Made by a program: the position numbers and the translations under genes. A stretch of 63,881 bases of DNA, filler included, from Pelomyxa schiedti (lineage: Eukaryota > Protista > Evosea), in assembly GCA_020536535.1 (NCBI GenBank). It is 9 parts of 9 records of this genome, joined end to end, with 100 filler letters (N's around TTAATTAATTAA, not from the genome) between each part and the next. Parts side by side here need not be neighbours in the genome. Positions count along the whole stretch, not along the records: positions 6,433 to 38,402 come from JAHLWZ010000995.1; 8 more parts are not named here. One strand, given 5' to 3'. This document shows, piece by piece, positions 1-63,881 of this stretch. How positions within the stretch are numbered: position 1 is the stretch's first letter; the number at the start of each line of letters is the position of its first letter. Under the pieces are notes generated by a model, which was not told where the DNA came from, searched no databases, and saw nothing but the letters and a program-made list of their open reading frames with translations.

Positions 1-709
1 ATGCCTCCGCACTCTCCATGTACTCTCTTCTCAAAAACTGGGCTGCCAGTGACATCAATGAGAAGAAAGCTGTATTTTTGAGATGTCAAAATGTATGTAA
101 CACACATGCCCCAACCAAACAAAAAAGACCGTTCCATAAAATCAGCACTAAGGCATTTTTCTCCGGTACAGATTCTACAGAAAGTGGCAAGCAACAACAC
201 TCAACCCTCAAAATCTTGAAACCAATCACTAAGAATGCAAGACGTTGTTTACCAAAAAATTGTTTTTCTTCAAACTTTGTTCAAGATGAGGTTGTAGTGA
301 TCACAGTTGAACACTTTCACATTTTAAATCCATGGGGAAGTCATAAGAATATGGGAAATTTCTTGTGTTTTTTATGAGGATCCCCAGGCAATTCTCTCCT
401 CATAGTACCGGCTCCCTGGAATATCTCCCCTTTGTGAACAGGTGGCAGCACCAAGGCAGACAGGACAAAATGAAGGCCTGATAGTTTCCATATAAACACC
501 AAGTATTGCGTTGCATGCTCCAGTCAGCCGATTGTCACTTTTTTTTCCATAGAGAACGATTTCTGTTAGAGTACGGTCGTATTTCTTTTTGGAAAATACT
601 TCATTCTGAAGAGGTCTATGCACTTGTTGCAGAAGTAGTGATGGCACCCTATTTCAAAAGATGCCGCATTGCTGAGGCAAATAGTGCAGAGTGATTCCGG
701 AAACGTAAA
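1..709. repeat. Diverged duplicate of 3371-~4100 (convergent 3' ends of the FYVE-like gene and the GTPase-RING gene)
   Basis: Both copies begin atgcctccgcactctccatgtactc and stay alignable up to the N gap, with substitutions and indels (e.g. ccatggggaagt vs ccctgtgaacttctgggcccagcccacaaaaataaggggaagt). Confidence 0.9.
372..709 (-). pseudogene. Second copy of the RING-finger 3' end, apparently frameshifted
   Basis: Encodes FPESLCTICLSNAASFEIGCHHYFCNKC. The T homopolymer is 8 long here and 7 in the copy near 3932-3939, which shifts the last exon (RPSFCPVC) out of frame. It could be a homopolymer sequencing error. Confidence 0.4.
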
Positions 710-809
710 NNNNNNNNNNNNNNNNNNNNNNNNNNNNNNNNNNNNNNNNNNNNNNNNNNNNNNNNNNNNNNNNNNNNNNNNNNNNNNNNNNNNNNNNNNN
801 NNNNNNNNN
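710..809. other. 100-N scaffold gap
   Basis: Run of Ns with no linker. Confidence 0.98.
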
Positions 810-810
810 G

Positions 811-3575
811 AGTGGGTCGGTCCCGAGGCCACAACAACAACATCAGTCCCATAATTCACAGGTACAGCCTCCCCCTTTTACCCACGTGCCTCCACCGCCG
901 CCACCACAATATCATCAAAATCAGACCCAACAGGTACAACAACAACATCAAGCACAACAACAACAGCAACAACAACACCCACAGTTGCAGACACAGAGGC
1001 CTGTTATTTTACCTAATTTACAATCTCCACAACAACAGCCACAAATTGTAAAACCCATTTCAGCACCTGTATCTCTGCCTCAATTACCACAGAACTCAGC
1101 AGCAACCACACCACAGAAACCAAACATCCAGAGCAGCAGTTCATTGGGAGACATCAACCTCCAGCTTGGACTGTTGAAGTCCCAATTCGAATTTGTGCCA
1201 GTGGAGACTTTGAGTCAAATGTTGACCAAGATCGGCTCTTATGATGGCGTTTTGAAAACCCTCCAGTCAATGTACCCCCAACAAGTCGTCTCTCAACCAC
1301 TTCCTGTGAACAAACCCATTGGTGCAGGACCACCCATTGTTAGTGTCGTACCTCACCCAAACCCAGCTGAATTGCAGAGCAGTTTATCGGAGCAATGGAG
1401 AGCTCTCCGTGAATATGATGATAAACTCAAGGCATTTGCAGCAGAATTGGAGGCGACTCGAGCTGCACTGCAGCAGAGAGAAATGGCTTTGATTATGAAA
1501 GAAAAGGTGTTCCCCTGAATATAACTGCACTGGGTTTTTTTTTAGTGACACCTCCCTTCTGTTAAACAGCAACTGGAGGAATTTATGAAATCGAAGATCA
1601 CCAACATTCAGCAACCCCTGTCACAATTACCCACACCGCCAGGGGCATCACTCCAATCAAATAATAATGGCAACAAGCTTCCCCAACCAGTACCGTCTCC
1701 CTCCAAGCCAATGCAACCACCAATAGCAAACCAAGTGAATGCAGCAACACCCCGCTCCAATACTGCCCCTCCAGCCATTTTCCCCACTGGACTTCCTGAG
1801 TTCCCCTTCGATTTAGGGAAGCTTCCTGCTTTATTTAAGTATGCACTACTTGAGTTAACAAAAACACAAATTGAAATTTGTCTTAGTTTCGCTGGCATCA
1901 CTGGCATTTCCAAGCGATTCAGTTGTGGATATTCAATGTGCTCCAGGGTTGTTCTTGCCAAAGATGATCCCCTCAGTATGTGTGCCAGGTATAATTACCC
2001 CAGACCTTCTTTTCCTATGGTGATTCTCACCCAAGGTGCAAAAATTTCTTTTGCCCAGAACACGTTGGTGTTTTGACGATTACCATCCCCACCACATGTA
2101 TTAGAGGACAAATTGTGCAACCTTTTGCCACCTGTTTGCAGTGTTCTGAGGTGTCCAAGCAACTTCCAGGTAAAAAGTTGGAAGTGAAAAATCAACTCGT
2201 TTTACTCCAACACCATAGGTCAGGCAAGAGATATGAGCAAGAGATTTAAAGAAATAAGATCAGTGGGGCACCAAGCGAGAGAAGCCGAATGCAACCAGTG
2301 GATTGAAAAAGTAACACCCTCATTGTGCATGGTTAGTTGTTATTCTACTCCAGCATTTGCTAATTGAAGTCTTATTAGCTTTCAAACCTGCAAGAACCAA
2401 GCATACCTGGAAGCATTGGGAAACTGAATCCTTTTAAGAACGTTGTCTTTCGGAAAGATACAACCTCAGACTGTGGTCAGTGCAGGTAACCGAGTGTAGG
2501 TACCTCACCGTCTGATCACACATTCTCCAGGACACACTTTGACCTTCTTGATGTGAAGTACCCATGCGAATTGTGTGGATGTGTTTTGTGCATCAGGTGT
2601 GGAAGCACGCTATTTCCTCTGGATCCTCTATGGATAGCTTCTGCATTTATTTCTGAACGAGGTTTGATAAATTCAATGTTTTAAACCCTTTGGGCGCTTA
2701 TCCATGCACAGAGGGAGTTGGAGTATTAAGGGTTACTCTCTGCCAAGAATGTGCATATCGGGTTAAATACTACGAGCACAAAAGAGAAGTAGAACGGTGG
2801 AGCACAGAAGCCCCAAAGCTGCCGATTCTTGGCAAATACGCGTAACGTTTTCATTCGATTTTCATTGAAATCTCACAATCAGCGCCTGAACAGAGAATTT
2901 GTGCATATGAAGCAAAGTATTGAATCTGAACTGTGCATTTTAGTTGAGATGTGTCAGAGACTGGACGCATCTCCTGTAAATGTGGACGATGAGCAGCTCA
3001 AAGTATGACAACCAACACATGTTGTAAAATTAACGTGCTCATCGTTTTTCAGGCAATTGTGAACCTGCAAACCAGTCTGAAAGAATCCTTTGTAAAATAC
3101 TACACAATGTTCAGCTGGATATCCGCACAACACAAAGAAGCTGCCGGAAATGCCTCCGCACTCTCCATGTACTCTCTTCTCAAAAACTGGGCTGCCAGTG
3201 ACATCAATGAGAAGAAAGCTGTATTTTTGAGATGTCAAAATGTATGTAACACACATGCCCCAACCAAACANNNNNNNNNNNNNNNNNNNNNNNNNNNNNN
3301 NNNNNNNNNNNNNNNNNNNNNNNNNNNNNNNNNNNNNNNNNNNNNNNNNNNNNNNNNNNNNNNNNNNNNNATGCCTCCGCACTCTCCATGTACTCTCTTC
3401 TCAAAAACTGGGCTGCCAGTGACATCAATGAGAAGAAAGCTGTATTTTTGAGATGTCAAAATGTATGTAACACACATGCCCCAACCAAACATAAAAGACT
3501 GAGCACTAAGGCATTTTTCTGGTACAGATTCTACAGAAAGTGGCAAGCAACAACACTCAACCCTCAAAATCTTGA
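811..3575 (+). CDS. 5'-partial multi-exon protein: Pro/Gln-rich, CUE-like helical segment, coiled coil, degenerate FYVE-type zinc finger
   Basis: Spliced GT-AG exons give LQLGLLKSQFEFVPVETLSQML (CUE-like), then a coiled coil, then CGQCRTHFDLLDVKYPCELCGCVLCIRC...VLRVTLCQEC (8 Cys in FYVE spacing). The last exon reads ILQKVASNNTQPSKS*. Confidence 0.6.
3271..3370. other. 100-N scaffold gap flanked by a duplicated ~120 bp (3151-3270 repeats at 3371-3490)
   Basis: Nearly identical sequence on both sides of the gap, typical of an unresolved overlap. Confidence 0.9.
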
Positions 3576-3765
3576 AACCAATCACTAACTAAAGAATGCA
3601 AGACGTTATTTACCCCAAAAAATTGTTTTTCTTCAATCTTTGTCCCCAGATGAGGTTGTGGTGACCAAGTTGAACACTTCCACATTTTAAATCCCTGTGA
3701 ACTTCTGGGCCCAGCCCACAAAAATAAGGGGAAGTCATAAGAATACGGGAAATTTCTTGTGTTTT

Positions 3766-6245
3766 TTATGAGGATCCCCAGGCAATTCTCTCCTCATAGT
3801 ACCGGCTCCCTGGAATATCTCCCCTTTGTGAACAGGTGGCGGCACCAAGGCAGACAGGACAAAATGAAGGCCTGATAGTTTCCATATAAACACCAAGTAT
3901 TGCGTTGCATGCTCCAGTGAGCCGATTGTCACTTTTTTTGCAGAGAGAACGATTGCTGTTAGAGTACGGTCTTACTTCTTGTTGGAAAATACTTCATTCT
4001 GAAGAGGTCTATGCACTTGTTGCAGAAGTAGTGATGGCACCCTATTTCAAAAGATGCCGCATTGCTGAGGCAAATAGTGCAGAGTGATTCCGGAAACGTA
4101 AATCCTATAAAAGTTCCCTCAGTATGACAGCTTCCTTGAATTATCTCCACAGCTGCTAACACGAGTTGAGACTCCTGTATTTCTGGCTGGAAGGAAGTGT
4201 TAGTGTATAAAAGACTCTCATTTGGACATAACCTTGTCAAGCTTTTTATACACTGAAAAGAATTCTCTACAAAGTTTATCATTATCGATCGGAATGGGCA
4301 TATAGGCTCCGTTCCAGTGTATTGGCTTTGGATCACATACAAGCCTCTTTATCCACCGGAATAAACCTGAGAACAATAGTTAGTGAGGTTCGTTTTTTCT
4401 TTTTTTGGGACTTGCCTTGGTGCCCTTGTACAGAGAAGGAAATATGCATATCGCCATGGATTCTTTTTATCACCTCACTGCACTTTTAGTTTATTCCTAT
4501 TTCTTGCGGTCTATAAATTACCATTGAAGGGGTTGGCGCTCATAAGTGGTGATACATCGGCACGGTTTGTTCCACTCCATTTCTGTAATAAACTTGTCAA
4601 GAACTTTGACTTTGATTGCCTTCAGGCGTTCCTCAGCAACCTTATGTAAAGTTATAACTGAACAATGAATCCATAATGTTTGTTTACCACGGGAGACCAG
4701 AGGTTTCTCTTGAAATCTTCATTAAAGGCAGCCTTGCTGAAAGTTTCCCACGCAGTCCAGCAGGCAAGCATCCTAATGGAAGCCAGGAATCGCTCAGTAA
4801 AATCTCTCAAATGAAGCTGGTTGTAAAACGCAAGACTGGATACATTTGAGACTTGCTTTCAAGTGAGTGCTTCAACATACGCTTTTTGAACAGGCTCAGG
4901 AGAATCGAAATTTAATATCTCTTGCATAATGGCAGCTATCCACAATCCTTTGGAGGAGGAGAATCTGTTCACTACCATCGAAAACAATGTGGACCATGTG
5001 CTGAGACTATAGTCCAGCCCTCTCTCTATTCTCAAACGTTTCTGATGGGAAAGCATTTCTTTGATAACTTCCTGAAGAAAAGTTATTGTTTTGTAATACA
5101 GGGAAGAAATCCAAGCCTTGAGTTTGGTGATTTGCGAATCAAAGAACTCTGCAGACTCGTTCCAGTCAGGAATCCGAACGCATTTCACCATGCCATATGC
5201 CTGTGTGAGTTATTGAGTTGTCTCATATATCAAGTCCGAACCTTTAACAAATCACCATCAGGATCAGTGTCTCGGAAAAAGGCAGCGGTCAATGCCTCGA
5301 AATTAGAAGCTCGACACTTTTGAACTGGGGCCCTATTTTGTACAAGAATGCAGCAAGGCTTTATGGCATCGTGAACGTCCTTAGTGGCCGCGACACAAGC
5401 AGCTTGTTGCACCTTTGATGAGCTTGTTAGATACCGGTCTGACATTTTCCAAAATTACCTCTTCAACGTATGTGTCATAGTTGGAAAAATCGTTTGGACT
5501 TATGAATATAACTACATCACAACAGCAATAAGCCAGCCGGGGCATATGTTCCTTGATAGAGGCTCTTCTCATCACATAATATTGTCTTGTTAGCCCCTGT
5601 TAAACCAAAAACACAAAAGTGTTAACACTTGTCTATCCCCACTTAACCAAACAAAACAAAACAAAACACAACCAAACCACCAAACAACCAAACCTCAGAA
5701 GCCAGGGTCTCGTCCTTTGGCATTTTGTTTCCACCCGAGCAGCCCTCCACGTCCAAATATCTTATCCCAGACTCGGCATCATCGTAGAAGCTCGTGTTAG
5801 CCGACGTCGGGCAGAAGTCGTCCACCAAGTCGTCCGCCACCCTCGGCAGCCCCCCCCCTCCGCTCCCGCCCTCCTCCTCCTCCTCAGCAGCGGCGCCTCC
5901 TCCGCCTCCGCCTCCCCCTCGGCCCCGGCGGTGCGGGGGGTGGCCGAGCAGGGAGCGCACGAGGGCGCTCTTGCCGCAGTGGGTGGAGCCGTAGAGGGCG
6001 ACGGCGGCCGAGGTGCCCGCGGTGGGCGACGCCTCGCGCATGTCGGCCAGGCCCTGCATGTTGCCCACGAGCTTGAGGACCATCTTGCCCTCGTTGATGA
6101 AGCTCTCCACCGTCTCGTTGGGCGAGAAGCTCGTCAGCGTGTGCGTCATGCCATCTGCTGCCGTGACGGTCGCCGATGCCGACGAATTGCTCGTACTCGT
6201 GCTAGACGTTGACACTGTTGCGCTGGGTGCTCCGCGCCCTTTCAT
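3766..6245 (-). CDS. P-loop GTPase (GBP/atlastin-like motifs) with a C-terminal RING finger; multi-exon
   Basis: ATG at 6245 (MKGRGAPS). G1 is VALYGSTHCGKSALVRSLL and G3 is RYLDVEG, followed by LAYCCCDVVIFI and KPCCILVQNR. The C-terminus has CTICLSNAASFEIGCHHYFCNKC...PSFCPVC, ending WGSS*. Confidence 0.7.
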
Positions 6246-6332
6246 TTCGCGCAGGAAAAAGTTGGTCCGGAACAGGTTGGCAGACCAACTTACATTTTTA
6301 AAAAAATAAAGCAAATGCCAATACACACAACT

Positions 6333-6432
6333 NNNNNNNNNNNNNNNNNNNNNNNNNNNNNNNNNNNNNNNNNNNNTTAATTAATTAANNNNNNNNNNNN
6401 NNNNNNNNNNNNNNNNNNNNNNNNNNNNNNNN
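6333..6432. other. Artificial contig linker (N-TTAATTAATTAA-N)
   Basis: Six-frame stop motif at 6377-6388 centred in Ns. The same cassette occurs 8 times in the window. Confidence 0.98.
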
Positions 6433-8704
6433 CAAAGGAGTTCTGCAACCTCGTTCGATCATTGTTGCAGTGCGATCCTGAAAAAAGGATGCCTCTGCTG
6501 GAAGCTTCAGAGGTGCTCTCAAACATTGATCCTCCATGCCCTTACGATCTCCTCTCGTTTTACGATTTCATCGTTCCTCCGCTGACATGTGATGCAGGTT
6601 TGAGCAAAATTTAACAATGATAAAAAATGAATGCCAAGCTTTTTTCCCCAAAGACCAAACACCCACAAACAAACGACAGGAACCCTAACAACAAAGGCAA
6701 CGTGCCAGATTCTTTGTGGTTATTCTGCAAAAGACTGTTCTGAGACACTCAATAAAGCTCTTGAATCGGAACCCTTGTTCTCACCTGCTTTGTTGCTTTT
6801 GCTTTATATCAAATTTTGCTCTGCTGAGCAGAAGTGGGATTTCCAATTTAAACAACAAGTTCACCGAGCCTTCACAGGAAAGACAGCCACATTCACATCC
6901 ACAGATGTTGAATTCACAAGAGCCATCATCAACAAGAAACACAGAACAACACTCCCTGAATTGGTTTTGACAGCACTCTGGACAAGGCACATTTCTCAGC
7001 AGGCTGAAGATTTCAACAACGTCACTCAGTTGATTTTGGAAAAGATACCAACAGGCACACTTCATATGTGGCACCAGCAACATGCCCCGTTCTCATTCTC
7101 AGCAACCACTCGCCGGTTTTTGAGGACTATGATTCACACACGAAACGAGATAATGATGGAAGCACTTTTTCAGTTGGATTTGGGAAACATTGACTGTGCC
7201 CTTGACCTAGTTGCTGATGCTACCTTTCTGTTTGATTGTGAACTGAAGCTGAATCGTGCGTGATTGTTTCTCCTTTATTTCTTTTCCATTCACTTAAAAA
7301 GAAGGAACCAAAGCACAAGTGCGACAGTCACATCAGTATAAGTACGTGCCTGGATTGTTATTCCTTTATTGCCTTCGTTGTATCATCAATGACCACGTCT
7401 CACTTCACGAGCACATACCACCAAGCCTTCAAAAGACTTTCTCTTGTTCACTTAGTGGTGAGGAGGAAATGGGAGCATATAAATCAGAGTGGACTGACCT
7501 TGTCACAACAGTAGAAACAAAAGGTCAGGTTGATCAACAGACAACAACACCCACAGCAACAGAAGAGAGCCACTTACGATTGCCGGCCTGCATGTATTAT
7601 GTTGCCATGTGGAGGATGGTTTTCTCAGAGGGCAATCAAAGGGCAAATAACAGTGCCGCGCACATTTGGGAGAAAATGAGCTCCGGGATTTCTATGACAT
7701 TTGATACCCATCATCCTATTTCCTCCGCTGCCTTGCAGACACACTGGGGTGCTTCTGCTCTGTCACGTTTGGGTGTCTGCTTTCACCTTGGAATTGGAGG
7801 TGTTGGCAAGGACATGGGTAAAGCTGTGTCAATTTACCAGAAGGCTGCTGATGCCGGTGATTCCACTGCAATACACGACCTTGCAATGTGTTATGTTACT
7901 GGAAATGGCGTTGAAAGGGATCCGAGGAAAGCAGTGACACTGCTCCAGCGGGCTGCTGATTATGGCAACATTGCAGCCATGTCCAACCTTGGTGTTTGTT
8001 TCAACAGAGGCATTGGTGTGGACATTGACATGCGCAGGGCCGTGTCACTGTGGCGGAGGGCTGCTTATGCTGGTGAATCCAGGGCAATGTGCAACCTTGG
8101 TGTGTCTTTCCAGAATGGCACAGGTGTTAGCAAGGACATTTCGAAGGGACTGAGGCTGTTCCTGATGGCCGCCGGTTGTGACAATGGCCAGGCAATGTTC
8201 CGCCTTGGTTGGTGCATCCAGAATGGCATTGGTGTTGAAAAGGACATGCATTCGGCTGTGTCATATTATAAGAGAGCCGCTGAATACGGTGATGCCCAGG
8301 CATTGTGCTACCTTGGCGAACTTTACCAGAACGGCACCGGTGTCGGCCGAGACATTCACAAGGCAGCCGAACTGTTCGAGAAGTCCGTGCTTATCGGCGG
8401 CCCCGCTTCCAGTAATTCGAATGCAGCGTGCAACCTTGCAAGGTGCTACGAACAAGGAAGCGGCGTGGACAAGGACATTCACAAGGCAGTTGAACTTTAC
8501 AAGAGGGCTGCCGACGCCGGCTATGCCGTGGCCCTGTACCGCCTTGGCGTGTGCTTCTGGAATGGCAAGGGTGTCAGCAAGGACATTCGGAATGCAGTCT
8601 CATTGTATCGCTTGGCCGCTCACCTCGGCAACGACTCTGCCGTTGTTCTTCTCACAGAGCTGCTGGACAGCCAAGTACCAAGAACAAGGTTTTTCTTTTT
8701 CTAA
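6433..8704 (+). CDS. 5'-truncated kinase + helical linker + 8 Sel1-like repeats (paralog of 13600-17959)
   Basis: Kinase C-lobe end EFCNLVRSLLQCDPEKRMPLLEA, nearly identical to 15020-15120. The linker KATCQILCGYSAKDC is shared, followed by 36-aa repeats such as AMCNLGVSFQNGTGVSKD. Confidence 0.85.
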
Positions 8705-8980
8705 AAATATTAAAGAAATTTCTTTTTCCGTAAATATTTTATTCTCTGCTGTTGGAGGGTGGGTTGAGGGGAGTGGGAAAGGAAAAGTTCCATGCATATT
8801 CAGCAATTAGCTGTATCACTTCGACGGGAAACCTGTGGAGGACACAGCTGCGTTTTGTCCATCCAACACCCTGTTTTTAAGTGAGGGGGATGTTTTATTA
8901 TGACAGATTCACACACCAAAAGGATCACACATTTATCTCGCAAGAAGTGTGCTGGGAATGAGGTTGGCAGAGATGGTATG

Positions 8981-11215
8981 TTAGACTATTATTGAATGTT
9001 TCACGGACATACTGGTGTTCACTGCCTGTGCAGTTGGTGATAACCCCTTGGTGGCTGAAACAGCGGCTTGCCAGCGCTCAGTTACAGTGTCAAATTCTGG
9101 CGGAACTAATGCGATTTTGTGGAACCCACAACCCATTGTATTCAGCTTGACTCCTTGCAATGTGAGTGTGTAGTCCTGGTTCACGTCAAAGTCGTCACCA
9201 AAAACAAGCAGAAATCTGGCAGTGGAGGGGGAACGGCTCACAAACTGGAAGTGATAGATTTTGTGTTCTGAAGTTGCAACAGGTTGTTACGAAACGGGTT
9301 ATAAGGAAGTTGAAAAATAATAATACCGGGGTGTCTTTGGCACTTTGAGAAATTCTTAATTACTTGATCAGCATCACCTGTGAGTGTGGTAAGTTGTTTG
9401 GTGGAAGGGTCAGAAGTACTGACAGTAAAAGAGGCCAATGTTCAAAATAGTCTTGTTCACTTCCACGGACCTTATAATGGTTTCAACTCCAACAATTCCA
9501 ATCGGGTTCACTATTGTTGGTTGGTTTGGGAGAAAAAGTAATCGAACAAACTTGAAAGACTGAGATACAAGAGAGAATGGTTGTGAGCAAGTGCGTGTGA
9601 TATGCTTAAACCGCCTGTTTCTCCAATGGAATTTCCTGTGCTGATTGTAAGGGCAAATGGATATAATATTTAAAAATGAACCACGGAGATTCAGGTGCAC
9701 AAGAGTTGAATTCAGCAACAGAGCCTCAGACAGTGCTGAGGACCCTTCGTTTCCCATTGTGTTATCTGAAGAAAAGGAAGTGGTTCATTTGAGAAGGGTC
9801 AAAGAGAAGTGAACACCTGCAAGATCAAGGTGCAACAGAGTATTGTTCTTTATCAGTGAACGAGCGACTATAGCACAACCAGAGTCACCCAGTGCGGTTC
9901 CTTGGTTTCGTCATCAATAAATTGAATAGAACAGGAAAGCAAGCATACGGTGAATGTTGAGATACAACAGTGACTTGTTTTCAGAAAGACAGCTTCCAAC
10001 GTCTGCTGCAGAGTTCCCGATATTGTTTCCTGGTTTACGGACCCAATAAGGATTTTCAGTGTGTATACCAAGGGGAAGTTCTAGTCTTACCGCCAATATC
10101 GAGATATAATATAGAGTGGTTTTCACACCGCAGGGCATTGAAAATATGTGAGCAATCATCGGATCCGAACTCGCAATCTGTATTGATATAGTGAAGTCAG
10201 ATTAAGGGGGAAAAAGTAAGTATCGGACACATGCCAGAAATCTCAAGATCTTGCAAGTATGTGTTTCTTTTCACAAGTTCAACGATGTGAACTGCTCCTT
10301 GTGATCCAATCTCATTGCCTGGTGGTTGTTTGGACGATTGGCAGACCAATATAATTCTCCACTATTATTGAGAAATGGAGAAGGGGAAAAGTACATGAGA
10401 GATTTAACACAAGGAGAGAGCAGTTCTCGGACAGAGTTTCACAAATCACTTGGGTCTCGGGTGCCCCAATGCTGGAGTCTTGAAAGAACGGAATGGTATT
10501 AGGGCACACTCACTTTGGATATTTGGTTGGCAACTTGGGAGCTCCAGAGAGATGATATTTGTTCGACACAAGAGTGGCCAGGTTGACAACCTCAGGTTAT
10601 TTCGAGATTTGATTCGGAGGAGAGAGGAATTGCAATGAAGATTGAAGGCCGCCATGAGAACAACCAAATCCTCGTCTGTCATTCCACGATCTGTATGGAA
10701 GGTCACCCAACATGAACGAAGAGAGTCACAACAGTCTATCACCACAAAGTTAAACTTTAACACACACCCAGTTCAAGGCCCAGCAAGCATTTGATTTCTG
10801 CCAGACGGTCTGCAATGCATGAAATGGAAGTTGCGCAGCCAGGGTTCCCTTCCCAGTATTGGGTGATGAAGTCAGCAGGGCTTCTCCCATCTGACACCAA
10901 AACAAAAAAACATACGACAGAGGTTCAGATAAAACGGGAGAGCCTTCGAATACTGTAAGACAGCCAAACATAAGTTTTCAGCATAGGTCTCAGAAAATCC
11001 CTCATCTTCCACATCACATTAGAATGTTCTTTAACGGAGAAAGGGAGGGAGGGGGAAAAAAAAAAGAAAAAGGAAAACATACCCAACATGACGTCACAGC
11101 TTCTAGGCACTGTACTCACGAGTGACCATCCCTCACCACACACACGTCCATAAATCCCATAATCACCGTTTTCGCCTGACCCACCACAGTCACCACCTTC
11201 GTTCGCTGAGGCCAT
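8981..11215 (-). CDS. RNI/NLRC3-type leucine-rich repeat protein; multi-exon
   Basis: Starts MASANEGGD. LRR exons include NTMGNEGSSALSEALLLNSTLVHLNL (9765-9682, 84 nt), NSIGETGGLSISHALAHNHSLLYLSL, NNIGNSAADVGSCLSENKSLLYLNI and SSIGAPETQVICETLSENCSLLVLNL. Confidence 0.7.
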
Positions 11216-11505
11216 TGTTTTTGCCCTTTGCTCGGCGCGAAAAGTGTCGTTTGGGGAACGAAGGGGTTGTATTATTATACTGTGAGATTTGGGGCAGGGT
11301 GCAGTGATGGTATTAATCCGTGCTTTCCTGACTGGAATTACGTGGCATTTGCCGTGCAAGGCATTCCCCGTTCCACGCAATTACAGTAATGGAAGAATTG
11401 ATGATAGAATAATCCGATTATTTCTATCATCAATTCTGGCACGCAAAACTGAGGGGTGTGAATGCTGGATTATGGTGTGAGGAACTTCTGTTCCGAAGTT
11501 GAGAA

Positions 11506-13413
11506 TCAGTGAGTTGCAGTGAGGTAAGGAGGTCTGTGGAGTACGATTCCAAGCCAACAACAGATGACCAGTGACAGGGCTCCAAAGGCCCCGTTGATGT
11601 AAAAGTAGCACCCGAACTGGAGTGCGACCTTGTTGAGAACGATTCCGGAAATGATGATGCACACTCCGGCAAACGTGAGCGCGCCGTATGCAACTCTTCC
11701 GAAGATTTCCTGTCAATTTGGGGGAATATGTTGTTGTCAGTTGTGTGGGATAACGTAATTGTGGATGAGAGTCAGCAATATACCGCGGGGAAGAATGCAT
11801 GGACCGTGCAATAAAGAAGCGAGAAGAGAGCCAGTCGAATTGGTATCAGAAGGATGAAAGTCAAGTATCTGTGAGTGAACACTTCAGAATTTACGGAGTT
11901 ACGAATGGTACACACTGAAGGTTCAGAACAGGAATGACTGAGATGCCGGCAAAGACTGCAAATGACACCCCTTCCACAATCCAAACAAGCCAAAGCCAAT
12001 GCCTCTTCGAAAGCGGGTACGAAACTGGAAAGTTGGAGAGGAAACCCCACAGAGGAAGTAGGATAGAGAAGGCTGTCAGCAATGGAGTGATCGGATCACC
12101 CTGAGCCATCATGTTCAGTTGTTCCATCAAAGTGGCCATGTAAAAATAAACGCCGGATGCACAGCTCATCATTGCCGCATAGAGTGGAATGAGCAACCCC
12201 AAGTGAGACTTGAACCATTGTAAAATCACATCCTTCCTTGACCTTTGAGGATTTGAGATCAAACTTTTATCTTGCGATTCATTCGGGGCTGCTTCCAGTT
12301 CAACTTGCGGCGTGTCACTCTTGTATTTCGGCTCGGAAGAAGAAATGAAAAAGCAAAGAAGGGGTCCAAGGCAAACCAGGTAGTATCCTCCAAATAATGC
12401 CCAGAGTGGGGCGTGAGTTGCATTGTAAATCAAATACAGAATCCAAGCAACAGCTGTGTTGGGAACTCGTTAAACGGAGTATTTCTTTGTTGCTGAATTA
12501 CCTCCACACAAGTTGATGCAGGCCTGATAGAAACTGGAGACAAACCCGGAATTGAAAATGATGTGGCCTTCGGGGAAAGCTCTGTCAACGTCGTCCATGA
12601 GCTTGAGACCAACAAAGAAAGAAAATCCACCACCAACTCCAGACTTTTTGTTCGTGGGAGATTCAGTCAGTCAAAGTACCAAAAAGGAGGAGCGACTTCA
12701 AACCAACCAAAATGAAGGCCAAAGGAAGAGCCCAGATTTGGATATACAACGGAATCGTGTCTGATGTCAACAATCCAAACACGGGCCAGAAGCTCAGGCC
12801 AACAAAGGAAATAACGATACACTTTCTCCTCGAGAGTTTGTCCACAATGATGCCATACAGAAATCCAATTGAGTTGAGAGTTCCAGAAAACCTGTGAAAG
12901 TTGTGAGGTTGCAATTTGCAACAAGAAAAAAAAAATAGTTCCTTTTCCAAAACCCATAGTCCCACTTCATTTTTAAATTTGTTTCTATTTCAGAATAGAG
13001 AGGAGAGGACCTCACGCTATAAACAGCGAATTGAGCAACGCAAGTTGCCTCTCGCACACGGCGCCACTCTCCAACCCAAGACTCTCGCTGTAACTGCCGC
13101 TCTGTTCTCCCACAATCCCATCGCTGCTCCTGTTTTCGCCGATTGTGGTCGCCTCCGCAGGAAACATCCGTAAGCCAGAAGGCGAAACGCTCGAATCGGA
13201 CACCCGCGAGGACGACGAGACAGATTCGGAAACTTCTGGGCAGGCGTTGGCGAATACGCCCTCGCTTAGCAGAATCGGCTTGAGTGCGCTGAAGTTGAAG
13301 TGTGGATCCATAACCAGCGACACAACGCACGCCGCAATGAACACCTTGGCCGCTACGGCCCTCCTCGTCGTCGTGGAACTGTCTCCTGCTCTCTGGCAGC
13401 ACAACGCCTTCAT
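11506..13413 (-). CDS. MFS transporter, SLC43/FMP42-like
   Basis: EGVFANACP...CERQLALLNSLF, GFLYGIIVDKLSRR, VIPVLNLQ-YLTFILLIPIRLALFS and FGRVAYGALTFAG match SLC43-type helices, and there are multiple hydrophobic segments. Confidence 0.7.
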
Positions 13414-13599
13414 CGGCTGTCGTTGTTCTTCTTGGAAAAGACCAAGTTGGGGGAGATAGATTCCGGTGGTTTGCTGGCTGCACAGGTCGATTGCACCGAG
13501 CAGTGGTTCTTTCTGCAGAAATTAGCTATGAGCCCATTTGCAAGCAAGTAGAAGCAGGGGCAGTTCACCTAATCTGTCCAGTGCGGGGAAGAAGAAAAA

Positions 13600-16500
13600 A
13601 TGGGTAACAGCAACAGCTCCACACCCACGAAAACGCCAACAACGTCAGGGACTCCTCTTCCCTCGCCGGCAGTACCACCAGAAGCAACCACAACGTCAGC
13701 CGATCCTCCCCCTTCGCCGCCTGTCGTTGTGCCACCACGCAGTCTTCCGAGCGTCGTTGGGTACGAAGAGTTCCGGCGGATTCAGCGCGACCGATGCGAT
13801 TTTTTCACGAGGTTGGCCGAGTCGGCTTCGGTCGATGATGTGCATAACTCGGCGGTGAGCATTGTTGTCGCTAAGAACTTCAGGCTCGTGAGGCCCATCG
13901 CACACGGTTGCAACGGTACGGGGCCGGATCCCACAATTCACCCTCACACCCATTTGTGCCTGACACATGATCGACAGGGATGGTGTATGAGGTGAAGTGC
14001 ATCGGAGATGGGCACCCAGAGCTGTTCAGGGACCAGTCTTATGTGCTAAAGGTCCCTTTCAACTACGGTGTCACTACCGCAAGTGTTCAAAATGCCTTCG
14101 AGGTGTGCCCACTCCTGCCTTTTATCACTCAGTTTCTAATTGCTGTTTTTACTTCCAGAATGAATACCTCATATCATCCACATTGGAGCCACACCCAAAC
14201 ATCAATCAATATTTCTGCCATTTCACTGACCGCCTGCCACAAGAGTATTACGACCACCTTCCAGAAACCGCCAAGGAGCTTGCATTCGACAAAGAGCAGA
14301 ACAGGATGCGTGCATTCATTTGGGTTGTTCTTGAACACCATTCAGAGACTGTGGAGCAATTTCTGAAAAACCTCTATAGCACCATAGCTCCTCAAAATCC
14401 TCAAGCAACAGCCACCACACCATGGCCCATTGTCCTCAAGTACTCAAGGGATATTTGCGCGGCTCTTGTGCATCTTTTCGTGAATCAAACAATTCACTTT
14501 GACATCAAGTTGGACAACGTCGTTGTTGCTTCGGTGTGTAGTTGTTGGTATCTTTTTTCCACATCCAATAGGTGAAACGACTCAACTAACTCAAAACAAC
14601 ACCAAAAACAGAACAAAGAGCAAGCCATTCTGATTGACCTTGGGTGTGCGACAAAATTCCCCCCGACAAACAGCAGAGCATTTGAGACTGAAACATTGTC
14701 TCTCATGTCAGTGTCTGGAAACCCAAGTCACAGGGCACCCGAAATTGTCAACGGAATTGCACGATACAGGCAGAAACCAGATCGCGGTTCAATGTTGTGT
14801 TGCGACAAGGTTTGTGTCCCCTCTCAGTCTTTATTGGAGACTGAGTCTCTCGTAAAAACAGCAACCGTCATTTGAACTTGGATGCATTTTGTTTGAACTT
14901 GCCATGTTTGGGCAGCATCCACTTCCTGGATATCCTGCTGGTGGCTATGGCCCAAGTGGAAAGATCACGTTCTCGTTTGAGAGTGAGGAACAGTTCCCGA
15001 TGAAGCCACCGGCATTCCCGAGGGAGTTCTGCAACCTCGTTCGATCATTGTTGCAGTGTGACCCTGAAAAAAGGATGCCTCTGTTGGAAGCATTAGAGGT
15101 GCTCTCAAACATTGATCCACCATGCCCTGATCTCCTCTCTTTTTACTCTTGTGTTGCAGCTCCTCTGAAAAGTGATGCAGGTTTGAGAAATACCAATCAC
15201 ACATTCTTACTCGCTGGCTGCAACTCAAACAACCAACAGGATCTTTGACAGCCAAATCAGCATGCCAGATTCTTTGTGGTTATTCTGCAAAAGACTGTGT
15301 TGACACACTCCACAAAGCACTGGAGCTGGAACCCTTGTTCTCACCTGCTTTGTTGCTTTTGCATTACCTGAAATCTTCTTGTTCTGCTTGTTCTGATCAT
15401 TGTCAGCATCAACAAGGGATTATCGGAGCCCTCACAGGAAAGACAGCTACATTCACAGCCACAGACGTGGAATTCACAAGAGCCATTATCAACAAGAAAC
15501 ACAGAACAACACTCCCTGAATTGCTCTTGACGGCACTCTGGACAAGACACATATCCAATGAGGCTGAGACTTACAACAACGCCGCTCAGTTGATTTTGCA
15601 AAAGGTGCCAACAGCTGCTGTGTATATGCCACAGCAACCACCCTCTCTGCTCCCATTCTCCCGTTTTTTGAGGAGTATCATTCACACACGAAACGAGATG
15701 ATGCTGGCAGCACTTCTTCAGTTGGATTTGGGAAACATTGACTCTGCCCTTGCCCTTGTTGCTGACGCAACTTACCTGTTTGACTGTGAGATGATGAGCT
15801 GCATCAATCGTGTGTGATGGTCCTGCTTTTCTTTTATCCAACCTAAAGAAGGAAATGAAACGCCAAGGAAGAGCGAGTACGTGCCTGGATTGCTGTTACT
15901 ATATTGCCTTCGTTGGTTAATCAATAACCACATCTCATTGTATCAGCAAATACCACCAAACTTGTTGCTGGATTTTTCTCGGGCCCTCTCATACAACTTG
16001 GACATGATGCGAGAGCATTGCATGAGTGTGTTGAGACACCACACAGCAGATGTCATTGCTGAGTGGTGTGACCTTCTCACCAAAGTACGATCAGCAGGAA
16101 ATCTCCATGAACAATCGCACTCCACCACAGCAAGTTCAAAAAAGAATGAGCAATCGTGGGCCTGCATGTATTTTGATGGCTGGTGGAGAACTTTCTGTTC
16201 TGATGACCCCCAAACTGCGACACACATTTGGGAGGAACTGAGCTCACTGACTCCAGTATCATGCAGCAACACAAGAACCCTTGAGAAAAACCACTGGGGT
16301 GTTTGCTCGCTCTCGTGTCTTGCTGTCTGTTATCAGTTTGGCCAAGGGGTGTTCAAGGATTCCAGACAGGCAATGACACTGTTCCAGAGGGCCGCTGATG
16401 CCGGCGATGCCAGGGCAATGTGCTGTCTTGGTGTCTATTATGAGAATGGTGATGTTGTTGACAGGGACATTCACAAAGCAGCAGTACTTTACCAGAGGGC

Positions 16501-17959
16501 GGCTGATGCTGGCGATGCCAGGGCACTTTATTTTCTTGGCGTGTGCTATGGGATTGGCCACGGTGTTGACAAGGATGTTAGCAAAGCAGTCATGCTTTAC
16601 CAGCGGGCTGCCGACGCCGGGCACGCTAGCTCAATGCGCCGTCTTGGTGCCTGTTATGAGATTGGCGATGGCGTTGGCAAGGACATTCACAAGGCTGTGG
16701 CACTGTACCAGAGGGCTGCTGATGCTGGTGATGTCAAGGCAATAGGCCAGCTTGGTGTGTGTTATGGGAATGGCAACGGTGTTGACAAAGATGTTAGCAA
16801 AGCAGTCATGCTTTACCAGCGGGCTGCTGATGCTGGTGACACTGTGGCACTGTGTAACCTGGGTGTGTGTTATGAGAGTGGCAACGGTGTTGACAAGGAT
16901 GTGGGCAAAGCGCTCACACTGTACCAACAGGCTGCTAAGACCCGTCACCCCACGGCAATGCGCTGTCTTGGTGTGTGCTACGAGAAAGGACATGGTGTTG
17001 AAAAGGACATGAGCAAGGCTGTTTCACTGTACCAGGGGGCTGCTGATGCTGGTGATGCCAGGGCAATGTGCAACCTTGGTGCGTGTTATGAGAAAGGCAG
17101 GGGTGTTGACAAAGACAATCTCAAGGCTATCACGCTTTATCAGAGAGCCGCCGATGCCGGTTGTGCCACAGCATTATTCTGGCTTGGTCTCTGTTACGAC
17201 AGTGGTGATGGTGTTGACAAGGATCTGGCCAAGGCAGTCACACTGTACCAGAGGGCCACTGATGCCGGCCACGCCGCAGCAATTTGCTATCTTGGTGCCT
17301 GTTATGAGTTTGGCCACGGTGTTGACAGGGACATTCACAAGGCTGTGGCACTGTACCAGCAAGCTGCTGATGCTGGTGATGCCAAGGCAATGCGCAGTCT
17401 TGGTTCCTGTTATGAGATTGGCGATGGAGTGGACAAGGACATTCATAAGGCTGTGGCACTGTACCAGAGGGCTGCTGATGCTGGTGATGCGGGGGCAATG
17501 TGCCAGCTTGGTTCGTGTTATAAGCATGGCAACGGTGTTGACAAGGATGTGAGCAAAGCAGTCATTCTTTACCAGCGGGCTGCTGATGCTGGTGACCCTA
17601 TGGCACTGTGTAACCTTGGTGTGTGTTATGACAATGGCACTGGTGTTGATAAGGACATTCACAAGGCGGTGGAGCTGTACCAGAGGGCTGCTGATGCCGG
17701 CAGTGCCAAGGCAATGCTAAACCTTGGTCTGTGCTATGAGAATGGCGACGGTGTTGACAAGGACATTCACAACGCTACGGCACTGTTACAGAGAGCCGCT
17801 GATGCTGGTGACACCATGGCTATGTGTTGTCTTGGTGTGCGTTATGAGATTGGCAAAGGTGTGGACAAGGATGTGAGCAAAGCAGTCACGCTGTATCAGA
17901 GGGCTGCACGGCTGGGTAATCAGCGGGCTATTCGCCGACTAAAGGGACTCGGGCTATAA
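13600..17959 (+). CDS. Putatively myristoylated PINK1-like protein kinase + helical linker + 15 Sel1-like repeats
   Basis: N-terminus is MGNSNSS. Kinase motifs are IAHGCNGMVYEV, VLKVPFNY, HPNI, HFDIKLDN, IDLGC, GNPSHRAPEI and CDPEKR. The final exon carries 15 Sel1 repeats. Confidence 0.88.
16301..17920 (+). repeat. Tandem 108-nt coding repeats (15 Sel1 units) within one exon
   Basis: Recurring DNA motifs gttgacaaggac/gat and taccagagggctgctgatgctggtga at a 108-nt period. Confidence 0.92.
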
Positions 17960-17995
17960 TAAATGAACAACATAATCCTTTCTTTATGCTCGATA

Positions 17996-20185
17996 CTAAG
18001 TCCTGTGGAAAACGGGGCGTTTGTGTGCCACTTTGGGAGGCACTTCTCTTCTGTACGGTTGGTCCACTGTGTAAACTGACTGTGGCATGGTGAGTTGGGG
18101 CCTTCCAGATGGTGTAAGTGTTGCTGGTTCTACTGGTGTGAAACAAGCACTTTCGGTTCCTGGTGTACTGTTGTCTCCCAGAGGTCCCAGGGCTGCACTG
18201 TGCACGTCTGATTCACTTTGTTCTTCTTCCTCAGTGTCGTACTCTTCAATTTCTTCTTCACTACTGGTTTCTTCAGGGTCAGGTTCCTCGCTCTCCCACT
18301 CGCTTCCACTCGAGTAAGAGTACCAGCACAGACCATCCTCGTCTTCTTCATCTGCATCTGGTGCCATTGCCAACATCCTCTCTGCGTGAATCCTGGCAAG
18401 AATTTCGTCACACCACTTGAGCCACCCTGAGCACACTGACCTGCAGTTCAACAAGTCGTCAATGGGGAGCAGGCACAGAATTGCTTCGAATATGTGTGGC
18501 GGGAGCCCAATGGTTATGATTTCTCGCTGTTGTTCGCGTTCGCGCCGGATGCATTCCTGCCATTGTATCTCGATTCCTGGAGCAAGTGGTGAGAGGTGGG
18601 CGAATGCAGAAACCAGCAGGTGTGATGTGACAAGAGAGCGAGGAGTGTACCGGCTCCAACCCTCTTCTCCCCAGAAAAAGCGCAGAGCTTCACACAGCTG
18701 GTTTCCAGAGAAATTTGGGTGCAATGGGTTTCCTGAGTGCTCTTGCTGTTGCTTCAGGCGCGAAAATTGCTGTTTCAGGGAGTCCCGCAGGTCGGCTGGA
18801 CCATTCTCGTGGATGAAGGTGATGAGGTTATCAATGACAGACCACTCTTTGGGGACGGCCTTGAATTTGGGTTCTTCTTTGGCGTTCTTTTTTGGTTTGG
18901 TCTTTTTCTTTGACTTTCTTTTGGTTGCCTTGGTGGTAGTGGTGCTGGTGGGCTCTGAATGTGCGATTGTTGCAGATGGCGGAGGAGTTGCTGCCTTTTC
19001 TGTGTTTGGAGCAGTGGTTGCGTTACTCTTTGGTGGATTTGTAGTTGTTTGTGGTGACTCTATTGCACAGGTTGGGACGGTGTCTGTGGGAGAGTGCATT
19101 GATGTTGGTTTTGTACTGCTACTAGGTGTTGTGGATTGAGTTGTAGGTTTTGGTTTATTCTTGGGAGTGGAAGCCTTTGCAGTTGGAGGAGTGGTTTTTG
19201 TTGGTAACTTACTCTTTGCAGCTTGCGGGAGGCTGCTTTTATTTGACACAGGAACCAACTCGATGAAATCGGAACCGCAAATAGGACAAACTTTGAGTTT
19301 TGAATCGGGGCTGGCTGAATTACCTTCACTCTGTGTACTTTTTGATGCTGAATCCGGTTGGAATATTTCCTGTGCCGCCGTACTCACGTTTTCTGTTGAT
19401 CCCGTTGTTGAAGGTGATGTCTTGTGACTACTTGATGGCTGGGGAGTGCTTGCCGAAACACTGTGGCTTGACAATCCCTCAGCTCCACTCTTCTTCCCCG
19501 CATTACCTACATTCTCACTGACTTCCACCCCACCAGAACCCTCTTCCTCCCCCACCACTCCCCCCACCACAAACACCTTTTCCCTATGATTACACATATA
19601 ACACACCATTACGAAGTTTGGCTCCTCGCCCCCCAGGCCCTTGCCGCCTTCGCCTCCTCCCGCCCCGCAGCCCCCTCTTCCCCCCCTCCCGATCCCGCTC
19701 CCGCTCCCCCTCCCCGCCCCACTCACCCTCACCCTCGCCCTCGCCGTGGCCGTGGCCGTGGCGCCCCCTCGGCCCCTGGCCTGCTCCACGTGCCTCACCA
19801 GCCCCGGGTCCACCTTGTCCCCCACGAACTCGAACCTCGCCACGTCCCCCAGCGCCACCTTCTTCCCGCCGCCGCGGGCCCCCCGGCGCCCCCCGCCTCC
19901 TCCCCCTCTGGCCCCGCGCTGCGAGGGAGCCGCAGGTGCCGCGGACGCGGCGGCGGTCGCGGCCGCCGCGAGCTGGGCGTCGATGCGGGCGCGGGCGCGG
20001 GCCTTGGCCCGGGCGTGGCGGCTCGAGGACGCCGAGAACGTGGCCGGCGTGGGGCCCGGCGGCAGCGGGTGCAGTTGCACGTCTTCGCATCTGGTGTCGT
20101 CATAGTCGTATCCTCCTTCTTCCTCGTGGCCGAGGTCTTCGGCGCCGCCACGAGCGCAGGCCGCCGTCAATTTCCGAGAGCGCAT
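17996..20185 (-). CDS. Intronless low-complexity protein with a split zinc ribbon and a C-terminal-half F-box
   Basis: One ORF from MRSRKLTAA. It contains VCYMCNHREKV...CPICGSDFIEL, the F-box LPPHIFEAILCLLPIDDLLNCRSVCSGW and an acidic tail. The upstream ATG in the ORF track overlaps the GH39 last exon. Confidence 0.75.
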   Translation of the reverse strand: MRSRKLTAACARGGAEDLGHEEEGGYDYDDTRCEDVQLHPLPPGPTPATFSASSSRHARAKARARARIDAQLAAAATAAASAAPAAPSQRGARGGGGGGRRGARGGGKKVALGDVARFEFVGDKVDPGLVRHVEQARGRGGATATATARARVRVSGAGRGSGSGIGRGGRGGCGAGGGEGGKGLGGEEPNFVMVCYMCNHREKVFVVGGVVGEEEGSGGVEVSENVGNAGKKSGAEGLSSHSVSASTPQPSSSHKTSPSTTGSTENVSTAAQEIFQPDSASKSTQSEGNSASPDSKLKVCPICGSDFIELVPVSNKSSLPQAAKSKLPTKTTPPTAKASTPKNKPKPTTQSTTPSSSTKPTSMHSPTDTVPTCAIESPQTTTNPPKSNATTAPNTEKAATPPPSATIAHSEPTSTTTTKATKRKSKKKTKPKKNAKEEPKFKAVPKEWSVIDNLITFIHENGPADLRDSLKQQFSRLKQQQEHSGNPLHPNFSGNQLCEALRFFWGEEGWSRYTPRSLVTSHLLVSAFAHLSPLAPGIEIQWQECIRREREQQREIITIGLPPHIFEAILCLLPIDDLLNCRSVCSGWLKWCDEILARIHAERMLAMAPDADEEDEDGLCWYSYSSGSEWESEEPDPEETSSEEEIEEYDTEEEEQSESDVHSAALGPLGDNSTPGTESACFTPVEPATLTPSGRPQLTMPQSVYTVDQPYRREVPPKVAHKRPVFHRT

Positions 20186-20307
20186 GTTTTGTTTTCGGTT
20201 TTTGATCGCGCGTACGGAAATTCTTAAAAACGAAAAGGGGTGTATGAAGAAGGAACACAACAAGGATTTGGTTGTGTGAGAATAAGTTTGGCTTGTGTTT
20301 GGGGGAC

Positions 20308-22532
20308 TTAGACGAGAGGGAGTGTGATGGAGGCAACTGCCCATGGGGTGAGAGTGAGCTTGATGGAAAGGGTGGAGGACTGGAGTGTTGGTGTGATGGA
20401 TGTGGTCTTCATCTGTGAAGCATCCATGAGGGTCTGCAGCTGGGCAGAGGTGGGGTACAGCGGTGATCCCATGGCAACCCATGTAGCATAAGGGTTGGCA
20501 TTGTTGTCATCTGTGAGAATTTGGAGGTGAGTGTGGAAGCAAATCGGATTGTAGTACTGTAAACAACTATTATTAGTTTGATAGGGGAATTTTACCTATT
20601 GTTTGGAGAATGCCTGTTGGTGCTGTGGTACCCTTGTACGCTGTGGGAGAATGAGTGTGATCATCAGTTAAAAAACCAGCACGTTACGCTCACATTTAAT
20701 GGTGATGCAAATCGACTTGGTGCCAAGTGTTTCAGTGGCATAATCAAAGTTGGTAGCGAGAATAACCAAGTGGGTAGAATTCTTTGTGGCGAGAACGTCA
20801 ACAGTCTCAGAGACACTGTACGAAAACAGATTAGAGATTTGAACGCAGCATTGAAGGAACGTACTTATCATAAGTCACATCGAATCTGCTGTCTCCAGTG
20901 GCATGAAGTAGCTGGAACGCGCGATAAGCAGGTTTGGGAATGCCGTAAATAGTCTGGACACCAAATCCTTGATGGAATGGCACGCTGTCAAGACCATTCT
21001 CCTCAAAGATATCTGAGATGGTACCAGAATTAAGAAGAAAAAGAGGGTCAGAGGAGTTAGGCACCAGTGAATGTCCACCAGGAGAGAACATCAACGAGAC
21101 CGGCAACTTCTGGAATTGTCTTCACAGCCATGGAAGCGGCATAAATATTGTCGTGTAGTGATTCGGCGAACAGCCCATCGTTGTACTCGGTGTATAGAAG
21201 TGGGTAGTCTCCAGCTAACTCCCTGGTTTGTTTAATAACTTGGAGTATTGTTAACTTAACAAGTAGAGAAGACTAAAAGAACGTACCGTTGTACATGCCC
21301 TCCCTATCTTGGTTGGCATTTGGGTCAGTTGGGTACTCATGAGTACTAATGAAGTCAAGGGGAACATTGTTTTCCTCCACAAATTCGATTGTTTCTGTGA
21401 TCCAACCAGATTGGCAAGTTGCAGGACCTCCAACTAAATTGCGTCCACTTAAGTTACACAACAAAAAGCAACAATAAAAGAACCTTTCAGGTTACTATTG
21501 ACGGACTTGAGTGCCAAAGCAGTGTGTTGATACAACTCAAAGTAGTCCGCCTGTGTTCCGAACCAGAAGCCACAATTTGGTTCGTTCCTAGAGGTATGAG
21601 AAAACAAAACTAGAAGTGCTGCGGTATACCAGACTTCAAAGTACCACTGTGATACTTCAGTAAGACCATATCTAAGACACAGGTGAGGAGAAGAATAAAC
21701 CAAACAAAAAAGTTGAGTACCTATCGATAAGGTGAGAAGCAAGTGCCTCAATAAGCTGATCCCATTCAGTGTAATTTTTTGGTGGAGTAATATTTCCCTA
21801 AGACACATTTAGTTTTGGGAAAAAAAGTTTTAAAATCAATGTACCTTGTAATGGAAAATAGTTTCAGTTCCACTGGCAAGATCTGTTTTTTTGGTTATTT
21901 AAAGAAAAAGTTCTATCGGAATGGTTACCTTCCGGCATAAAACTAAGTTCAATGAGAGGTCTCATTCCCAAACTTAGAAGAAAGTCGAAAATTGAATCAA
22001 TGTTGAAAAAGCTGTAGTTTGGAGAGCCACTGTCAGGGTATCTCATATAGACACTCATGTCGTCATCCAAAATGCCGTGGAACCGAACCATTTGGGTTCC
22101 CTTTAACACTAAATTTAGACAGAACCCAACACAGTACGAGAGAATACCAGTTCTCGGTTTGTAACAGTGAGTTGATCTCTCCTGTAAATACAATTTAAGG
22201 GAAATAAAATAAAAAAGAGAATACAAGCAAGACTCACCAATCCTGCCTAAGGGCAGTCGTACCATGGCACGATCCCATACATCGTTCCCAGTAGTGATCC
22301 TATATATAGAAATTTCGTAAGTTAATACGAGCCAAGTTACGAGGTACGTGACTTGTTGGGGAAAAAACCCAGCGCTTCAACTGTTCCAAAAAGGGAAAAA
22401 ACAAAGAAAAAAACACACCCAAGTGGTAGTTGTACCAGCCAAGTCCATTACGAAGCAATCTTGTGCCCGGACAAGCGACACAGTGGCAACAACACCAACA
22501 AACAACAATAGCCCAACAACCCCACGTGCCAT
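20308..22532 (-). CDS. Secreted glycoside hydrolase family 39 (beta-xylosidase / alpha-L-iduronidase-like)
   Basis: Signal peptide MARGVVGLLLFVGVVATVSLVRA, then HYWERCMGSCHG, VRFHGILDDDM, RPLIELSFMP, YFEVW-EPN, VGGPAT, DFISTHEYP, YTEYN, GIPKPAYRAFQLL and ANPYATWVAMGSP. Confidence 0.9.
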
Positions 22533-22777
22533 CTATGTTTACGTGCCCCCCCTTGTTTTTTTTTTTCTTTGTGCTTTTCGCTATCGTTACGGCTGCTGAA
22601 AAGAGCAGGAATCAATGCACATTTTGATCTTTCTACGTAGAACAGTGTTTGAACAGATCAGGCTTGGTACTCTCTGAGAACTCTTGGCATGCCTCACAAC
22701 ACTCAAATGCCCATTGTGATGCATGCTACAGTTAGCTTGGAGATCACAAGGGGACTCCCTTTCTAACAAAGTTAGGG

Positions 22778-23747
22778 ATGATGAGGATCAAAGCGGTACG
22801 TAACCGTAGCGTTGGGTTGTTGGGTTGAGATCTGAGTTTTGTTGCCAAGGAAGGTCGCGTTTGATCTGGGCGGTGTACTCTTCACTGAGGGAAAGACTGT
22901 GTGTTACGTATTTTTCTTTTTTCTTTTTTCTTACAGACATGGCTCCGTTCCTTTTTTTTTTCTTCCATCTTAAAGGAGGCATACCCTGTGATGGAGAGAG
23001 TGCACGGTTACGATGTTGCAAAAATCAAGCCATTATTGACTGGGCATCAATCGGGGTTGCTTAGAAAGGGACTGTTAGGTATCAACGGAAAACATTTGTT
23101 TTGTTGACTGATTATAACTGACACTAAGGCAGGAGAACCTGAGTTCTGGGAGTATGTTGAGAAGGTACTCTTTTTTTTTTTTTTTGGGCCTGCTTTATTT
23201 CGTGACACGAACATTGTAAAGGAACTTCGCAAACAAGGTCTGGACTACAATGTGAACACAATCAGAGATTGCTGGTACCGAGGATACAAACCCGACCCGC
23301 ACCTTTGGCTTTTGGCAAAGAAACTAAAGAGCACTTGCACGTTACTGTGCTTCACTGGTAATGTTAGATCACGTGTGGCTTTTTTACAAATGCAATACGG
23401 CTTTGAGGATCTCTTTGATGCCAAGGTTGGCCCTCCCACTTATAGTTGAAATTATGATTGACCTCACTATCAAATACCATAAACTTACCAACACTTAACT
23501 TTAGCTGTACTCCTACGATTACCATATGTCCAAGCGGGATCCCGCATTTTACCAAGAGCTCATCAAAGCGGCCGGTTGTGCCCCTGAGGAACTGCTCTTA
23601 ATAGATGACGATCCGCGGCACAAGGAGATAGCGAACTCCCTCGGCATCAATTGCATTATCTACACCGGCAATGTATGTGACTTAGTGGCACAGTTGCATT
23701 CCTTTGGTATTCCTGAAGCTGCTTCTGTGTTAGTGTCAAAATATTGA
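22778..23747 (+). CDS. HAD-superfamily hydrolase (YihX / glucose-1-phosphatase-like); multi-exon
   Basis: Spliced MMRIKA-VAFDLGGVLF (motif I), LLCFTGN (II), MSKRDPAFY (III) and LLLIDDD (IV). Confidence 0.85.
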
Positions 23748-23838
23748 CATTTGCACAAATCCCACCCCACCATGCTTTTGCCTCAACAGTAGTAAAAGGG
23801 AAAAAAAACAAGAAATTCAATTTTCGGCTCCAAATCAT

Positions 23839-25443
23839 TTAAGACAAGAGACACTTCACAGTTTCGAAAAGTTGATCTGCTGCGTCACACGAGTTTTCCA
23901 CGCACGTGACACCAACTTCAGAGACCGGCCCCAATGTGCTGAGAATGTGGAAGAATGCCCCAGTCTTTCTGTCTCCTTGCGGGAACAGCAGGCCTCTCCG
24001 GCTGAGCTCCTCCACGACCGAGTCGGCGGTTCCCTGCGCTCTGAGCTCCTCGCGGCAGTGCATGCTGTCAGTTGACACGTAGCACTTGTGAATCGGAGGC
24101 GTGTGTAGTGGTGATGGAGCGGGTGGGGCGAGGAGGAAGCCGGTTGTCTCGTCGTAGGTGCTGTTTGTGAGGTGGGACACGCAAATCATTGGGTACGTGG
24201 TGGCGCACTTGCGGGCGTTTATCTCTATGGCGTAGAGGCTCCACTTGTTGGTGTCGGAGCCAAGCACGGCGACTGTGTCGACGCTGAAGAACCCGCGGAC
24301 GCCTTTCAGTGATAGCTCTCTTCCGACTCTCTCGCCGTAGTCGTGTAACTCGGCAAAGTAGTCGCTGTTGGCTGGAAAGCAGCATCCAATGTATTTGCCC
24401 TTGTCCCCAGAAATCTTCTGCTCATGAGTGGAAACGATTTGCACTCTTCCAGAAGGGTGTATTGTGGCTTGCACACTGGGGCTGGTCTTGTCGCGGTCAG
24501 TTTCAATGAATTCCTCCACAATGGCACCGGCTCGCGCCAGTTCACTTGTCCATGCCTCCCAGTGTTCTACGGCAAGTGGTAAGCTTTCTTGAATAGCCTT
24601 ATGCAGTTCGGGGGTTTCCATCGTCTCATAATCTGAGGGTAAAGGAATTACTACATTCCCTCTTCCTGATATTCCGTCATCAATTTTTACAATGACCCTC
24701 TTTGGGTTCACCTGAATATAGGAATTACAATTTTGCTCCCCCCGTACTCTCATGCACAGAGCTAAAATTTCCCGTGCGAGTTCCGATGGGTTCATGCACA
24801 GCCTTGAGCTTCCTCGAGCGTGGGGGAGTCCGAGCCAGGCAAATATTTCTCTGGATCCGCTCTTTGTTCCCCAGTCTCTACTAGCAGTTCCTTGGCAACA
24901 CAGCGGTATACCCAAAGCTTTCGCCAAAGATATATCCAAGTCAGTCTGTGCATAAGTTTCCAGCACACAATAGTCTGCGATCGGCGGAGCGCTCACTTGT
25001 TCCAGAGTGGATGTCAACTGCCTCAGAAGAAGAGGGCTTTCCACAACTCTTCTTGTGAGAACCTTGAGGGGTTCTCCAGTGACAGCAGGCGGTGACACCA
25101 ATATTACCCTTTCAAATGGGTCAGAAAAAGTGCATCCAGAGGAGACTACAAGATCTCGATAGTAGGACAATATGTCACTAGAGAGAGGGAAACTGCTCAG
25201 AAACACCATTCGCCTTTCCGGATCTGCTAGAGTCAACAACAGCTCTCCAACAAGAGCGCGCTCGTCGTAGAAATGACGAATATTAGACACTTCACGCATC
25301 TCCTCGCACACTGTGAGGCAAAAAGCCACCAAAACTACGTTACGACTTCTCGCACTCTCTTCACCAAGATCCAGATCTGGCACAGGCCTCCCGGTGCTTG
25401 CTAGACAATCGCGCAGCTGTATCATCGCTATTTTGTTTTGCAA
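23839..25443 (-). CDS. Intronless ATP-grasp peptide ligase, PGM1-related (pre-ATP-grasp + ATP-grasp + PGM1_C-like)
   Basis: 534-aa ORF with FYDERAL, WGTKSGSREIF, VIVKIDDGISGRGN, IVEEFIE, SPSVQ, STHEQ, YIGCCFPA, AIEINARKCATTYP, YVSTDS and TGAFFHILSTL, colinear with the bacterial PGM1-family consensus as I recall it. Confidence 0.85.
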   Translation of the reverse strand: MQNKIAMIQLRDCLASTGRPVPDLDLGEESARSRNVVLVAFCLTVCEEMREVSNIRHFYDERALVGELLLTLADPERRMVFLSSFPLSSDILSYYRDLVVSSGCTFSDPFERVILVSPPAVTGEPLKVLTRRVVESPLLLRQLTSTLEQVSAPPIADYCVLETYAQTDLDISLAKALGIPLCCQGTASRDWGTKSGSREIFAWLGLPHARGSSRLCMNPSELAREILALCMRVRGEQNCNSYIQVNPKRVIVKIDDGISGRGNVVIPLPSDYETMETPELHKAIQESLPLAVEHWEAWTSELARAGAIVEEFIETDRDKTSPSVQATIHPSGRVQIVSTHEQKISGDKGKYIGCCFPANSDYFAELHDYGERVGRELSLKGVRGFFSVDTVAVLGSDTNKWSLYAIEINARKCATTYPMICVSHLTNSTYDETTGFLLAPPAPSPLHTPPIHKCYVSTDSMHCREELRAQGTADSVVEELSRRGLLFPQGDRKTGAFFHILSTLGPVSEVGVTCVENSCDAADQLFETVKCLLS

Positions 25444-25686
25444 ATAGTCCGGTATCTTTTTCCTTGCTTTTTATTCTGCCGGAAGGTACAATGTCAATTG
25501 GGAATTTTCCGAGTAGGCAACGTTGCCGGGAACACAAGAAAAAAGAAAAAAAATATTATTATTAGATTCAAGGAAGCGGTTTACGCCCGTGTCCATCAAA
25601 ATGAGAAAAGCAAAAGAATCACTGCGTGAACCAACCACAAATCTGATATCAGTGCTTTTCTCATCTTGATGATCACGGGGATTTTC

Positions 25687-28498
25687 TCAACCAAGGAAGG
25701 AGAGCACACCGTAAATCTCGAAGCCGGATATCACGAGGTAGTTTTTGCCGTGTGAGTTGTGTCCAGTCATTGTCACCCGAAACATTCTGAAGGACGGTGA
25801 GGATGAAGAAGGCGCTGGTGGGACATCCCAGGACCCAACATAATATGCTCCATTGATTGTCACGTCATTCGTGTGTCTCGTGAGGGTCGTCCAAGTCGTG
25901 CCGTCGTTTGATCCCCTCAGCTCCCAGTTCCGAACGTAATGGCCGCTCTGGCTATGCCTGATTGAGTACTTTGATGGCTTCACTGAACCTCCGCAGGGCC
26001 TCAGGTCCACCTGCCACCAACTGCTTCCCAGGCCCTGGTCGTTGGTGCAGTTGTAGTCCCTGCAGTCGCGGTCGAGCACGCGGTGCGGGGCGCCGTTGTT
26101 GTCGCTGGACCACGAGGCTATGACGAGGCCGGAAGTGTGGGGGTTGACGTAATTGTGGGTGTGGTTGTCGGGGTTGTGCCGCGGGTCGGGCGTGGTCCCA
26201 AGCCACCAAATGATGCCTTGTTGGTCCCAATTGTTGCTGAATGTGAATTCACGTGTAAACACTGTGTGTGTTGGGAAATTGGTTCAGAGTTAGTGATGGC
26301 CAAACATACAGTTCTCTGAAACAGTAATACAAGAGTTGATGGATTGGCGGTATACATACTGTTTGGTGTTGATAGAGCCACGACGGGGGAATTCCTTCCA
26401 TATATTCCATCTGACTCAGCCCTCACACTCACCAGGTATGTGGTTCCCCTCGTTAGGCCACCAACTTTGATTATGGGGTCACTGCCACACTTGAACTGTT
26501 GACACTGCTGCTGTTGAAGTGCCTTGGATACAAACACTGTGTATCCCGTAACTGTGATTCTTGATTGTGTACTGTTGATGTTATTTGCGGTTTGCACTGT
26601 TGGAGGAGGGTCCCATGAGAGACTGAGGGATGTTGATGTTGCTTGAGACAGTTTAGGTTCCCCCGGTGCACCGATCGCTTCTTCTATTTTGTGGTTGGAG
26701 TTTGTTTGGTGATGAATAAAAGTGAGCCAGACACACCAGGAGGGAGAATGACACCCAGCGAGGATATTGCTTCACAGCACGCAGTTTTGTCAAGAATTGA
26801 AAAAACGGCACCACTTTGACATGGTTGGAGGTTTCGCGAATCTGAAAGAGCCTTTTCCAGAGTCTTTTTATTTGCAATTGAGGTAAGTTTGGTTGCTTCG
26901 AGGGAAAGTTGTGACTGACCTCAAGAGTATCTGAGGAACGTTTGTGAGCACTGATAACGGAAATGTTTGAGGAAGACTGCATCGCAGACAGAGAATTGGA
27001 AGAGGTCCTTTCAATATTTTCCAAAATCGTGGAAAACATTGATTTCTGCCTGCTCAGGGAATCAACTAGAAACCCCCCAAACGTGTGAGTTAGAGGACGA
27101 GGGTTGTGTGGTGTGCCGTTGGTGATTATTATTATTTATTGATTATGATTATTTTTCCCCAAGTACATTGTTGGTTCCACACACACCTGTTTGTGCACAA
27201 ATGGATGATGAACTTTTCTTCAGGAACTCAATTCTGTTTCTCAACAGAACCTGCAGTTCTGCTCCAACCTTGTCCACTTCCGCTTGAAACTCCGCATGCT
27301 TCTGTGAATATAGAAAGAAGAGAGAGGGTGAGATCACGACAGCGCGAAGAGGACAACTTGATCGACAGAAGCAATCAGTTGGTCCAATTGTTGCACTGCC
27401 ACCTCCACGTTCTTCTTTTGGTCAATGATCCGCTTCGAAAGCGATGGCAGCTCCAACTTGCTTGACATACTTTGTTTGGAAAGTTCTATAAATTTGTGCC
27501 CCTTTTTTCTTGGTTAACGGTTGATCGAGTCAGGGAAAATAAGGACGTGGGAAAAAAAAAGGAGAAACCTGGTGTGAGGTAGCAGCACACAAAGAGCACA
27601 GAAGATCCGCGCAATCCGCGCAATACAATTCAATTTCCTTCTTTGGGTGCTTCGGGCAGTTGCCTGTGTGACTGTTGTGAGGAATAAAATGTCCCTAGGA
27701 ATTGGGAATTGATTGGTATTTGAACTTACTGTTTATCTCGGGAACCGCTTGCTCTAAGGGGAGCTTCAGATGAGATGCAGCACTGCGCCTCTTGTGAGCT
27801 TCTTCCCAACATCTGTCACACAATGATCCACATGCAGTGCAATGTGCGGTTGCTTTTTTATCACAGTCAACGCATGAAACTGCTCCACCTGTTCTCGTGA
27901 GTGCATAGCTTTTCTTAGTTTTGAAATCAACAATAAGAAAGGGGTGGTGGTGTGAGCATAACAATAAAAAACCCAACAGACCTGTTTTTGCCTGTTCCCT
28001 CTGCTGCAGTAGCTCAGCGAGTTGAGTGTTTGGTTCCAATTCTTTCATGCACACTGTCACTGTTGTCACTGCAGAGCACTTTGGGCACTTCACTCCAACG
28101 GTTCCATGATCCTGCCACAGTCCACAGGCAAAGCCCACAAAAAAAATATGAGAATGTGAGAAACCACACCCGCGGTGCAGAAATACACACGGGGTTGTAC
28201 GACGACGCCGAGTCACAAGCATCACCACTTGTGGCACCCGTTGGTGCTTTTGACGTCGCACCCGCGCCACAGGCGTAGCCGCCATCACAATTATGGCTCA
28301 GAGGCACGGCAAGAGCATACTGTTTGGCCACGCAACTGACAACACACCCTCGGCACATGCTGTCCCCGCACTACAATATGACAAGGCAAAAACAAGGAAT
28401 ATGAGTACCTGGAAGAGAACTGGGTCATTGAACACTCCCAGGCAAAACGGGCAGCACAGACTCGTGGCCCCGGAAGCAACCGATGTTGACCCTGCCAT
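25687..28498 (-). CDS. TRIM-like protein: RING, two B-boxes, coiled coil, FN3, HECTD1-type SUN / galactose-binding-like domain (paralog 1)
   Basis: CPFCLGVFNDPVLFQ-CGDSMCRGC...CPKC, CVDCDKKATAHCTAC, CPKHPKKEIELYCADC, FN3 SLSLSWDPP...TTYLVSVRA and C-terminal WDQQGIIWWLGT...WWQVDL...RNWELRGSNDG...ISGFEIYG. Confidence 0.85.
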
Positions 28499-29318
28499 TT
28501 GTTGTAATGAGACGAAAAGGAAGTCGACTTCCACTTTTCCTTTTTAAGCAATTTGTGGGTTCCAATTTTTTCTTTCGTACTTGAAAATACGAATCCTCTA
28601 AGCTGAAAACCCTGACACTGTTGTCTGAACCCTCGGATCAAATTGAGTGGGTAACCCAGGTGCTTGCGGTGTCTGAGAAAGTCTGGTGACAGAGCGATCG
28701 GCGCTCACAACGAAGGAAAGGTCCTGCTCATTCCGGTATACAACAGGGACTTCCTCGACCGACCAGTCCTCCCCCGTTCTGCAACGCCTACAAAGCATCG
28801 GGGTGATTTCACGGTCGGCTAAGTCTTCATTAGAAATCATTGGACTTACCGTCTCATTCTGAATCTCAACAAAACAGATTACTGTCTTGCAACAACTGCA
28901 CCAAACCTTGGAGGGTTTTGTAGAGAATAAATTGGTGTGTGTGTTACCGTGGATTGGTTCTTTGGGTTGTGAGTATTTGTGGAGTTGTTTCCACTACAAT
29001 CTCCTGTCCCTGGAAGATGAAAAAAATTCCAAAAGTAAAACTATTTTTAGTTTGTGTTTGCAGAGATTGGTTTCCTACAATTGGTGGACTTCCACACACA
29101 CTAGTTTGGGAGTGTTGAGGTGTGGAAATTATGTAGCCAGAAGGTTGTGTTGTCTTTGCTGGTTGGGGTTAGGGTATCCTGAATAAAACATCATCAATTT
29201 CCGTTATGTGGATCCCATCCCAGAGGAAATTGCAGGAACTCCAAGGAAACAACCGACCGCAAAACTCCAAAAGAAGAGCTGGAATTCGTTTTAACCTGGT
29301 TATTTTATTGAGCCACAT

Positions 29319-32300
29319 ATGTACAAATGGGAGCGCATCCAGATGGGCGTGGGAGAATCACTGGAGACAATACGTTGTGCACTAGAGCACCCTAAATGTG
29401 CCTGTAAACGTCTTGAATTAAGTGGCATGCCCCAACTCCTCTGACCAACTGACTCTCACTCACAACAAACAAGGCAACAAATTTGGTGACGAGGGTGCAG
29501 CGATCATTGCACGAGCACTTTCGTCCAACAACTCACTTGTGTCCCTGGATCTTTCCAGTATGTCGTTATCGTGTGCCCACTCATTCCTCCTTTCCTCCCA
29601 ACTCCTCTGACCAACTGACTCTCACACAAACAACCAAGGCAACAAAATTGGTGACGAGGGTGCAACGATCATTGCGCGAGCACTTTCATCCAACAACTCA
29701 CTTGTGTCCCTGGATCTTTCCAGTATGTCGTTACTGTGTGCCCATTCATGCCTCCTTTCCACCCAACTCCTCTTACCAACTGACTCACTCACAAACAACC
29801 AAGGCAACAAAATTGGTGACGAAGGTGCAGCCAGTATTGCACAAGCCTTTTCATCCAACAACTCACTTTTGTCCCTCAATTTGGAGTGTATGTCGTTGGC
29901 GCGTCTACTAATCATGCCTCCTTTCCTCCCAACTCAGATCAACTGACACACTTACAAACAAACAAGACAACAACATTGGTGATCAGGGTGCAGCAGGATT
30001 TGCACATACACTTTCATCCAACAAGTCACTTATGTCCCTTGATCTTGGCAGTATGTCGTTGGCGTGTGCCAATCATGCCTCCCAATCGGATAAACTGACA
30101 TTCACTCAAACAAACAAACAAGACAACAACATTGCTGCTGAGGGTGCAACGAACATTGCCCAGGCACTTTCATCCAACAAGTCACTTATGTCCCTAGATC
30201 TTTCTCGTATGTCTTTGTAGTGTGCCCACTCATTTCTCCTTTCCTCCCAACTCCTTGAACCAACTGACACACACTCACAAAAAAAAAGACAACAAAATTG
30301 GTGATCAGGGTGCAGCCAGTATTGCACGGACAATTTCATCCAACAGGTCACTTGTGTACCTCGATCTTGGCAGTATGTCGTTGGCACGTTCCAACCCGTT
30401 CCTCCTTTCCACCCAGCTCCTTGGACCAACTGACTCTCACTCACAAACAAACAAGGCAACAAAATTGGTATTGGGGGTGCAGCCAGTATTGCATGGGCCC
30501 TTTCATCCAACAACTCACTTGTGTCCCTCGATCTTGGCAGTATGTCGTTGATGTGTCTGCCAATCACACCCCCTTTCCTCCCAACTCCTCTGACCAACTG
30601 ACAAACAAGACAACAATATTGGTGCTGAGGGTGCAGCCGGTATTGTACAGGCACTTTCATCGAACAATTCACTTGTATCACTGGATCTTTACAGTATGTG
30701 ACTAACGTGTACCACCCGTTCCTCCTTTCCTCTCAACTTCACTCACAAACAAAAAAGGCAACAATATTGGTGATGAGGGTGGGGTGCACATTGGACGGGC
30801 ACTTTCATCCAACAACTCACTTGTGTCCCTGATTCTTTGTGGTACGTGTGCCCACTGGTTCCTCAATTCCTCCCAACTTTTTGGGCCACTGACACTCACA
30901 AACAAGTCAACAATATTGGTGATGAAGGTGCAGCGAGCATTGCACAGGCACTTTCAGCCAACAACTCACTTGTGTCCCTGGATCTTTCCAGTATGTCGTT
31001 GGCGTGTGACCCATTCCTCCTTTCTCTGCCAACTCCTCTGACCAACTGCCACACTCTCACAAACAACCAAGTGAACAAAATTGGTGATCAGGGTACAGCC
31101 GGTATTGCACGGGCCCTTTTATCCAACAATTCACTTTTGTACCTTAATCTTACAAGTATGTCGTGGTCACGTTATCATTCATTCCTCCTTTCCTCCCAAC
31201 TCCTCTGACCAACTGACACTCGCTCACAAACAACCAAGGCAACAAAATTGGTGATGAAGGTGCAGCCAGTATTGCACGGGCCCTTTTATCCAACAATTCA
31301 CTTTTGTACCTCCATCTTAGCAGTATGTCGTGGTCACGTCATCATTCATTCCTCCTTTCCCCCTCTGACCAACTGACTCTCACTCACAAACAAACAAGGC
31401 AACAAAATTGGTATTGGGGGTGCAGCAGGATTTGCACATACACTTTCATCCAACAAGTCACTTATGTCCCTTGATCTTGGCAGTATGTCGTTGGCGTGTG
31501 CCAATCATGCCTCCCAATCGGATAAACTGACATTCACTCAAACAAACAAACAAGACAACAACATTGCTGCTGAGGGTGCAACGAACATTGCCCAGGCACT
31601 TTCATCCAACAAGTCACTTATGTCCCTAGATCTTTCTCGTATGTCTTTGTAGTGTGCCCACTCATTTCTCCTTTCCTCCCAACTCCTTGAACCAACTGAC
31701 ACACACTCACAAAAAAAAAGACAACAAAATTGGTGATCAGGGTGCAGCCAGTATTGCACGGACAATTTCATCCAACAGGTCACTTGTGTACCTCGATCTT
31801 GGCAGTATGTCGTTGGCACGTTCCAACCCGTTCCTCCTTTCCACCCAGCTCCTTGGACCAACTGACTCTCACTCACAAACAAACAAGGCAACAAAATTGG
31901 TATTGGGGGTGCAGCCAGTATTGCATGGGCCCTTTTATCCAACAATTCACTTTTGTACCTCCATCTTAGCAGTATGTCGTGGTCACGTCATCATTCATTC
32001 CTCCTTTCCCCCTCTTACCAACTGACACTCGCTCACAAACAACCAAGGCAACAAAATTGGTGATCAGGGTGCAGTGATCATTGCACAAGCACTTCCATCC
32101 AACAACTCACTTTTATCTCTGCGTCTTGTCAGTATGTCGTCATAAGCCATTCATTTTTCCTTTCCTCCTAACTGACACACACAAGACAACGAAATGGATG
32201 AGAAGGGTAAAGCAAGCATTTCATGGACACCATCCAACAAGTCACGTGTACCCGGGTGTTTCTACAGTATGTAAGTTCTCATTTCCTCCTAGTCCAATTG

Positions 32301-34804
32301 ACAGGCAAACAAAGGGACCGAAAAAGAGTCACAGTCTACACCACAATTTATGTGGTTTTCCTGGTTAGTGCGTGCTACTTCTCCAATTGCTTCTATCTTG
32401 GTCTTGTTACGGGCAGAGTACAGCCATGCCTTTGTGGGTAAGACACAATACCAAATGATTTACCTTGGAATGGGTTTGCATATCATACGACTGGACAACC
32501 CAAGGATGCACAATCCGTTGGTGGATCTCTTTGCCATTCCCATTGAGATCCCAGACTCATGTTTCTCACCTCAAACACCATTTCTGAGCACTAATTCTCT
32601 CGAAGGTTCATATCCCAGTCCGAAGTCCATTGCCATTGGTGTGTAGTTTACCCCAACTGGGTAAAAAAATAAACAGGAATACCACACAGGCAAAAAATAC
32701 TCTGAGATTAATTCATGTGACCCTCCTCCTTCATCTTTGAGCCTAGTATTATCTGATCTCACCCATAAGTTGGCTTCCATGTTAAGGGACGAATTCCCAC
32801 AGCAATTGCAGACAGTTCCACAATCCACCCAGTCATTCCATGATACATTGATACCAGCGGCACTTCCTCCTATTTGTGCAACGAAAGTGATAACATCTGG
32901 GCCACTCCTGGTCACAAGAACTACCAACAACCAAGCTAGCACAAGAAGAAGTAATATTACTGCAGAAGAAGAAGGAGTGTTTTTGGAGTCTGTCAATGAA
33001 GTCTCCGTGTTGATCAAAACAATAAAACTGGCACTGGTGCAGGTATTTCAAATCTTTTCTCTTTGTTTAATCATGTGTCTTTGCAGGAAAAAGAACTTCA
33101 GTTGGTTTGTCTTCATTTATCTTTTTTTTCCAAAACACGCTCCCCAACGCTACACCTTCTTACCTTCTGCAGTATTATCAAAAGTTCACTTCTTTCATCG
33201 ATTTCAGCTATATGAGAGCCATTGAGATGGGTGACATCGACATCCCTTCTGCAAAGGTTTGAAGCCTTTCATTGGTCACTTTTTTCACTCCAACACAAAA
33301 AAAAAAGATTCTTGGAGTTGGATGCAACGGAACCACGAGCAGTGTGATGCTAAAACCAACAAACGACTGGCATATTCCAAGGAAGATGATTGAGCAAGGT
33401 GTGGCATTGAAGATGATGTTCAACTTGGAGTTTCGGCCAGGCAGTGTTGGAACCACAGAGCATCAGAGGAACCGATTTGACAAAGAGTACTACTCACTCA
33501 TTCAAAACACGCACTGGGGTGTGGCCAACATAATCAGTTTTTTTCGTAGTTACACACAGGTCTCCCCCAACAGAAACATCACCAACGTGTTTGCTGACCA
33601 CCATTCAAAAAAAGGAAGAGTTGATCCCAAGAGACAGAAAAATGTGCTTGGTTTCATCAGAGACAGGGACCCCAGTGGATCCAAGTCCCCACAACCACCT
33701 AAACTGTGTGTCAATATATGACAGAACGACATTCATCACACAGGAACTTGGATCAACCACCCTTGAAAAGACCATGCAACAGTTGATGTTACTAACAGCA
33801 TCATCATTACCACAGCAGCAGAATCGCACCGTTCCAGTTGCAACCAAAACTGCAACTGCAACCACTATCCTTCTTCCTCTTGGAATGACTAAAACTTTGG
33901 AGAACACCTTCCAGCTGCTTTCAACAGTGGACCATCTCAATAACTCATGCGGATTGTTCCACCTGGACATCAAGTCCGACAACATCCTCTTCCTTGAGAG
34001 ACCCGGCTTCACAGGCCAGTTCACTGTTCTGTGTGACTTTGGAACCTCAGTGAGCATCAACCCTTCTTCAGTAAGTGGTGTCACACCCGGGATGCTAGTA
34101 CTGGGTCTCAATGAGGTGCCGGAAGGAAACATTCTCAACAGGGCACCAGAAGCACTGAGACCAGTTTCACTGCAACCGAGGTTTTACAAACTCCCCTCCC
34201 GTCTTTTTTTTCACACTGACCTTCACACACCCACATGCTTGTCAGGTCAAGCACATTCAATGTGTCCAAGACCGACCTGTGGGCTGTTGGGTGTGTTGTG
34301 TGGCAGATGTGCTTCGGGACCACGCCGTTTACGAGCGAGGAAGCGATCACATCCAAGCCACTTATGATCCCGGCTGGTCTCCTCCGCGATTGCCCGTGCC
34401 TGTTCCATCTCCTCAAGCGGGTGTTTGACAGGAAGCCCGCAACCAGGCCCTCTGCCGGCCTCGCCTCCATCTTCGTCGGTTCGCACCTCTTCCTTACCGA
34501 TATCAACGACCTCATAACCCGCATCAAATCCACTGCCTCCGCTTCCGCTTCCAGTTCCCCATCCGCATCCGCATCCTCATCCATATCCGGCAATGCATCG
34601 TCAGGTGTGGAGTCTGTCATTGAACAGAGGTTGTGTGCTCTTAAATCACTGACGTGTGCTGACATTGACGCAATGATGGAACAGCAGAAGCACCTGGATT
34701 GGAAGGAAAGGACGATTCCAGTGAGGTTCTTCCTGCAGATGGTTTTCCTCAATCAGGCAACCCCTGCCCTCATCCTCCTTGCCCTCAACACCTTTTACCC
34801 TTAA
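29319..34804 (+). CDS. LRR-kinase: 17 single-exon RNI-type LRRs (plus 1 degenerate), linker, PINK1-like kinase
   Basis: The ATG exon is MYKWERIQ...LEHPKCACKRLEL, followed by 84-nt phase-1 LRR exons. Manual splicing stays in frame through RQTKGPKK, EYSHAFVG, GKKYSEINSC, EKELQL and YYQKFTSF into ILGVGCNG, ALKMMFN, FHLDIKSDNIL, LCDFG, GNILNRAPE, KTDLWAVG and RPSA. Confidence 0.75.
29474..32266 (+). repeat. Tandem exon+intron array (period ~150-167 bp), one LRR per 84-nt exon
   Basis: Exons checked at 29474-29557, 29639-29722 and 32048-32131 are each 84 nt. The introns are homologous too (gtatgtcgt...ttcctcctttcc...ccaactgac...acaaacaag). Confidence 0.95.
31418..31935 (+). repeat. Apparently exact 518-bp copy of 29986-30503 inside the LRR array
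   Basis: Offset 1432. The ORF-track translations 30032-30220 and 31464-31652 are identical, and the introns are identical by eye. Confidence 0.85.
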
Positions 34805-35003
34805 CTGAGGCAATCCCCGTGAACCACAAGCGGACTCGTAAGCCAAGACACCGTGCTGGACCGCCGACTCAGACCACCATCGCCCGGCTACGTGTACAAC
34901 CTTCCCAACAGAAACGGGGCTACGATTACACCATAAATTACGCCGCAGGAAAAGAGTTTAGTTTGAATGATGTGGGGTTTGTGTAACTGTACATTGTGTG
35001 GTG

Positions 35004-37737
35004 TCAAAGGGTGCTGGGTGTGACCAAGCCGTAAATCTCGAAGCCGTAAATAATGAGCACCCAGACGCCACTTGAGTTGGCACAGGTCATTGCCACAGAA
35101 AACATGCTGAAGGAGGATGTTGGAGAGGCCTGTGGGATGTCCCAGGACCCAACGCAAAACGCTGAATTGAGTGTCTGGTCATTCGTGTGCCTCGTGAGTG
35201 TAGTCCACGTTATTCCGTTGTTTGATCCCCTCAGCTCCCAGCTCCTGAGGAACCCGTCATGTTGCATGTCGTGCTTGATGGAGTACTTTGATGGGCACAC
35301 TGACAGGCCGCATGGCCTCAGGTCCACCTGCCACCACGTGTTGTGTTCCGGAGTTGTGAAGTTGCAGCACACGCCATACTCGTCCCTGCCGAGTGCAATA
35401 TACGGGGCACCATTGCCGGCACGGGACCATGAAGCGATGACGAGGCCTGAATCGTGGGGGTTGACATATTTGGGGGTGTGAGTGTCAGGGTGGTGCTTTG
35501 GATCGGGAGTGGTTCCCAGCCACCACATGATTCCTTGTTGGTCCCAGTTGCTGCTGAATGTGAACTCAAGTGGCCCTATTTGGTTTTTTGGATTTGGTTT
35601 GTTTTGGTGAAGGTTAGTGATGGTTGCCAGTAAATGGGCACCGATGTATCTTTCTAATGGGAGGGATGGAAACGCACAGTTTGGCGTTAGGAGCGCTACT
35701 GCGGGAGAGTTCCTTCCGTGGACTCCATTTGATTGTGCCCTCACACTCACCATGTATGTGGTTCCCTTCATCAGGCCTCCTACTCGGATTCTGGGCTCAG
35801 GGCCGCACTCGATTTGTTGACACTGCTGCTGTTGAAGTGCCTTGGATACAAACACGGTGTATCCTGACACTGTGCATTTTATTAGTTGTGGGCTGTTGCC
35901 GGTGGTGGATTTTAGAGGAGGGGGATCCCATGAGAGACTGAGGGACGCTGATGTTGCTTGGCATATCTTAGGTTGCCCCGGAATCCCAATCGCTTCTTCT
36001 GTTGGTTGTGGATGTGACACATTGAGATTGACTTGTTTGGTGATGGTGAATATCACACACCAGGAGGGAGGATGACACCCAGTGATGATATAGCTTCACA
36101 GTACGCTGTTTTATCAAGCAATGAAAAAGCGTCACCGCTGTCACATGGTTCGAGGTTGTGTGAATCTGAAAGAACCTTCTCCATAGTCTTTTGGTTTTTG
36201 TGTGAGTACAGTTGTGTTGAGTTATTGGATCTGACCTGAAGAACATCTGAGGAACGTTTGTGAGCACTGACAACAGAAATGTTTGAGGAAGACTGCATTG
36301 CAGACAGTGAACTGGAAGAGCTTCCCTCCAGAGTTTCCGAAATGGCAGAGAAAATTGACTTCTGCCGGTTCAGAGCCTCAACTGAAAACAAGGCACTTAA
36401 TGGAATGCAGATGTGGGCTATTTCAGACCTGTTCTTGAACAAATTGTAGCCGAACATGTCTTCAGGAAATCGATTCTGTTTCTCAAGAGTGCTTCCAGTT
36501 CTGCTCCGAATTTATCTACATCTGCCTGAAGTTTTGCGTGTTTCTGAAAAAGTTGAGTTTGAGACAACCAAAGTACATGAAAGGAGGGTGACAACCTGTT
36601 CGACAGAGGATATCGCTTGGTTTAACTGTTGAACTGCCACATCAACTTTCGTTTTCTGTTCAAGGCATCTCTTGGAAATCATCGGTAACTCTGGCTTACT
36701 TAACCCAGTTTGTTCAGACATTTCAATCAATTTGTGCCCCTATTTTATTGGTTAGGTTGTTTTCTACGGCGTATCATGCTGGAAGAAACCTGGTGGAAAC
36801 TGACAGCACACACAGAACACAGCAGATCGGTGCAGTTCACGCAATATAACTTGATTTCCTTCTTGGGGTGCTTTGGGCAGTTGCCTATGTGTTGAGAGAA
36901 AATAAGTCAATCGGGAGAAAAGGCGTCAATTAATTAGCACTTAAACTTACTGGGTACTTCAGGAGCCGCTTGCTCCAAGGGGAGCTTCACATGAGATGCA
37001 GCACTGCGCCTCTTGTGAGCTTCTTCCCAACATCTGTCACACAATGAGCCACATGCAGAGCAGTGTGCAGTTGCTTTCTGGTCACAGTCAATGCACGCAA
37101 CTGACCCTGTTAATGCAGTGAGTGATATAGGTTATTTCTTTCTTTTTCGTCCACTGGCACAACGAACCTGTTCTTGCCTGTTCCCTCTGCTGCAGTAGCT
37201 CAGCGAGTTGAGTGTTTGGCTCCAATTCTTTCATGCACTGTGACACTGTCACTGTTGTCACCGCAGAGCACTTTGGGCACTTCACTCCAACGGTTCCACG
37301 AACCTAGAGTCCGACACACACAACAAGCAGCAGAAATGAAATCTAAGCCAACCAACCCACATAAGAGAGGTGACGTAATACACACAGGATCGTAGGACAA
37401 CAACGTGGTGTGTACAGAGGCACCATCAACGGAGCCTGTGGCAGTAGCAGTTGGAGTTCTCGATGCGGACGTCGACGTGGCGCCCACGGTGTTGCTGGCC
37501 AGGGGCAGCGAGAGGGCACACTGATTTGCGACGCAGCTTACGAGGCATTTGCGGCAAATGCTGTCTCCGCACTATGGTATTGTATTGGGTGGGGGTAGCT
37601 CCTTTATGAAGATAACGACATACCTGGAGGGAGACAGGGTGCTGGAACACTCCCAGGCAAAATGGGCAGCACAGGTTTGGTAAAGTGGTCCCTGTTGCAA
37701 CTGCTGCCGCCACACTTGCGTTCGTAGATGCCGCCAT
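35004..37737 (-). CDS. TRIM-like protein: RING, B-boxes, coiled coil, FN3, HECTD1-type SUN-like domain (paralog 2)
   Basis: MAASTNAS...CPFCLGVFQHPVSLQ-CGDSICRKC...CPKC. It has the same exon layout as 25687-28498 and a C-terminal WDQQGIMWWLGT...IYGFEIYG. Confidence 0.85.
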
Positions 37738-37900
37738 CACGGCGGTTCTGGTCTTTTTCCTGGATTCTAGGGGCGGTGGTTGAGAGAATGTGAATTCCTC
37801 TGTTGGATACCTCCAAAGTAACACAAGTACACTTCATGCAGTACTTGTGTTTGCATATGACTGCATATCTGGATCAGTGGGCAGTGATTTTTTTCCCTAT

Positions 37901-37972
37901 CAAAAAGTGTATCATCACCACCCAAAATCACCACCCAGGTGGTGATTTTGGGCGGTGATGATGCACTTTTTG
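37901..37972. repeat. 72-bp near-perfect palindrome (35-bp arms, 2-nt loop, 2 mismatches)
   Basis: caaaaagtgtatcatcaccacccaaaatcaccacc-ca-ggtggtgattttgggcggtgatgatgcactttttg. Related atcaccgccc motifs occur at ~37985 and ~38028. Confidence 0.9.
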
Positions 37973-38402
37973 CAGTCAAATTGGATCACCGCCCCAGGCG
38001 GTGGTCAAGCACATAAGCCAGTCAGTAATCACCGCCCTGGGTTTAACCAAAAGAAAAAAACTTTTTTTTATGTTTGTGCCGAGGTAGATTGGGTTTGGAT
38101 AGTGACCACCACGCTGTGAGGTGTGACTGGTGGGATGAGTGCAACAAAGGGTACTTCAACTGGATTGCTACCAACAGGTGCCACAGTGTTGTCCCCTTTA
38201 GCTAACAAACAATCAGCAGCACCTGCTTCCTCTCAACCAAAAAGAAAAATACCCCCTTTGTGGCGAGGTGACTTCGCGTCACTGTAGTTCTAAGTACGGT
38301 TCTAATCACTGATGGATTTCTGGGAAAACTACCGCGAATCTGTTGGGACCCTGAGGGAGATTCAGGCGACACCTAGAACTGATTCTAGCGCCTTTATAAG
38401 GC

Positions 38403-38502
38403 NNNNNNNNNNNNNNNNNNNNNNNNNNNNNNNNNNNNNNNNNNNNTTAATTAATTAANNNNNNNNNNNNNNNNNNNNNNNNNNNNNNNNNNNNNNNNNN
38501 NN
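38403..38502. other. Artificial contig linker
   Basis: N-TTAATTAATTAA-N. Confidence 0.98.
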
Positions 38503-38678
38503 GATATCAGAGACGTAGGTGCAGACACATCAACCAGGACATCAACCTGGACATCAACCAAACCCGCGTCCCTGTACGCTGTACAAGATCCCTCTTTTCG
38601 CATTTTATTGTTCACCCGTGTAATTGCGTTTCGGTTTGGCGATCCTGAGTGATTGTCTTTTCGGTAAGACACGAATTG

Positions 38679-41189
38679 ATGAGAGGAGGCCGGGGAACGC
38701 ACTACAAGGGGAAGTACGGTGGGGGCAGAAGGAGCGACGTCACGGCAACTGTACAGCCGGATCATCGGGCGCCGTCGGGACCTCCCCCGCAACCGTCCGA
38801 CGCTACAACAGCTACAGGTGGTGGCACTTATGGGAGGACATTCAAAGAATTGAAGCAGACGTTGACGAGGCTCGAGGGTTGCCACTACAAGGCAGATATG
38901 ATGTGCCAGTGGTGTTTATTGAACTTACGAAATAGGCGTATCACGACATTGTGGGACTGTTCGAATTCCCTTCGTTTGACCTTTATGTGGACCACGTGCA
39001 GAATGACCCTTTTGCGCCGCCCTCGAGGATTCGGGCGGCAGTTCCACTTGATGTTTCTTTCCTAGTGATCTTTTTTTCCTTCCTTTCCCTAAAAGCTATG
39101 CAGATTGCAGGGTTCCCAGACTGGACAATGAGTTCCAGAGGTTTCTTTTAATATCTCTCAGTCAGTGTTATTGGAGTAATTTCTAGCAAGTTCGGGTGAT
39201 TGCATTGTGTGATTACCTCACAAGAGTCTTTTACAAAATCGCACACCAGATGGGCGCCGATGTAAAAGCAGCTGGAGGATGGCATGATTGTGTGTTGTTA
39301 CCATCCTCATTTCTGGTCTATTAATAAAAAAATAGCCAAAGGCGGTGACATCAAGATAGATGCTCCAGTTCAACAGATTCTGGAAAGAAGTTCTTTTGCT
39401 ATACGGAACAAATTCTTGGAGGTTAGATTTACTATATCCCTTCCTGCCCAAGGGAGGACAATCTTAGGTCAATGGGCATCCCAGGTACAGTAAATGGTAC
39501 TCACGTGAACACGTCGATTCACCTTTTCTAGATCCTCGTTGATACTCTTCCTGAAATTGTGATCAACTCAATGTTTTACAATAAATTGAACTCTGTTGAA
39601 CTCCAGGAACACATTTTTTGCTTTGAAGATCAAGAATATCTTCGTTCTCAGTTGAAACAAGCGAACCTTTGTGCATTTGTCTTGAATGGTGCCGTACTGC
39701 CTAGGCAGAATGGCGCCAGTGATTTGCCACTTAAAGGATCGAGAGTTGTGAGTTTTCAGTCACCACATGACATGCTTTGCTCTTTTGTTGTTCCAAACAG
39801 AGGAAAAGTGATAGGTAAGGCCTTTTCAGTTGAAATATACTCAAAAACTAAAAGGAATGGGGATTCCAATTGGTGTGACACTCATCATTGGTGGTGGATT
39901 TCATGGTAAGAGTACATTACTGCGAGCTCTTGAGATGGGGGTGTACTCACATGTACCTGGTGATGGTCGTGAGTTTGTTGTATGTGACCGTTCGGCTGTC
40001 AAGATAAGAGCCGAAGACGGGAGACCAACAAGTAATGTAGGCATGTAACAATTCTGCATAACATTACTCTAAATTGTCAAAAGACATTAGTGGATTTATC
40101 GGGACACTACCCTATGGCCAACGTACGGATTCGTTCAGTACTGGGGATGCCAGTGGGTCCACCTCCATGGCTGCCAACATAGTGGAAGCATTAGAAGTGG
40201 GGTCCACAACACTTCTTATAGACGAAGATACAAGTGCAACAAATTTTCTGATTCGTGATGAACTCATGGCCAAGCTAGTCCCTGCCGAAAAGGAGCCCAT
40301 AATCCCTTTGGTTACGCAAGTTAGGTCACTATTCAGGTTCAATTCCACTCCGCATTAAAATGACTTACAAACCTTGCAACAGTGACTTTGGGGTGAGTAC
40401 CATCATTGTTATTGGAGGATGCGGTGATTATGTTCCGGGTATGGTGCCATTTTCCAAATAACCCAGCCTGACTTGCACAGTGTCAGACACTGTCATTGCT
40501 ATGGATTCTTATATTCCCTGCAACCTAACAGCTAGGGCACACCAAGTTGCCAACGAGTTCAAACCGTCACTCCTCACTTCCCTTGCACCACAAACGACGG
40601 AGCCAACAACAAGCCCAACTCCACGACCCACCTTGCCACAAGCCATTAAATTCAAAGGCTTTACTCCGCGCTGTGTCCTTCCAGGAGGCCTCTTCACCGC
40701 AGGAAAAACTCACCCACTCGGGTACACATTCATTTCCTTCTCCCCGTAAAAGTTCTTACACCAAACCCCCACAGGTTGCGAAAAATAGCATGGCACGACC
40801 AAACCATTGACCTCCAATGCACCTCGCAGCTAATTGACGAAAGCCAAACCCACGCCATTACACTCCTCATGTGCTGCCTCGCACACAAGCTGCTTCACCC
40901 ACCCTCGCAATCGCAATCGCAATCACAACCACAGTCATCATCTTCCAGCTCCGGCATTACACAACAAACGCCATTGCCCCTACGGCAAGCTCTAGAATCA
41001 CTAGAGGAGCAAATGAACAAACAGGGGCTGGACAGTATTGCCCTGTATGAGTTCAACAAAGAGGGTGTGGAGACTAGTGGCCACTTCAACCCAATTGGTG
41101 ACCTGGCTAGGCCAAGGGTTTTTGAACTGACTTGTGCAATAAATCGTCTCAGAACTCTATCCACAATCCCAGTGAAATCCAAAATTTAG
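38679..41189 (+). CDS. ABC-class ATPase of the COG3044 / ABC_ATPase family (MRB1590-like); multi-exon
   Basis: VDHVQNDPFAPPSRIR, LPAQGRTILG, AFVLNGAVLPR, Walker A IIGGGFHGKSTLL, KIRAEDGR, DASGSTSMAANIVEALE, Walker B LLIDEDTSATNF, DLARPR. Confidence 0.9.
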
Positions 41190-41291
41190 AATCACATTCT
41201 GAGGCCAAAAAATTTTAAGCTGTTACCAATACGAAAGATTTTTTTTCTCATGTGCTGTGTGGGTTTTATGTTGAGTCGTTGTACTCATGTT

Positions 41292-44200
41292 TTAGTTGAC
41301 ACCTTTGTACTCCAGTTTCTTAAGACGCCTTTGTTGCTTGATGATTACTACTATTAGGCATAAAATGAGGATTACAAAAACTGCTAGAATAACAACAGCC
41401 ACAATTCCTGGAAATACAGGTTAGAAAAGAATCACGAGGAGGAAAGGGTACCTTTGATGTTAACACCAACATCGCTGCCACTGCTGCTACTGCTTGTGCT
41501 TGGGACTGCTGGGTAACCCAGAGTACCAAAGCTGCTTGTTTCAGGAGAGAACTCCCAGGTATTGGTCCAATAGCCTGAAGCCTGCCATCCACCGGCTCCT
41601 CCCCAGCCCCAGGTGTCTCCCCCAATGGCAACGTAGTCGGGAGCGCTGCTGCCGGATCTTCTGGGTACTTGCTTGAGTGCTCTAATGAATCCTTGTGCAT
41701 CGTAGCCAGCCACAACCACAGCGATGCGTGGTGTCGTGTGCTTTGTGGGGTCCGAGAACGGGTTGGGGAACACAAATGCAACCCCCACTCCAGTGCCGGA
41801 AAATGACTGCGGCCCGATTGTAAATGTGAGGGCTCCTCCTGGTGTTGTGAACAGAACCGGCATGCTGGAATTCGCCAGCTTTGCGATTGAGTTGCAGTCT
41901 GGGCCGCCAAGGATGAGGATGTTGTTGCTGCCTAGTTTGTCCAGGTCCTTTGACATGGTTGTGTCCAGTGTAACTGGTATACTGAATCCAAGGAAAAATA
42001 GATCGTTTGCAAAGCCAACAGCCGACTCGTATATCGTACGTGACATTTCTCTCATTTTTACTTTAGGTTGAAGGCCGGTATGTGGGAGTCTTGGGAGCTT
42101 ACTCTGAACCGGTTGTTCCAGCTACCAACATAACAGGCCCCTCTAGAATGCGTGCCAAAGGACCTGTCAAGAGTGTACTCCGTTCATTCCATTCCCAATC
42201 ATCAGAATCACATACAGTCCACATTTGATTGCTCCAGCAGTAATGCCTTTTTTGTAGTGTTGGGAATATCTTGTATAAGTGTGAATAGCTTACTTCGGGA
42301 GTACAAGAACGTCAAATTCTGCACCATCGAGGAGAATAGGGCCCTTGGCATGCTTTAAATAAAAACAAACGTAATGAAAAAATTACCGTGGGCAGAGGAA
42401 CTATGTCATGAACCACAAACCCAAACCTTTGAACATTGACAGTTTTTAAAACCCATTTGTTTCCAGTTGTGTCAACATCAATATAGGCTTCCCGTGAAAA
42501 GAGCCTCACTTGAAGGATTCGGATGGTACTTTTGCCGCCTGAGCTATATGGGTTGGTTGTGATAACGCGAAAATGTGACGGAGTTGGTCTTTGTGTTGTC
42601 ATCCACACTGTAGCGTTTTCAATGAAATCAACGGCAATCGGGTCATTTACCTAAGTTTCACATTAGACTCACTCAAAGGTAAGCTGAGGACTTACAACAC
42701 CATCCCACCAGTGTCCACAATTTGGGAGCTGTATTCACTTGGTTAATATACCAACTGTGCACATTGTTTTTCATACTTCATCAAACTCCATGGCATTCAA
42801 ATTTTTGCTCAAAGAATCCACCAATCGTGACATTCTTCTTGGGTGGTAGGGAGGCACATTGTCTTGAAGGGCAGATGAATGAAAGGGAAGCATGAGAGAT
42901 AAACCATCAAGAGTGCCAATGCGACCCAAGACAGATACTCCCAAGAGTTGGTACGAATATAACTCCGTATCATATTCAGATGCAGCAGCCTGTTGAAGAA
43001 ATGAGGATAAACAGAATACCACACTGAAGGCTACATTTAGCAAGTACTCTGCAAAAGGAGAAGCGAAACTGTAGCCAACCCGCAAAGGGAAAGGTGTGTA
43101 GAGATCAAATGTTAACCATCCAGACACACACATAGCTCCCAGAGCAACATCTGGAAAATGTGTGGACATTAGCCAGCATCCATGGCCTCCCATACTATGC
43201 CCAGACCACAGAATCCACTCTATAAAGAATTAATTAACTGTGGTTGTTTCTGGGAAGAAACCGGGATTGGCTTTCAAATTTGGGGAACAGGATAGACAGG
43301 GATAGGTTGAGTTGACGAGAGACTTGATAGATGCAAACACATTTGCAAAGCCTGGACCTTGCCAGTCAAATCCATACATATGTCTGTTTGTGCACATTAT
43401 CTCCCAATAAATTGGGTTATGAGGGTAGTATGGTGCCCAGCTCTAAGTTCTTTTAGTGGCTGCCAAAAAGCACATTTCTCTTACAGTGGCTTCCACTCCA
43501 GCGCCGTGCATCCCAACAAGTATAGGACATCCTTTGGAGGGGCACTCACTGCGTGGAGGATAGACTGTATAGTACTGCACTGAATCATCAGCATCCAGGA
43601 AGGTTGCGATGTACCAAGTAGTGGCCCATCCAACGCAAGTAAGGTAAACTGTGGTTGAAGCATGACCAACAAACTACTCAAATGTTTGTTGGCGGCCAGT
43701 TATATGGAAATTACATTGATCGTAATTGGCACAGATGTGTTGCATTGTATGAAGGTATTGTCTTGTTGAAGAGCAACTCGCATCCAACCTGATAGAATGT
43801 AAGGAGTGTTCTTTATATTGGATGTTACCAAGCTGACGAGGTTCAAGGTTGAGATTGGAGTCGTAGGATTTAATTGATAGACCATTGGGCGCGTTAATCA
43901 GCTCGAGCTCAAAAGAGGATATAGATTTCTTCAAGTCTAAATTCTGAACTCCAATGCTATGAGACTTCATTATGGAGAAAAAAACCATTGGACAAGGAAA
44001 ATACCGCAACCAAGGAGTTGCCAGTGTGCCATTCACGATACTGGGGGTTATTGTGTTCCCCTGGAATGCTAAAGTGCTATTTGGGGCTACTACTTTGAGG
44101 CCACAAGAAAATGACCCGTAAGTAAGTGACCCAGATTTCCCACCTTTGAACCATACCTTTTTTGTTTTGTGTTGCTGATTAAGTTGATTACTCCAGTGGC

Positions 44201-45096
44201 AAGTTCTTACTTTCATTGTGTGAGTGCCAATGCCTAGGTCGGCAACCACCCATGGGTATCCCTCTCCGTAAATATCACCAGCACATGGTAAGTCATCAAT
44301 GTAATAAAGTGACACCCCACTGCAATAGGCCATGACAATGCCTCCACTGTCTGCAGTTATTTCGATATCACCCAATGCCCAGGCTTGAAAATATTCACTC
44401 GTCGATCCCGTGGAGTCATACATAACATCCCAGTGATTCAAAGTTGTCCAGTCAGCAGTAACTGTCCCTGACTCACTAGTGTTCACTTTCGACCACCCGA
44501 CCTAGTCGTGAATGAATACACTGAGCAATTCTATATGGTGTTTTGTGTTGGCTAGCGAGGCATAAAAGCACCAGACCCATGTCCGCTATCTCTGAAGGAT
44601 ATTTAGTACTATCAGCCCTGGGTATATTGTCAATGCCACCCCAAGCTTCAAGTGGGTCTGCTGCCAATTCACGCTCTCCTACAATGAGTTAAACTGAAGC
44701 TATTGTGCCTTATTCTTGTTTGCAATTATTTCTTAGTTCATTACATGTAGTGGCAGCATAATTTAGTTGTGCATTTAGTTGTTCATTTAGTTGTAGTTTG
44801 TTCATTTTGCCAAAATTTCAAAGCACACCTAAAGGAAAAGGGCCAATTATGTCCCAAACGGCGGGCAACTTGGGTACAACGTAATCAGCAAGTGAAGATT
44901 GATCAACTGAGACACCCCTGAGTCCTGCCTCTCTCGTGGCCTCAAACTCCGACTTAACTGTGCTAGAATGAGATGCCTTCTACACAAGCAACGAAACGCA
45001 GGGGAAAGATTTACCTGACGGCTTCGAGTTGGGCTCAGCGAGCGACACTGAAAAAACCGCCACCAACGCCACGACAACAAGCAGAGATCTGGTCAT
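41292..45096 (-). CDS. Type I membrane alpha/beta hydrolase (S9 / esterase-like) with a large ectodomain
   Basis: Signal peptide MTRSLLVVVALVAVFSVSLA, then WDIIGPFPLG...ADPLEAWGG, GMHGAGVEA, nucleophile elbow SGHSMGGHG, DNVPP, a Ser-rich stalk and TM GIVAVVILAVFVILILCLIVVII-KQQRR. Confidence 0.8.
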
Positions 45097-45402
45097 CGTC
45101 GGGACACGATTGAAAAAAAGCAATCTTAGTTTGAAGGAAGTCTTAAGAGAGGGCACAATCTTGCAGCTGGTGAGAAATGATTTGAGAGAAAGCTCTGGCA
45201 GGGCCAGTTAACTGGCACCCTCTGAGGACCAGGTTCTCTGCCCGGACTGCGAAAACCTGCCTGTGTTAGTTTGTGATAAACTGACTATTTGACATTTCCA
45301 GATCATGTGCACCAATGGTGCGATCTCTACAGATTTAGAGGAAGAACCTAGGGGGAACTTGTAGGACGCGATCGAGGAGAAGACAATAATTTTTTTTTTC
45401 TT

Positions 45403-45994
45403 TTATACACGCACCCATAGCGGTGCCACAAAATACAAGCACGGAATAGTTTTGTGGTCGTGCCTCACCTCAGTTTTCGTGATATAGAGGTGACCAAGCA
45501 TGCAGCCGGGAGGAGCGATATATTCGAAGGTGTATCCAATAAAAGAGCGACCGTCGCGGGCAGTTGTCACGACCCTCTTGCGGTTGGTGACGAACTCGAG
45601 AAGGGCAAGTGTGTTAAGGATCACTCCCCGTACTTCGGTGATATATTCCGTCGGACTAAGGAGCTCTAGATTGAACCGGAGGGAGCCTCCTGGCCCTCCC
45701 CCTCGGTAGGTATTTGTAGTGGTTGTTATCTTTTTTTTTATTTGTTAGTTTAAAACGAAGGAAAAAAGGAAATCGTACTTCTACAGAGTGGATGAGACCA
45801 GAAGCGCAGAAACATTTTACTATGCATATGCGGTTTCTATTAAGCAACGGATACAAGGTCATTACAATCGGCTTTTCAGGTAGGGAAGAACTGGAATTTC
45901 GGGTCGCTGGACCGCAACTCGGATTTGTCCTGCGGGTGATGGCATGTTCATCATTTGTAAGTTGTTCCACCTGTAGTGCTGGAGGGTCCGGCAT
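45403..45994 (-). CDS. Small jacalin-like lectin domain protein (one intron)
   Basis: Spliced ICIVKCFCASGLIHSVE-ITTTTNTYRGGGPGGSLRFNLELLSPTEYITEVRG...LEFVTN...FEYIAPPG fits the jacalin GGxGG / EYITxVxG / LxFxTN pattern. Confidence 0.55.
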
Positions 45995-46967
45995 GGTGCA
46001 GGTCCGATGTTCTGGTTGGGTTGTTGGTTTTTTATTTCGTTTGTGAATGTTGCGTTGAAGTATCGCTATAAAAGGCCGAGTGCGGGGTGAATCAGAGAAT
46101 CGGTGATCTGAAAACACTGCCTATGCACAGGCAGGTGCCAAAGGCTACGTGAAATGTCGTGGGATTTCACTGCATCAACATCAATCGTGGAATTGGCGGA
46201 TCTGTTGGCACGGCGCTTAACATAATTTTTATGCATGAATCGTGAGGTTGGGTTTTTGGAAGGGCTTAGCAAATCTCGTCAGTGCAACAACTCGTCCTTC
46301 CATTCTCTGTTTGGCACTGCAGCAATTGAACAGAAGGGTGAATGTCATATGTCAAATGATGGATATGATGTCAAGTGATGGGCTATGACGTTAGAGGTAG
46401 ACACTTTGAGACGTATCGTAAGTATGCAGCTGTCACTGTTAGTGTCTATAAGCACGTTTAGGAGGAAAAATTGCAGACGCTCGTCGCGAAGTCACAGAAC
46501 CCAACCAAGATCCACAAAACAGAATACACAGGGAAGTTAAGGACGAGTATCGACGACTTACTTTCAAGTGCACTGCTATAACAAGCAAATTAAGGGGACA
46601 TCAGACTTCACACAGATGAGAAGCCTACAGCGTTTGAGGAACGACGTGAAAGAAACGTTCCACTCAACGAAGAAAGTTGTGCTACGACAAGCACAACTTC
46701 CTCCGAGCGAAAGGAACGTATCCATCGCGATTGTCAACGCCGATGGGTCGGTTTTGCACGCGATTTCGATTGTGGGCTGCAGTGCTCAGGAAGGAGCTTA
46801 GCGTCGGGCAAAATGTAACCTACTGAACACCAACCGACTGGTGTCGTTTCGACATTACTTTACTGGAAGAGGGTCCCAATCAAGAAAAAAAAATAGAACA
46901 AATTAGGGTCCGTCATTCTTCCAACTGCACATAGAAACTTAGATCCAGCTCCAACTTGCCCGCGCCA

Positions 46968-49900
46968 ATGTCAGCAGGTACAACCGCCACAACCTCAGCA
47001 GCGGCACCAGAGACAAGTCACGCACCTGGTTCATGCAACTGCAGTGCTTCCAGCCCTGAGGCCGTGCCGCCGTATAGTGTCCGGTGCGGGGTGTGTTGTG
47101 GGACAATAAGGGACCCTGTCTCGCTGTCGTGCGGGCACGCCAACCTGTGCCGCGCCCCCTGCGCCAAGCTGCTCGTCGAGCGCGCCGCGTCGCTGGCCAA
47201 GTTGGTGGCCCTCACCAGCGACCCCGGGGCGACGCCGCCCACGTTCCTCATGGTGTGTACACGTGTGCACACCGCTATTTTTGGCGTGCTGGCGAGTTTT
47301 TGTGCGGCGGCGCCGTCGCTATAAAGTTATTATGGGGCGCCAACGCGGCGCCAGGGTGCCACCACACTCACTGACTATTTGACTGAATAGAAGGGCAAGA
47401 CTGTGTTTGAGGAGGTTGGCAGCCGGGAGGCGGATAGCGCAGCCAGCGGGACCAACTGCTTGTATGTAGAGTGCCCTGTGTGCAGCGGTAAAACTCGCGT
47501 CCCTGTTGATCAGGGTGTCAATGCATTGCAGGCATTCCATCCTCCCCCTACCACTCCAACCATCTGAATTAATCCGGGTTAAGTAGACGGATGCGGAGAT
47601 GCAAGCTAGTGTCGAGTCATACTTGGAGAATGAGAAAATGTCATCGGTCTGTGAGATATGTGAGGAGAAGCCCGCCGAATATAGGTGCACATGTGGCGTA
47701 CTTGTGTGCAAAAACTCAAAGTGTACAGCTGCTACCAAAAAAATGCATGCCAAGGCTGCTGATCATCCTGTGATCTTTTCTTTGTCTTTTTGTTTCTCTT
47801 ACTCTTACTGCAGCTGGTACTGAACCGTCTCTCTGAAATAGGGTACTCTTCCTCTTGTGTTGTTATCCTTACAACTATTAAGAATATCGCAAATACAGCG
47901 CTGCATCGAGCATGGAAAACCTTACGAATTTTGGTGCACCAAGGATCAAGTTCCTGTGTGTTACATGTGCCTGCGCTGTCCTGCGCATCAAGACCCACAA
48001 TCGGGAAATTCCCACCCCTCAGTTCTCTTGACAGAAGCTGTCAGGGAAATGCAGGAAGAGGTACTCACTCAGGCAACACGAATTGATGGAAAAGCAACTG
48101 AGATTAAAGCTTCATTGGATCAAATTGGAGCTGCGAGATTGAAACTTGAAAATGTTAAATGAATTTTTCATGTGCCTTTCATAATAATGGGCAGACTTGT
48201 GAAGCCTTGAGAAGGGAAGTGAACAGGGCTTTTGATGAACTATGCAAGCTAATTGAGACCCGACGAAAGATTGTCCTTGATGAAACTGGACAACTTGAAA
48301 AATCTAGTGGTCAATGCCACAAGTGATCCAGTAACAATAACCACAAACCTAGATATCCTTCTTGCTGCACAACAAGATTGCTTCACTATGCAGCATCAAC
48401 TGTTAAGTAGTGCCTCAATAAAAGCAAAAGCTATTGGAAGGTCTTCTGATCCTATTGATCTATGCACTAACTTCGTGAGAATAAAACCCAAACTAGAATC
48501 TGTTTTGAATTTCAAGGTAATCTGGAACCTTTTAAGCAGCACTTCACTCATTATGGGCTTCAGGCTGTCTTAGAACCATGCTGCTCAACCGAAGTATACT
48601 TTAGCTCTAATCCTCAATGGGCCGGTGAAGCAAACACATTTGGCACTTTATGCTTCGGTACTGCCTGGTTTTGGAGAAATATTTATGTTCTTTCTTTTCC
48701 AGGAGTTGATTTGGGGAAAAGTCGTTTGTCAACAACAATTCAACCCACACTTCCACTTGTTGGAATGCCAGTTGAGGTCACTATCACTGTTTCACATCTG
48801 GCAGACCTGTGTGGCTCACCAGTTCCGAGTATTCTTATTGTTCCTTCACTACAGCGGCTGAAGACCACAATTTCTGACTCCGCTCAGTCATTCAGTCCAG
48901 CAGATACAGAATCAATTCAAGTCAGAAACCGAAGGGGCACAAGAGATAGTGACATATCAGCCGTTATTAACATTACCTGGATCCCTCTGAGACATGGACT
49001 GCATACCATCTACATTGGTACAGTTTCAGTTGGAACAGTCAACGTCCAAGGTATCACACTGGGTCCTCTTTCTACAAGTATCATTCCTAATGTTACTGTC
49101 AGATGTCGATTTGAGACAAACAGTGATTTTAAATGCCCCAGCCTGTTGCAATGTCGGAACACCAACAACTGTCAAGATTCAAGTTAGTTTTTCCTTTTTA
49201 AAAATTCACTAAAGATCTTTGCAGCCCAAATATATATCTGGAGAGCAAGTGGCCGAGGAACGGCTTCAAGTGTTATCAGATTTAATATCCATGAGATACG
49301 CGGTTCTCTCCCAGCAGTCGGAGGTAATGGATGACCAGTGGAATCCTTGTCAAAATGTGGGTTCAATATCCATCCACGTAACCCTGCCGGGTGCACACTT
49401 TTTATATGTGGAGGGCAAACACAAGTTTCCCAGTCAACAACAGCATAAATGGACACCGATTTGTGGGTCACCTATTCAATTCCTTGCCACACAGGTGGAC
49501 ATTTCCAAGTGTAGGATCAACAATGTGCCAAGCCTTGCTGTGCTCAATGAAGCCCTGAAGTTGCAGATTCAGGTACTCAGTTCGCTAATAATACTAACTG
49601 AGTCTAAGAGTATTTCGCACTTTTAGCTTTTTGACCAAAATGGCAATGAAGTTGACAAAAACCGAGTTCTGCAAGGGGGGATCAAATGGAAAACAACAGT
49701 TGAGGCCGCACCCGGGAAAGGTCCTCAAGGCCAAATGATAGTGTCGGAGGATTATACAGAGCACATTGTTACTCTAAAGCCAGTGACTTGCGGATGGTGT
49801 AAGGTCACTGTTGAAGGCACAATTGATGGGTCAACATTCCAGGCTGTCTCCGGGTCACCGTTTACTCTCCTGAGTGGTAGGTTTTCTGCTTCCTGTGTCC

Positions 49901-50459
49901 TTAAACTCACTTTCTTTCCTCAGGAATGCAGGCTATAAGTGTTGTGTGGGACAGGTGCAGTACCACCACTACTACTATATCTAATCAGGGAAGCACATTT
50001 GATGGCATACAGGGACCCGTAGTAGCCATATCCTCCCAGGAAATTACCGTGCCAACATACTACGAGGTGAAAGTTGAGAGGAGAGTCTGCTGTGGCTGGT
50101 TTGGTCTTATTGACATGGTAACAGGCCAGGGGGACCCTTCATCTGTGCGCGTCAATACCAGCACAGGGTTCTCATTCCACACAACCAGTGCCTCGGGAAG
50201 GCTTCTACAGAACCGTGACGAAGTATGTGGTGATTTTAGCGCCATCACAGATGGCTCAACCGTTGGTGTGTGTGTTGTGCCACATGATTCCAATGGGTCT
50301 GTGCGCTTCTTCCTCAACGGGGAACAAGTGGGCACTGCCATAAACAATGTAAAAACCACGGGGATGGTGCCGGCTATAGACTTTGATAGAGGGGGACGAG
50401 TGACATCTGCCCCAGCCGGCAAAGTTCCAGAAGCACTCCTCAATTTATTCAGGCTTTAA
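46968..50459 (+). CDS. TRIM-like protein: RING, two B-boxes, coiled coil, Ig/filamin-like repeats, SPRY-like C-terminus
   Basis: CGVCCGTIRDPVSLSCGHANLC, CEICEEKPAEYRCTC, CIEHGKPYEFWCTKDQVPVCYMC, filamin-type GSP motifs (VSGSPF) and a C-terminal YYEVKV...GSTVGV...VRFFLNGEQVG...VPAIDF. Confidence 0.75.
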
Positions 50460-50655
50460 AATCTTTACTTTGTGGCACCCTGAAAATGGGATGAAACACT
50501 TTTTTTTTGCACCTATCCTTTTTGGTTTATGTTGTTTGTTTTTGGCCATATCAGGATGTTGCCGATTTTGTTTTTGGGTGTTGCTTGGGAGTGGTGACAG
50601 GGGTGGAGGAGGGGTCAAAGATTCGTCTCTCCTTTTCGTACATTTGACTGGTTTG

Positions 50656-50755
50656 NNNNNNNNNNNNNNNNNNNNNNNNNNNNNNNNNNNNNNNNNNNNT
50701 TAATTAATTAANNNNNNNNNNNNNNNNNNNNNNNNNNNNNNNNNNNNNNNNNNNN
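50656..50755. other. Artificial contig linker
   Basis: N-TTAATTAATTAA-N. Confidence 0.98.
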
Positions 50756-50989
50756 TTTAAATCTCTAATCTCTTAAAAAGATCCTGAGCTTAGGCTCTAA
50801 CAAAACCGAACCTGGACATCACCGGAGGCAGTCTGGGGACGACTGCATGGCCGAGGACCATGTGCTGGAGTGACTTTTGTCTTCCCTAAGTGAATGTTCG
50901 TTTTGGTGTTGTTTGAATTAATTGCAATGATGATTTACATTGTGAATTCATTCCGGGGGTCACTTTGGAATGGCATGGGAACTTGTTGC

Positions 50990-51450
50990 TGGCAGTGTTG
51001 ATGCTGCTGCTAATACTGGGTTCTCTCATTGGAGAGGTGTTCAGTGACATGGCCTGTGAATGACAGTGACTTGCTGGAAGCCTGTTGTCTGAAGCTTGTA
51101 GGGGAGGAAACATGGATGTTGTCAAGGGGGTGATGTTGAGGTTTGGTGCTGGAAGTGAGAAATGGGAGTTGGTCCAGCCTTTCCAGGTTGCTGTGAATCA
51201 GGGCCACATGAGTGTCGTGAAGTGGTGGGTATCGTCCACTGTTGCTGTGGATGCACGCAGAGAAAAAAGAGTCTGGTGAGGAAGCTGACAAAGTTTGAGT
51301 TTGTTGATGCCTGTATCGCCAGTCCAAAGCTTTCCACACAGTGATTATGTAAAGAAAGAGGTCAAGAGATAATGAGGACACTCAAGCTTTCTAAGGCCGA
51401 CTGCAACTTCAGCCGAAACGAAGAGCACCAACTGTGCTACTGGCTTTGAA
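50990..51450 (+). pseudogene. Disrupted ankyrin-repeat-like fragment
   Basis: LSEACRGGNMDVVKGVM and FQVAVNQGHMSVVKWWV are ankyrin-like, but the flanking similarity changes frame and contains stops. Confidence 0.4.
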
Positions 51451-51703
51451 ACAGTCTGTGGCGCAGGGAATCCATCACACCTCGCCACACAGTCTGTTAA
51501 AAAAAAAAGTTGTCAAACTACAAAAAAAAAGGAGACTGAATCGCATAGTTGGTCCTCAGAGTGGTCACGCTGCATAGTTAGCAGTAGTAGGACCACGGGA
51601 ACCTGCAGGCGAACAACTGTGAGGACTAACATTCAGATTTTCTCACTCTTCCCGTCAATTGTTACAGAGACCACAGAGCCCTGTAAATGAATTTTGGGAA
51701 ACG

Positions 51704-51866
51704 ATGATGATGACCGACGATAGCAGTGACGATGCCGGCACAGTACGAGTACAACATCAGCAGCAAGGAGAAGGGAGAGCCGAGATGCAATCCCTCGCTG
51801 CGTCGACTGCGACGAGCACACAGCTGGCAACTGATTGCCTGAGAGCGTGGGCCGACGACGGCGACG
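51704..51866 (+). CDS. Possible 5' end of a gene truncated by the contig end
   Basis: MMMTDDSSDDAGTVRVQHQQQ... stays open to the linker; no recognisable domain. Confidence 0.25.
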
Positions 51867-51966
51867 NNNNNNNNNNNNNNNNNNNNNNNNNNNNNNNNNN
51901 NNNNNNNNNNTTAATTAATTAANNNNNNNNNNNNNNNNNNNNNNNNNNNNNNNNNNNNNNNNNNNN
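51867..51966. other. Artificial contig linker
   Basis: N-TTAATTAATTAA-N. Confidence 0.98.
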
Positions 51967-51982
51967 CAGGGTGGCCTCTATT

Positions 51983-54604
51983 ATGGTTTCGGTGATGCCG
52001 CCGCCATCGGCATCGCGGTCGCGGCCTAGCCGACACCCGCCGCCATCTGCCTCGGCCTCCTCGGCCTCAGCGTCGCGTTCATTACGTGTGCCCTCACGCC
52101 CAACACAACCGCAGCAGCAAAACGTGCCTCACTTCCAACAGCCCATTGGAATCACTGGCACTAATACTAATACTGCTAGTAGACGCGCGAGGGTTGCTCC
52201 TACACCTGCAAATGCAAATTCGATTCCATTGCCACCACGACCACAACAATCTCGCAGAGTACAGCAACGTGTGGGTGTGGGCGCGGCTGTGGCCCCTCAG
52301 CCGCGTGCCGCGCCTCGCCCGCAACCTCAGCCAAAGATTCCGACGCCATCTGGCACTCTGGAGAACTTCCTGCAGCAACGCGAAGTGCTGGAGCCCAATG
52401 GACTTGCTGTGGAGGATTGGGTCATTGATTCGCGCGAGGAGATGGACTCGGTTTTTCCGTATAATGATGGGAAGGAGTGCAACCTGCCTTATAATACCGG
52501 TTCAAGAACACTCCCACAGGTGAATAGCTTATGTGAAAACTTGCATCAACAGTATACATAAACAGGTATTTGAGAATTACCAGAAGGCGAGACTATCCTT
52601 CTCCCAGGCGTTGGTGAACTTGGCGGAATGTAAAAAGAATACCGATGCCCTTCTCAAAAATGGTTCGAGACAATATATTTCCCCGAATTTCACGGCATGA
52701 AGGATCACTTATGTACCTTCGCGAATTACTATGCGACCAATCTCCAAGTGTTCAGCGTAATGCAGCACAGGTATCTTTTTGTGGCCCTTTTTTTCCTACT
52801 GAAAGAGTTAGGCTCTCGGAAAACTGGCAAATGCCAGTATTGATTCAGCACAACAAGTTGTGGATGCCGGGATTCAAGCCCATTTGGTGAATTGCCTATC
52901 CTCTCCAAATGTACAGCTCCATTTTATTGATTTCCCACTCCCCAGTTTCTCAGAAATTTGTTACGCGTGCTGCAGCATATGCCTTGGGGTCAGTGGCAAA
53001 GCACAGCGCACTCCTGGCACAGTACGTTGCGAATTCTGGTTCACCTGCACGCCTTTGCGAATGCCTTGTTTGTGCTGACACGCAGACTAACCAGTCTGCT
53101 GCCCATGCTATTGCATGTATTGCAAGGCACAACCCTGGTAAGTTAATCGGTACCATTAACATATTTTTTTACGGTCAATAGAACTATCTTGGAGTGTTGT
53201 AAACGCCGGCGCAGTGTCTCCTTTAGTTCTGTGTGTTGACAATGTCAACTTTTCCTTAAAACGGATTGCCCTTTCTGCCTTGGCCAATATTTCCAAGCAT
53301 AATGCGGATGTACTTTCTACTTTCTATCCATTACCGCTGAACGCTCTAGTTGGCAGGGAAAGTTGTTGATGCTGCTGCAGTCCCTTTTGCCGCTTCCCTT
53401 ATTTCCTGCGACGTATGTGCTCCTTTTTCTTCACACTAGAGCGAAAGTAAATGTTTCCCTCAGGACCCACAGCTCATCTGTCAAGCTGTTGTTTTTCTCA
53501 CTCAAATCGCTAAGCACACACAACCTTTCGCCGAAATCGTTGCCGATTTTATTTTATCTTCTGTTGTATATCTATTTTACCGAGAGGGGTCAGATTCAAC
53601 CACCAAAAGGTATACAGCATCTCTCCTGAAGGAGATCTCCAAGCACACCCCACAGGTATTATATTCCCCCGAAATGTCACGTTCTAATTGTGATTGTAGC
53701 TTGCCGCCCTCGTAGCAAAAGCAGGCGGGATTGCTGCTTTAATAGATTACTTAAAAAGCCTCACTCAAGGGATACTGATTCCCCTTGACGAGCCAGCGAT
53801 TTCCCCTGCTGTCGTAGCACTTGGGTTCATTGGATCCGGTAATGGACACTTAGCCTTGGAAATCATCAGCGAAGGTGCAAAGATATTGGAATTTGTTCTG
53901 GCTCACAGTACATCTGATTCATTGAAGGTAACTCTCCACAGAAAAATAGGCATGATTTAAACCAATTAATACAGGTGTGTTGTGTGTGGGCAATATGGCA
54001 CATTGCAAAGCACTCCCAAAAAACCGCAACAGCTGTTGCTGAGAGTACTAGTATAATGAAAACTCTTATCCGAACTCTGCAAGTAGTAGGCAAGAAAGAA
54101 CGACAACTACATTACCAATGATTTTCTTTTCCAAGACCACATCTCCGGAACTTAGGAAGAAATGCGAGAAGACTCTCGAATGTATTATACACACATGCGC
54201 CTCTTCCGCTTTATTCCCGCTTATCGATTCTCCTCCAGAAATCCTAGTAATAATTCATAATTCATCCCTCTAGTTCTTTATAACTTCTAGACAGGTGCAC
54301 GTTCTCCAAGCCTTTTCAGAAATTCTACCCAAAGACCTAAATGCCAGGAAACAATTTGTTGCAACCGGCTGCTTGACCAACATCCAGCGGCTTAGTACGG
54401 ACACCACCCAAATCCAAGTAAATGACACTATTTCCGGCAGATAGAACTAACTCATAACAGACCCTTGTATCATCCATAAATTCGTGTTACCCTCCTGATG
54501 TTGTTGGCTATTGTTGTCCGGATTTTCCAAAATCCGTGCCATTGGTTCCAGCTCCTATTGACATAAATGGTAACAAAACCACAACCTACAATTTTCCATT
54601 ATGA
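51983..54604 (+). CDS. SPAG6: SPAG6/PF16-like armadillo-repeat axonemal protein with a long N-terminal extension
   Basis: QVFENYQKARLSFSQ, ALGKLAN, RAAAYALGSVAKHSALLAQ, IARHNP, VNAGAVSPLVLC, LKRIALSALANISKH, LLKEISKHTPQ, ARKQFVATGCL and INSCYPPDVVGY are colinear with SPAG6. Confidence 0.85.
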
Positions 54605-54731
54605 CTTTTCCTCAGGCGGTACTCTGTAAGTAATGTACATAAAAAAAACCACAAAAATGTGTATTGTCATAAATCCACATTTAATACACCCTTCTTTCCA
54701 GAAGGTTGGTGTCTGTGTCTGTTTCACAACA

Positions 54732-57216
54732 TTACACTTTGTTCATTGCATGTTGATTGCCTTTGTGTGAATTCGTGGTCACTGTGATGCCAGGCTGTGC
54801 TGAATGTTGGTTTGCCTTGACCAACACAAACAGAGTGGCACCAGCAACACCAAAGACTGAGCCCATGAACCCACCAAACGATTCCAGTGTTCTGCCAGTT
54901 GCAAGGCTCACCCCAATTTTGTTGAACTGTCCAACCATACTGTGTGTTTTGGATGAGTGCAAAAAATTCACAATGGGGGCGAAACAAACCAAAGTGACGT
55001 GGGTGATGTCACCCGCAGAAGGAACACTGTGCACAGGCACAACAGGAATGATACCAAACAGTTAGACACAAAACATAGCCTTATCAGCGAGTCCCCATTT
55101 ATTGTGCTGAGAGTTTGTTAGTAAAAGGGTCATTCAGAATGTATATACCTTGTGACTGAGATGTTGAAGGATCCAAGACAAATGAGGATGACCGCCAGAA
55201 TGGCGGCAGACATGAGGTTGATCACCAACACACTGCTCAAAGGTGACGAAGGACTTCGGGAAATCACACGAGAGTATGAAAGCTTTACATTGATGAGTGT
55301 TTTGTGGGAGATGAGGGAGCGTACTGTGAAAAAGGAAGTGAACAACGCATTGGCGGAAATCCAAGCCAGGTTGTTGAAATCCCATGCAGGAGAGGGACTT
55401 CCCAGTGAGAAGAAGAAACAAGAGACAGTCTGCCATTCGGTGAGTTCAGTACGAAAAAAGTTCCGGAAACACACCATGACAAGGAAACTCACGGCAGTGC
55501 ACAGAGTCATTGGCCGGTTGAACACCAACCAATCACCCACTGCCGTCATCAATGAAGAGAATGACTTCCAGAGAAAAATTGTTGTGACCGGCAGGAATTT
55601 GAAACTAGTGAAACTGGGTGAGCCTCGCCAAAATTTTTGGTGAGTGGTTACCTCAAAAAACTTGTTCCAACCATCCCGACGAAGCTGAGACTGCAAGGAA
55701 TGCATTCCAGCAGGGTCCGCTTGTCAATTCGGAAATCCAGAGCCTTGCTCACAAAAAATATTGAAAGAAAGGCCACCGCAATCAGAACCTTCATAGATCG
55801 AGTGAGAAGACTGAATTAAGGGAAAAGCGAACACGAAAGAAAACCTGCGAAAACGCCAGGAAGAGGAAATACATTTCAGGCAACAGCTTTTGAAAGAGAG
55901 GGAGCAAAAAGAGTCGGTTGAATGTGCCCGCACCCAGTGACATCACAGCGTAGGAAGCAGACAAAAATATAACCCACCAAGGTGACCGCAACCATCTATG
56001 TTCTGCAGTTGGCGCAAGATTTGATCGTAGCACTGCCCGCTTCTTCCGCAGAGCGGTGGCAATGGCACATGCAATCAACACCGATCCTCCAAGTAAGCAA
56101 TATGTAGTCACCTTCCAGAGAGTTTCTGCAGATTCCATGTTGCACTTATACAAGTTGTTAAGTACGGACGAGAAATCACCCCAAGTCAGAGCGTAGTGGT
56201 GGATTCCAACTGGATTCTCATCACCAGTGTGAACTCCACACGCAGTCACTGGATTGAACATATCAATTGGAAATGTGCAATAAGCATTGGGATGTGCCAC
56301 TGCATGCCGCGCCACAAACTGTGGACCGAATGTATCAAGTACTTTGTCGCGGGACGTGTACGAATTCCTGTTTTTCCCCAAGCTGTTTGCAAAGTCCCCA
56401 ATCATTGCTCCAATAAAAGGACTTTTTGTTGCGGAATACATCAGGAAGTTGGAGATCGGTGTCGACTTGATCGCTCCGAATGATGGTGGGGGAACGTTGT
56501 GGCTGTCACTGTTGTTGTTGTTGTTGTTGTTGTTGGTCAACACCGGAAGGAAAGGATCCAAAGGCAAGAGCAACTCGTAATCCAAATCGGCGTACACACC
56601 ACCGTAAGCATACAACACCATCAGCCGGGCCGCGTCCGCGCGAATGACAGGTGTGTCAATTGAAAGGTACAAGGCGTACATGTCAGGGTAAACTCGGTGC
56701 ACCATCTCTTCCAGGCTTTCGCCGTCCCATAGCAAGTAAGTAAAGTCTGAAGGGCAAGTGAGAAAAAATGAAAGCGGAGGGAAACAAAGACTCACCAGGG
56801 TTGAGGCGCCTCCACGCCTGCGTGTATTCCAAGAATCTCGTGGGAATTTCCGGATCTGAAGCGGCCTTCTTGATGTTGATTTGATGGATGATCTTTGGCA
56901 CTACCCTGCCCTCGCTGCCTAAATTATTAACATCGCCATCGCGGCACCAGCAAGATACGTTCCCGCCATCGGCTGATGACATTCCCGTGTCCCATAACGG
57001 CTTCATTTTCTCTGCCAATTTCCTCCCCCACGAAACTTGTTCATCAAGCGCGTGTTGTGATTCCTTTGACAGAGCGAAACTGAGAGCATGGGGAACGAGG
57101 AACCCACTTGCCAATGATGGCAACTCCGAATCGGCACCAACGCTCCCTCTTGTTAATTGAAGGATGCACATTACCACAATGGCAAACTCCCACAATGGCA
57201 ACACCAACACTCTCAT
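54732..57216 (-). CDS. Fusion: GT32 (Och1/Sur1-like DXD glycosyltransferase) + TM + GDP-sugar nucleotide-sugar transporter
   Basis: Hydrophobic N-terminus, VPKIIHQ, W..LNPD, RADAARLMVLYAYGGVYADLD and HHYALTW. The same exon then carries a TM and SYAVMSLGAGTFNRL. Downstream spliced exons give LPVTTIFLWKS, WISANALFT and RVTSPTSL-SMVGQFNK. Confidence 0.82.
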
Positions 57217-57510
57217 CCTCGTATATTTATATGTGTTGTTTGTACGGCAACGTCGTCGTATGAATTTGTTTGTTTTTTTTCTCTTTAAAGGGGAGTCAAA
57301 GGCAGGACTGTCGTGCCTATCCCTTGATTGCTTTTTTTTTCCTTTTTAACTTTACCCCCAACCAAGTGGGCGATGTCATTTTACCTTTTGTGGGGATAGA
57401 TCCACACATCCCTGTGATTGTGCCTTTCTGGGCAATTGGGTACACGGAAAAGGCAGATCCAATGCACTTCAAAGTGTGGATATACAAAGGCCAAATTTCC
57501 CTGGATCTCT

Positions 57511-57981
57511 TTAAGATAAGAAACACGAAAAGGGAGCTTCGAGGTTGTAACAGTCCCAGTCAGGAAAATTCAGTGTCAGGACAACAACGCCAGTGATTGG
57601 CTCGATGACTTTAATACCGGCGCTGTACCTCACAAACATGAGTCCTGACTCGGCAGCCACCAGAACGATTTCATTCTTGCTGGAGCAGTTGATCCGGTGC
57701 TTCATTTGCTGAGTGACGTCATCACGGTGGTACAGACCAAACATTCCCCCTTTGCAAAGTGACAGACAGAGCACAGAGTCTGACAAACGCATTACATCGT
57801 ATTTGGTGGCATCATTATCTGGGAAGAGAACGGGTGTGGCATTGCCCACTCCTTCGGCACCACTGAACATGTGGTATTTGTTTGAGCCCTTGATAATGAA
57901 AGTGCGTGACCCATAACCAGCAGAACACCGGTCCCAGTTCCTCATGACAAAATGAAGCTTCCACGATTGGCGCGTTGGCAA
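57511..57981 (-). CDS. 3' end of an uncharacterised beta-rich protein (5'-truncated)
   Basis: 156-aa open frame running to the contig edge with beta-strand-like composition; no family recognised. Confidence 0.45.
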   Translation of the reverse strand: MPTRQSWKLHFVMRNWDRCSAGYGSRTFIIKGSNKYHMFSGAEGVGNATPVLFPDNDATKYDVMRLSDSVLCLSLCKGGMFGLYHRDDVTQQMKHRINCSSKNEIVLVAAESGLMFVRYSAGIKVIEPITGVVVLTLNFPDWDCYNLEAPFSCFLS

Positions 57982-58081
57982 NNNNNNNNNNNNNNNNNNN
58001 NNNNNNNNNNNNNNNNNNNNNNNNNTTAATTAATTAANNNNNNNNNNNNNNNNNNNNNNNNNNNNNNNNNNNNNNNNNNNN
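57982..58081. other. Artificial contig linker
   Basis: N-TTAATTAATTAA-N. Confidence 0.98.
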
Positions 58082-58631
58082 AGAGGGAACACAATGGCAA
58101 GTGGAAGCTTCAGCGAGGGTTGGAGGGTGATGAGAGGTTCATTGGGATGCCTTGTGTGTGGTCTCAGCTCTCTGAGTTGCTCCCTCAGGCTCAACAAGCC
58201 ATGTTTGATCTCATGGTTTCCAAGGCAACGTCATCCTCTGCCTCTTTTGCATCATCTGGTTTTCACCAATTCGACAATACTCATTCCAGCCAGCAACAAC
58301 AACAACCAAGGTCATCAACAACAACAACAGCAGGAGGAACAACTCTTCCAGGATGCACAGCCGCATCAACAACATCGACAGTGTCACCAGCCTTGCCTTC
58401 ATCATCAGTTTGCATGGAATGTGAAGAGAGGCCACCTGACGTGCAGTTGCAGCCTTGTGGCCACGTTGTCCTGTGCTCCCAGGTATGTGTGTCTTTCTGA
58501 CTGTGTGAATCACCACCCTTTTTTTTCCCTCGAACCTAACAACCACACACAACAAACACACACAGTGTGCAGCAGTCATGAAAAAGTGCCCTCGTTGTCG
58601 CTCCTTCATCAAGAACCAAATGCATCTGTAG
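58082..58631 (+). CDS. 5'-truncated protein ending in a RING-HC finger
   Basis: CMECEERPPDVQLQPCGHVVLCSQ [intron] CAAVMKKCPRCRSFIKNQMHL*. Confidence 0.8.
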
Positions 58632-58706
58632 CCGCGACGTGACATGAAATTCCAACAAAAAACCTTGAGTCAAGTAAAAAAAAGCTCGCTCGCCCCTGCG
58701 ATAGTG

Positions 58707-59183
58707 ATGCCACAAGGAGGGAGGACAAGCACACGGCGCGGTGCAGCGGCAGTGCTGGTCGCGGGGGCGCTGTGGTCCGGGGGCGCCGCGGCGGCGGGGG
58801 ATGGCGACGAGTGGGTGGGCGGGGTGCCGCTGGACGACGTCACCAACAGCTACACCGCAGCGTGCTACGTCTCGCTGGTTGTGGCGTGCTGCGTGCTCGG
58901 CGTGGCCAACAAGTGCTGGTGCATCCACCGCAAGCCTGCAGGCCCAAGCACCCCTACAGGTCCGTCACACCCCCAAGGGCCCCGATTTCCCCCGCGGTGC
59001 CGCACAGCACCTCAAAGTACATTATGGGAGACTACGCCGGCGCGAACCATCAACAACCCCCCCGGGCCCGGTGGCGGCGGCGGCGGCGGCGTTCCCGGTT
59101 CCAGTTCGCCCACGCCGAACCAGAATTGTGGGAATGGTGGTGGAGGTGGTGATTCTTCTGCTGGGGCTATTGGAGGGTGGTAA
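58707..59183 (+). CDS. Small putative single-pass membrane protein with a Pro/Gly-rich tail
   Basis: Signal-like AAAVLVAGALWSGGAAAA, TM ACYVSLVVACCVLGVA, and GC-rich coding-like sequence. Confidence 0.4.
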   Translation: MPQGGRTSTRRGAAAVLVAGALWSGGAAAAGDGDEWVGGVPLDDVTNSYTAACYVSLVVACCVLGVANKCWCIHRKPAGPSTPTGPSHPQGPRFPPRCRTAPQSTLWETTPARTINNPPGPGGGGGGGVPGSSSPTPNQNCGNGGGGGDSSAGAIGGW

Positions 59184-60154
59184 GAAAGAAGTTCAAGCGG
59201 AAATTACTTACCAACAAGTAGGGTTCTGTATGCTTCTGTGTATGTTGTGCTTGAACTAATGTGGGGATACTCACTCAATAACGGAAGACAGAAAGAGATG
59301 AATTCGATTGGAATAAAGGGTTCTATTGTTTGCCTTGTGTTTGTTGTTTATTTGTTTGTGTTTGTGTGTTTTTCGCTGTGATTCTGAGCTTGGAGCGTCA
59401 AGCTTATAAAGGCCTTGAAATCGAGTCGAATGATCATGGAGATTTCTGTGAAGTTGATTTCCAAATTCGTTAAGTCCGCGCTGCTGACTCAGCACCTGAG
59501 TCTCTCAGTCCTGCGTTGCTTCAGCGGTTTGCATTGAAGAGTTTGCCTGTGGATTCCCTGAATCACACAGTTCAATGTGTCACCACCATTCATAAAAACA
59601 GACATCCTCCAAGTGAGAGAATTTGAAAATTCAGTGGTGATGGTGATTCACCAACCTTTCGTATTTGTCACTAATTTAGGAACAGAAGGTGCCAAAAAAT
59701 GATCACCGATTCAGCAGTTCCTCATACAAACAGGAATCATAGATACAATTACTGTATGAATTCACCTTCTTTCCTTTCCAAGATAAAGTTACTTCTATCT
59801 GTAGAAACTGCGTCAATTTGAGTCCGTTCTCCTCAAGCTTAACACCACTCGCTCCTCCAACAGTCAAATCCTGCGTGTCAGCAGTATATCTCTTGTCTAC
59901 ACAAACGGTTTCACTTCTCTCTTTCTTTCTTTCTTTTTTTTAGTTGCTTTCTCTCATTGGGTAATTAGAGACCCACATGGCCAAAAATCATCATTCACTG
60001 CTCACGTCACACAATTGGAAATCAAGTTAGTCTTCTCATAATATGGTGCTTTCCTTTTCTGCCCCTTATTTCCCATACAGGTAAAATCGAGTTGCTTCAC
60101 ATGGTGTGTCAATGTTGATTTCCTTTTTCTTTTTTTTTTTTTTTTTTTTTTTTA

Positions 60155-60255
60155 NNNNNNNNNNNNNNNNNNNNNNNNNNNNNNNNNNNNNNNNNNNNTT
60201 AATTAATTAANNNNNNNNNNNNNNNNNNNNNNNNNNNNNNNNNNNNNNNNNNNNT
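60155..60255. other. Artificial contig linker
   Basis: N-TTAATTAATTAA-N. Confidence 0.98.
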
Positions 60256-60586
60256 GTGCGGATGCAACAACACCAGGGACCCATCCGAGTGCCCCAATCA
60301 ACTCGCACCACCATCATCATCCCCCACCTCATCATCAATGTCCCTGTCCTTCTCATTACCCCCAGGATCCATGTCAGGCTCACCATCACCGTCGCCGCCC
60401 CTACCACCTGAATCGGGATCACCATCACCATCACCACCACAATCACAGTCCAACCCATCAGCCACAGATTCTTCTTCTATCCTAGCAGTGTCCTCCTCGG
60501 CTTGTCTGCATTCCCCCGCACAATTCACTTCTGCTGCCTTCTTTATGATCCTGCTTGGTCTGCTTGTGATTCCTGCTCATATGTAA
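60256..60586 (+). CDS. 3' end of a surface protein: Cys motif, Ser/Pro stalk, hydrophobic GPI-like or TM tail
   Basis: CGCNNTRDPSECP...SPSPSPPLPPESGSPSPSPP...SSSA...AAFFMILLGLLVIPAHM*. Confidence 0.55.
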
Positions 60587-61384
60587 CTTCGAAAATAGTG
60601 CAACGACTCTATTATGGGGCCCAACGCCGTTGGTCACAGATGAGATTGTTGGGTACCCATCCAGGGCTCCAACTTGTTGCGCTCTCCGACAGAGTCACCA
60701 AAAGAATGAGAAGGAAAAACAAGAATGAAGAAGAAAAGGGTTTGTTTTAGTTTTTTCCGACATTGTTGCGTGCACAGAATGAAGATGGGACCCCACTATG
60801 GGCCCAACGTGGCAGAGACGGCTTGGGGTGGGCCAACCGGGGAGACCGCGACCAACCAGCACTTCCACGTTGTGACTACGCTGCCCCCCCCACCCGCACC
60901 GCAATTATGGGGTCTGGAGGGTGCGGGGAGGCGACACAGCGCCCTGCTGTGGGCAGGTGAGGCCACACGCATCAGTGCTGGAATTATTGGCGCGACGCCC
61001 GGCCGGCTCCCCCCCAACGTCAGTTGCACACGCGCCGGCCCCCACGAGCGAGTCCGCACATCGGGCAGCAGCAACAGATCTGCAAGCACGCCATGATGCA
61101 GCCACATAACCAAGTCAGTCCACTGTGTATTAACATTAGTCGTAATTAAAAAAAAAACCAACAACAATACTGACGCACGGTGTTGTGTCGCAGTTTGCAT
61201 GTATCGTGGTCGCGAGTGTAAAAAACAAACTAATGAATGACAAAGTAAAAACGCGCAGATGGCCGTCGGTATAATAGAAGAGAATAACGTGGTACTGTGA
61301 GGGTAGAGTAACGTCGTCACTTGTGTCGTAGTTAGTTCTTGTTGTGCTTGTTGTGGTATAACGTCGCCGGTGTCGTAGTTTATT

Positions 61385-61484
61385 NNNNNNNNNNNNNNNN
61401 NNNNNNNNNNNNNNNNNNNNNNNNNNNNTTAATTAATTAANNNNNNNNNNNNNNNNNNNNNNNNNNNNNNNNNNNNNNNNNNNN
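61385..61484. other. Artificial contig linker
   Basis: N-TTAATTAATTAA-N. Confidence 0.98.
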
Positions 61485-62323
61485 TAAAAACAACAACTGA
61501 CAACAACCAACATACGGAGGTGGAAGAAGTTGTGATGGCGAACTTTGCAGGATCCACGGCCAATACAACGGAGCCCTGGGTCATCGACTGGGGCATTGGC
61601 CACACTGACCCGTCGCTACCGCACATCGCCATACGACCCATACCGACAACAACGACGACGACCGCCGAAAAAATCGGCAACACCCCATTGCGATCACCAC
61701 GCATCGCTAAAAAGGTTCCTGAATTTTCTGTGGAATGGGGTTTCTGCTGGCGAAATCGAACGATACGAGGGTTTAACCAGAAGCTTGGAATTTGTTTATC
61801 AAAAGGAGAGACTGCAATGAGGCAGGGACTCCAATAGAAAAAGAGAGGGGAGCTTGTCTGTATCCCGAAGGAGCCAGGCTACACCCTTTTTTTTTTGAGT
61901 TGTTATTTATGGATTCAACTTCGCGATTATCAACCGAGGGGCGTCAGAGGCAAAATTGTGGGAACTGCCCCTCCCACAATTGAACCAAGTAGAACCCGGT
62001 ACAAATTTCGCGTGGAGTGGAGGATCATTCTCTCAGTTCTTGCGCTTGGGGTATTTCTACAGCTGATGACCGTAAGGGATGGCGTAGATTTTTTGCTGAT
62101 TGCAAACTAACTCCAATGCCTCGTGGACTCAGTCCCAATTTTTGTATCCTTACTCTTAACCAGAGTGGGCACATAAACCAAAAAGAAAGGGGCCACGCTG
62201 ATTAATCAAGGCAATTCCTTTTCGTTTCGATCACATTTCCTCCTTCCTGTGTTTATTATTTTCCCTTTTTTTTTTCCGTGTCGATTTGGGGGTGAGGGGA
62301 TCGAACCGAAACGAGAGGTGACG

Positions 62324-62428
62324 ATGAGTGCGACACCTACAAGTGGATCGGGTGGCGACGGGCCAACGTCGCGAAGTGCGGTGATGAGCCAGTCCTTCGT
62401 GATAAACAGGACCCCCCACGAGTTCGAA
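62324..62428 (+). CDS. Possible first exon of a truncated gene
   Basis: MSATPTSGSGGDGPTSRSAVMSQSFVINRTPHEFE followed by a gttagt donor. Confidence 0.25.
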
Positions 62429-62637
62429 GTTAGTTAGTTTGTGTGTGCGTGCGTGCGTGCGTGCCTGTGTGTTGGTTTGTGTGAGTGTCCTAGCCTAAGT
62501 CCCTCCTTTTTACAAATTTTTTTTATTTTTTTGCGAATAAAATGTAATAACTTTCGGTTTGTAATGTGTTCTTTGGGTTACGCATTGCTAAATTTTAACA
62601 AAAAAGCAGCTGGCACATTTTTCTGGGCCCACGTGGT

Positions 62638-62737
62638 NNNNNNNNNNNNNNNNNNNNNNNNNNNNNNNNNNNNNNNNNNNNTTAATTAATTAANNNNNNN
62701 NNNNNNNNNNNNNNNNNNNNNNNNNNNNNNNNNNNNN
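62638..62737. other. Artificial contig linker
   Basis: N-TTAATTAATTAA-N. Confidence 0.98.
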
Positions 62738-63881
62738 GGAAGGCACCATTTCTTCTGTTGGTTGTTGTTGGCGCCAGTGCTGATGAGGATGTGGATTGGG
62801 TGGTCAGTGGTTATCTCCAGAACACTACTGTCACCTGTCTTCACAACAACCATTGGAACAGCTTGCTTCACTGGGCACCTATGTGGTGGGAAGTCAGAAG
62901 AAATGGAAGTGGTGACTGGAATCATGTCAACGCACCTCCAAATGCACGTGACAGTGGCATTTGGCAAACTTGTTTGCGAAGACAAGTTGCTGATGGTGCT
63001 GGAAGGAGTGGATGTGGCCACTTTGTCACCAACTTTGAGTTCTTTCATTGGGCACTCTGTTCCATTTGACAGCAGTATCGTGGCATTTGGTCCAAAGCAA
63101 ACAGTGCCAGCATTGGAGCTGGACTGTGTGTGACTGAGGTTATTGCAAAAAAATGGAAGTGAGTGCCAAGCATACACGATGCACCCTTCTTGGATCTTGG
63201 TCATAGATCCCAAAAGGCTTTAAGGTTATTATCTTATCGCTTGTGTTGTACATCCTTATTGGATTCTTCCAGTGGAACCCCTTTGGGAAAAGAGCACCCC
63301 GATGCAATGCGGTTGTAAACAGTGGCTCAGTTTTTGTGAGGTTATACAAATGCCTGCAGGTTCTGGAAACTCGGATGAGACTCATTATATCAAGGTATTC
63401 CAGTATCGCTAAGAACACATTTAAGAATCCACAGTTACAAATTAAAGTAAAAGGTGTGTGGAGTGAGAGCGAAATAAAAAGGGATGAAGAAAAACTGAAA
63501 AAAACGCAAAACCAACCTATCCAAAGGGTTGATGGAAGGAGGACCTCATTTGGGTCAGTGACAGTTGTGACTTTGTGGGCCAGTTGTTGGCTGGAAGAAT
63601 AAGAAGGACAAAGTGAAGGTGAGTGAATACCTGTTTGACACTGTAGAAACCAAATGTGAGGGTGCTGTCGCTGGTGGCGTGGCTGGAGTTCCAGGAGTGG
63701 GTGTGGAGGGGTGGGTGTCTTTGTTGTTGAAAGAAAACCAACTCCAAAAACCTCCTCCCCAGCCGGTCTTCTTTGGTTTCTCAGCAATAGGAGAGGATGT
63801 AAGCACTCCAACTCTTGCAACTGTGTCAAATAACTCCTGAACACCAACTTGAAGCTTGGAACTTTTCGTGGTTTTTGAGTG
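62738..63881 (-). CDS. F-box protein fused to a Hint (Hedgehog/intein) domain; truncated at both ends
   Basis: Spliced F-box LLPSTLWI-AILEYLDIMSLIRVSRTCRHLYNLTK, then ...RRVHR-SSSNAGTV|CFGPNATILLSNGTECPMKELKVGDKVAT (Hint block A) and LEITTDHPIHI (block B TxxH). Confidence 0.8.

Follow-up and report, generated by a model that had tools for sequence, protein, structure and literature searches.

One leucine-rich repeat per symmetric exon in a probable cytosolic LRR-kinase gene of Pelomyxa schiedti

Introduction

Leucine-rich repeats (LRRs) encoded one per exon have been described in both animals and brown algae. The human NOD/NLRC genes carry one 28-residue ribonuclease-inhibitor-type (RI-type) LRR per frame-preserving exon, and the LRR exons of NLRP genes measure 171 bp (Hoss et al. 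2019, PMC6642158). The ROCO and LRR-kinase genes of Ectocarpus use exons of 72 nt, each of which holds a single LRR (Zambounis et al. 2012, PMC3341825), and brown-algal LRR proteins have been put forward as candidates for a role in immunity (PMC3341825; Teng et al. 2024, PMC11378527). Among tandem copies more generally, concerted evolution in which selection keeps islands of divergence despite gene conversion has been reviewed (PMC3924837) and exemplified (PMC3728101).

Here we describe an LRR exon array of Pelomyxa schiedti, located in a window of 63,881 nucleotides, by which we mean the whole stretch of DNA analysed (nine parts of assembly GCA_020536535.1 joined end to end with filler between them, positions 6,433 to 38,402 coming from JAHLWZ010000995.1). 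A first-pass annotation had proposed that the locus generates LRR variants by recombination and/or exon skipping, citing exon shuffling in brown-algal LRR-ROCO genes as a precedent, and that precedent is real (PMC3341825, PMC11378527). The exon design itself is already known and the P. schiedti array is a further example of it. The array probably encodes the LRR domain of a cytosolic LRR-kinase whose gene is ordinary, inherited and intact, and combinatorial diversification or a new mechanism of receptor diversity is not supported on present evidence.

Results and discussion

Anatomy of the array

Exons were called as the 84 nt lying 5' of each GTA(T/C)GT donor, with donors spaced 148-167 nt apart. 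This reconstruction of the exon boundaries bears out the initial description: there are 17 phase 1-1 exons, all exactly 84 nt long and coding for a single LRR apiece, with mutually homologous introns between them. All lie on the plus strand, beginning with exon 1 (29474-29557) and exon 2 (29639-29722; 95% identical to exon 1), followed by exons 3 (29804-29887), 4 (29967-30050), 5 (30123-30206), 6 (30289-30372), 7 (30456-30539), 8 (30610-30693), 9 (30758-30841), 10 (30907-30990), 11 (31072-31155) and 12 (31239-31322), then exons 13 to 16 (described below) and finally exon 17 (32048-32131). Each of the 17 has AG directly before it and GTATGT directly after it, except for the GTACGT donor of exon 9, and each is stop-free in frame offset 2. 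Every exon border splits a codon, leaving its first base in one exon and its other two in the following exon, so that all of the introns are in phase 1. As all exons are symmetric, any of them could be lost, duplicated or swapped without disturbing the frame, as had been claimed. A degenerate 18th LRR unit of 81 nt (32186-32266, plus strand, phase 1-1) follows and matches the degenerate last repeat of the annotated paralog P0002; counting 84 nt back from 32266, the end given in the first-pass annotation, leads to 32183, which lacks an AG, the AG being present for 32186.

Tandem Repeats Finder reported a period of 167 with 16.8 copies (score 2326), and an exon-core-plus-donor pattern matched 18 times against 0 expected (100 shuffles). 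The same pattern had no match in JGI metagenome contigs; a protein search with an open reading frame spanning exons 10 and 11 and the intron between them gave no match, nor did Rfam over the whole piece. The array introns are 64-83 nt long, C-rich and almost G-free, with a mutual identity of 79.5%, equal to that of the exons. No relic or reverse-strand LRR exons were found within the introns, and no further LRR cassettes occur near the array except for one intact LRR gene, unrelated to it, at a distance of 19 kb.

The array repeats are RI-type LRRs of 28 residues per exon, with the consensus N-x-I-G-D-E-G-A-x-x-I-A-x-A-L-x-S-N-x-S-L-x-x-L-x-L-x-x. They conform to the 28-29-residue LRR_6 repeat LxxLxLxx(N/C)xLxxxGxxxLxxxLxxxxx and match PF13516, Pfam LRR_6 being detected in 10 of the 17 single-repeat peptides (best E = 3.8e-4), and a repeat profile retrieved RI-like and designed RI-consensus LRR structures from the PDB (E = 1e-15 to 4e-14). 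Defining modular LRR exons as those of constant length that hold one repeat each and have equal phase on both flanks, the gene has 18, of which 17 measure 84 nt and the last 81 nt.

Residues 27, 10, 13, 25 and 22 vary most among the repeats. The first-pass observation that variation concentrates at exposed positions was upheld by a parsimony count, in which the ratio of nonsynonymous to synonymous changes was 34:7 at beta-strand x positions versus 54:35 elsewhere (Fisher p = 0.015), with exposed helix positions also varying. Estimated dN/dS was 0.56 overall and 0.38 at scaffold positions, and at the concave beta-strand x positions it was ~1.1-1.2 (pN/pS), not significantly >1. The per-site dN/dS check suggested alongside the diversification proposal identified no site above the neutral rate. 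Amino-acid changes cluster on the concave face, but do not exceed the neutral rate.

Gene model and predicted product

The proposed connection of the array to a kinase was corroborated by a homology-guided gene model, built from the annotated P. schiedti paralogs P0002 and P0003 (LRR_6 at 4e-51 and 7e-37, respectively, plus Pkinase), with which it is colinear across linker and kinase. The model comprises 27 exons with introns of 44-83 nt and encodes 1241 residues in the order N-cap, LRRs, conserved linker and divergent non-RD protein kinase. The reading frame runs through all 27 exons, over 3.7 kb, without an internal stop, and the splice sites are canonical except for the GC donor of intron 1. 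Neighbouring genes upstream are on the opposite strand.

The first coding exon (29319-29424, plus strand as are all exons of the model) holds the start codon and the N-terminal LRR cap (…CALEHPKCACKRLELSG), a 35-residue N-cap directly adjoining the LRRs; it ends in phase 1 at the GC donor, is homologous to the N-termini of P0003 and of two further loci, L003 and L004, and has an in-frame stop 8 codons 5' of the predicted start codon. Downstream of the array, a linker exon (32315-32560; …FMWFSWL…DLFAIPIEI…) is colinear with P0002, P0003 and P0125, a small linker exon (32606-32638; …SYPSPKSIAI G) is homologous to the SCPSRTSIAFG exon of P0002, and a pre-kinase exon (32690-33042) aligns to the start of P0001. 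An 18-nt micro-exon encoding EKELQL (33087-33104) is kept as EKELQM/EKEIQM exons in loci L001 and L002. The kinase continues with an exon (33173-33256; YYQKFTSFIDF…SAK), an N-lobe exon containing the glycine loop GVGCNG and the lysine in ALKMMF (33308-33559), for which a loose RNA end fits the splice 33559 to 33615, a catalytic exon with HLDIKSDN (non-RD), DFG and APE (33615-34180), and the last exon (34246-34804), which encodes the kinase C-lobe and a C-terminal helical tail and has the stop codon at its end. Ab initio enumeration of splice paths from exon 18 to the kinase gave 1200 solutions, and the path was settled by homology. A 36-nt intron (32641-32676) was dropped in favour of a 51-nt intron (32639-32689) that fits the G-K-x-Y junction of the paralogs. 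A frame entered through an acceptor at 32305, encoding a basic stretch, a 25-residue hydrophobic segment as a transmembrane or tail anchor and an immediate stop, was rejected because the frame from the 32315 acceptor is colinear with the FLWFTW linker of P0002, P0003 and P0125. Pfam gave no match to the linker exon or to the ~250-residue linker.

The first-pass annotation had described the LRRs as an ectodomain, a topology that the model does not bear out. The repeats are of the RI type (LRR_6), the N-terminus (MYKWERIQMGVGESLE…) is not hydrophobic, and hydropathy windows over the 1241-residue model revealed neither a signal peptide nor a transmembrane helix; the highest Kyte-Doolittle 19-residue windows scored 1.66 (extreme C-terminal tail, with N and Q inside) and 1.47 (linker, with R inside), neither convincingly membrane-spanning. 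The product is read as a predicted cytosolic LRR-kinase because it has no signal peptide or transmembrane helix, and it does not have the topology of the LRR receptor kinases of plants (RLK) or of animal Toll-like receptors. No central NACHT or NB-ARC domain of the NLR type was detected, Pfam matches in P0002 and P0003 being limited to LRR families and Pkinase, and there was no Pfam match to the Ras/ROC or COR domains of ROCO/LRRK proteins. Out of 1.8 billion representatives, a search with the kinase exon returned only 30 relatives; the best four are all P. schiedti proteins (55-82% identity), and the nearest solved kinases belong to the NAK family and PINK1 (E ~1e-8) rather than LRRK or TKL.

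Exon design of the paralogs

As 28-residue exons are beyond the sensitivity of tblastn, the exons of paralogs were placed with an exact spliced mapper. Each P. schiedti RI-type LRR (LRR_6) gene mapped in this way has one repeat per exon in phase 1, with 7 to 18 repeats, and five LRR genes besides the array gene have modular LRR exons as defined above. These are L001 (~10 LRR exons of 79-84 nt, with a further, final repeat fused to the linker exon), L002 (~14 of 82-87 nt), L003 (9 of 84 nt), L004 (9 of 75-99 nt, 7/9 being 84 nt) and a minus-strand LRR gene in the window (7 of 81-87 nt), all in phase 1. The last of these provides a second case of a GC donor, at a structural position matching that of the array gene. 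The NCBI name of P. schiedti paralogs is 'Protein NLRC3'. We infer that the one-repeat-per-exon, phase-1 design is old and makes in-frame gain or loss of repeats cheap, and that sister genes have the same N-cap/LRR/linker cassette fused to a metacaspase.

The closest paralog (L003, P0001) is annotated by NCBI as kinase-only. An unannotated array and linker in L003 are in frame with the annotated start of P0001, and the P0001 annotation therefore looks truncated. The public model KAH3760338 appears to be without its LRR half.

Turnover of exon-intron units

Intron homology is found only in the array gene and L003, the introns of L001, L002 and L004 being barely over a shuffled control, from which it follows that these two have undergone recent amplification or homogenisation. 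The units of L003 fall into a single clade, which lies within those of the window array. Within L003, introns are 98.7% identical versus 90.3% for exons (Fisher p = 5e-4), and between the window array and L003 the identities are 86% for introns, 76% for exons and 64% for the non-array introns of that gene pair. This higher conservation of introns than of exons is not predicted by simple recent duplication. Evolutionary turnover is evident, as the repeat number differs among paralogs and two arrays have lately been amplified or homogenised.

We propose that the exon-plus-intron unit was multiplied recently in the array gene and in L003 by unequal crossing-over or gene conversion between neighbours, the introns still being homologous because this multiplication was recent. 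The long-term outcome would be paralogs with 7 to 18 repeats differing mainly at concave positions 23, 25, 27 and 28, which are presumably ligand-binding. The protein may act as an intracellular sensor, its LRR solenoid binding a ligand or partner and controlling the C-terminal non-RD kinase.

A further product of turnover may lie within the array itself, where exons 13-16 and their introns form a second copy (31381-31971, plus strand) of the exon 4-7 block (29949-30539), with 93-100% identity. Exons 14 (31555-31638) and 15 (31721-31804) are identical to exons 5 and 6, respectively. The other two are mosaics, exon 13 (31399-31482) being exon 7-like in its 5' third and exon 4-like in the rest, and exon 16 (31888-31971) exon 7-like in its 5' part and exon 12-like in its 3' third; the parent switch occurs within 9 nt of identity, in exon 13 by direct reading of the sequence. 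The second block may be a recent segmental duplication, a variation between nuclei or cells, or an artefact of amplification or assembly. The assembly derives from amplified DNA of seven pooled cells (PMC8887013). Junction-specific DNA depth in the second block, as noted for the junction of exon 16, is 3.3 and 12.7 versus 24-94 in the single-copy flank, values that do not measure copy number as multi-mapping contigs were placed once and the material was amplified. With depth this low, the array may not be uniform across nuclei or cells, or part of it may be an artefact.

Whole-genome amplification generates chimeras at microhomologies and very uneven depth. The count of 17 exons hinges on the resolution of repeats by a hybrid SPAdes single-cell assembly of such DNA, and we regard it as somewhat unlikely, though deserving of serious weight, that in an otherwise real array exons 13-16 were created by amplification chimeras or by the assembler's handling of repeats. 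The contigs of the public short-read DNA runs break throughout the array, 21-32 of them fitting two places, and the low junction depths disagree between the two DNA runs. However, both junctions are covered in one run, and the 9 nt shared at the mosaic junctions is far below the k-mer sizes of 21-121, making simple mis-joining in the assembly graph unlikely. L003 is independently a 9-unit array of a similar kind, so high-identity arrays are real in this genome.

Splicing of the array

Sparse single-cell RNA includes a contig joining 30693 to 30758 exactly, which places the 3' splice of exon 8 and excises a 64-nt GT..AG intron, and also contains the 34180/34246 junction predicted for the kinase. 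In the contig across exons 7-10, one of three introns is spliced and the intron 3' of exon 7 is retained; intron 1 (29425-29473, GC-AG) is retained in the sole RNA contig covering it. Coverage is mainly over the kinase (33531-34900) and absent over 31000-33530, a gap across which no contig linking the LRR and kinase parts was seen. At an RNA depth of 2-10, which gives very low power, no exon-skipping junctions were seen.

For all 17 exons, the most likely mode is constitutive splicing through intron definition, although for the array as a whole this is an assumption, given the introns retained in RNA contigs. An alternative is that the symmetric exons are skipped combinatorially to yield many LRR-kinase isoforms per gene. 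All 18 exons are in phase 1-1, so any subset stays in frame, the uniform and unusually conserved introns could serve splice regulation, and modular LRR exons are used alternatively in NLRP3 (PMC6642158) and in brown-algal ROCO genes (PMC11378527). We nevertheless consider such a repertoire unlikely, as the sole junction seen inside the array joins adjacent exons and the introns of 64-83 nt have strong, near-identical donors and acceptors. In short-intron genomes, intron definition is favoured and intron retention, not exon skipping, dominates; retention is what the RNA contigs show. Furthermore, in the one intron-exon-intron segment folded, the RNA was not more stable than its shuffles (z = +0.88), which gives no indication of the docking/selector pairing known from Dscam.

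The same RNA data could be taken to indicate a decaying or split gene, in which the GC donor or the linker junctions fail to splice and a kinase-only product remains, consistent with the retained intron 1, the concentration of coverage over the kinase and the kinase-only modelling of P0001. We find this doubtful in view of the 27 open exons with their otherwise canonical splice sites, the reduced dN/dS, above all at scaffold positions, the recurrence of a GC donor in the minus-strand LRR gene and the in-frame array upstream of P0001.

Recombination as a possible source of variation

A speculative and similarly improbable reading is that the two arrays with homogenised introns are kept as recombination substrates, with frequent unequal exchange and conversion within and between the nuclei of this multinucleate amoeba continually altering how many LRR exons there are and in what order, and selection preserving concave-face differences. 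Its footprints would be the conservation of introns over exons, the mosaic exons and the sub-stoichiometric junction depth. If true, P. schiedti would have a fast-turnover repertoire of intracellular LRR sensors with kinase or metacaspase effectors, possibly tied to its prokaryotic endosymbionts.

Ongoing somatic or inter-nuclear recombination, by which nuclei or cells would differ in exon number and order as a true diversification system, is very unlikely: the mosaic exons, the near-identical second block, its low junction depth, the lack of any contig over 31364-31560 in one DNA run, a DNA contig that departs from the array at 30195 and continues in another LRR unit, and homogeneous introns that would supply substrate are all compatible with it, but the DNA was amplified from pooled cells, identical segments were placed at one of two positions, which weakens the depth figures, the loose end at 30195 may stem from another paralogous array, and nothing that would mark a dedicated rearrangement system, such as a cassette library or an incomplete germline gene, was seen. 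The variant-generating system envisaged in the first-pass annotation accordingly finds no backing in skipping junctions (in very thin RNA), somatic rearrangement or concave-face dN/dS, and we retain the reading of an ordinary inherited LRR-kinase gene.

On that reading, the locus is a clean natural case of exon-level tandem duplication altering LRR number, and its conservation of introns over exons is usable for studying how gene conversion is opposed by selection that preserves diversity. The analysis also corrects at least one entry among the public gene models, KAH3760338.

Comparison with known systems

The likeness to lamprey VLR and to Dscam extends only to the broad principle of building from modular cassettes (LRR or Ig). 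Unlike the VLR genes, which are assembled from an incomplete germline gene and donor cassettes, the array gene is complete, open and in frame as inherited and assembled, and it differs from both systems in having no flanking cassette banks, no conserved RNA pairing in the one segment folded and no variant junctions in its RNA (depth 2-10).

As in concerted evolution, the units cluster by locus, and non-coding sequence is homogenised while coding sequence, especially at putative binding positions, stays divergent; here, however, the repeated unit is a single exon inside one gene rather than an entire gene. Direct hints of gene conversion in the array are limited to the two mosaics, exons 13 and 16.

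With the brown-algal LRR-ROCO and LRR-kinase genes (PMC3341825; PMC11378527) the array gene shares symmetric one-LRR exons, a repeat number that varies among paralogs, concave-face variation, a cytosolic protein (predicted for P. schiedti) and LRRs positioned 5' of the signalling domain. The brown-algal exons are 72 nt long and encode 24-residue plant-like LRRs, whereas those of P. schiedti are 84 nt and RI-type, and the array gene has no ROC-COR domain. Inactivated and reverse-strand LRR exons occur in introns of Ectocarpus, in contrast to the P. schiedti introns, which have none. Positive selection and alternative transcripts have been reported in brown algae, compared with a pN/pS of 1.1-1.2 at beta-strand x positions, no site above the neutral rate and no alternative transcripts in very thin RNA for the array gene.

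The closest parallel in repeat type is with the vertebrate NOD1, NOD2, NLRC3 and NLRC5 genes, which likewise encode 28-residue RI-type LRRs, one per short frame-preserving exon, and in which exons consistently meet at the beta-strand end of each repeat (on the animal side by published description, PMC6642158). The LRR region of the array gene is 38-46% identical to animal NLRC3 LRRs. The array gene differs in having no NACHT/NB-ARC, CARD or PYD, in placing its LRRs N-terminally and a kinase effector C-terminally (a metacaspase in the sister genes), and in that its exons and introns are near-identical tandem copies, whereas the LRR exons of NLR genes are old and diverged. The one-LRR-per-symmetric-exon design of animal NOD/NLRC and brown-algal ROCO genes is thereby extended to the Archamoebae (Amoebozoa), where an N-cap/RI-LRR/linker cassette fused to an orphan non-RD kinase or a metacaspase would constitute NLR-like sensors without NACHT.

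Anatomy of the LRR exon array

Seventeen exons of exactly 84 nt lie within positions 29474-32131 of the window, each flanked by AG on the 5′ side and GTATGT on the 3′ side (GTACGT in one case), and each stop-free in frame offset 2, encoding one 28-residue repeat with the consensus N-K/N-I-G-D-E-G-A-x-x-I-A-x-A-L-S-S-N-x-S-L-x-S-L-D-L-x-x. An 18th, degenerate LRR unit of 81 nt (phase 1-1) is found at 32186-32266 (+ strand). The codon at each exon border is split into one base at the exon end and two at the start of the next, which puts every array intron in phase 1 and makes every exon symmetric. Tandem Repeats Finder reports 16.8 copies of a 167-nt period (score 2326), and a pattern combining the exon core and donor gave 18 matches versus 0 expected. 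The array introns (64-83 nt) are mutually homologous with 79.5% identity, sharing a start of GTATGTCGTT, a C/T-rich middle, a presumed branch-site element, CCAACTGAC, and an end rich in CA, …ACAAACAAG. GC skew is strongly negative across 29433-32432 (-0.22 to -0.29) because the introns are C-rich and nearly devoid of G. These exon, intron and repeat measurements bear out the first-pass annotation of 17 one-LRR, phase-1 exons of 84 nt separated by homologous introns.

Pfam LRR_6 matches 10 of the 17 single-repeat peptides (best E = 3.8e-4), and the repeat profile retrieved both designed RI-consensus LRR proteins and 'ribonuclease inhibitor-like' ones from the PDB (1e-15 to 4e-14). These matches place the repeats among the RI-class LRRs, a class characteristic of intracellular proteins, for example RNH1, RanGAP and NLRs.

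Gene model and genomic context

The catalytic kinase exon downstream of the array (33615-34180) has only 30 relatives at E ≤ 0.001 among 1.8 billion representatives, the best four all being Pelomyxa schiedti proteins (GCA_020536535.1). Two annotated proteins called 'Protein NLRC3', P0002 (1110 aa) and P0003 (975 aa), served as guides for the window gene model; in each, N-terminal LRR_6 repeats (4e-51 and 7e-37, respectively) are followed by a linker that has no Pfam match and then by a Pkinase domain. The resulting model comprises 27 exons with introns of 44-83 nt and encodes 1241 residues with no internal stops; intron 1 has a GC donor, and every other splice site is canonical. This model is colinear with both guides through the linker (FMWFSWL…, DLFAIPIEI, SIAIGKKY…), an 18-nt micro-exon encoding EKELQL (33087-33104, + strand), which is conserved in the paralogous loci of P0003 (L001) and P0002 (L002), and the kinase. 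The exon following the array can also be read as transmembrane-like, but paralog homology contradicts this. The kinase keeps the glycine loop, VAIK lysine, HLD (non-RD), DFG and APE motifs and is an orphan, its nearest solved kinases being of the NAK family and PINK1 at ~1e-8. A sequence scan found neither a hydrophobic N-terminus nor a convincing transmembrane segment, which points to a cytosolic LRR-kinase and leaves the previously proposed 'ectodomain' unsupported.

Both the whole-genome DNA and the single-cell Smart-seq2 RNA runs holding the window come from one study, the RNA data being two tiny single-cell runs. In one RNA contig the predicted 64-nt intron is spliced out precisely (30693 to 30758); this contig keeps both adjacent introns and starts inside intron 6 behind Nextera/template-switch adapter sequence, and thus looks like partly processed pre-mRNA. 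In the kinase part, another RNA contig splices 34180 to 34246, and a loose RNA end fits splicing of 33559 to 33615. The first intron (GC-AG) is retained in the sole RNA contig over it. As RNA coverage is absent from 31000-33530, it is homology and the open frame, rather than transcripts, that link LRRs to kinase in this gene. Overall, the window locus is an inherited, probably functional gene for a cytosolic RI-LRR-kinase.

Duplicated TRIM-like genes flank this gene (25687-28641 and 35004-37824, both - strand), with B-box, fibronectin type III, F5/8 type C/discoidin-like and possibly RING domains. Two tandem + strand paralogs (6631-8704 and 13600-17959) combine a kinase with C-terminal Sel1 repeats (Pfam Sel1 1e-148). 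Unlike the LRR genes with their one repeat per exon, these paralogs have their repeats inside a single exon, with 14 units of 108 nt at 16377-17907. Also on the - strand are an 828-residue F-box ORF (17996-20482), whose core (19433-20432) is Gly/Arg/Pro-rich low complexity with 65% GC, and a 534-residue single-exon ORF (23839-25443) with an IQCH-like ATP-grasp domain (E = 1e-16).

A family-wide module, probably old, and probably recent arrays

Phase 1 is common to all LRR exons of the window array, of four further loci (L001-L004) and of a diverged second RI-type LRR gene on the minus strand of the window (10318-9424). The latter has seven LRR exons (81-87 nt), introns of 41-61 nt that are by inspection unrelated to each other, and one GC donor whose structural position matches that in the array gene. 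L001 carries ~10 LRR exons (79-84 nt) and a final repeat that shares its exon with the linker, L002 ~14 (82-87 nt), and L004, the locus of P0125 on JAHLWZ010000644.1, nine (75-99 nt, 7/9 being 84 nt). In these three loci LRR exons are 64-76% identical among themselves and introns (40-90 nt) are barely above shuffled, scoring 0.60-0.64 versus 0.50-0.56 in controls. L004 ('NOD3 protein', 501-5861) has the N-cap, LRRs and FLWFTW linker as in the window gene, with Peptidase_C14 (metacaspase) replacing the kinase; LRR_6 and Peptidase_C14 also occur together in P0038 (1785 aa).

L003, the locus of P0001 on JAHLWZ010000617.1, contains an unannotated array that shares the window's intron consensus, with nine 84-nt exons (period 161, 89% matches) and homologous introns that are 98.7% identical. 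An unannotated N-cap exon, the nine LRR exons and a linker (5925-8000) lie upstream of Pelo_7843 (KAH3760338) and run in frame into its annotated start, so that the public model looks N-terminally truncated; part of the kinase N-lobe is also missing from it. The window and L003 align from window position ~30900 onward, through array and kinase, at 73%, and in both exon and intron trees the units of L003 group as a single clade within those of the window. On the simplest reading the 84-nt phase-1 module is old, and each array would then independently expand, contract and be homogenised through gene conversion or unequal crossing-over; the arrays of the window and of L003 would be recent cases.

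The array introns are more conserved than the exons. Within L003, 19 of 84 exon columns vary (~six synonymously) versus 3 of 77 intron columns (p = 5e-4), the 3′ 60 nt of the introns being invariant. A comparison of the window array with that of L003 gives 76% identity for exons (62% at third positions) and 86% for introns over aligned columns. Outside the arrays the same two loci show the normal pattern, with exons at 83% (codon positions 85, 89 and 71%) and introns at 64%. Whole-unit homogenisation by gene conversion, with selection holding exon variants apart, may account for this, a reading that matches the 'islands of divergence' described in work on duplicated genes (PMC3924837, PMC3728101). 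Alternatively, short introns may be constrained to keep uniform, strong splice signals. No stable RNA structure was found in the array unit, nor any match in Rfam.

Variation on the presumed binding face

Among 13 non-redundant window exons, dN/dS was 0.56 over all codons, 0.38 at scaffold positions, 0.27 at exposed helix and loop positions, and 1.10 at beta-strand x positions 22, 23, 25 and 27. The L003 array gave a pN/pS of 1.21 at beta-strand x positions and 0.30 at the remainder. A parsimony count over 21 units returned 34 nonsynonymous to 7 synonymous changes at x positions versus 54:35 elsewhere (p = 0.015), positions 25 (10:0) and 27 (16:2) being the most striking, with no site significantly above neutrality. 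Variation at exposed positions, noted in the first-pass annotation, is thus concentrated on the presumed binding face, where it may reflect diversifying selection or mere absence of constraint.

Reliability of the assembled array

Exons 13-16 and their introns copy exons 4-7 at 93-100% identity, and exons 13 and 16 are mosaics whose parent switch falls within 9 nt of identity. Public short-read DNA contigs break all through the array and many fit two places. Depth in the exon-16 mosaic junction bin is 3.3 and 12.7 versus 24-94 in the single-copy flank, and 31364-31560 is without any contig in one DNA run. In DNA runs X3 and X4, one contig departs from the array at 30195 and continues in another LRR unit, and junction-specific depth is low or absent at the second-block junctions (31364-31954). 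The runs fit the published P. schiedti project, which used seven micromanipulated cells, whole-genome amplification, Illumina and Nanopore sequencing, and SPAdes in single-cell mode (PMC8887013). As the material was amplified and pooled, such oddities have several possible sources: chimeras formed during amplification, choices made by the assembler, further arrays in paralogs, structural variants, or true differences between nuclei or cells. The count of 17 exons and the order of exons 13-16 are provisional; that the array exists, and that it has 13 or more distinct units, is beyond doubt.

Comparison with known modular LRR genes

The first-pass annotation stands as an observation, and its interpretation is supported in part only. 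The window LRR exons were recently multiplied in tandem, and the locus offers evolution a substrate for changing the number of repeats in frame. The proposed variant-generating receptor system, as a within-organism device, is not demonstrated; the RNA contigs contain no reported exon-skipping junction, which carries little weight at a depth of 2-10. We found no mention of Pelomyxa LRR genes in the literature. Strict exon modularity of RI-type LRRs is known from human NLRs, whose frame-preserving LRR exons (171 bp in NLRPs, one 28-residue LRR per exon in NOD/NLRC proteins) always meet at one set point of the beta-sheet, and in which NLRP3 exon 5 undergoes regulated skipping (Hoss et al., PMC6642158). 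Brown-algal ROCO and LRR-kinase genes encode one LRR per 72-nt exon, and are reported to undergo exon shuffling, to be positively selected on the concave face and to yield alternative transcripts (Zambounis et al., PMC3341825; Teng et al., PMC11378527). Lacking NACHT, ROC-COR, and a signal peptide or transmembrane helix, the Pelomyxa genes are neither NLRs nor ROCOs nor receptor kinases, respectively. They work like the human NLR and brown-algal LRR genes and are of the same kind, namely modular LRR-exon genes.

What the first reader, a model, noticed from the sequence alone, without database searches (positions are those of the whole stretch)
32186..34804. The LRR array splices in frame into a strongly PINK1-like kinase, including a PINK1-like C-terminal helix
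Seen: ILGVGCNG, ALKMMFN, RTTFI, QLLSTVDHL, HLDIKSDNIL, GNILNRAPE, SKTDLWAVG, RPSA and QMVFLNQA. Established, human PINK1 as recalled: IGKGCS, AIKMMWN, RTLFL, QLLEGVDHL, HRDLKSDNIL, GNGCLMAPE, SKADAWAVG, RPSA and KMLFLANL. No signal peptide or TM is evident. Inference: a cytosolic LRR sensor fused to a possible ubiquitin kinase, an architecture I do not recognise, in a neighbourhood rich in E3 ligases.
Basis: partly seen in the sequence, partly recalled or inferred. Interest (0 to 1): 0.75.

Follow-up and report, generated by a model that had tools for sequence, protein, structure and literature searches.

The report
LRR sensor fused to PINK1-like kinase
This is one intact 25-exon gene, almost certainly from the anaerobic amoeba Pelomyxa, that joins an NLR/ribonuclease-inhibitor-type leucine-rich-repeat array to a kinase whose closest known relative is the Parkinson's-disease kinase PINK1; this places a PINK1-type module outside animals and away from a mitochondrial anchor.

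Summary
All nine quoted motifs are present.

- **Gene model.** A 25-exon model (29319-34804, + strand) has only GT-AG introns, consistent phases and no internal stop. It gives 3750 nt, or 1249 aa.
- **Same fusion in relatives.** Two annotated Pelomyxa schiedti proteins (P0002, P0003, both named "NLRC3") carry the same LRR_6-plus-kinase fusion.
- **Family size.** A search of 1.84 billion proteins found only 31 relatives, 21 of them from P. schiedti.
- **PINK1 likeness by sequence.** A family profile puts PINK1 first among solved structures (106-86 bits). The next family, ULK2, scores 69 bits.
- **PINK1 likeness by fold.** AlphaFold models of the paralog P0002 align to PINK1 from the N-terminal helix to the C-terminal extension (Z 28-32, 325-380 residues). 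Ordinary kinases reach about Z 26.
- **Catalytic state.** All catalytic residues are intact.
- **Differences from PINK1.** There is no mitochondrial presequence or membrane anchor, HRD is HLD, and the Ser228 position is not conserved.

Ubiquitin-kinase activity is pure inference. The E3-rich neighbourhood is not shared by paralog loci.

The parts
29319..29421 (+). Exon 1: start codon and N-terminal LRR cap (MYKWERIQMGVGESLETIRCALEHPKCACKRLEL), ending in phase 1
   Evidence: An in-frame stop lies just upstream and the donor is GT. By eye, the exon resembles the N-terminus of P0003. No hydrophobic segment.
29474..32131 (+). 17 LRR exons of exactly 84 nt, one 28-residue ribonuclease-inhibitor-type repeat each. 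All are phase 1-1, separated by introns of 64-83 nt, giving a period of about 165 nt. The array contains a duplication with copies 1432 nt apart (300 nt reported, 98% identical).
   Evidence: Exon scan, phase table and repeat families. Pfam LRR_6 reaches 21.7 bits, below the 23.4 cut-off, on a read-through ORF; the relatives P0002 and P0003 match LRR_6 at 4e-51 and 7e-37. The best solved matches of P0003's LRR are RI-like proteins, LRRC34, the unnamed chain 5irl, RNH1 and NLRP14.
32186..32266 (+). Exon 19: degenerate last LRR exon (81 nt, phase 1-1). This is the start of the finding.
32315..32638 (+). Exon 20: conserved domain of about 107 residues with no known family (FMWFSWL...YQMIYLGMG...DLFAIPIEI)
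   Evidence: 35% identical to P0002 residues 414-513, E = 3e-18. No Pfam match. dN/dS 0.48 against the paralog locus L002.
32690..33042 (+). Exon 21: variable linker ending in the long helix that precedes the kinase (the counterpart of the PINK1 N-terminal extension)
   Evidence: Aligns to P0002 and P0001. In the P0002 model the matching helix (model residues 58-99) aligns to PINK1 residues from about 115-134 onward.
33173..33256 (+). Exon 22: lead-in to the kinase (YYQKFTSFIDFSYMRAIEMGDIDIPSAK)
   Evidence: tblastn with P0001-P0004. dN/dS 0.05.
33308..33559 (+). Exon 23: kinase N-lobe. Contains the glycine loop ILGVGCNG, the catalytic Lys (33410-33412) in ALKMMFN, the alpha-C Glu in FDKEY, and HWGVANIISFF.
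   Evidence: Profile positions 6-96, E = 2e-31. dN/dS 0.06. The KMMFNY motif aligns to ALKMMFNY of Tribolium PINK1.
33615..34180 (+). Exon 24: an insertion of about 40 residues between beta4 and beta5 (the position of PINK1 insertion 3), RTTFITQELG, a low-complexity insert, QLLSTVDHL, the catalytic loop HLDIKSDN (33960-33983), DFG (34035-34043) and APE (34143-34151). Ends in phase 2.
   Evidence: Profile positions 94-256, E = 5e-61. Pfam Pkinase 25.2 bits (1.3e-5), below the 31.7 cut-off. This exon was the query of the exhaustive search. Exon borders were fixed by homologs.
34246..34804 (+). Exon 25: kinase C-lobe (SKTDLWAVGCVVWQ, TRPSA), a Ser/Ala-rich linker, and two C-terminal helices ending in VRFFLQMVFLNQATPALILLALNTFYP. 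Stop codon at 34802-34804.
   Evidence: Profile positions 255-418, E = 4e-43. The tail is conserved across the family. The matching part of the P0002 model aligns to the PINK1 C-terminal extension up to residue 564-577.

Best explanation
**What it is.** The region is the 3' third of a single 25-exon gene (29319-34804, + strand) that encodes a soluble protein of about 1249 residues. In order, the protein has:
- a short cap;
- 18 ribonuclease-inhibitor/NLR-type leucine-rich repeats, one per 84-nt exon;
- a conserved domain of about 107 residues with unknown fold;
- a linker ending in a long helix;
- a protein kinase domain with every catalytic residue intact;
- a two-helix C-terminal extension.

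**The PINK1-type cassette.** The helix-kinase-extension cassette matches the cytosolic part of PINK1 (N-terminal extension, kinase, C-terminal extension). It belongs to a family that is expanded in the anaerobic amoeba Pelomyxa schiedti and also occurs in a few uncultured eukaryotes.

**Domain swapping.** In this family the same C-terminal cassette sits behind interchangeable N-terminal interaction domains: LRR, armadillo, Sel1, MSP, actin, RING-NHL and ankyrin.

**Likely mechanism (inferred, not shown).**
- The LRR horseshoe selects a partner or ligand and so positions or releases the kinase.
- The N-helix/C-extension bundle mediates dimerisation and trans-activation, as it does in PINK1.
- Because HRD is replaced by HLD, activation probably does not depend on an activation-loop phosphate.
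- The substrate is unknown. Ubiquitin or a ubiquitin-like domain is a candidate only by analogy with PINK1.
For: **Gene model**
- Canonical splice sites, continuous phases and no internal stop.
- Exon borders match the alignments to P0001-P0004.

**The same fusion elsewhere**
- P0002 (1110 aa) and P0003 (975 aa) are annotated with the same fusion. The P. schiedti models came from Augustus with PASA/EVM and RNA data (PMC8887013).
- The paralog locus L002 is collinear with the window from the LRR array to the stop codon at 73% nucleotide identity.

**The gene is kept by selection**
- dN/dS against L002 is 0.30 overall and 0.05-0.06 in the N-lobe exons.

**Family size and range**
- 31 hits in 1.84 billion representatives, 21 of them from P. 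schiedti.
- Further members come from JGI and ENA metagenomes.
- The target is sister to P0001 inside an LRR-kinase clade (SH-aLRT 96 and 98).

**PINK1 likeness by sequence**
- With profile A1, the top 12 distinct PDB sequences are all PINK1 (E = 2e-29 to 3e-23, 106-86 bits). ULK2 follows at 69 bits.
- The single family members P0009 and P0040 also rank PINK1 first.

**PINK1 likeness by predicted fold**
- Foldseek's top 20 are all PINK1.
- VIA-align gives Z 31.2-28.3 over 318-346 residues, covering model residues 1-471 (9-471 for 5yj9) against PINK1 154-577; ordinary kinases reach 26.2 over 266 residues.
- With the upstream helix included, Z is 32.0 over 355 residues, starting at PINK1 residue 115.

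**Other points**
- The invariant catalytic residues of the family are all present in the target exons.
- N-terminal domains differ between family members.
- No membrane-like segment apart from the amphipathic last helix.
Against: **Gaps in the evidence**
- No RNA evidence for the exon junctions.
- The nearest annotated relative, P0001, is modelled as kinase-only, although its upstream LRR array is simply unannotated.
- The structural evidence comes from AlphaFold models of the paralog P0002, not of the target.
- No tree with PINK1 sequences could be built, because no tool returned PINK1 by reference.

**Results that weaken the PINK1 link**
- The single target exons do not retrieve PINK1 from the PDB.
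- P0002 alone ranks AAK1 (1e-8) above PINK1 (4e-7).
- The language-model look-alike search gives only generic kinases.
- The pseudokinase PEAK1, which also has flanking helices, scores Z 28.8. The helical bundle is therefore not unique to PINK1.

**PINK1 features that are absent**
- The presequence and membrane anchor.
- The HRD arginine.
- A serine at the position that I place, by counting from the alpha-C glutamate, as equivalent to human Ser228.
Confidence: 0.8

Rival explanations
1. The kinase is a fast-evolving, lineage-specific 'Other'-group kinase with no special kinship to PINK1. On this reading, the shared motifs and flanking helices are convergent or are ancestral features also kept by NAK kinases and PEAK-type pseudokinases.
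For: - P0002 alone ranks AAK1 and BIKE above PINK1.
- The C-lobe exon alone hits AAK1, not PINK1.
- Atlas feature searches are generic.
- PEAK1 scores Z 28.8 over 350 residues.
- Identity to PINK1 is only 21-25%.
- No tree was made.
Against: - The family profile separates PINK1 from every other solved kinase by about 37 bits for the best-scoring (Tribolium) entries, and by about 17 bits for human PINK1.
- Two other single members rank all PINK1 entries first.
- PINK1 alignments gain about 60-110 residues over ordinary kinases by covering both terminal helical parts.
- The unusual (A/V)-L-K-M-M-F-N-Y string after the catalytic lysine matches Tribolium PINK1.
Confidence: 0.12
2. The LRR array and the kinase are two adjacent genes, or alternative transcripts, on the same strand. 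The in-frame junction would then be an accident of symmetric exon phases.
For: - P0001 is annotated as a 555-aa kinase-only protein.
- All LRR exons are phase 1-1, so frame continuity within the array is cheap.
- No RNA data were available.
Against: - The junction passes through three non-repeat exons (32315-33256) that are conserved with P0002, P0003 and L002 and are under purifying selection.
- No stop codon ends the LRR part, and no conserved start codon opens the kinase part. P0001's start methionine is a leucine in the target.
- Two independent annotated models span both parts.
Confidence: 0.08
3. The copy in this window is a recently duplicated, unexpressed or decaying paralog.
For: - It lies in a large paralogous family.
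- It contains an internal duplication 98% identical over the 300 nt reported.
- Exact look-ups of two neighbouring ORFs found no annotated gene on record.
Against: - The gene is intact over 25 exons and 3750 nt, with every catalytic residue kept.
- dN/dS is 0.30 at dS about 0.49 against the nearest paralog.
Confidence: 0.05

Closest known systems
PINK1 (PTEN-induced kinase 1; solved structures from Tribolium, Pediculus and human)
   Same: - It is the best match among solved structures, both by family profile and by predicted fold.
- It shares the K-M-M-(F/W)-N motif after the catalytic lysine, Q-L-L-x-x-V-x-H-L before the catalytic loop, K-S-D-N-I-L, G-N-x-x-x-x-A-P-E, S-K-x-D-x-W-A-V-G and R-P-S-A.
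- It has an insertion between beta4 and beta5 at the place of PINK1 insertion 3.
- It has an N-terminal helix and a C-terminal helical extension that align over PINK1 residues about 115-577.
   Different: - No mitochondrial presequence or membrane anchor. The N-terminus is an LRR array instead.
- HLD replaces HRD.
- By my reading of the alignment, there is no long insertion 1 or 2.
- The Ser228-equivalent position is not a serine.
- Identity is only 21-25%.
- The host is an anaerobe with hydrogenosome-like organelles.
- The substrate is unknown.
Ribonuclease-inhibitor / NLR-type LRR domains (RNH1, NLRC3, NOD2, NLRP14, LRRC34)
   Same: 28-residue repeats with the N-x-I-G-D-E-G-A-x-x-I-A-x-A-L signature and Pfam LRR_6. 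As I recall from mammalian RNH1/NLR genes (from memory, not checked here), the repeats are also encoded by phase-1 exons. The relatives are auto-named 'NLRC3'.
   Different: No NACHT or NB-ARC domain and no effector domain of NLR type. The array is N-terminal and is followed by a kinase.
LRRK/ROCO kinases (LRRK2, Dictyostelium Roco proteins)
   Same: Cytosolic proteins that combine an LRR domain with a C-terminal Ser/Thr kinase. They are common in Amoebozoa.
   Different: No Roc GTPase or COR domain was found. The LRR type differs, and the kinase is PINK1-like rather than TKL-group.
PEAK1/Pragmin pseudokinases with a split helical dimerisation domain
   Same: An N-terminal helix and C-terminal helices flank the kinase fold and form one bundle (PEAK1 Z 28.8 over 350 residues). 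This hints at dimerisation through the bundle.
   Different: 15% identity. PEAK1 is catalytically dead, whereas the target keeps all catalytic residues.
NAK kinases (AAK1, BIKE, GAK)
   Same: Second-best family in single-sequence comparisons.
   Different: Clearly below PINK1 with the family profile (64-68 against 106 bits). They lack the matching terminal helices (aligned 266-282 against 325-380 residues).

Membership tests
PINK1 family | Kinase domain closer to PINK1 than to any other kinase family | tested here: met
   Profile A1 against the PDB: the top 12 distinct sequences are all PINK1, at 106-86 bits, and the next family scores 69 bits. P0009 and P0040 alone also rank PINK1 first. Caveats: P0002 alone ranks AAK1 first, and no phylogeny was made.
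PINK1 family | C-terminal helical extension packed on the C-lobe | tested here: met
   The AlphaFold model of paralog P0002:640-1110 (pTM 0.83) aligns to PINK1 through residues 564-577, at Z 31.2-28.3. The tail sequence is conserved in the target exon 34246-34804. This was tested on the paralog, not on the target itself.
PINK1 family | N-terminal extension helix preceding the kinase and joining the C-terminal extension | tested here: met
   In the model of P0002:530-1110 (pTM 0.81), helix 58-99 is included in PINK1 alignments that start at PINK1 residues 115-134, and the aligned length rises to 355-380. This was tested on the paralog.
PINK1 family | N-terminal mitochondrial presequence and outer-membrane transmembrane anchor | tested here: not met
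   The protein starts about 34 residues before the first LRR. No 19-residue window reaches a Kyte-Doolittle score of 1.6 anywhere except in the last amphipathic helix. This was a simple hydropathy scan, not a dedicated predictor.
PINK1 family | N-lobe insertion 3 (between beta4 and beta5), needed for ubiquitin binding | tested here: inconclusive
   An insertion of about 40 residues sits at that place (model residues about 92-129, pLDDT about 60). Its sequence is not alignable to PINK1, and its placement rests on my recollection of PINK1 topology.
PINK1 family | Autophosphorylated serine (human Ser228, Tribolium Ser205), nine residues after the catalytic lysine | tested here: not met
   Counting back from the alpha-C glutamate, the equivalent position is Gly in the target and hydrophobic in most relatives. 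A nearly invariant Thr lies two residues later. The site numbering is from memory.
PINK1 family | HRD catalytic-loop motif | tested here: not met
   HLD in the target (33960-33968) and H-(L/M/C/S)-D throughout the family.
PINK1 family | Phosphorylates Ser65 of ubiquitin and of the Parkin Ubl domain | not testable with these tools
   Needs a biochemical assay.
PINK1 family | Groups with PINK1 in a kinase phylogeny | not tested
   No tool returned PINK1 sequences by reference. The tree covers only the family and four unrelated kinases.
RI-type LRR (Pfam LRR_6) | Tandem 28-residue repeats that match LRR_6 | tested here: met
   17 regular repeat exons plus one degenerate exon. LRR_6 scores 21.7 bits on a window ORF, below the 23.4 cut-off, but 4e-51 and 7e-37 on P0002 and P0003. 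RI-like proteins are the top PDB matches.
NLR (NACHT-LRR) proteins | Central NACHT or NB-ARC NTPase domain | tested here: not met
   Nothing lies between the start codon and the LRR array, and Pfam finds no NACHT in P0002 or P0003. The database name 'NLRC3' reflects only the LRR.
ROCO/LRRK kinases | Roc GTPase plus COR domain between the LRR and the kinase | tested here: not met
   The intervening exons (32315-33042) have no Pfam match. P0002 and P0003 show only LRR and Pkinase.

The most novel reading that the evidence does not exclude
The PINK1 module (N-helix, kinase, C-terminal extension) predates animals. In this amoeba it works as a portable ubiquitin or ubiquitin-like Ser65-type kinase cassette, aimed at different targets by swappable N-terminal domains. 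Here that domain is an NLR-like LRR sensor; in a paralog it is a RING-NHL ubiquitin ligase. On this reading PINK1's mitochondrial anchoring would be one late specialisation of an older family of cytosolic sensor kinases, possibly used in this symbiont-filled anaerobe for surveillance of organelles or endosymbionts.
Probability: 0.2. Interest if true: 0.85.

Novelty: new variant of a known kind. Interest (0 to 1): 0.62.

Why it matters
**Background.** PINK1 is studied almost entirely as an animal, mitochondrion-anchored ubiquitin kinase. One survey lists PINK1 and Parkin among metazoan-specific genes (PMC3789837). A review reports them absent from the related amoeba Entamoeba (PMC9796589).

**What this finding adds.**
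- This is a family of at least 20 genes that keep the whole cytosolic PINK1 architecture.
- It occurs in an anaerobic amoeba with reduced mitochondria.
- The cassette is attached to LRR, ARM, Sel1, MSP, actin or RING-NHL domains instead of a mitochondrial anchor.

**Questions it opens.**
- A natural experiment on what the PINK1 fold does when it is uncoupled from mitochondrial import.
- A possible outgroup for working out how ubiquitin recognition arose.
- A new kind of cytosolic LRR-kinase, distinct from LRRK/ROCO proteins and from plant receptor kinases.

**Existing annotation.** The public records call these proteins 'NLRC3' or 'hypothetical'. In the papers I could search I found no description of them.

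Tried and rejected
**Searches that gave nothing useful**
- Per-exon searches were weak. Pfam Pkinase scored only 21-25 bits.
- PDB phmmer found nothing for two exons and only AAK1 for the third.
- The word search with the 258-aa ORF found nothing.
- The word search with profile A1 returned only five proteins, after only the 8000 candidates sharing most words were scored; I suspect low-complexity words filled that list.
- The trimmed profile A2 found new family members but no named PINK1.
- Atlas feature searches gave only generic kinases.
- The Atlas fold search gave an unnamed nematode cluster as best hit: TM 0.65, 375 residues aligned.

**Splice hypotheses dropped after alignment to homologs**
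- An acceptor at 33724.
- A 45-nt intron at 34070-34114, which is coding in all relatives.
- A donor at 32440.

**Other ideas rejected**
- The kinase gene at 13.6-15.2 kb is not a close paralog (E = 0.01 by BLASTP and 1e-3 against the family profile).
- Exact look-ups of two neighbouring ORFs, meant to find the source contig and its annotation, failed.
- A check of intron positions in L001 by tblastn was uninformative, because the hits read through short in-frame introns.

Exons were searched by reference, and the database paralog P0002 stood in for structure prediction.

Full report
**1. The observation**

The window is eukaryotic DNA with many short introns.

Pfam recognises a protein kinase domain in the two larger pieces only weakly, below its own 31.7-bit cut-off (25.2 and 21.2 bits; E = 1.3e-5 and 2.1e-4). 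Single-exon searches of solved structures gave nothing, or gave AAK1 rather than PINK1. On its own the target sequence is therefore a very divergent kinase, and the PINK1 resemblance could not be taken on trust.

**2. Gene model**

Upstream of the finding lie 17 exons of exactly 84 nt (29474-32131).
- Each encodes one 28-residue repeat of the ribonuclease-inhibitor/NLR type.
- Each is flanked by AG and GT(ATGT) and is in phase 1-1.
- An 81-nt degenerate repeat exon follows.
- The repeat unit includes the intron (period about 165 nt), and the array holds a duplication whose copies lie 1432 nt apart (300 nt reported, 98% identical).

A start codon at 29319, just after an in-frame stop, opens a 34-residue cap that resembles the N-terminus of the relative P0003.

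Downstream exon borders were fixed by alignment to relatives: 32315-32638, 32690-33042, 33173-33256, 33308-33559, 33615-34180 and 34246-34804.

The complete 25-exon model has only GT-AG introns of 48-130 nt, continuous phases and no internal stop. It totals 3750 nt, or 1249 residues.

Exons were handled one at a time by reference.

**3. Relatives and source**

The exhaustive HMMER search used a reference covering most of the largest kinase exon (window:33726-34178). It found only 31 proteins with E <= 0.001 among 1.84 billion representatives.
- 21 of them, including all the strong ones, are from Pelomyxa schiedti assembly GCA_020536535.1.
- The best are P0001 (82% identity), P0002 (78%), P0003 (69%) and P0004 (54%).
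- P0002 (1110 aa) and P0003 (975 aa), both auto-named 'Protein NLRC3', carry an N-terminal LRR_6 array and the same C-terminal kinase.
- The P. schiedti models were built with Augustus and refined with PASA/EVM and single-cell transcriptomes (PMC8887013).

P0001 is annotated as kinase-only. Its locus L002 nevertheless holds an unannotated LRR array directly upstream. L002 is collinear with the window from 30898 to 34805 at 73% nucleotide identity, introns included.

Codon comparison of exons 20-25 with L002 gives dS 0.49 and dN/dS 0.30. The N-lobe exons give 0.05-0.06. Both copies are therefore kept by selection.

In a family tree the target's largest exon is sister to P0001 (SH-aLRT 96), inside an LRR-kinase clade with P0002 and P0003 (98).

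The window is therefore from P. schiedti or a close relative. I could not tell which, because exact look-ups of two neighbouring ORFs found nothing.

**4. Is the kinase PINK1-like?**

I aligned the kinase regions of 16 family members (A1) and searched solved structures with the profile.
- The 12 best distinct sequences are all PINK1 (Tribolium, Pediculus, human), with E = 1.9e-29 to 3e-23 and 106-86 bits.
- ULK2 follows at 69 bits, then GAK, IRE1, ULK1 and AAK1.
- The alignment shows the unusual ALKMMFNY string after the catalytic lysine matching Tribolium PINK1 exactly.
- Two other single members also rank every PINK1 entry first: P0009 from Pelomyxa and P0040 from an uncultured eukaryote.
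- P0002, the closest full-length relative of the target, ranks AAK1 (1e-8) just above PINK1 (4e-7) when used alone. The LRR-kinase subclade is thus the more divergent part of the family.

An AlphaFold model of P0002:640-1110 (pTM 0.83) gave the following.
- Foldseek returns PINK1 as its top 20.
- VIA-align places 16 PINK1 entries first, at Z 31.2-28.3 with 318-346 residues aligned. The alignments cover model residues 1-471 (9-471 for 5yj9) against PINK1 154-577, which includes the C-terminal extension.
- The best ordinary kinase reaches Z 26.2 over 266 residues.

A second model that includes 110 upstream residues (pTM 0.81) shows a 42-residue helix before the kinase.
- PINK1 alignments now begin at PINK1 residues 115-134, the N-terminal extension helix.
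- Aligned length grows to 355-380 residues, with Z up to 32.0.
- PEAK1, a pseudokinase with a comparable split helical bundle, also scores Z 28.8.

The three target exons match the family profile over positions 6-418 of 427, including the two C-terminal helices.

The support is at the level of a distant family relationship (21-25% identity), not a close one.

**5. What differs from PINK1**

- The protein has no presequence or membrane anchor.
- HRD is HLD, and H-(L/M/C/S)-D throughout the family.
- The position that I place as equivalent to the autophosphorylated Ser228 is not a serine. This placement comes from counting from the alpha-C glutamate and rests on numbering from memory. A nearly invariant Thr lies two residues later.
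- An insertion of about 40 residues sits between beta4 and beta5, where PINK1 has insertion 3, but its sequence is unrelated.
- All catalytic residues are present: the Gly loop, the Lys at 33410-33412, the alpha-C Glu, the Asp, Lys and Asn of HLDIKSDN, DFG and APE.

**6. The family**

The same C-terminal cassette follows different N-terminal domains:
- LRR_6 in P0002, P0003 and the target;
- armadillo repeats in P0005;
- Sel1 repeats in P0029;
- an MSP domain in P0015;
- an actin domain in P0022;
- RING plus NHL repeats in P0021;
- ankyrin repeats in P0028, from the anaerobic flagellate Paratrimastix.

P0007 has a strongly hydrophobic N-terminal region. That arrangement would be closer to PINK1's own topology.

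A sister clade comes from JGI and ENA metagenome contigs of up to 1.1 Mb.

**7. Mechanism (inferred)**

- The LRR horseshoe most likely provides target or ligand recognition.
- The N-helix/C-extension bundle probably mediates dimerisation and trans-activation, as in PINK1.
- The non-RD catalytic loop suggests independence from activation-loop phosphorylation.
- Ubiquitin or a Ubl domain as substrate is possible only by analogy. I put it at about 0.2.

**8. Neighbourhood**

- The gene is flanked on the minus strand by two paralogous TRIM-like genes. They have a B-box at E = 0.005, below Pfam's cut-off, and a C-P-F-C-L-G-V-F RING-like string seen by eye only. FN3 clears its cut-off only in the 35.0-36.1 kb copy, and F5/8 type C only in the 25.7-26.3 kb copy.
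- An F-box gene lies at 18.0-20.5 kb.
- The loci of P0002 and P0001 have unrelated neighbours: sulfatase, Ras, ARID, RasGEF and another LRR-kinase. The E3-rich setting is therefore not a conserved feature.

**9. Literature**

- PINK1 and Parkin are listed among metazoan-specific genes (PMC3789837).
- They are reported absent from Entamoeba (PMC9796589).
- An oxymonad genome paper reports no PINK1 ortholog (PMC6759080).
- I found no paper describing PINK1-like kinases in Amoebozoa or this LRR-kinase architecture. Much of the literature is not in the searchable library.

**10. Limits**

- No phylogeny includes PINK1, because no tool returned PINK1 sequences by reference.
- The structural evidence is from models of a paralog.

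**Verdict.** This is a real, intact gene. It is a new architectural variant built on a PINK1-type kinase module, and it belongs to an undescribed family that is largely specific to Pelomyxa.

Noticed in passing
window 13600-17959 (+); tail of a second copy at 6631-8704 (+): Tandem genes encoding an N-terminal MGNSNS (possible myristoylation) divergent kinase (IAHGCNG, VLKVPFNYG, HFDIKLDNVVV), then a helical region, then about 15 Sel1 repeats (Pfam Sel1 1e-148). The kinase is only marginally similar to the PINK1-like family (E = 1e-3), and the domain order is the reverse of the Sel1+kinase protein P0029.
   Followed up: partly
window 29949-30248 versus 31381-31680: A duplication inside the LRR array, copies 1432 nt apart (300 nt reported, 98% identical), at LRR exons 5-6 and 14-15. 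It is either a very recent exon-block duplication or an assembly artefact. All LRR exons are symmetric (phase 1-1, 84 nt), so any subset could be skipped in frame.
   Followed up: partly
window 25687-28641 (-) and 35004-37837 (-): Two paralogous TRIM-like genes flank the LRR-kinase gene. Each has a RING-like C-P-F-C-L-G-V-F string (seen by eye only; Pfam found no RING on the exon pieces), a weak B-box match, and FN3 or discoidin-type domains; fn3 clears Pfam's cut-off only in the 35.0-36.1 kb copy and F5/8 type C only in the 25.7-26.3 kb copy.
   Followed up: partly
P0021 (Pelomyxa schiedti KAH3764912.1, 1125 aa): A family member that fuses a RING finger and NHL repeats (a TRIM-NHL-like E3 ligase architecture) to the same PINK1-like kinase cassette. 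This is a direct physical link between a ubiquitin ligase domain and this kinase type.
   Followed up: no
P0007 (Pelomyxa schiedti KAH3744917.1, 665 aa); also P0010: P0007 has a strongly hydrophobic N-terminal region (58 windows with a Kyte-Doolittle score of 1.6 or more, maximum 2.52) ahead of the PINK1-like kinase. It may therefore be a membrane-anchored member, closer to PINK1's own topology. P0010 has a signal-like hydrophobic N-terminus.
   Followed up: no
L002 6087-7500 and about 8600-8900: The public model of P0001 looks incomplete. An LRR array directly upstream is unannotated. The exon that encodes ALKMMFN...SYTQ is present in the DNA (84 codons, dN/dS 0.06 against the window) but is skipped in the annotated protein.
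   Followed up: partly
window 17996-20482 (-): An 828-codon ORF with an F-box (24.7 bits) that contains a very GC-rich (0.65), Gly/Arg/Ala low-complexity stretch at about 19.4-20.4 kb. Several long overlapping ORFs on both strands there are probably compositional artefacts.
   Followed up: no
window 23839-25443 (-): A single long ORF with an IQCH-like ATP-grasp domain (1e-16). The exact sequence is not on record in the gene-position index.
   Followed up: partly
L003, L004 (ENA assembly ERZ26167977, contigs of 1.04-1.11 Mb): An uncultured eukaryote carries several short members of the family (412-641 aa), called here as uninterrupted ORFs. Some have Cys-rich N-termini (MKGCC, MC) that look like lipid-anchor sites. 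The taxon is unknown.
   Followed up: partly

Follow-up and report, generated by a model that had tools for sequence, protein, structure and literature searches.

A single gene of the anaerobic amoeba Pelomyxa schiedti, lying on the minus strand of the window (the whole stretch of DNA analysed, 63,881 nucleotides including filler letters), runs from an ATG at 57216 to a stop codon at 54732 and encodes a protein of 717 amino acids in 8 exons (Table 1). An earlier reading made from the sequence alone (hereafter the sequence-only reading) had singled out positions 54732-57216, and this interval turned out to be exactly the CDS, from ATG to stop. The seven introns all have GT..AG borders and measure 42-56 nt, and six of them were verified by contigs of single-cell RNA. 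In the RNA runs at hand, neither intron 1 nor the first 1.27 kb of the mRNA at its 5' end has support: the contigs span the 3' 1.3 kb only (54648-55951), and none lies over the GT32 part or over the junction between the two halves of the protein. Their depth is low (3-8) and contigs cannot show absence. The RNA-guided model of 717 residues is identical to the NCBI protein KAH3731436.1 (P0001), which is entered as 'glycosyl transferase [Pelomyxa schiedti]'. Genomic contigs from two runs showed zero differences from the window sequence across the junction (55941-56194). Spliced along the RNA joints, the transporter motif reads TSPTSLCMVGQFNK; the sequence-only reading had taken later exons to supply TSPTSL-SMVGQFNK, but the details of its splicing were partly wrong, the RNA-based motif having a C and not an S. 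A bacterial or symbiont origin of the gene was rejected because of its seven spliceosomal GT..AG introns and its poly(A) tail.

Table 1. Positions in the window of the fused gene, its exons and introns, and the features of the encoded protein
Feature	Position	Strand	Remark
CDS of the fused gene	54732..57216	-	8 exons, stop included; RNA-joint model
Exons 1-4	57216-56796, 56746-55845, 55788-55652, 55604-55475	-	
Exons 5-8	55429-55325, 55282-55149, 55106-54990, 54939-54732	-	
Intron 1	56795-56747	-	
Six RNA-verified introns	55844-55789, 55651-55605, 55474-55430, 55324-55283, 55148-55107, 54989-54940	-	single-cell RNA contigs
3' UTR, poly(A) addition site at ~54648	54648..54731	-	RNA contig end and loose T run on + strand
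N-terminal hydrophobic segment, aa 3-21; signal peptide or type-II anchor	57154..57210	-	Kyte-Doolittle peak 2.33
GT32 catalytic domain, aa 95-350	56118..56934	-	spans intron 1
DXD motif, D194-L-D196 in YGGVYADLDYE	56580..56588	-	direct sequence reading
Poly-Asn insertion, N212-N219, loop after DXD	56511..56534	-	GTT repeat on + strand
HH..W motif of GT32 core	56201-56196	-	
Extra transmembrane helix TM0, aa 355-373	56049..56105	-	hydropathy peak 1.91
Basic linker, aa 374-396, presumed cytosolic	55980..56048	-	starts RKKR (56048-56037)
NST-like polytopic transporter domain, aa 397-690	54816..55979 (introns included)	-	exons 2-8
LVIN, aa 584-587, counterpart of Vrg4 FYNN	55217..55228	-	Vrg4 alignment
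GQFNK, aa 652-656, counterpart of Vrg4 GALNK	54918..54932	-	Vrg4 alignment

The GT32 half and the junction

The N-terminal half was confirmed as an Och1-like GT32 glycosyltransferase with a GT-A fold and a DXD motif. PF04488 (Gly_transf_sug) matched residues 125-207 with E=5.2e-14 and 53.2 bits, against a Pfam cut-off of 23, and the best match of this half in the PDB by sequence was Och1 (9n3s, E=1.1e-8). The AF2 model reached a pLDDT of 90.3 and a pTM of 0.88; Foldseek again placed Och1 9n3s first (E=1.2e-9, TMq 0.66), and after it came retaining GT-A glycosyltransferases of the toxin type. The assignment to GT32 made in the sequence-only reading is thus borne out by PF04488 and by Och1 as best match in both sequence and structure. 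Both aspartates of the DXD motif are invariant across a 49-sequence GT32 alignment. The poly-Asn loop that follows has low pLDDT in the model, is shorter in the paralog P0151 and is absent from P0002; one genomic run's contig has 21 gap letters within 56365-56657, the region of this insertion. With the hydrophobic segment at the N-terminus, the GT domain would lie on the luminal side. Since the GT32 family also takes in UDP-Gal and UDP-GlcNAc enzymes and its donors are not uniform, the donor is not readable from family membership; a retaining transfer of mannose from GDP-mannose, as in the Och1/Sur1 subgroup, is suggested only by Och1, the nearest relative of solved structure. Och1 and other GT32 enzymes (the MIPC synthases Sur1/Csh1, Hoc1) have PF04488, the DXD and HH..W motifs and the GT-A fold in common with the Pelomyxa protein, which like them is predicted to face the lumen, after a hydrophobic segment at the N-terminus. 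However, identity to Och1 amounts to only ~16-19% in the structural alignment, and the Pelomyxa enzyme carries a polytopic transporter domain at its C-terminal end.

The 902 nt of exon 2 are free of stop codons and hold the core of the GT32 domain from DXD to HH..W, TM0, the RKKR of the linker and the first two transporter helices. The reading-frame fusion is therefore independent of splicing, as the sequence-only reading had argued from a single uninterrupted exon. All four paralogs have TM0 at this position; the linker begins with RKKR here and with RKNH, RRRS or RRRN in the others, and a spacer of only ~23 codons separates TM0 from TM1 of the NST domain. An in-frame methionine, M344, stands shortly before TM0. 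To join a domain in the lumen to an NST whose N-terminus is cytosolic, exactly one transmembrane helix is needed; one is present and basic residues come after it, so that the topology is self-consistent. This agrees with what had been proposed from the sequence, namely a luminal GT, one helix, a basic linker and an NST with a cytosolic N-terminus as in Vrg4. The chain would accordingly cross the membrane in the order N-terminal signal or anchor, luminal stem, GT32 domain, TM0, basic cytosolic linker and NST domain, and we infer this to be the membrane topology of the fusion protein.

A divergent NST-like transporter half

When the transporter half was compared with the PDB by phmmer, Vrg4 (5oge, E=5.1e-7) and 9s35 (E=1.3e-4) were the sole matches at E<=10. 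A profile built from the four paralogs found the same two (9s35, E=1.4e-8; 5oge, E=1.5e-7) and no others at E<=10, and the E-values for the GDP-mannose transporters were better with this family profile than with the single sequence. The PDB contains two GDP-mannose transporter sequences, 5oge and 9s35; other NST/DMT structures are also deposited there. The alignment with 5oge is full-length and colinear (residues 17-319 of the transporter half versus 13-334 of Vrg4), and colinearity over all the helices of Vrg4 is consistent with a ten-helix layout. Hydropathy gave clear peaks, with some helices merged, and AF2, run on an alignment of the four paralogs only, placed 10-11 helices after TM0 but with a pLDDT of 36. 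The half thus resembles GDP-mannose transporters of the Vrg4/GONST1 type (SLC35-like, DMT; 5oge, 9s35) in its colinear sequence and in its similar length, a multi-helix membrane domain of ~300 residues, but differs from them in being covalently placed behind a luminal enzyme and one extra transmembrane helix.

The Pfam NST profiles TPT (PF03151), Nuc_sug_transp (PF04142) and UAA (PF08449) gave no match at E<=1, either with the full protein or with residues 380-717, and EamA (PF00892) alone scored in the transporter half, reaching 15.7-16 bits (E=0.015-0.019) where the cut-off is 28.2. Single NST exons yielded no match in Pfam or the PDB, the pieces being too short and one of them containing retained introns. 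Language-model features lay at 0.97-0.98 to eukaryotic DMT/NST clusters, and the neighbours belonged to UDP-, CMP- and GDP-sugar families with none preferred. At the level of sequence comparison, the C-terminal half was confirmed as a divergent NST-like transporter by its likeness to the solved GDP-mannose transporters and not by the Pfam NST profiles. Word-indexed protein searches and the metagenome scan showed no relatives of the transporter half outside Pelomyxa schiedti. With this half alone the word-indexed search returned no match and the four-paralog profile none at E<=10; the whole-protein word-indexed search, restricted to the transporter region, returned Pelomyxa proteins only, and no standalone close relative appeared in the word-indexed searches. 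Word seeding evidently fails on a divergent hydrophobic domain, so that these blank results say little.

In Vrg4, FYNN with N221 serves in guanine recognition and GALNK with K289 in sugar/phosphate recognition (PMC6789118). Residues Y28, K118, N221, N288 and K289 of Vrg4 are conserved in the Pelomyxa protein and invariant in all four paralogs, and the RVTS.T..MVG..NK block, which includes the RVTS.T stretch, is common to both transporters. At the place of GALNK, just downstream of the RNA-verified exon junction 54990|54939, this protein has GQFNK and its paralogs have GEFNK or GEVNK; G285, N288 and K289 of Vrg4 recur in these motifs, A286 and L287 do not. FYNN is replaced by LVIN here and in P0151 and by FIVN in both P0002 copies, with only the N221 equivalent kept, Y281 is replaced by L (L or V across the paralogs) and S266 by C. 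These substitutions, together with scores below every Pfam NST threshold, set the transporter half apart from Vrg4, and the degenerate FYNN and the changes of Y281 and S266 make a guanine/GDP specificity doubtful. The identification of this half as an NST, already proposed from the sequence, is upheld by the direct match to solved GDP-mannose transporters although all Pfam NST profiles stay below threshold. Its assignment to a GDP-sugar is favoured by the best-characterised relatives of the two halves, Och1 and Vrg4, but is weaker than had been claimed, since FYNN, GALNK, Y281 and S266 are changed.

Paralogs and the search for other fusions

At least four copies of the fused gene, this one and three more, are present in the Pelomyxa schiedti genome. 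P0151 and both tandem copies in P0002 consist of GT32, TM0, basic linker and NST, and in each of them a single exon carries the junction. The two paralog pairs are ~48-56% identical to each other; none of the four copies has lost its open frame, its catalytic motifs or its splice sites. In the comparison with P0151, identity is 72-98% in the exons (85-98% in exons 2-8) and 44-72% in the introns. The GT32 domain has a dN/dS of 0.17, the NST half one of 0.32 and the linker one of 0.63. Purifying selection acts on both halves, and the architecture is maintained by selection. The NCBI model P0002 merges two tandem fused genes, PF04488 matching it twice, and the model P0151 carries a spurious N-terminal extension.

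No GT-NST fusion was seen elsewhere among the best 150 GT32 relatives listed from a search of 1.84 billion proteins, and a metagenome profile scan gave 225 pattern matches, of which none was confirmed. A protein-atlas search with the full protein returned only weak (0.82) look-alikes, which were long fungal 'UDP-galactose transporter' clusters, none with PF04488. In the literature, no description of a natural GT-NST fusion was found, and the Pelomyxa schiedti genome paper makes no mention of glycosyltransferases or nucleotide sugars. The sequence-only reading knew of no described example, and these literature and database searches turned up none. The domain architecture is real and new; it joins two known kinds of domain and is confined so far to one lineage, a single anaerobic amoeba. 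It may perhaps be the first natural example of a Golgi/ER NST covalently fused to the luminal glycosyltransferase that it feeds, a claim that we put forward tentatively.

Proposed function and alternatives

We consider it probable, with some reserve, that the gene encodes a single-chain fusion of a luminal Och1-like GT32 enzyme and an NST-like transporter that likely imports its donor. The transporter half would bring a nucleotide sugar into the lumen of the Golgi or ER in exchange for a nucleoside monophosphate; this nucleotide sugar would probably be a GDP-hexose, for instance GDP-mannose. The tethered GT32 domain would transfer the imported sugar to a luminal acceptor. The enzyme would always adjoin its own donor supply, and one may speculate that this would extend to substrate channelling.

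The fusion could also be real with a transporter half whose substrate is not a GDP-sugar (instead a UDP-sugar or a different DMT substrate), or which only anchors or oligomerises the GT32 domain, transport having been lost. We regard this as unlikely, but it deserves serious weight: the positions that read guanosine in Vrg4 hold LVIN/FIVN for FYNN, L/V for Y281 and C for S266, all Pfam NST families score below threshold, the language-model neighbours have no UDP/CMP/GDP preference, and GT32 is generally known to contain UDP-Gal and UDP-GlcNAc enzymes. Set against these points are the PDB matches, which are GDP-mannose transporters only, and the invariance in all four paralogs of the phosphate-binding lysines K118 and K289 together with Y28, N221 and N288, while the dN/dS of 0.32 favours a constrained function beyond mere hydrophobicity.

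That annotation or assembly has joined a membrane-anchored GT32 gene to an adjacent, separate NST gene, or that the NST is made mainly from an internal promoter, seems very improbable. M344, in frame shortly before TM0, could provide an internal start, but an NST begun there would have an eleventh helix and an inverted N-terminus, and the ~23-codon spacer between TM0 and TM1, itself with dN/dS <1, is too short to house a terminator and a promoter. The RNA contigs do lie on the NST part only (54648-55951); however, 3'-only coverage fits their low depth (3-8). Although NCBI models of the same genome suffer from merging errors (P0002 merged, P0151 extended), the junction sequence is identical in two genomic runs, and the GT32 frame is stop-free up to the NST in all four paralogs despite the ~48-56% identity between pairs. 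It is hardly credible, finally, that recent duplication has left lineage-specific genes that are now decaying and devoid of present function. The family does come in multiple copies from one species only and has a poly-Asn microsatellite within the GT domain, but the preserved frames, catalytic motifs and splice sites in four of four copies, the dN/dS well below 1 in both domains and a gene that is spliced and polyadenylated in single-cell RNA all speak against decay.

The favoured reading, a luminal transferase tethered to its likely donor transporter, can be placed beside known systems. Membrane-embedded GT2 processive synthases (cellulose, chitin, hyaluronan) are likewise single chains in which a glycosyltransferase domain is joined to a polytopic membrane part that carries a sugar-containing molecule across the bilayer. 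These synthases catalyse in the cytosol and export their product, whereas the Pelomyxa protein would import its donor and act in the lumen; the two belong to unrelated folds and families. The same logic is seen in the non-covalent Golgi NST-glycosyltransferase assemblies, for example SLC35A3 with MGATs (PMC6453868), in which a donor transporter adjoins the transferase that uses the donor. These consist of separate associating polypeptides, whereas in the single Pelomyxa chain both proximity and a stoichiometry of 1:1 would be set by the gene itself.

Whether a Golgi glycosyltransferase draws on a common pool of donor in the lumen or on an adjoining transporter is an open question in glycobiology, on which the evidence so far comes from non-covalent NST-GT complexes (e.g. 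PMC6453868). A natural transporter-transferase fusion in four paralogs under purifying selection offers an independent argument for an advantage of proximity. If the favoured reading is true, the protein would be a 'Rosetta-stone' protein, indicating that NST-GT pairing can be selected for, and a one-chain model for direct donor hand-over to the active site (channelling) versus release into the luminal pool; the fusion protein also provides structural and kinetic work with a construct of defined 1:1 composition. The present annotation leaves a gap in this respect, the NCBI entries naming the enzyme half only: all three are called just 'glycosyl transferase', and their precomputed Pfam matches consist of PF04488 only.

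Gene model and the exon shared by both halves

The sequence-only reading had correctly bracketed a single minus-strand gene, and its modelled product (P0001) is, residue for residue, NCBI KAH3731436.1, 'glycosyl transferase [Pelomyxa schiedti]', from a 6015-bp contig; the transporter half is missing from this public annotation. Exon 2 is a single uninterrupted reading frame that encodes the GT32 core from DXD (D194-L-D196) through HH323-324..W, then the helix at aa 355-373, which is strongly hydrophobic, RKKR (aa 374-377) with about 20 more linker residues, and transporter helices 1 and 2. Since one open frame crosses both halves, the earlier claim that the fusion is independent of splicing was borne out. 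Two genomic runs showed zero differences from the window over 55941-56194, which makes a frameshift from sequencing error improbable.

Contigs of four public runs were aligned to the region, two genomic and two single-cell RNA-seq (same study). Both genomic runs contained the introns and agreed with the window. Contigs of one RNA run gave six splice joints, all CT..AC on the plus strand, i.e. GT..AG on the gene strand, one of the six deriving from a contig's loose end, which maps again 45 nt farther along. The low-depth RNA contigs, which cannot show absence, end in a poly(A) tail and reach 55951 only, with the GT32 part and the junction outside their coverage. Introns 4 and 5 have lengths that are multiples of three and contain no in-frame stop; both are spliced out in the RNA, and their retention would preserve the frame and add 15 or 14 residues to the transporter domain. 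P. schiedti is a free-living anaerobic archamoeba whose genome was obtained by single-cell sequencing, and the seven introns of the fusion gene fit the reported genome-wide density of 7.4 introns per gene (PMC8887013).

Features of the fusion gene and its surroundings, in window positions
Feature	Position	Strand	Detail
Gene model	57216 (ATG) to 54732 (stop)	-	8 exons, 717 aa; intron 1 from model, other introns RNA-supported
Intron 1	56795-56747	-	predicted; not among RNA-verified introns
Exon 2	56746-55845	-	
Intron 2	55844-55789	-	RNA contigs
Intron 3	55651-55605	-	RNA contigs
Intron 4	55474-55430	-	RNA contigs; 45 nt
Intron 5	55324-55283	-	RNA contigs; 42 nt
Intron 6	55148-55107	-	RNA contigs
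Intron 7	54989-54940	-	RNA contigs
Poly(A) tail	54648		RNA end
(GTT)n microsatellite	56511-56534		eight Asn in GT32-domain loop
Convergent neighbour	51967-54620	+	multi-exon armadillo-repeat gene
Neighbour exon	52909-53137	+	matches SPAG6/PF16
ORF	57511-57981	-	156 aa, open at piece edge

Identity of the two halves

Sequence and structure prediction both assign the N-terminal half to GT32. It scored 53 bits for PF04488 in Pfam (cut-off 23), its top PDB sequence match was Och1, the initiation-specific alpha-1,6-mannosyltransferase (9n3s, E=1.1e-8), and both DXD aspartates were invariant throughout the GT32 alignment. The AlphaFold model of this half, built from 49 homologues, was confident (pLDDT 90.3); its closest structural neighbour was Och1 (E=1.2e-9, TMq 0.66), followed by toxin-type retaining GT-A glycosyltransferases. 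The Asn run encoded by the microsatellite is shorter in P0151 and absent from P0002, both paralogous entries from the same genome. A contig of one public genomic run (X2) has 21 gap letters over 56365-56657, probably at this repeat (7 codons), and 56496-56545 were skipped as repeat in the read comparison.

Single transporter exons gave no match in Pfam or PDB, the spliced half gave only a sub-threshold EamA match in Pfam (DMT clan, E=0.015), and word-indexed protein searches found no standalone relatives of this half. When it was compared by HMMER with all PDB sequences, exactly two proteins matched, both GDP-mannose transporters: Vrg4 (5oge, E=5.1e-7), aligned over essentially full length, and 9s35 (E=1.3e-4). 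A four-paralog profile improved these values to 1.5e-7 and 1.4e-8, respectively, with no further PDB matches. Language-model features placed the half among eukaryotic DMT/NST clusters (0.97-0.98); AlphaFold gave no reliable fold for it (pLDDT 36). These matches identify the C-terminal half as a divergent member of the nucleotide-sugar transporter (NST) superfamily; the closest relatives of this half that have been characterised transport GDP-mannose.

With functional roles of Vrg4 residues taken from PMC6789118, the half keeps Y28 (Y406 here), K118 (K500), N221 (N587), R274-V-T-S-x-T (R641-V-T-S-P-T) and G285, N288 and K289 (G652, N655 and K656; GALNK reads GQFNK), whereas Y281 is changed to L, S266 to C, and only the last N of FYNN (218-221) is kept (LVIN here, FIVN in two paralogs). 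Because the residues that read guanine in Vrg4 have not been kept, no substrate can be named confidently, and the GDP specificity assigned earlier was overstated. GDP-mannose or another GDP-hexose is our best guess for the donor, and only a guess, favoured because the best relatives of both halves (Och1, Vrg4) are GDP-mannose proteins.

Paralogs, selection and predicted topology

Among 1.84 billion representative proteins searched by HMMER, two matched exon 2 at E<1e-30, P0001 and P0002. P0002 (KAH3744351.1, 1279 aa) comprises two tandem GT32-TM-linker-NST copies, and tblastn on its locus showed that the annotation (L001 3001-8385) fuses two complete tandem genes: the true last exon of copy 1 (MMGEVNK; about L001 5215-5364) is in the DNA and skipped by the deposited model, and an N-terminal exon of copy 2 (about L001 5936-6286) is in the DNA and used only in part. 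A fourth copy, P0151 (KAH3756155.1; 84% DNA identity), is annotated at 899 aa including a spurious N-terminal extension, its first ~230 aa coming from an upstream ORF of low complexity with many R, G, A and P residues (L002 92-1400). Translation of P0151 probably begins at the ATG at L002:1401 instead, giving a signal-peptide-like N-terminus that matches the one of the window gene. Between these two genes, 7/7 intron positions and GT..AG ends are conserved, identity is 44-72% in introns and 72-98% in exons (85-98% in exons 2-8), and dN/dS is 0.17 for GT32, 0.32 for the transporter and 0.63 for the linker with TM0, the extra helix between the halves. This pattern would be expected of two functional domains on a tolerant tether. 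Window 57861-57981, the right end of the 6-kb contig that carries the fusion gene, is 100% identical to L002 1-121, the start of P0151's 91.5-kb contig. The match resembles an assembly-graph overlap; were the two contigs joined, the two GT32-NST genes would form an inverted duplication, head-to-head and ~2 kb from each other.

We infer the membrane topology as follows. NSTs of the Vrg4 type have both termini in the cytosol, and the N-terminal hydrophobic segment would place the GT32 domain in the lumen, like other GT32 enzymes; this combination requires exactly one extra membrane pass. One extra helix was found between the halves with basic residues on its far side, a charge placement that agrees with the prediction of the positive-inside rule, and in 4/4 copies the transporter is preceded by one helix and then by a basic cluster (RKKR, RKNH, RRRS, RRRN). 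The architecture and topology first proposed were largely right. In the simplest putative mechanism, the C-terminal half would bring nucleotide sugar in from the cytosol in exchange for nucleoside monophosphate from the lumen, and the tethered enzyme would transfer the imported donor's sugar to a luminal acceptor; direct donor hand-over (channelling) is speculative.

Rarity and neighbouring sequence

About 50 of the 150 nearest GT32 relatives are at least 430 aa long, and among these 150, beyond which lie ~1,870 weaker GT32 matches, a polytopic region or a match to the transporter half was found in P0001 and P0002 only. No large Atlas cluster near the fusion protein had both domain types, and a metagenome scan was blank. 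The papers searched described NST and GT in non-covalent assemblies (e.g. PMC6453868) and no natural GT-NST fusion; the genome paper (PMC8887013) does not mention glycosyltransferases or nucleotide sugars. It is supported that the fusion was not previously described, and not proven that it is absent elsewhere; it combines two well-known families in a new domain arrangement, lineage-specific so far. The nearest whole-protein Atlas look-alikes (0.82) were clusters of fungal 'UDP-galactose transporter' proteins (PF04142) that are long, about 790-900 aa, and may represent a different type of NST fusion.

The 156-aa ORF beside the gene had no Pfam or PDB match. Pelomyxa flagella are reported to be non-motile and aberrant. 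The exon of the convergent neighbour matches a ciliary central-pair protein (PDB 9ijj, E=7e-19; Chlamydomonas PF16, 7n6g, E=2.6e-17), and the retention of such a protein despite reportedly non-motile flagella may merit a look.

Follow-up and report, generated by a model that had tools for sequence, protein, structure and literature searches.

The window analyzed is a 63,881-nt stretch of Pelomyxa schiedti DNA, and positions 62738-63881 of it are one 1144-nt contig (JAHLWZ010002773.1). The minus strand of this piece carries five exons in a single frame of 295 codons, open at both ends, which read in order through the end of a GTPase, a linker, an F-box, a spacer and part of a Hint domain (Table 1). 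The original prediction had described an F-box-Hint fusion truncated at both ends. The truncation was confirmed, and the piece is an internal fragment of a nuclear P. schiedti gene, cut off by both contig ends. The architecture stood in so far as both domains lie in one spliced transcript, but it was incomplete, as a Rho/Rac-like GTPase also lies upstream; exon 1 holds its last helix and the rest of the G domain lies beyond the contig end. The GenBank annotation of the contig consists of one 80-aa hypothetical protein and nothing else. Rfam gave no match on either strand of the piece, and plus-strand ORFs, which had no family match, were rejected as shadows of the minus-strand gene. Exons were searched individually, and the spliced 295-aa product was handled by script only. 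Residues 7-295 of that product were aligned with paralogs at 32-38% identity (E about 1e-45), and this end-to-end alignment excludes a chance origin of the fusion frame.

Table 1. Exons and introns of the fusion gene, listed in the direction of transcription (window positions; a slash marks the scissile bond).
Feature	Position	Strand	Description
Exon 1	63631..63881	-	Open at contig end; last helix of Rho/Ras-like GTPase VGVQELFDTVARVG
Exon 1 remainder	within 63631..63881	-	Linker KKTGWGGGFWSWFSF, then Pro/Thr-rich stretch
Intron A	63591..63630	-	40 nt, GTATTC..TTCCAG, phase 2, inferred from the need to keep frame
Exon 2	63517..63590	-	Linker and first third of F-box (LLPSTLWI); F-box start near 63538
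Intron B	63409..63516	-	108 nt, GTTGGT..TTCTTAG, phase 1, inside F-box, inferred
Exon 3	63176..63408	-	Remaining F-box (to about 63314), most of the ~55-aa spacer, end DPRRVHR
Intron C	63124..63175	-	52 nt, GTATGC..CACAG, phase 0, RNA-confirmed (joint 63123/63176)
Exon 4	62936..63123	-	Spacer end, scissile Val/Cys, Hint block A (CFGPNATILLSNG...LKVGDKV), CIW
Intron D	62879..62935	-	57 nt (multiple of three), GTGCGT..CATAG, phase 2, RNA-confirmed
Exon 5	62738..62878	-	Open at contig end; Hint strands, block B (LEITTDHP), last residues WCL

All four introns have GT-AG ends. RNA contigs 100% identical to the window carried introns C and D as GT..AG joints (run X4), with coverage at 63176-63349 (exon 3) and 62738-62874 (exon 5); the intron C joint reads CT..AC on the plus strand, and the GenBank protein P0001 has the same junction. 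This RNA support came from one single-cell library at a depth of 3-4, with exons 1 and 2 outside the coverage. Co-splicing of the F-box and Hint exons was demonstrated, because intron C in RNA links the exon in which the F-box ends with the Hint exon, and the two RNA-confirmed introns bear out the earlier proposal of joining by ordinary in-frame GT-AG introns. The fusion gene is real and transcribed. Intron positions were compared with paralog P0005 (Pelo_2224), to which all four were phase-matched, two at identical position (intron B, IWL/GILGYLD, phase 1; intron D, CIW/KCPV, phase 2; slash at the intron) and two within about 3 residues, among them intron A (phase 2, at most about 3 residues away). 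Removal of intron B, with a GC content of 33% vs. 48% in the exons, gave a continuous F-box (LPSTLWI/AILEYLD). Intron D, which was absent from the original prediction, sits inside the Hint domain.

The frame-1 ORF at 63143-63880 scored above the cut-offs of both Pfam models, F-box-like PF12937 (27.0 bits, cut-off 24.3) and F-box PF00646 (25.7 bits, cut-off 20.5), in agreement with the canonical F-box first claimed for the window. Exon 3 by itself gave 26 bits for F-box and 25 bits for F-box-like, the F-box start in exon 2 was matched in the alignment to IPNDIWL of the paralogs, and paralog F-boxes scored up to 42 bits. From the F-box end to the Hint Cys the spacer measured about 55 aa, close to the ~50 residues predicted. 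A family profile matched the F-boxes of FBXO3, Skp2 and FBXW7 in PDB. In the AF2 model of paralog P0011 (Pelo_6761), residues 235-274 (F-box) formed four short helices with a pLDDT of about 75; the Foldseek list for this model, which was dominated by Hint, had no F-box structure among its matches.

The N-terminal half of the Hint domain lies in the window, with V/CFGPN and TTDH. The Cys codon is at 63097-63099 with Val just before it, and TTDH is at 62800-62811. The encoded protein stops at WCL, about 100 residues short of the domain end, and the C-terminal half is missing because the contig ends. Pfam scores for exon 4 were 24.4 (Hint), 15.3 (Vint) and 14.2 bits (Hint_2). Fragments from the window reached 14-15 bits with Vint PF14623 (cut-off 27), the domain being truncated, and 26.5 bits with Hint PF01079 (cut-off 29.7), over profile positions 5-42 only because the contig end cuts the domain. 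CFGPN was aligned to CFTPE of Drosophila Hedgehog-C (6td6/1at0), its Cys corresponding to Hedgehog-C residue 1, and exon 5 was aligned to LEITPDHP...WCLP of the paralogs. The first Cys and the His of TxxH, as initially reported, are present, and are also kept in paralogs wherever the models cover them; the Cys1 block was missing in one paralog model, P0022. In a six-sequence alignment (A1), C-F-G-P, CIWxC, LE-T-DHP, WCLP and CC-LG were invariant. The same catalytic motifs recur across the wider paralog set, with the block B TxxH in every paralog scanned, and Cys1, T-x-D-H and the C-terminal CC-x-LG in nearly all paralog models.

Fold was predicted with AF2 for residues 228-493 of paralog P0011, which is 32-38% identical to the window protein, and pLDDT was about 90 in the Hint core. 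The closest structure was the Tetrahymena Vint domain 8r2c (Foldseek E 2.4e-9, TM 0.70; Z 18.9, rmsd 2.5 Å over 147 residues), compared with Z about 11 (range 10-12) for BIL2, Hedgehog-C and inteins. Residue 86 of the model (Cys313 of VCFGP) superposed on intein residue 1 and on Hedgehog Cys258. The structure prediction thereby returned a high-confidence Hint fold in a full-length paralog, as had been anticipated. The models place the Hint domain of the family in the Vint type, not the Hedgehog/Hog type. Vint scores of the paralogs were 27.6-54.1 bits, with the exceptions of P0033 (24.8), P0012 (25.1), P0006 (19) and P0009 (26.7), and PF01079 stayed below its cut-off in the window and all paralogs (17-26.5 bits). 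The match of the family profile to Vint includes the motifs TP-HP, W..P..LG, Y.Y..VL and C.C.LG; in the paralogs CC-x-LG is followed by only about 35 residues, which are part of that match. Pfam found no VWA or Vwaint upstream of Vint in the paralogs, where Ras and F-box were found instead, with Kelch or ankyrin in single cases. No sterol-recognition region was present in family members, and residue -1 to Cys1 is a beta-branched Val, where Hedgehog has Gly. Membership of Hedgehog/Hog was rejected on the PF01079 scores, the Z values (about 11 vs. 18.9) and the lack of a sterol-recognition region and a signal peptide. Protein splicing by an intein was rejected as well, there being no possible C-extein after the domain in paralogs. 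The cholesterol analogy drawn in the original prediction is accordingly weak, because the domain is Vint-type.

The gene belongs to an actively transcribed family of about 15 P. schiedti paralogs, identified by an exhaustive phmmer search. F-box+Hint architectures were thus found, the gene described first being no singleton. The order Rho/Rac-like GTPase, KKxGFFxWFS linker, F-box, disordered spacer and Hint is shared by at least 13 paralogs, and Ras, F-box and Vint occur together in 13 P. schiedti proteins (Vint 24.8-54 bits, cut-off 27). In the alignment, exon 1 corresponds to the last part of the Ras domain (PF00071) in these proteins and to their KKxGFFxWFS linker. Paralogs share 30-57% identity among themselves and sit on contigs up to 222 kb, beside ordinary eukaryotic genes. 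In one of them a Kelch propeller precedes the F-box, and in P0012 the Vint cassette follows ankyrin repeats and lacks an F-box. An earlier homology search with the unspliced 158-aa Hint ORF had given no matches. The phmmer protein search gave no protein with both F-box and Hint from outside Pelomyxa. Its non-Pelomyxa matches (P0008, P0010, P0013, P0015 and P0017, with domain scans of P0008, P0013 and P0015) were prokaryotic/viral multi-intein and pretoxin-HINT proteins and were rejected as architectural relatives. The metagenome scan gave a single locus (L001, 31% identity), which was treated as spurious: the ORF across the match (9232-10230) encodes a TPR protein of bacterial appearance, and the match itself is probably in a different frame. 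By protein search, the GTPase-F-box-Vint family is lineage-specific and has expanded in one archamoeba only. No paper in the literature search described an F-box with Hint, the terms occurring together only as separate mentions, and neither domain was mentioned in the genome papers of P. schiedti and Mastigamoeba balamuthi. The statement that an F-box partner of Hint had not been described therefore held, both in the papers searched and among proteins outside P. schiedti. For a link of Vint with E3 ligases in general, the U-box-VWA-Vint proteins are a precedent (Burglin, 2008; PMC2362128).

Paralogs scored 40-120 bits on PF00071, with a GTPase fold closest to Rac/Rho. The switch II motif DxxGQ was kept only in P0007, P0019 and P0023, and the family GTPase may be a pseudo-GTPase because several paralogs have lost this motif. 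At their C-terminal tails no CAAX prenylation box was found, and the linker, F-box and Vint come after the G domain. By inspection, no signal peptide was seen in full-length paralogs, whose sequences begin with the beta1 strand and P-loop of the GTPase, which agrees with the earlier reading of the truncated copy. The fusion protein is predicted to be cytosolic, because the paralogs start at the GTPase P-loop with no signal peptide.

Hint domains cut and join proteins in single-turnover reactions; examples are inteins, the cholesteroylation of Hedgehog and the conjugation of ubiquitin-like domains in ciliates. The Vint branch occurs widely in protists and fungi, and we know of no function or reaction product for it; biochemical cleavage by any Vint domain was not found in the searchable literature. 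From the conserved motifs and the modelled fold, Vint is probably a single-turnover maturation switch, in which autocleavage of GTPase-F-box-spacer-Vint at Val/Cys in the cytosol would release a GTPase-F-box SCF adaptor. An N-S acyl shift by Vint would take place at the conserved Val/Cys, where the Thr and His of T-x-D-H would assist Cys1. Hydrolysis would be the simplest fate of the thioester, given that neither a C-extein nor a sterol-recognition region is present. Vint would be cut off and the GTPase-F-box protein freed, its C-terminus being the flexible and often Arg-rich spacer. The freed fragment would dock on Skp1-Cullin through the predicted F-box, and the upstream GTPase (plus the Kelch propeller in one paralog) would act as a target-recognition or localization module.

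Ligation to a lipid or protein, as proposed in the original prediction, is possible, but less likely than hydrolytic autocleavage. The thioester would here be passed to a specific acceptor: to a membrane lipid, as a C-terminal anchor replacing CAAX prenylation, or to a target protein, on one of its lysines or hydroxyls, with the SCF adaptor tethered covalently to it. The usual end of a Rho/Rac GTPase is a polybasic stretch with a CAAX lipid anchor; the Pelomyxa GTPase fusions lack such an end, carry the basic/aromatic KKxGFFxWFS exactly at the position of the Rho tail, and in many members have an Arg cluster (RRWRR, RRRR, HRR; in the window, RRVHR) 8-12 residues ahead of the scissile Val. That cluster is absent from some paralogs (P0011, P0014). 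The Vint-specific C-terminal segment PG..D..WG..V..WL..RPDFP.V is conserved and lies within the structural match to 8r2c, and on that account may serve in adduct recognition. Also in favor of transfer is the BIL2 domain from the BUBL locus of Tetrahymena, which is the second-best structural match to the P0011 model and is reported to act in conjugation of a ubiquitin-like domain. On the other hand, Vint domains have no known acceptor, the sterol-recognition region is lacking and the Hog-type Hint model is sub-cut-off in every member; a suitable sterol is also doubtful in an anaerobic amoeba. As the data do not tell transfer from hydrolysis, and with these points weighed, we regard self-ligation as unlikely.

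Rather than cleaving, Vint could stay attached as a substrate-binding or regulatory domain in the place of WD40, LRR or Kelch. An F-box followed by a C-terminal beta-rich domain resembles classical F-box proteins, and the Val at -1 may slow the acyl shift. Yet paralogs with only 30-57% identity to each other have retained Cys1, T-x-D-H and the C-terminal CC, which argues against a mere binding domain, expected to lose such residues. One paralog already has its Kelch propeller upstream of the F-box, and the recurrence of the cassette after ankyrin repeats in P0012 fits a portable processing module. A non-catalytic role is considered quite improbable.

That the copy in the window is a dead duplicate or a fragment (pseudogene or assembly fragment) of a fusion that is real in the family, and non-functional at this locus, appears very unlikely. 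The contig has only 1144 nt and the Logan contigs with window sequence 1494-1654 nt, those of runs X1 and X2 extending 73 nt upstream and 277-437 nt downstream of the piece; the GenBank product is short, the gene is the most divergent member and its spacer is missing part of the WNYPG...WKN..F.WDP pattern, but 295 codons are open over five exons with every family motif retained, all four GT-AG introns are present, and the copy is transcribed and correctly spliced.

Under the preferred reading of hydrolytic autocleavage, the family would be a clear case of a ubiquitin-ligase adaptor with a self-cleaving pro-domain. If the thioester instead goes to a lipid or protein, the first acceptor would be defined for a Vint domain, together with a new route for GTPase anchoring or for aiming an SCF/cullin ligase. 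The fusion points to an unexplored maturation route for a ubiquitin-ligase adaptor, and the family also exemplifies rapid domain shuffling in Archamoebae. F-box-spacer-Vint, at <290 aa, offers small soluble constructs for direct cleavage, adduct and Skp1-binding assays.

Compared with canonical F-box proteins (Skp2, FBXW7, FBXO3, F-box/Kelch), the Pelomyxa family has in common an F-box motif above the Pfam cut-offs. It differs in that the F-box forms the middle or C-terminal end of the predicted mature fragment: the GTPase and Kelch, as putative recognition domains, precede it, and Hint follows.

The VWA-Vwaint-Vint proteins (PF14623; T. thermophila 8r2c) share the Hint subtype and supply the best structural match. 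Both groups are intracellular proteins with no signal peptide, and both have a C-terminal Hint with no C-extein. Their cargo is VWA and Vwaint, whereas that of the Pelomyxa family is a Rho-like GTPase and F-box with no Vwaint. Intracellular processing has been proposed for Vint proteins, some of which carry a U-box in a U-box-VWA-Vint architecture (Burglin, 2008; PMC2362128). U-box names were present among the AlphaFold DB matches as well. The link to E3 ligases thus recurs, because some Vint proteins carry a U-box, and with the Pelomyxa family Vint is tied twice to E3 ligase components.

Hedgehog/Hog proteins (PF01079; 1at0, 6tyy) share with the Pelomyxa family the Hint fold, the block B TxxH and a Cys at the N-terminal end of the domain, behind the scissile bond. 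The conserved Cys of the last strands lies in CC-x-LG in the Pelomyxa family and in SCYA in Hedgehog. A sterol-recognition region, a secretion signal and Gly before the Cys are found in Hedgehog, while the Pelomyxa proteins have neither region nor signal, and Val; the cholesterol-activating Asp of Hedgehog falls, by eye, in their CIWxC motif. GmGIN1 of Glomus mosseae combines an AIG1-like GTPase with Hog and has no signal peptide (PMC2362128). It resembles the Pelomyxa family as a probably cytosolic protein with an N-terminal GTPase on an autoprocessing domain of the Hint superfamily, but has an AIG1/IAN GTPase, Hog with motifs J-L and no F-box, compared with a Rho/Rac-like GTPase, Vint and an F-box.

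Ciliate BUBL (ubiquitin-like plus BIL; 6tmm, 6y75) likewise places Hint on a component of the ubiquitin system in protists. Its Hint is of the BIL subtype and its cargo a ubiquitin-like modifier, whereas in Pelomyxa the Hint domain is assigned to Vint and the cargo carries the motif of an E3 adaptor.

Removal of four GT-AG introns from five exons left a single 295-codon frame, open at both ends, in agreement with the original prediction of in-frame introns; coordinates are collected in the table. A single-cell RNA library belonging to the same study (run X4; RNA depth 3–4, which is low, and coverage excluding exons 1 and 2) yielded contigs that had no mismatch to the genomic sequence and contained two of the four joints. 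At the first, the exon that completes the F-box and carries the spacer (...DPRRVHR) was joined to the exon starting SSSNAGTV|CFGPN, the co-splicing on which the original prediction turned; one spliced mRNA codes for F-box, spacer and Hint. The second was an in-frame intron within Hint, for which a cut 4 places to the right of the called joint was equally good and gave minus-strand GT..AG ends. This intron D is a multiple of three in length and lacks in-frame stops, and read-through of a retained copy would add 19 residues (CVDMIP...PPHR) to the Hint domain. The exon structure of a full-length paralog, P0005 (Pelo_2224), was mapped exactly in a 120-kb contig (11 introns, 40–93 nt, all GT-AG), and its last four introns had the same phases as those of the fragment. 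Two were at identical positions, one inside the F-box (IWL|GILGYLD vs. LWI|AILEYLD) and one at CIW|KCPV vs. CIW|RCPV; the other two were 3 residues or fewer from their counterparts, in variable segments. Sequence comparison with P0005 thus supports the two introns outside the RNA coverage.

Coordinates of features of the gene fragment and of the metagenome match
Feature	Position	Strand	Remark
Gene fragment	62738–63881	minus	
Intron A	63591–63630	minus	40 nt
Intron B	63409–63516	minus	108 nt
Intron C	63124–63175	minus	52 nt; RNA joint 63123/63176
Intron D	62879–62935	minus	57 nt; RNA joint called as 62874/62932
Unspliced ORF reading through intron D	62686–63213		
Tail before scissile Val	63176–63200 and 63100–63123		alignment A3, columns ~97–112
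Hint block A	63024–63103		~90% match to other contigs
Last GTPase helix	63835–63866		~90% match to other contigs
Metagenome match (L001)	10001–10195		on Ga0209168_10000356
TPR-repeat ORF across L001 match	9232–10230		on Ga0209168_10000356

Both predicted domains were borne out. The F-box exceeded the Pfam cut-offs for F-box-like (27.0 vs. 24.3 bits) and F-box (25.7 vs. 20.5 bits), with the same result when exon 3 was searched alone. In the other frame, Pfam Hint scored 26.5 bits vs. a cut-off of 29.7, the match being confined to profile positions 5–42 because the contig ends within the domain; CFGPN aligned to the CFTPE with which Drosophila Hedgehog-C begins (6td6, 1at0). Plus-strand ORFs were shadows of the minus-strand gene, and Rfam gave no match on either strand of the fragment. 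Other DNA contigs from the same sample showed ~90% matches over block A and over the last GTPase helix, then diverged; these are paralog cross-matches, which probably explain the assembly break into a 1.1-kb contig.

An exhaustive phmmer search of the Hint ORF against 1.84 billion representative proteins gave 17 hits. The best (P0001, 100% identical) was GenBank KAH3714213.1, "hypothetical protein Pelo_19279 [Pelomyxa schiedti]" (80 aa, 1144-nt contig), from the single-cell genome of this anaerobic archamoeba (PMC8887013). Its model begins at an internal Met (MYNTSDK), missing the F-box, and its end (…SSQTSAQ) differs from the RNA-supported splice, so that F-box and block B (TTDH) are both hidden in public annotation. 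The next hits were all P. schiedti proteins, in the Pfam order Ras-family GTPase (40–120 bits), F-box (25–42 bits) and Vint-type Hint. Most members scored 27.6–54 bits for PF14623 (Vint; cut-off 27); PF01079 (Hog) was under its cut-off in every one. All three parts occur in 13 deposited proteins: Pelo_829, 11166, 2224, 6761, 6742, 4551, 7900, 8773, 4777 and 6648, two "Ras family" proteins and one "Rac GTPase" by name. Residues 7–295 of the spliced product aligned to the paralogs at 32–38% identity (E about 1e-45), and exon 1 corresponds to the last G-domain helix and the conserved linker KKxGFFxWFS, which makes the gene a GTPase–F-box–Vint member that is truncated and rather divergent. The F-box–Hint fusion is confirmed as real, but as part of a larger architecture with a Rho/Ras-type GTPase upstream, in a multi-copy family of Vint rather than Hedgehog type.

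Several variants were observed among the paralogs. In P0023 (KAH3763429.1, 775 aa, named 'Rac GTPase'), a Kelch propeller that looks six-bladed gives the order GTPase–Kelch–F-box–Vint, so that a substrate-type domain precedes the F-box instead of following it as in the usual F-box/Kelch order. P0007 (KAH3756351.1, 844 aa) has GTPase–F-box and the N-terminal Vint half to WCLP...VDVE, then DUF4403 (122 bits) where the CC-x-LG half would be; either its gene model is chimeric or the C-terminal half of Hint has truly been replaced. Two adjoining genes on one 146,757-nt contig, Pelo_8523 (P0012) and Pelo_8522 (P0016), carry the same cassette with neither F-box nor GTPase, behind ankyrin repeats (Pelo_8523) or an unknown N-terminal region; the Vint cassette has thus been shuffled among cargos in this genome. 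Across P0002–P0033, the P-loop GxxGVGK[ST] is retained in most, switch II DxxGQ only in P0007, P0019 and P0023, and [NT]KxD is LKxD throughout; many of these proteins may lack GTPase activity or be pseudo-GTPases. Immediately ahead of the scissile Val, the tail usually passes from an Arg-rich through a Ser-rich to an acidic stretch (RRRRSGSDDIV, SHRRSSSDDRTV; in the fragment, RRVHRSSSNAGTV), a pattern reminiscent of sites for basophilic kinases or CK2, or of a polybasic membrane tail.

An AlphaFold2 model of paralog P0011 (Pelo_6761; paralog alignment as input) was confident for GTPase and Hint (pLDDT about 90 each) and moderately so for a helical F-box (about 75), with linker and spacer disordered. 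The GTPase was nearest to Rac/Rho structures. The F-box–Vint part matched the Tetrahymena thermophila Vint crystal structure 8r2c (Foldseek E 2.4e-9, TM 0.70; second aligner Z 18.9, rmsd 2.5 Å, 147/169 residues), well above BIL2, Hedgehog-C and inteins (Z about 10–12), so that a Hint fold is predicted and the Hedgehog-type analogy gives way to Vint. Residue 86, the Cys of VCFGP, aligned with intein residue 1 and Hedgehog Cys258. The family profile also matched 8r2c at the sequence level, including TP-HP, W..P..LG, Y.Y..VL and C.C.LG. Among the residues invariant in a six-sequence alignment, and found again across the wider paralog set, were C-F-G-P, C-I-W-x-C, L-E-x-T-x-D-H-P and W-C-L-P in the N-terminal half, and Y-N, C-C-x-L-G-M and P-G..W-G..W-L..F-P-x-V in the C-terminal half; the fragment keeps them all as far as its end at WCL. 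The C-terminal Hint blocks that had been sought are present in the paralogs as CC-x-LG, followed by ~35 residues within the Vint match, which leaves neither a C-extein nor the sterol-recognition region sought with them. Paralog N-termini are GTPase, hence no signal peptide, as had been noted from the fragment.

A six-member profile searched against 5.8 billion proteins found the three-part architecture in P. schiedti only, as did a search with just the F-box–Vint portion of P0011, which avoids swamping by Ras proteins; given word-index limits and uncertain coverage of other archamoebal proteomes, absence elsewhere is not proven. The remaining phmmer hits scanned were multi-intein and pretoxin-HINT proteins of prokaryotes or viruses. 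The sole metagenome match to the Hint ORF (L001, 31% identity) is probably a chance match, probably in another frame from the TPR-repeat protein encoded there on a prokaryote-like contig. The eukaryotic Hint partners named originally (Hedge, VWA and ubiquitin-like domains) do not include an F-box, and no description of a fusion between an F-box and a Hint domain of any kind was found in the searchable literature; neither domain (F-box, Hint/Vint) is mentioned in the genome papers of P. schiedti and Mastigamoeba balamuthi. The sequences are already public with automatic Pfam hits; what is new is their recognition and description.

In Hint chemistry, Cys1 and the block B Thr and His turn the scissile peptide bond into a thioester. 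The model and alignments show a predicted Vint fold with a conserved catalytic set, in a protein apparently built like a cytosolic one, and the Hint domain is probably catalytic. Cys1 (of V|CFGPN) with the Thr and His would convert the Val–Cys bond to a thioester, which, there being nothing to splice to, would be resolved by an external nucleophile, water by default. Hydrolysis would cut off Vint and release a GTPase–F-box protein ending in a flexible tail, whose F-box should dock on Skp1–cullin, the upstream GTPase (with Kelch in one paralog) being the likely recognition or localization module. On the basis of established Hint chemistry, this autocleavage, Vint loss and release of an SCF adaptor is, as a whole, favored with moderate confidence.

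The original interpretation is partly supported. The transfer that it proposed, of the F-box part through the thioester to a lipid or target protein, is considered unlikely. Rho-type GTPases need a polybasic tail and lipid; the family has no CAAX box, yet in many members an Arg cluster lies a short way ahead of the scissile Val, and the conserved Vint C-terminal segment could recognize an acceptor. The Hog-type sterol region is absent, however, and we know of no acceptor for any Vint domain. A non-catalytic Vint is ranked slightly lower, as paralogs just 30–57% identical have conserved the catalytic residues. That this locus holds a dead copy is very improbable, the frame being open, spliced and transcribed.

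The family may be compared with known systems. Vint proteins were defined as VWA–Vwaint–Vint, four of them carrying a U-box, and intracellular processing was proposed (Burglin 2008, PMC2362128); several AlphaFold DB matches to the P0011 model were named U-box or VWFA proteins. Sequence and fold place the P. schiedti family in the Vint branch of the Hint superfamily, but it misses the architectural definition, having neither VWA nor Vwaint. Membership in Hedgehog/Hog was rejected on the sub-cut-off PF01079 scores and the absent sterol region and signal peptide. GmGIN1, a GTPase–Hog protein without signal peptide (PMC2362128), likewise joins a GTPase to a Hint-superfamily domain, as in the P. 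schiedti family.
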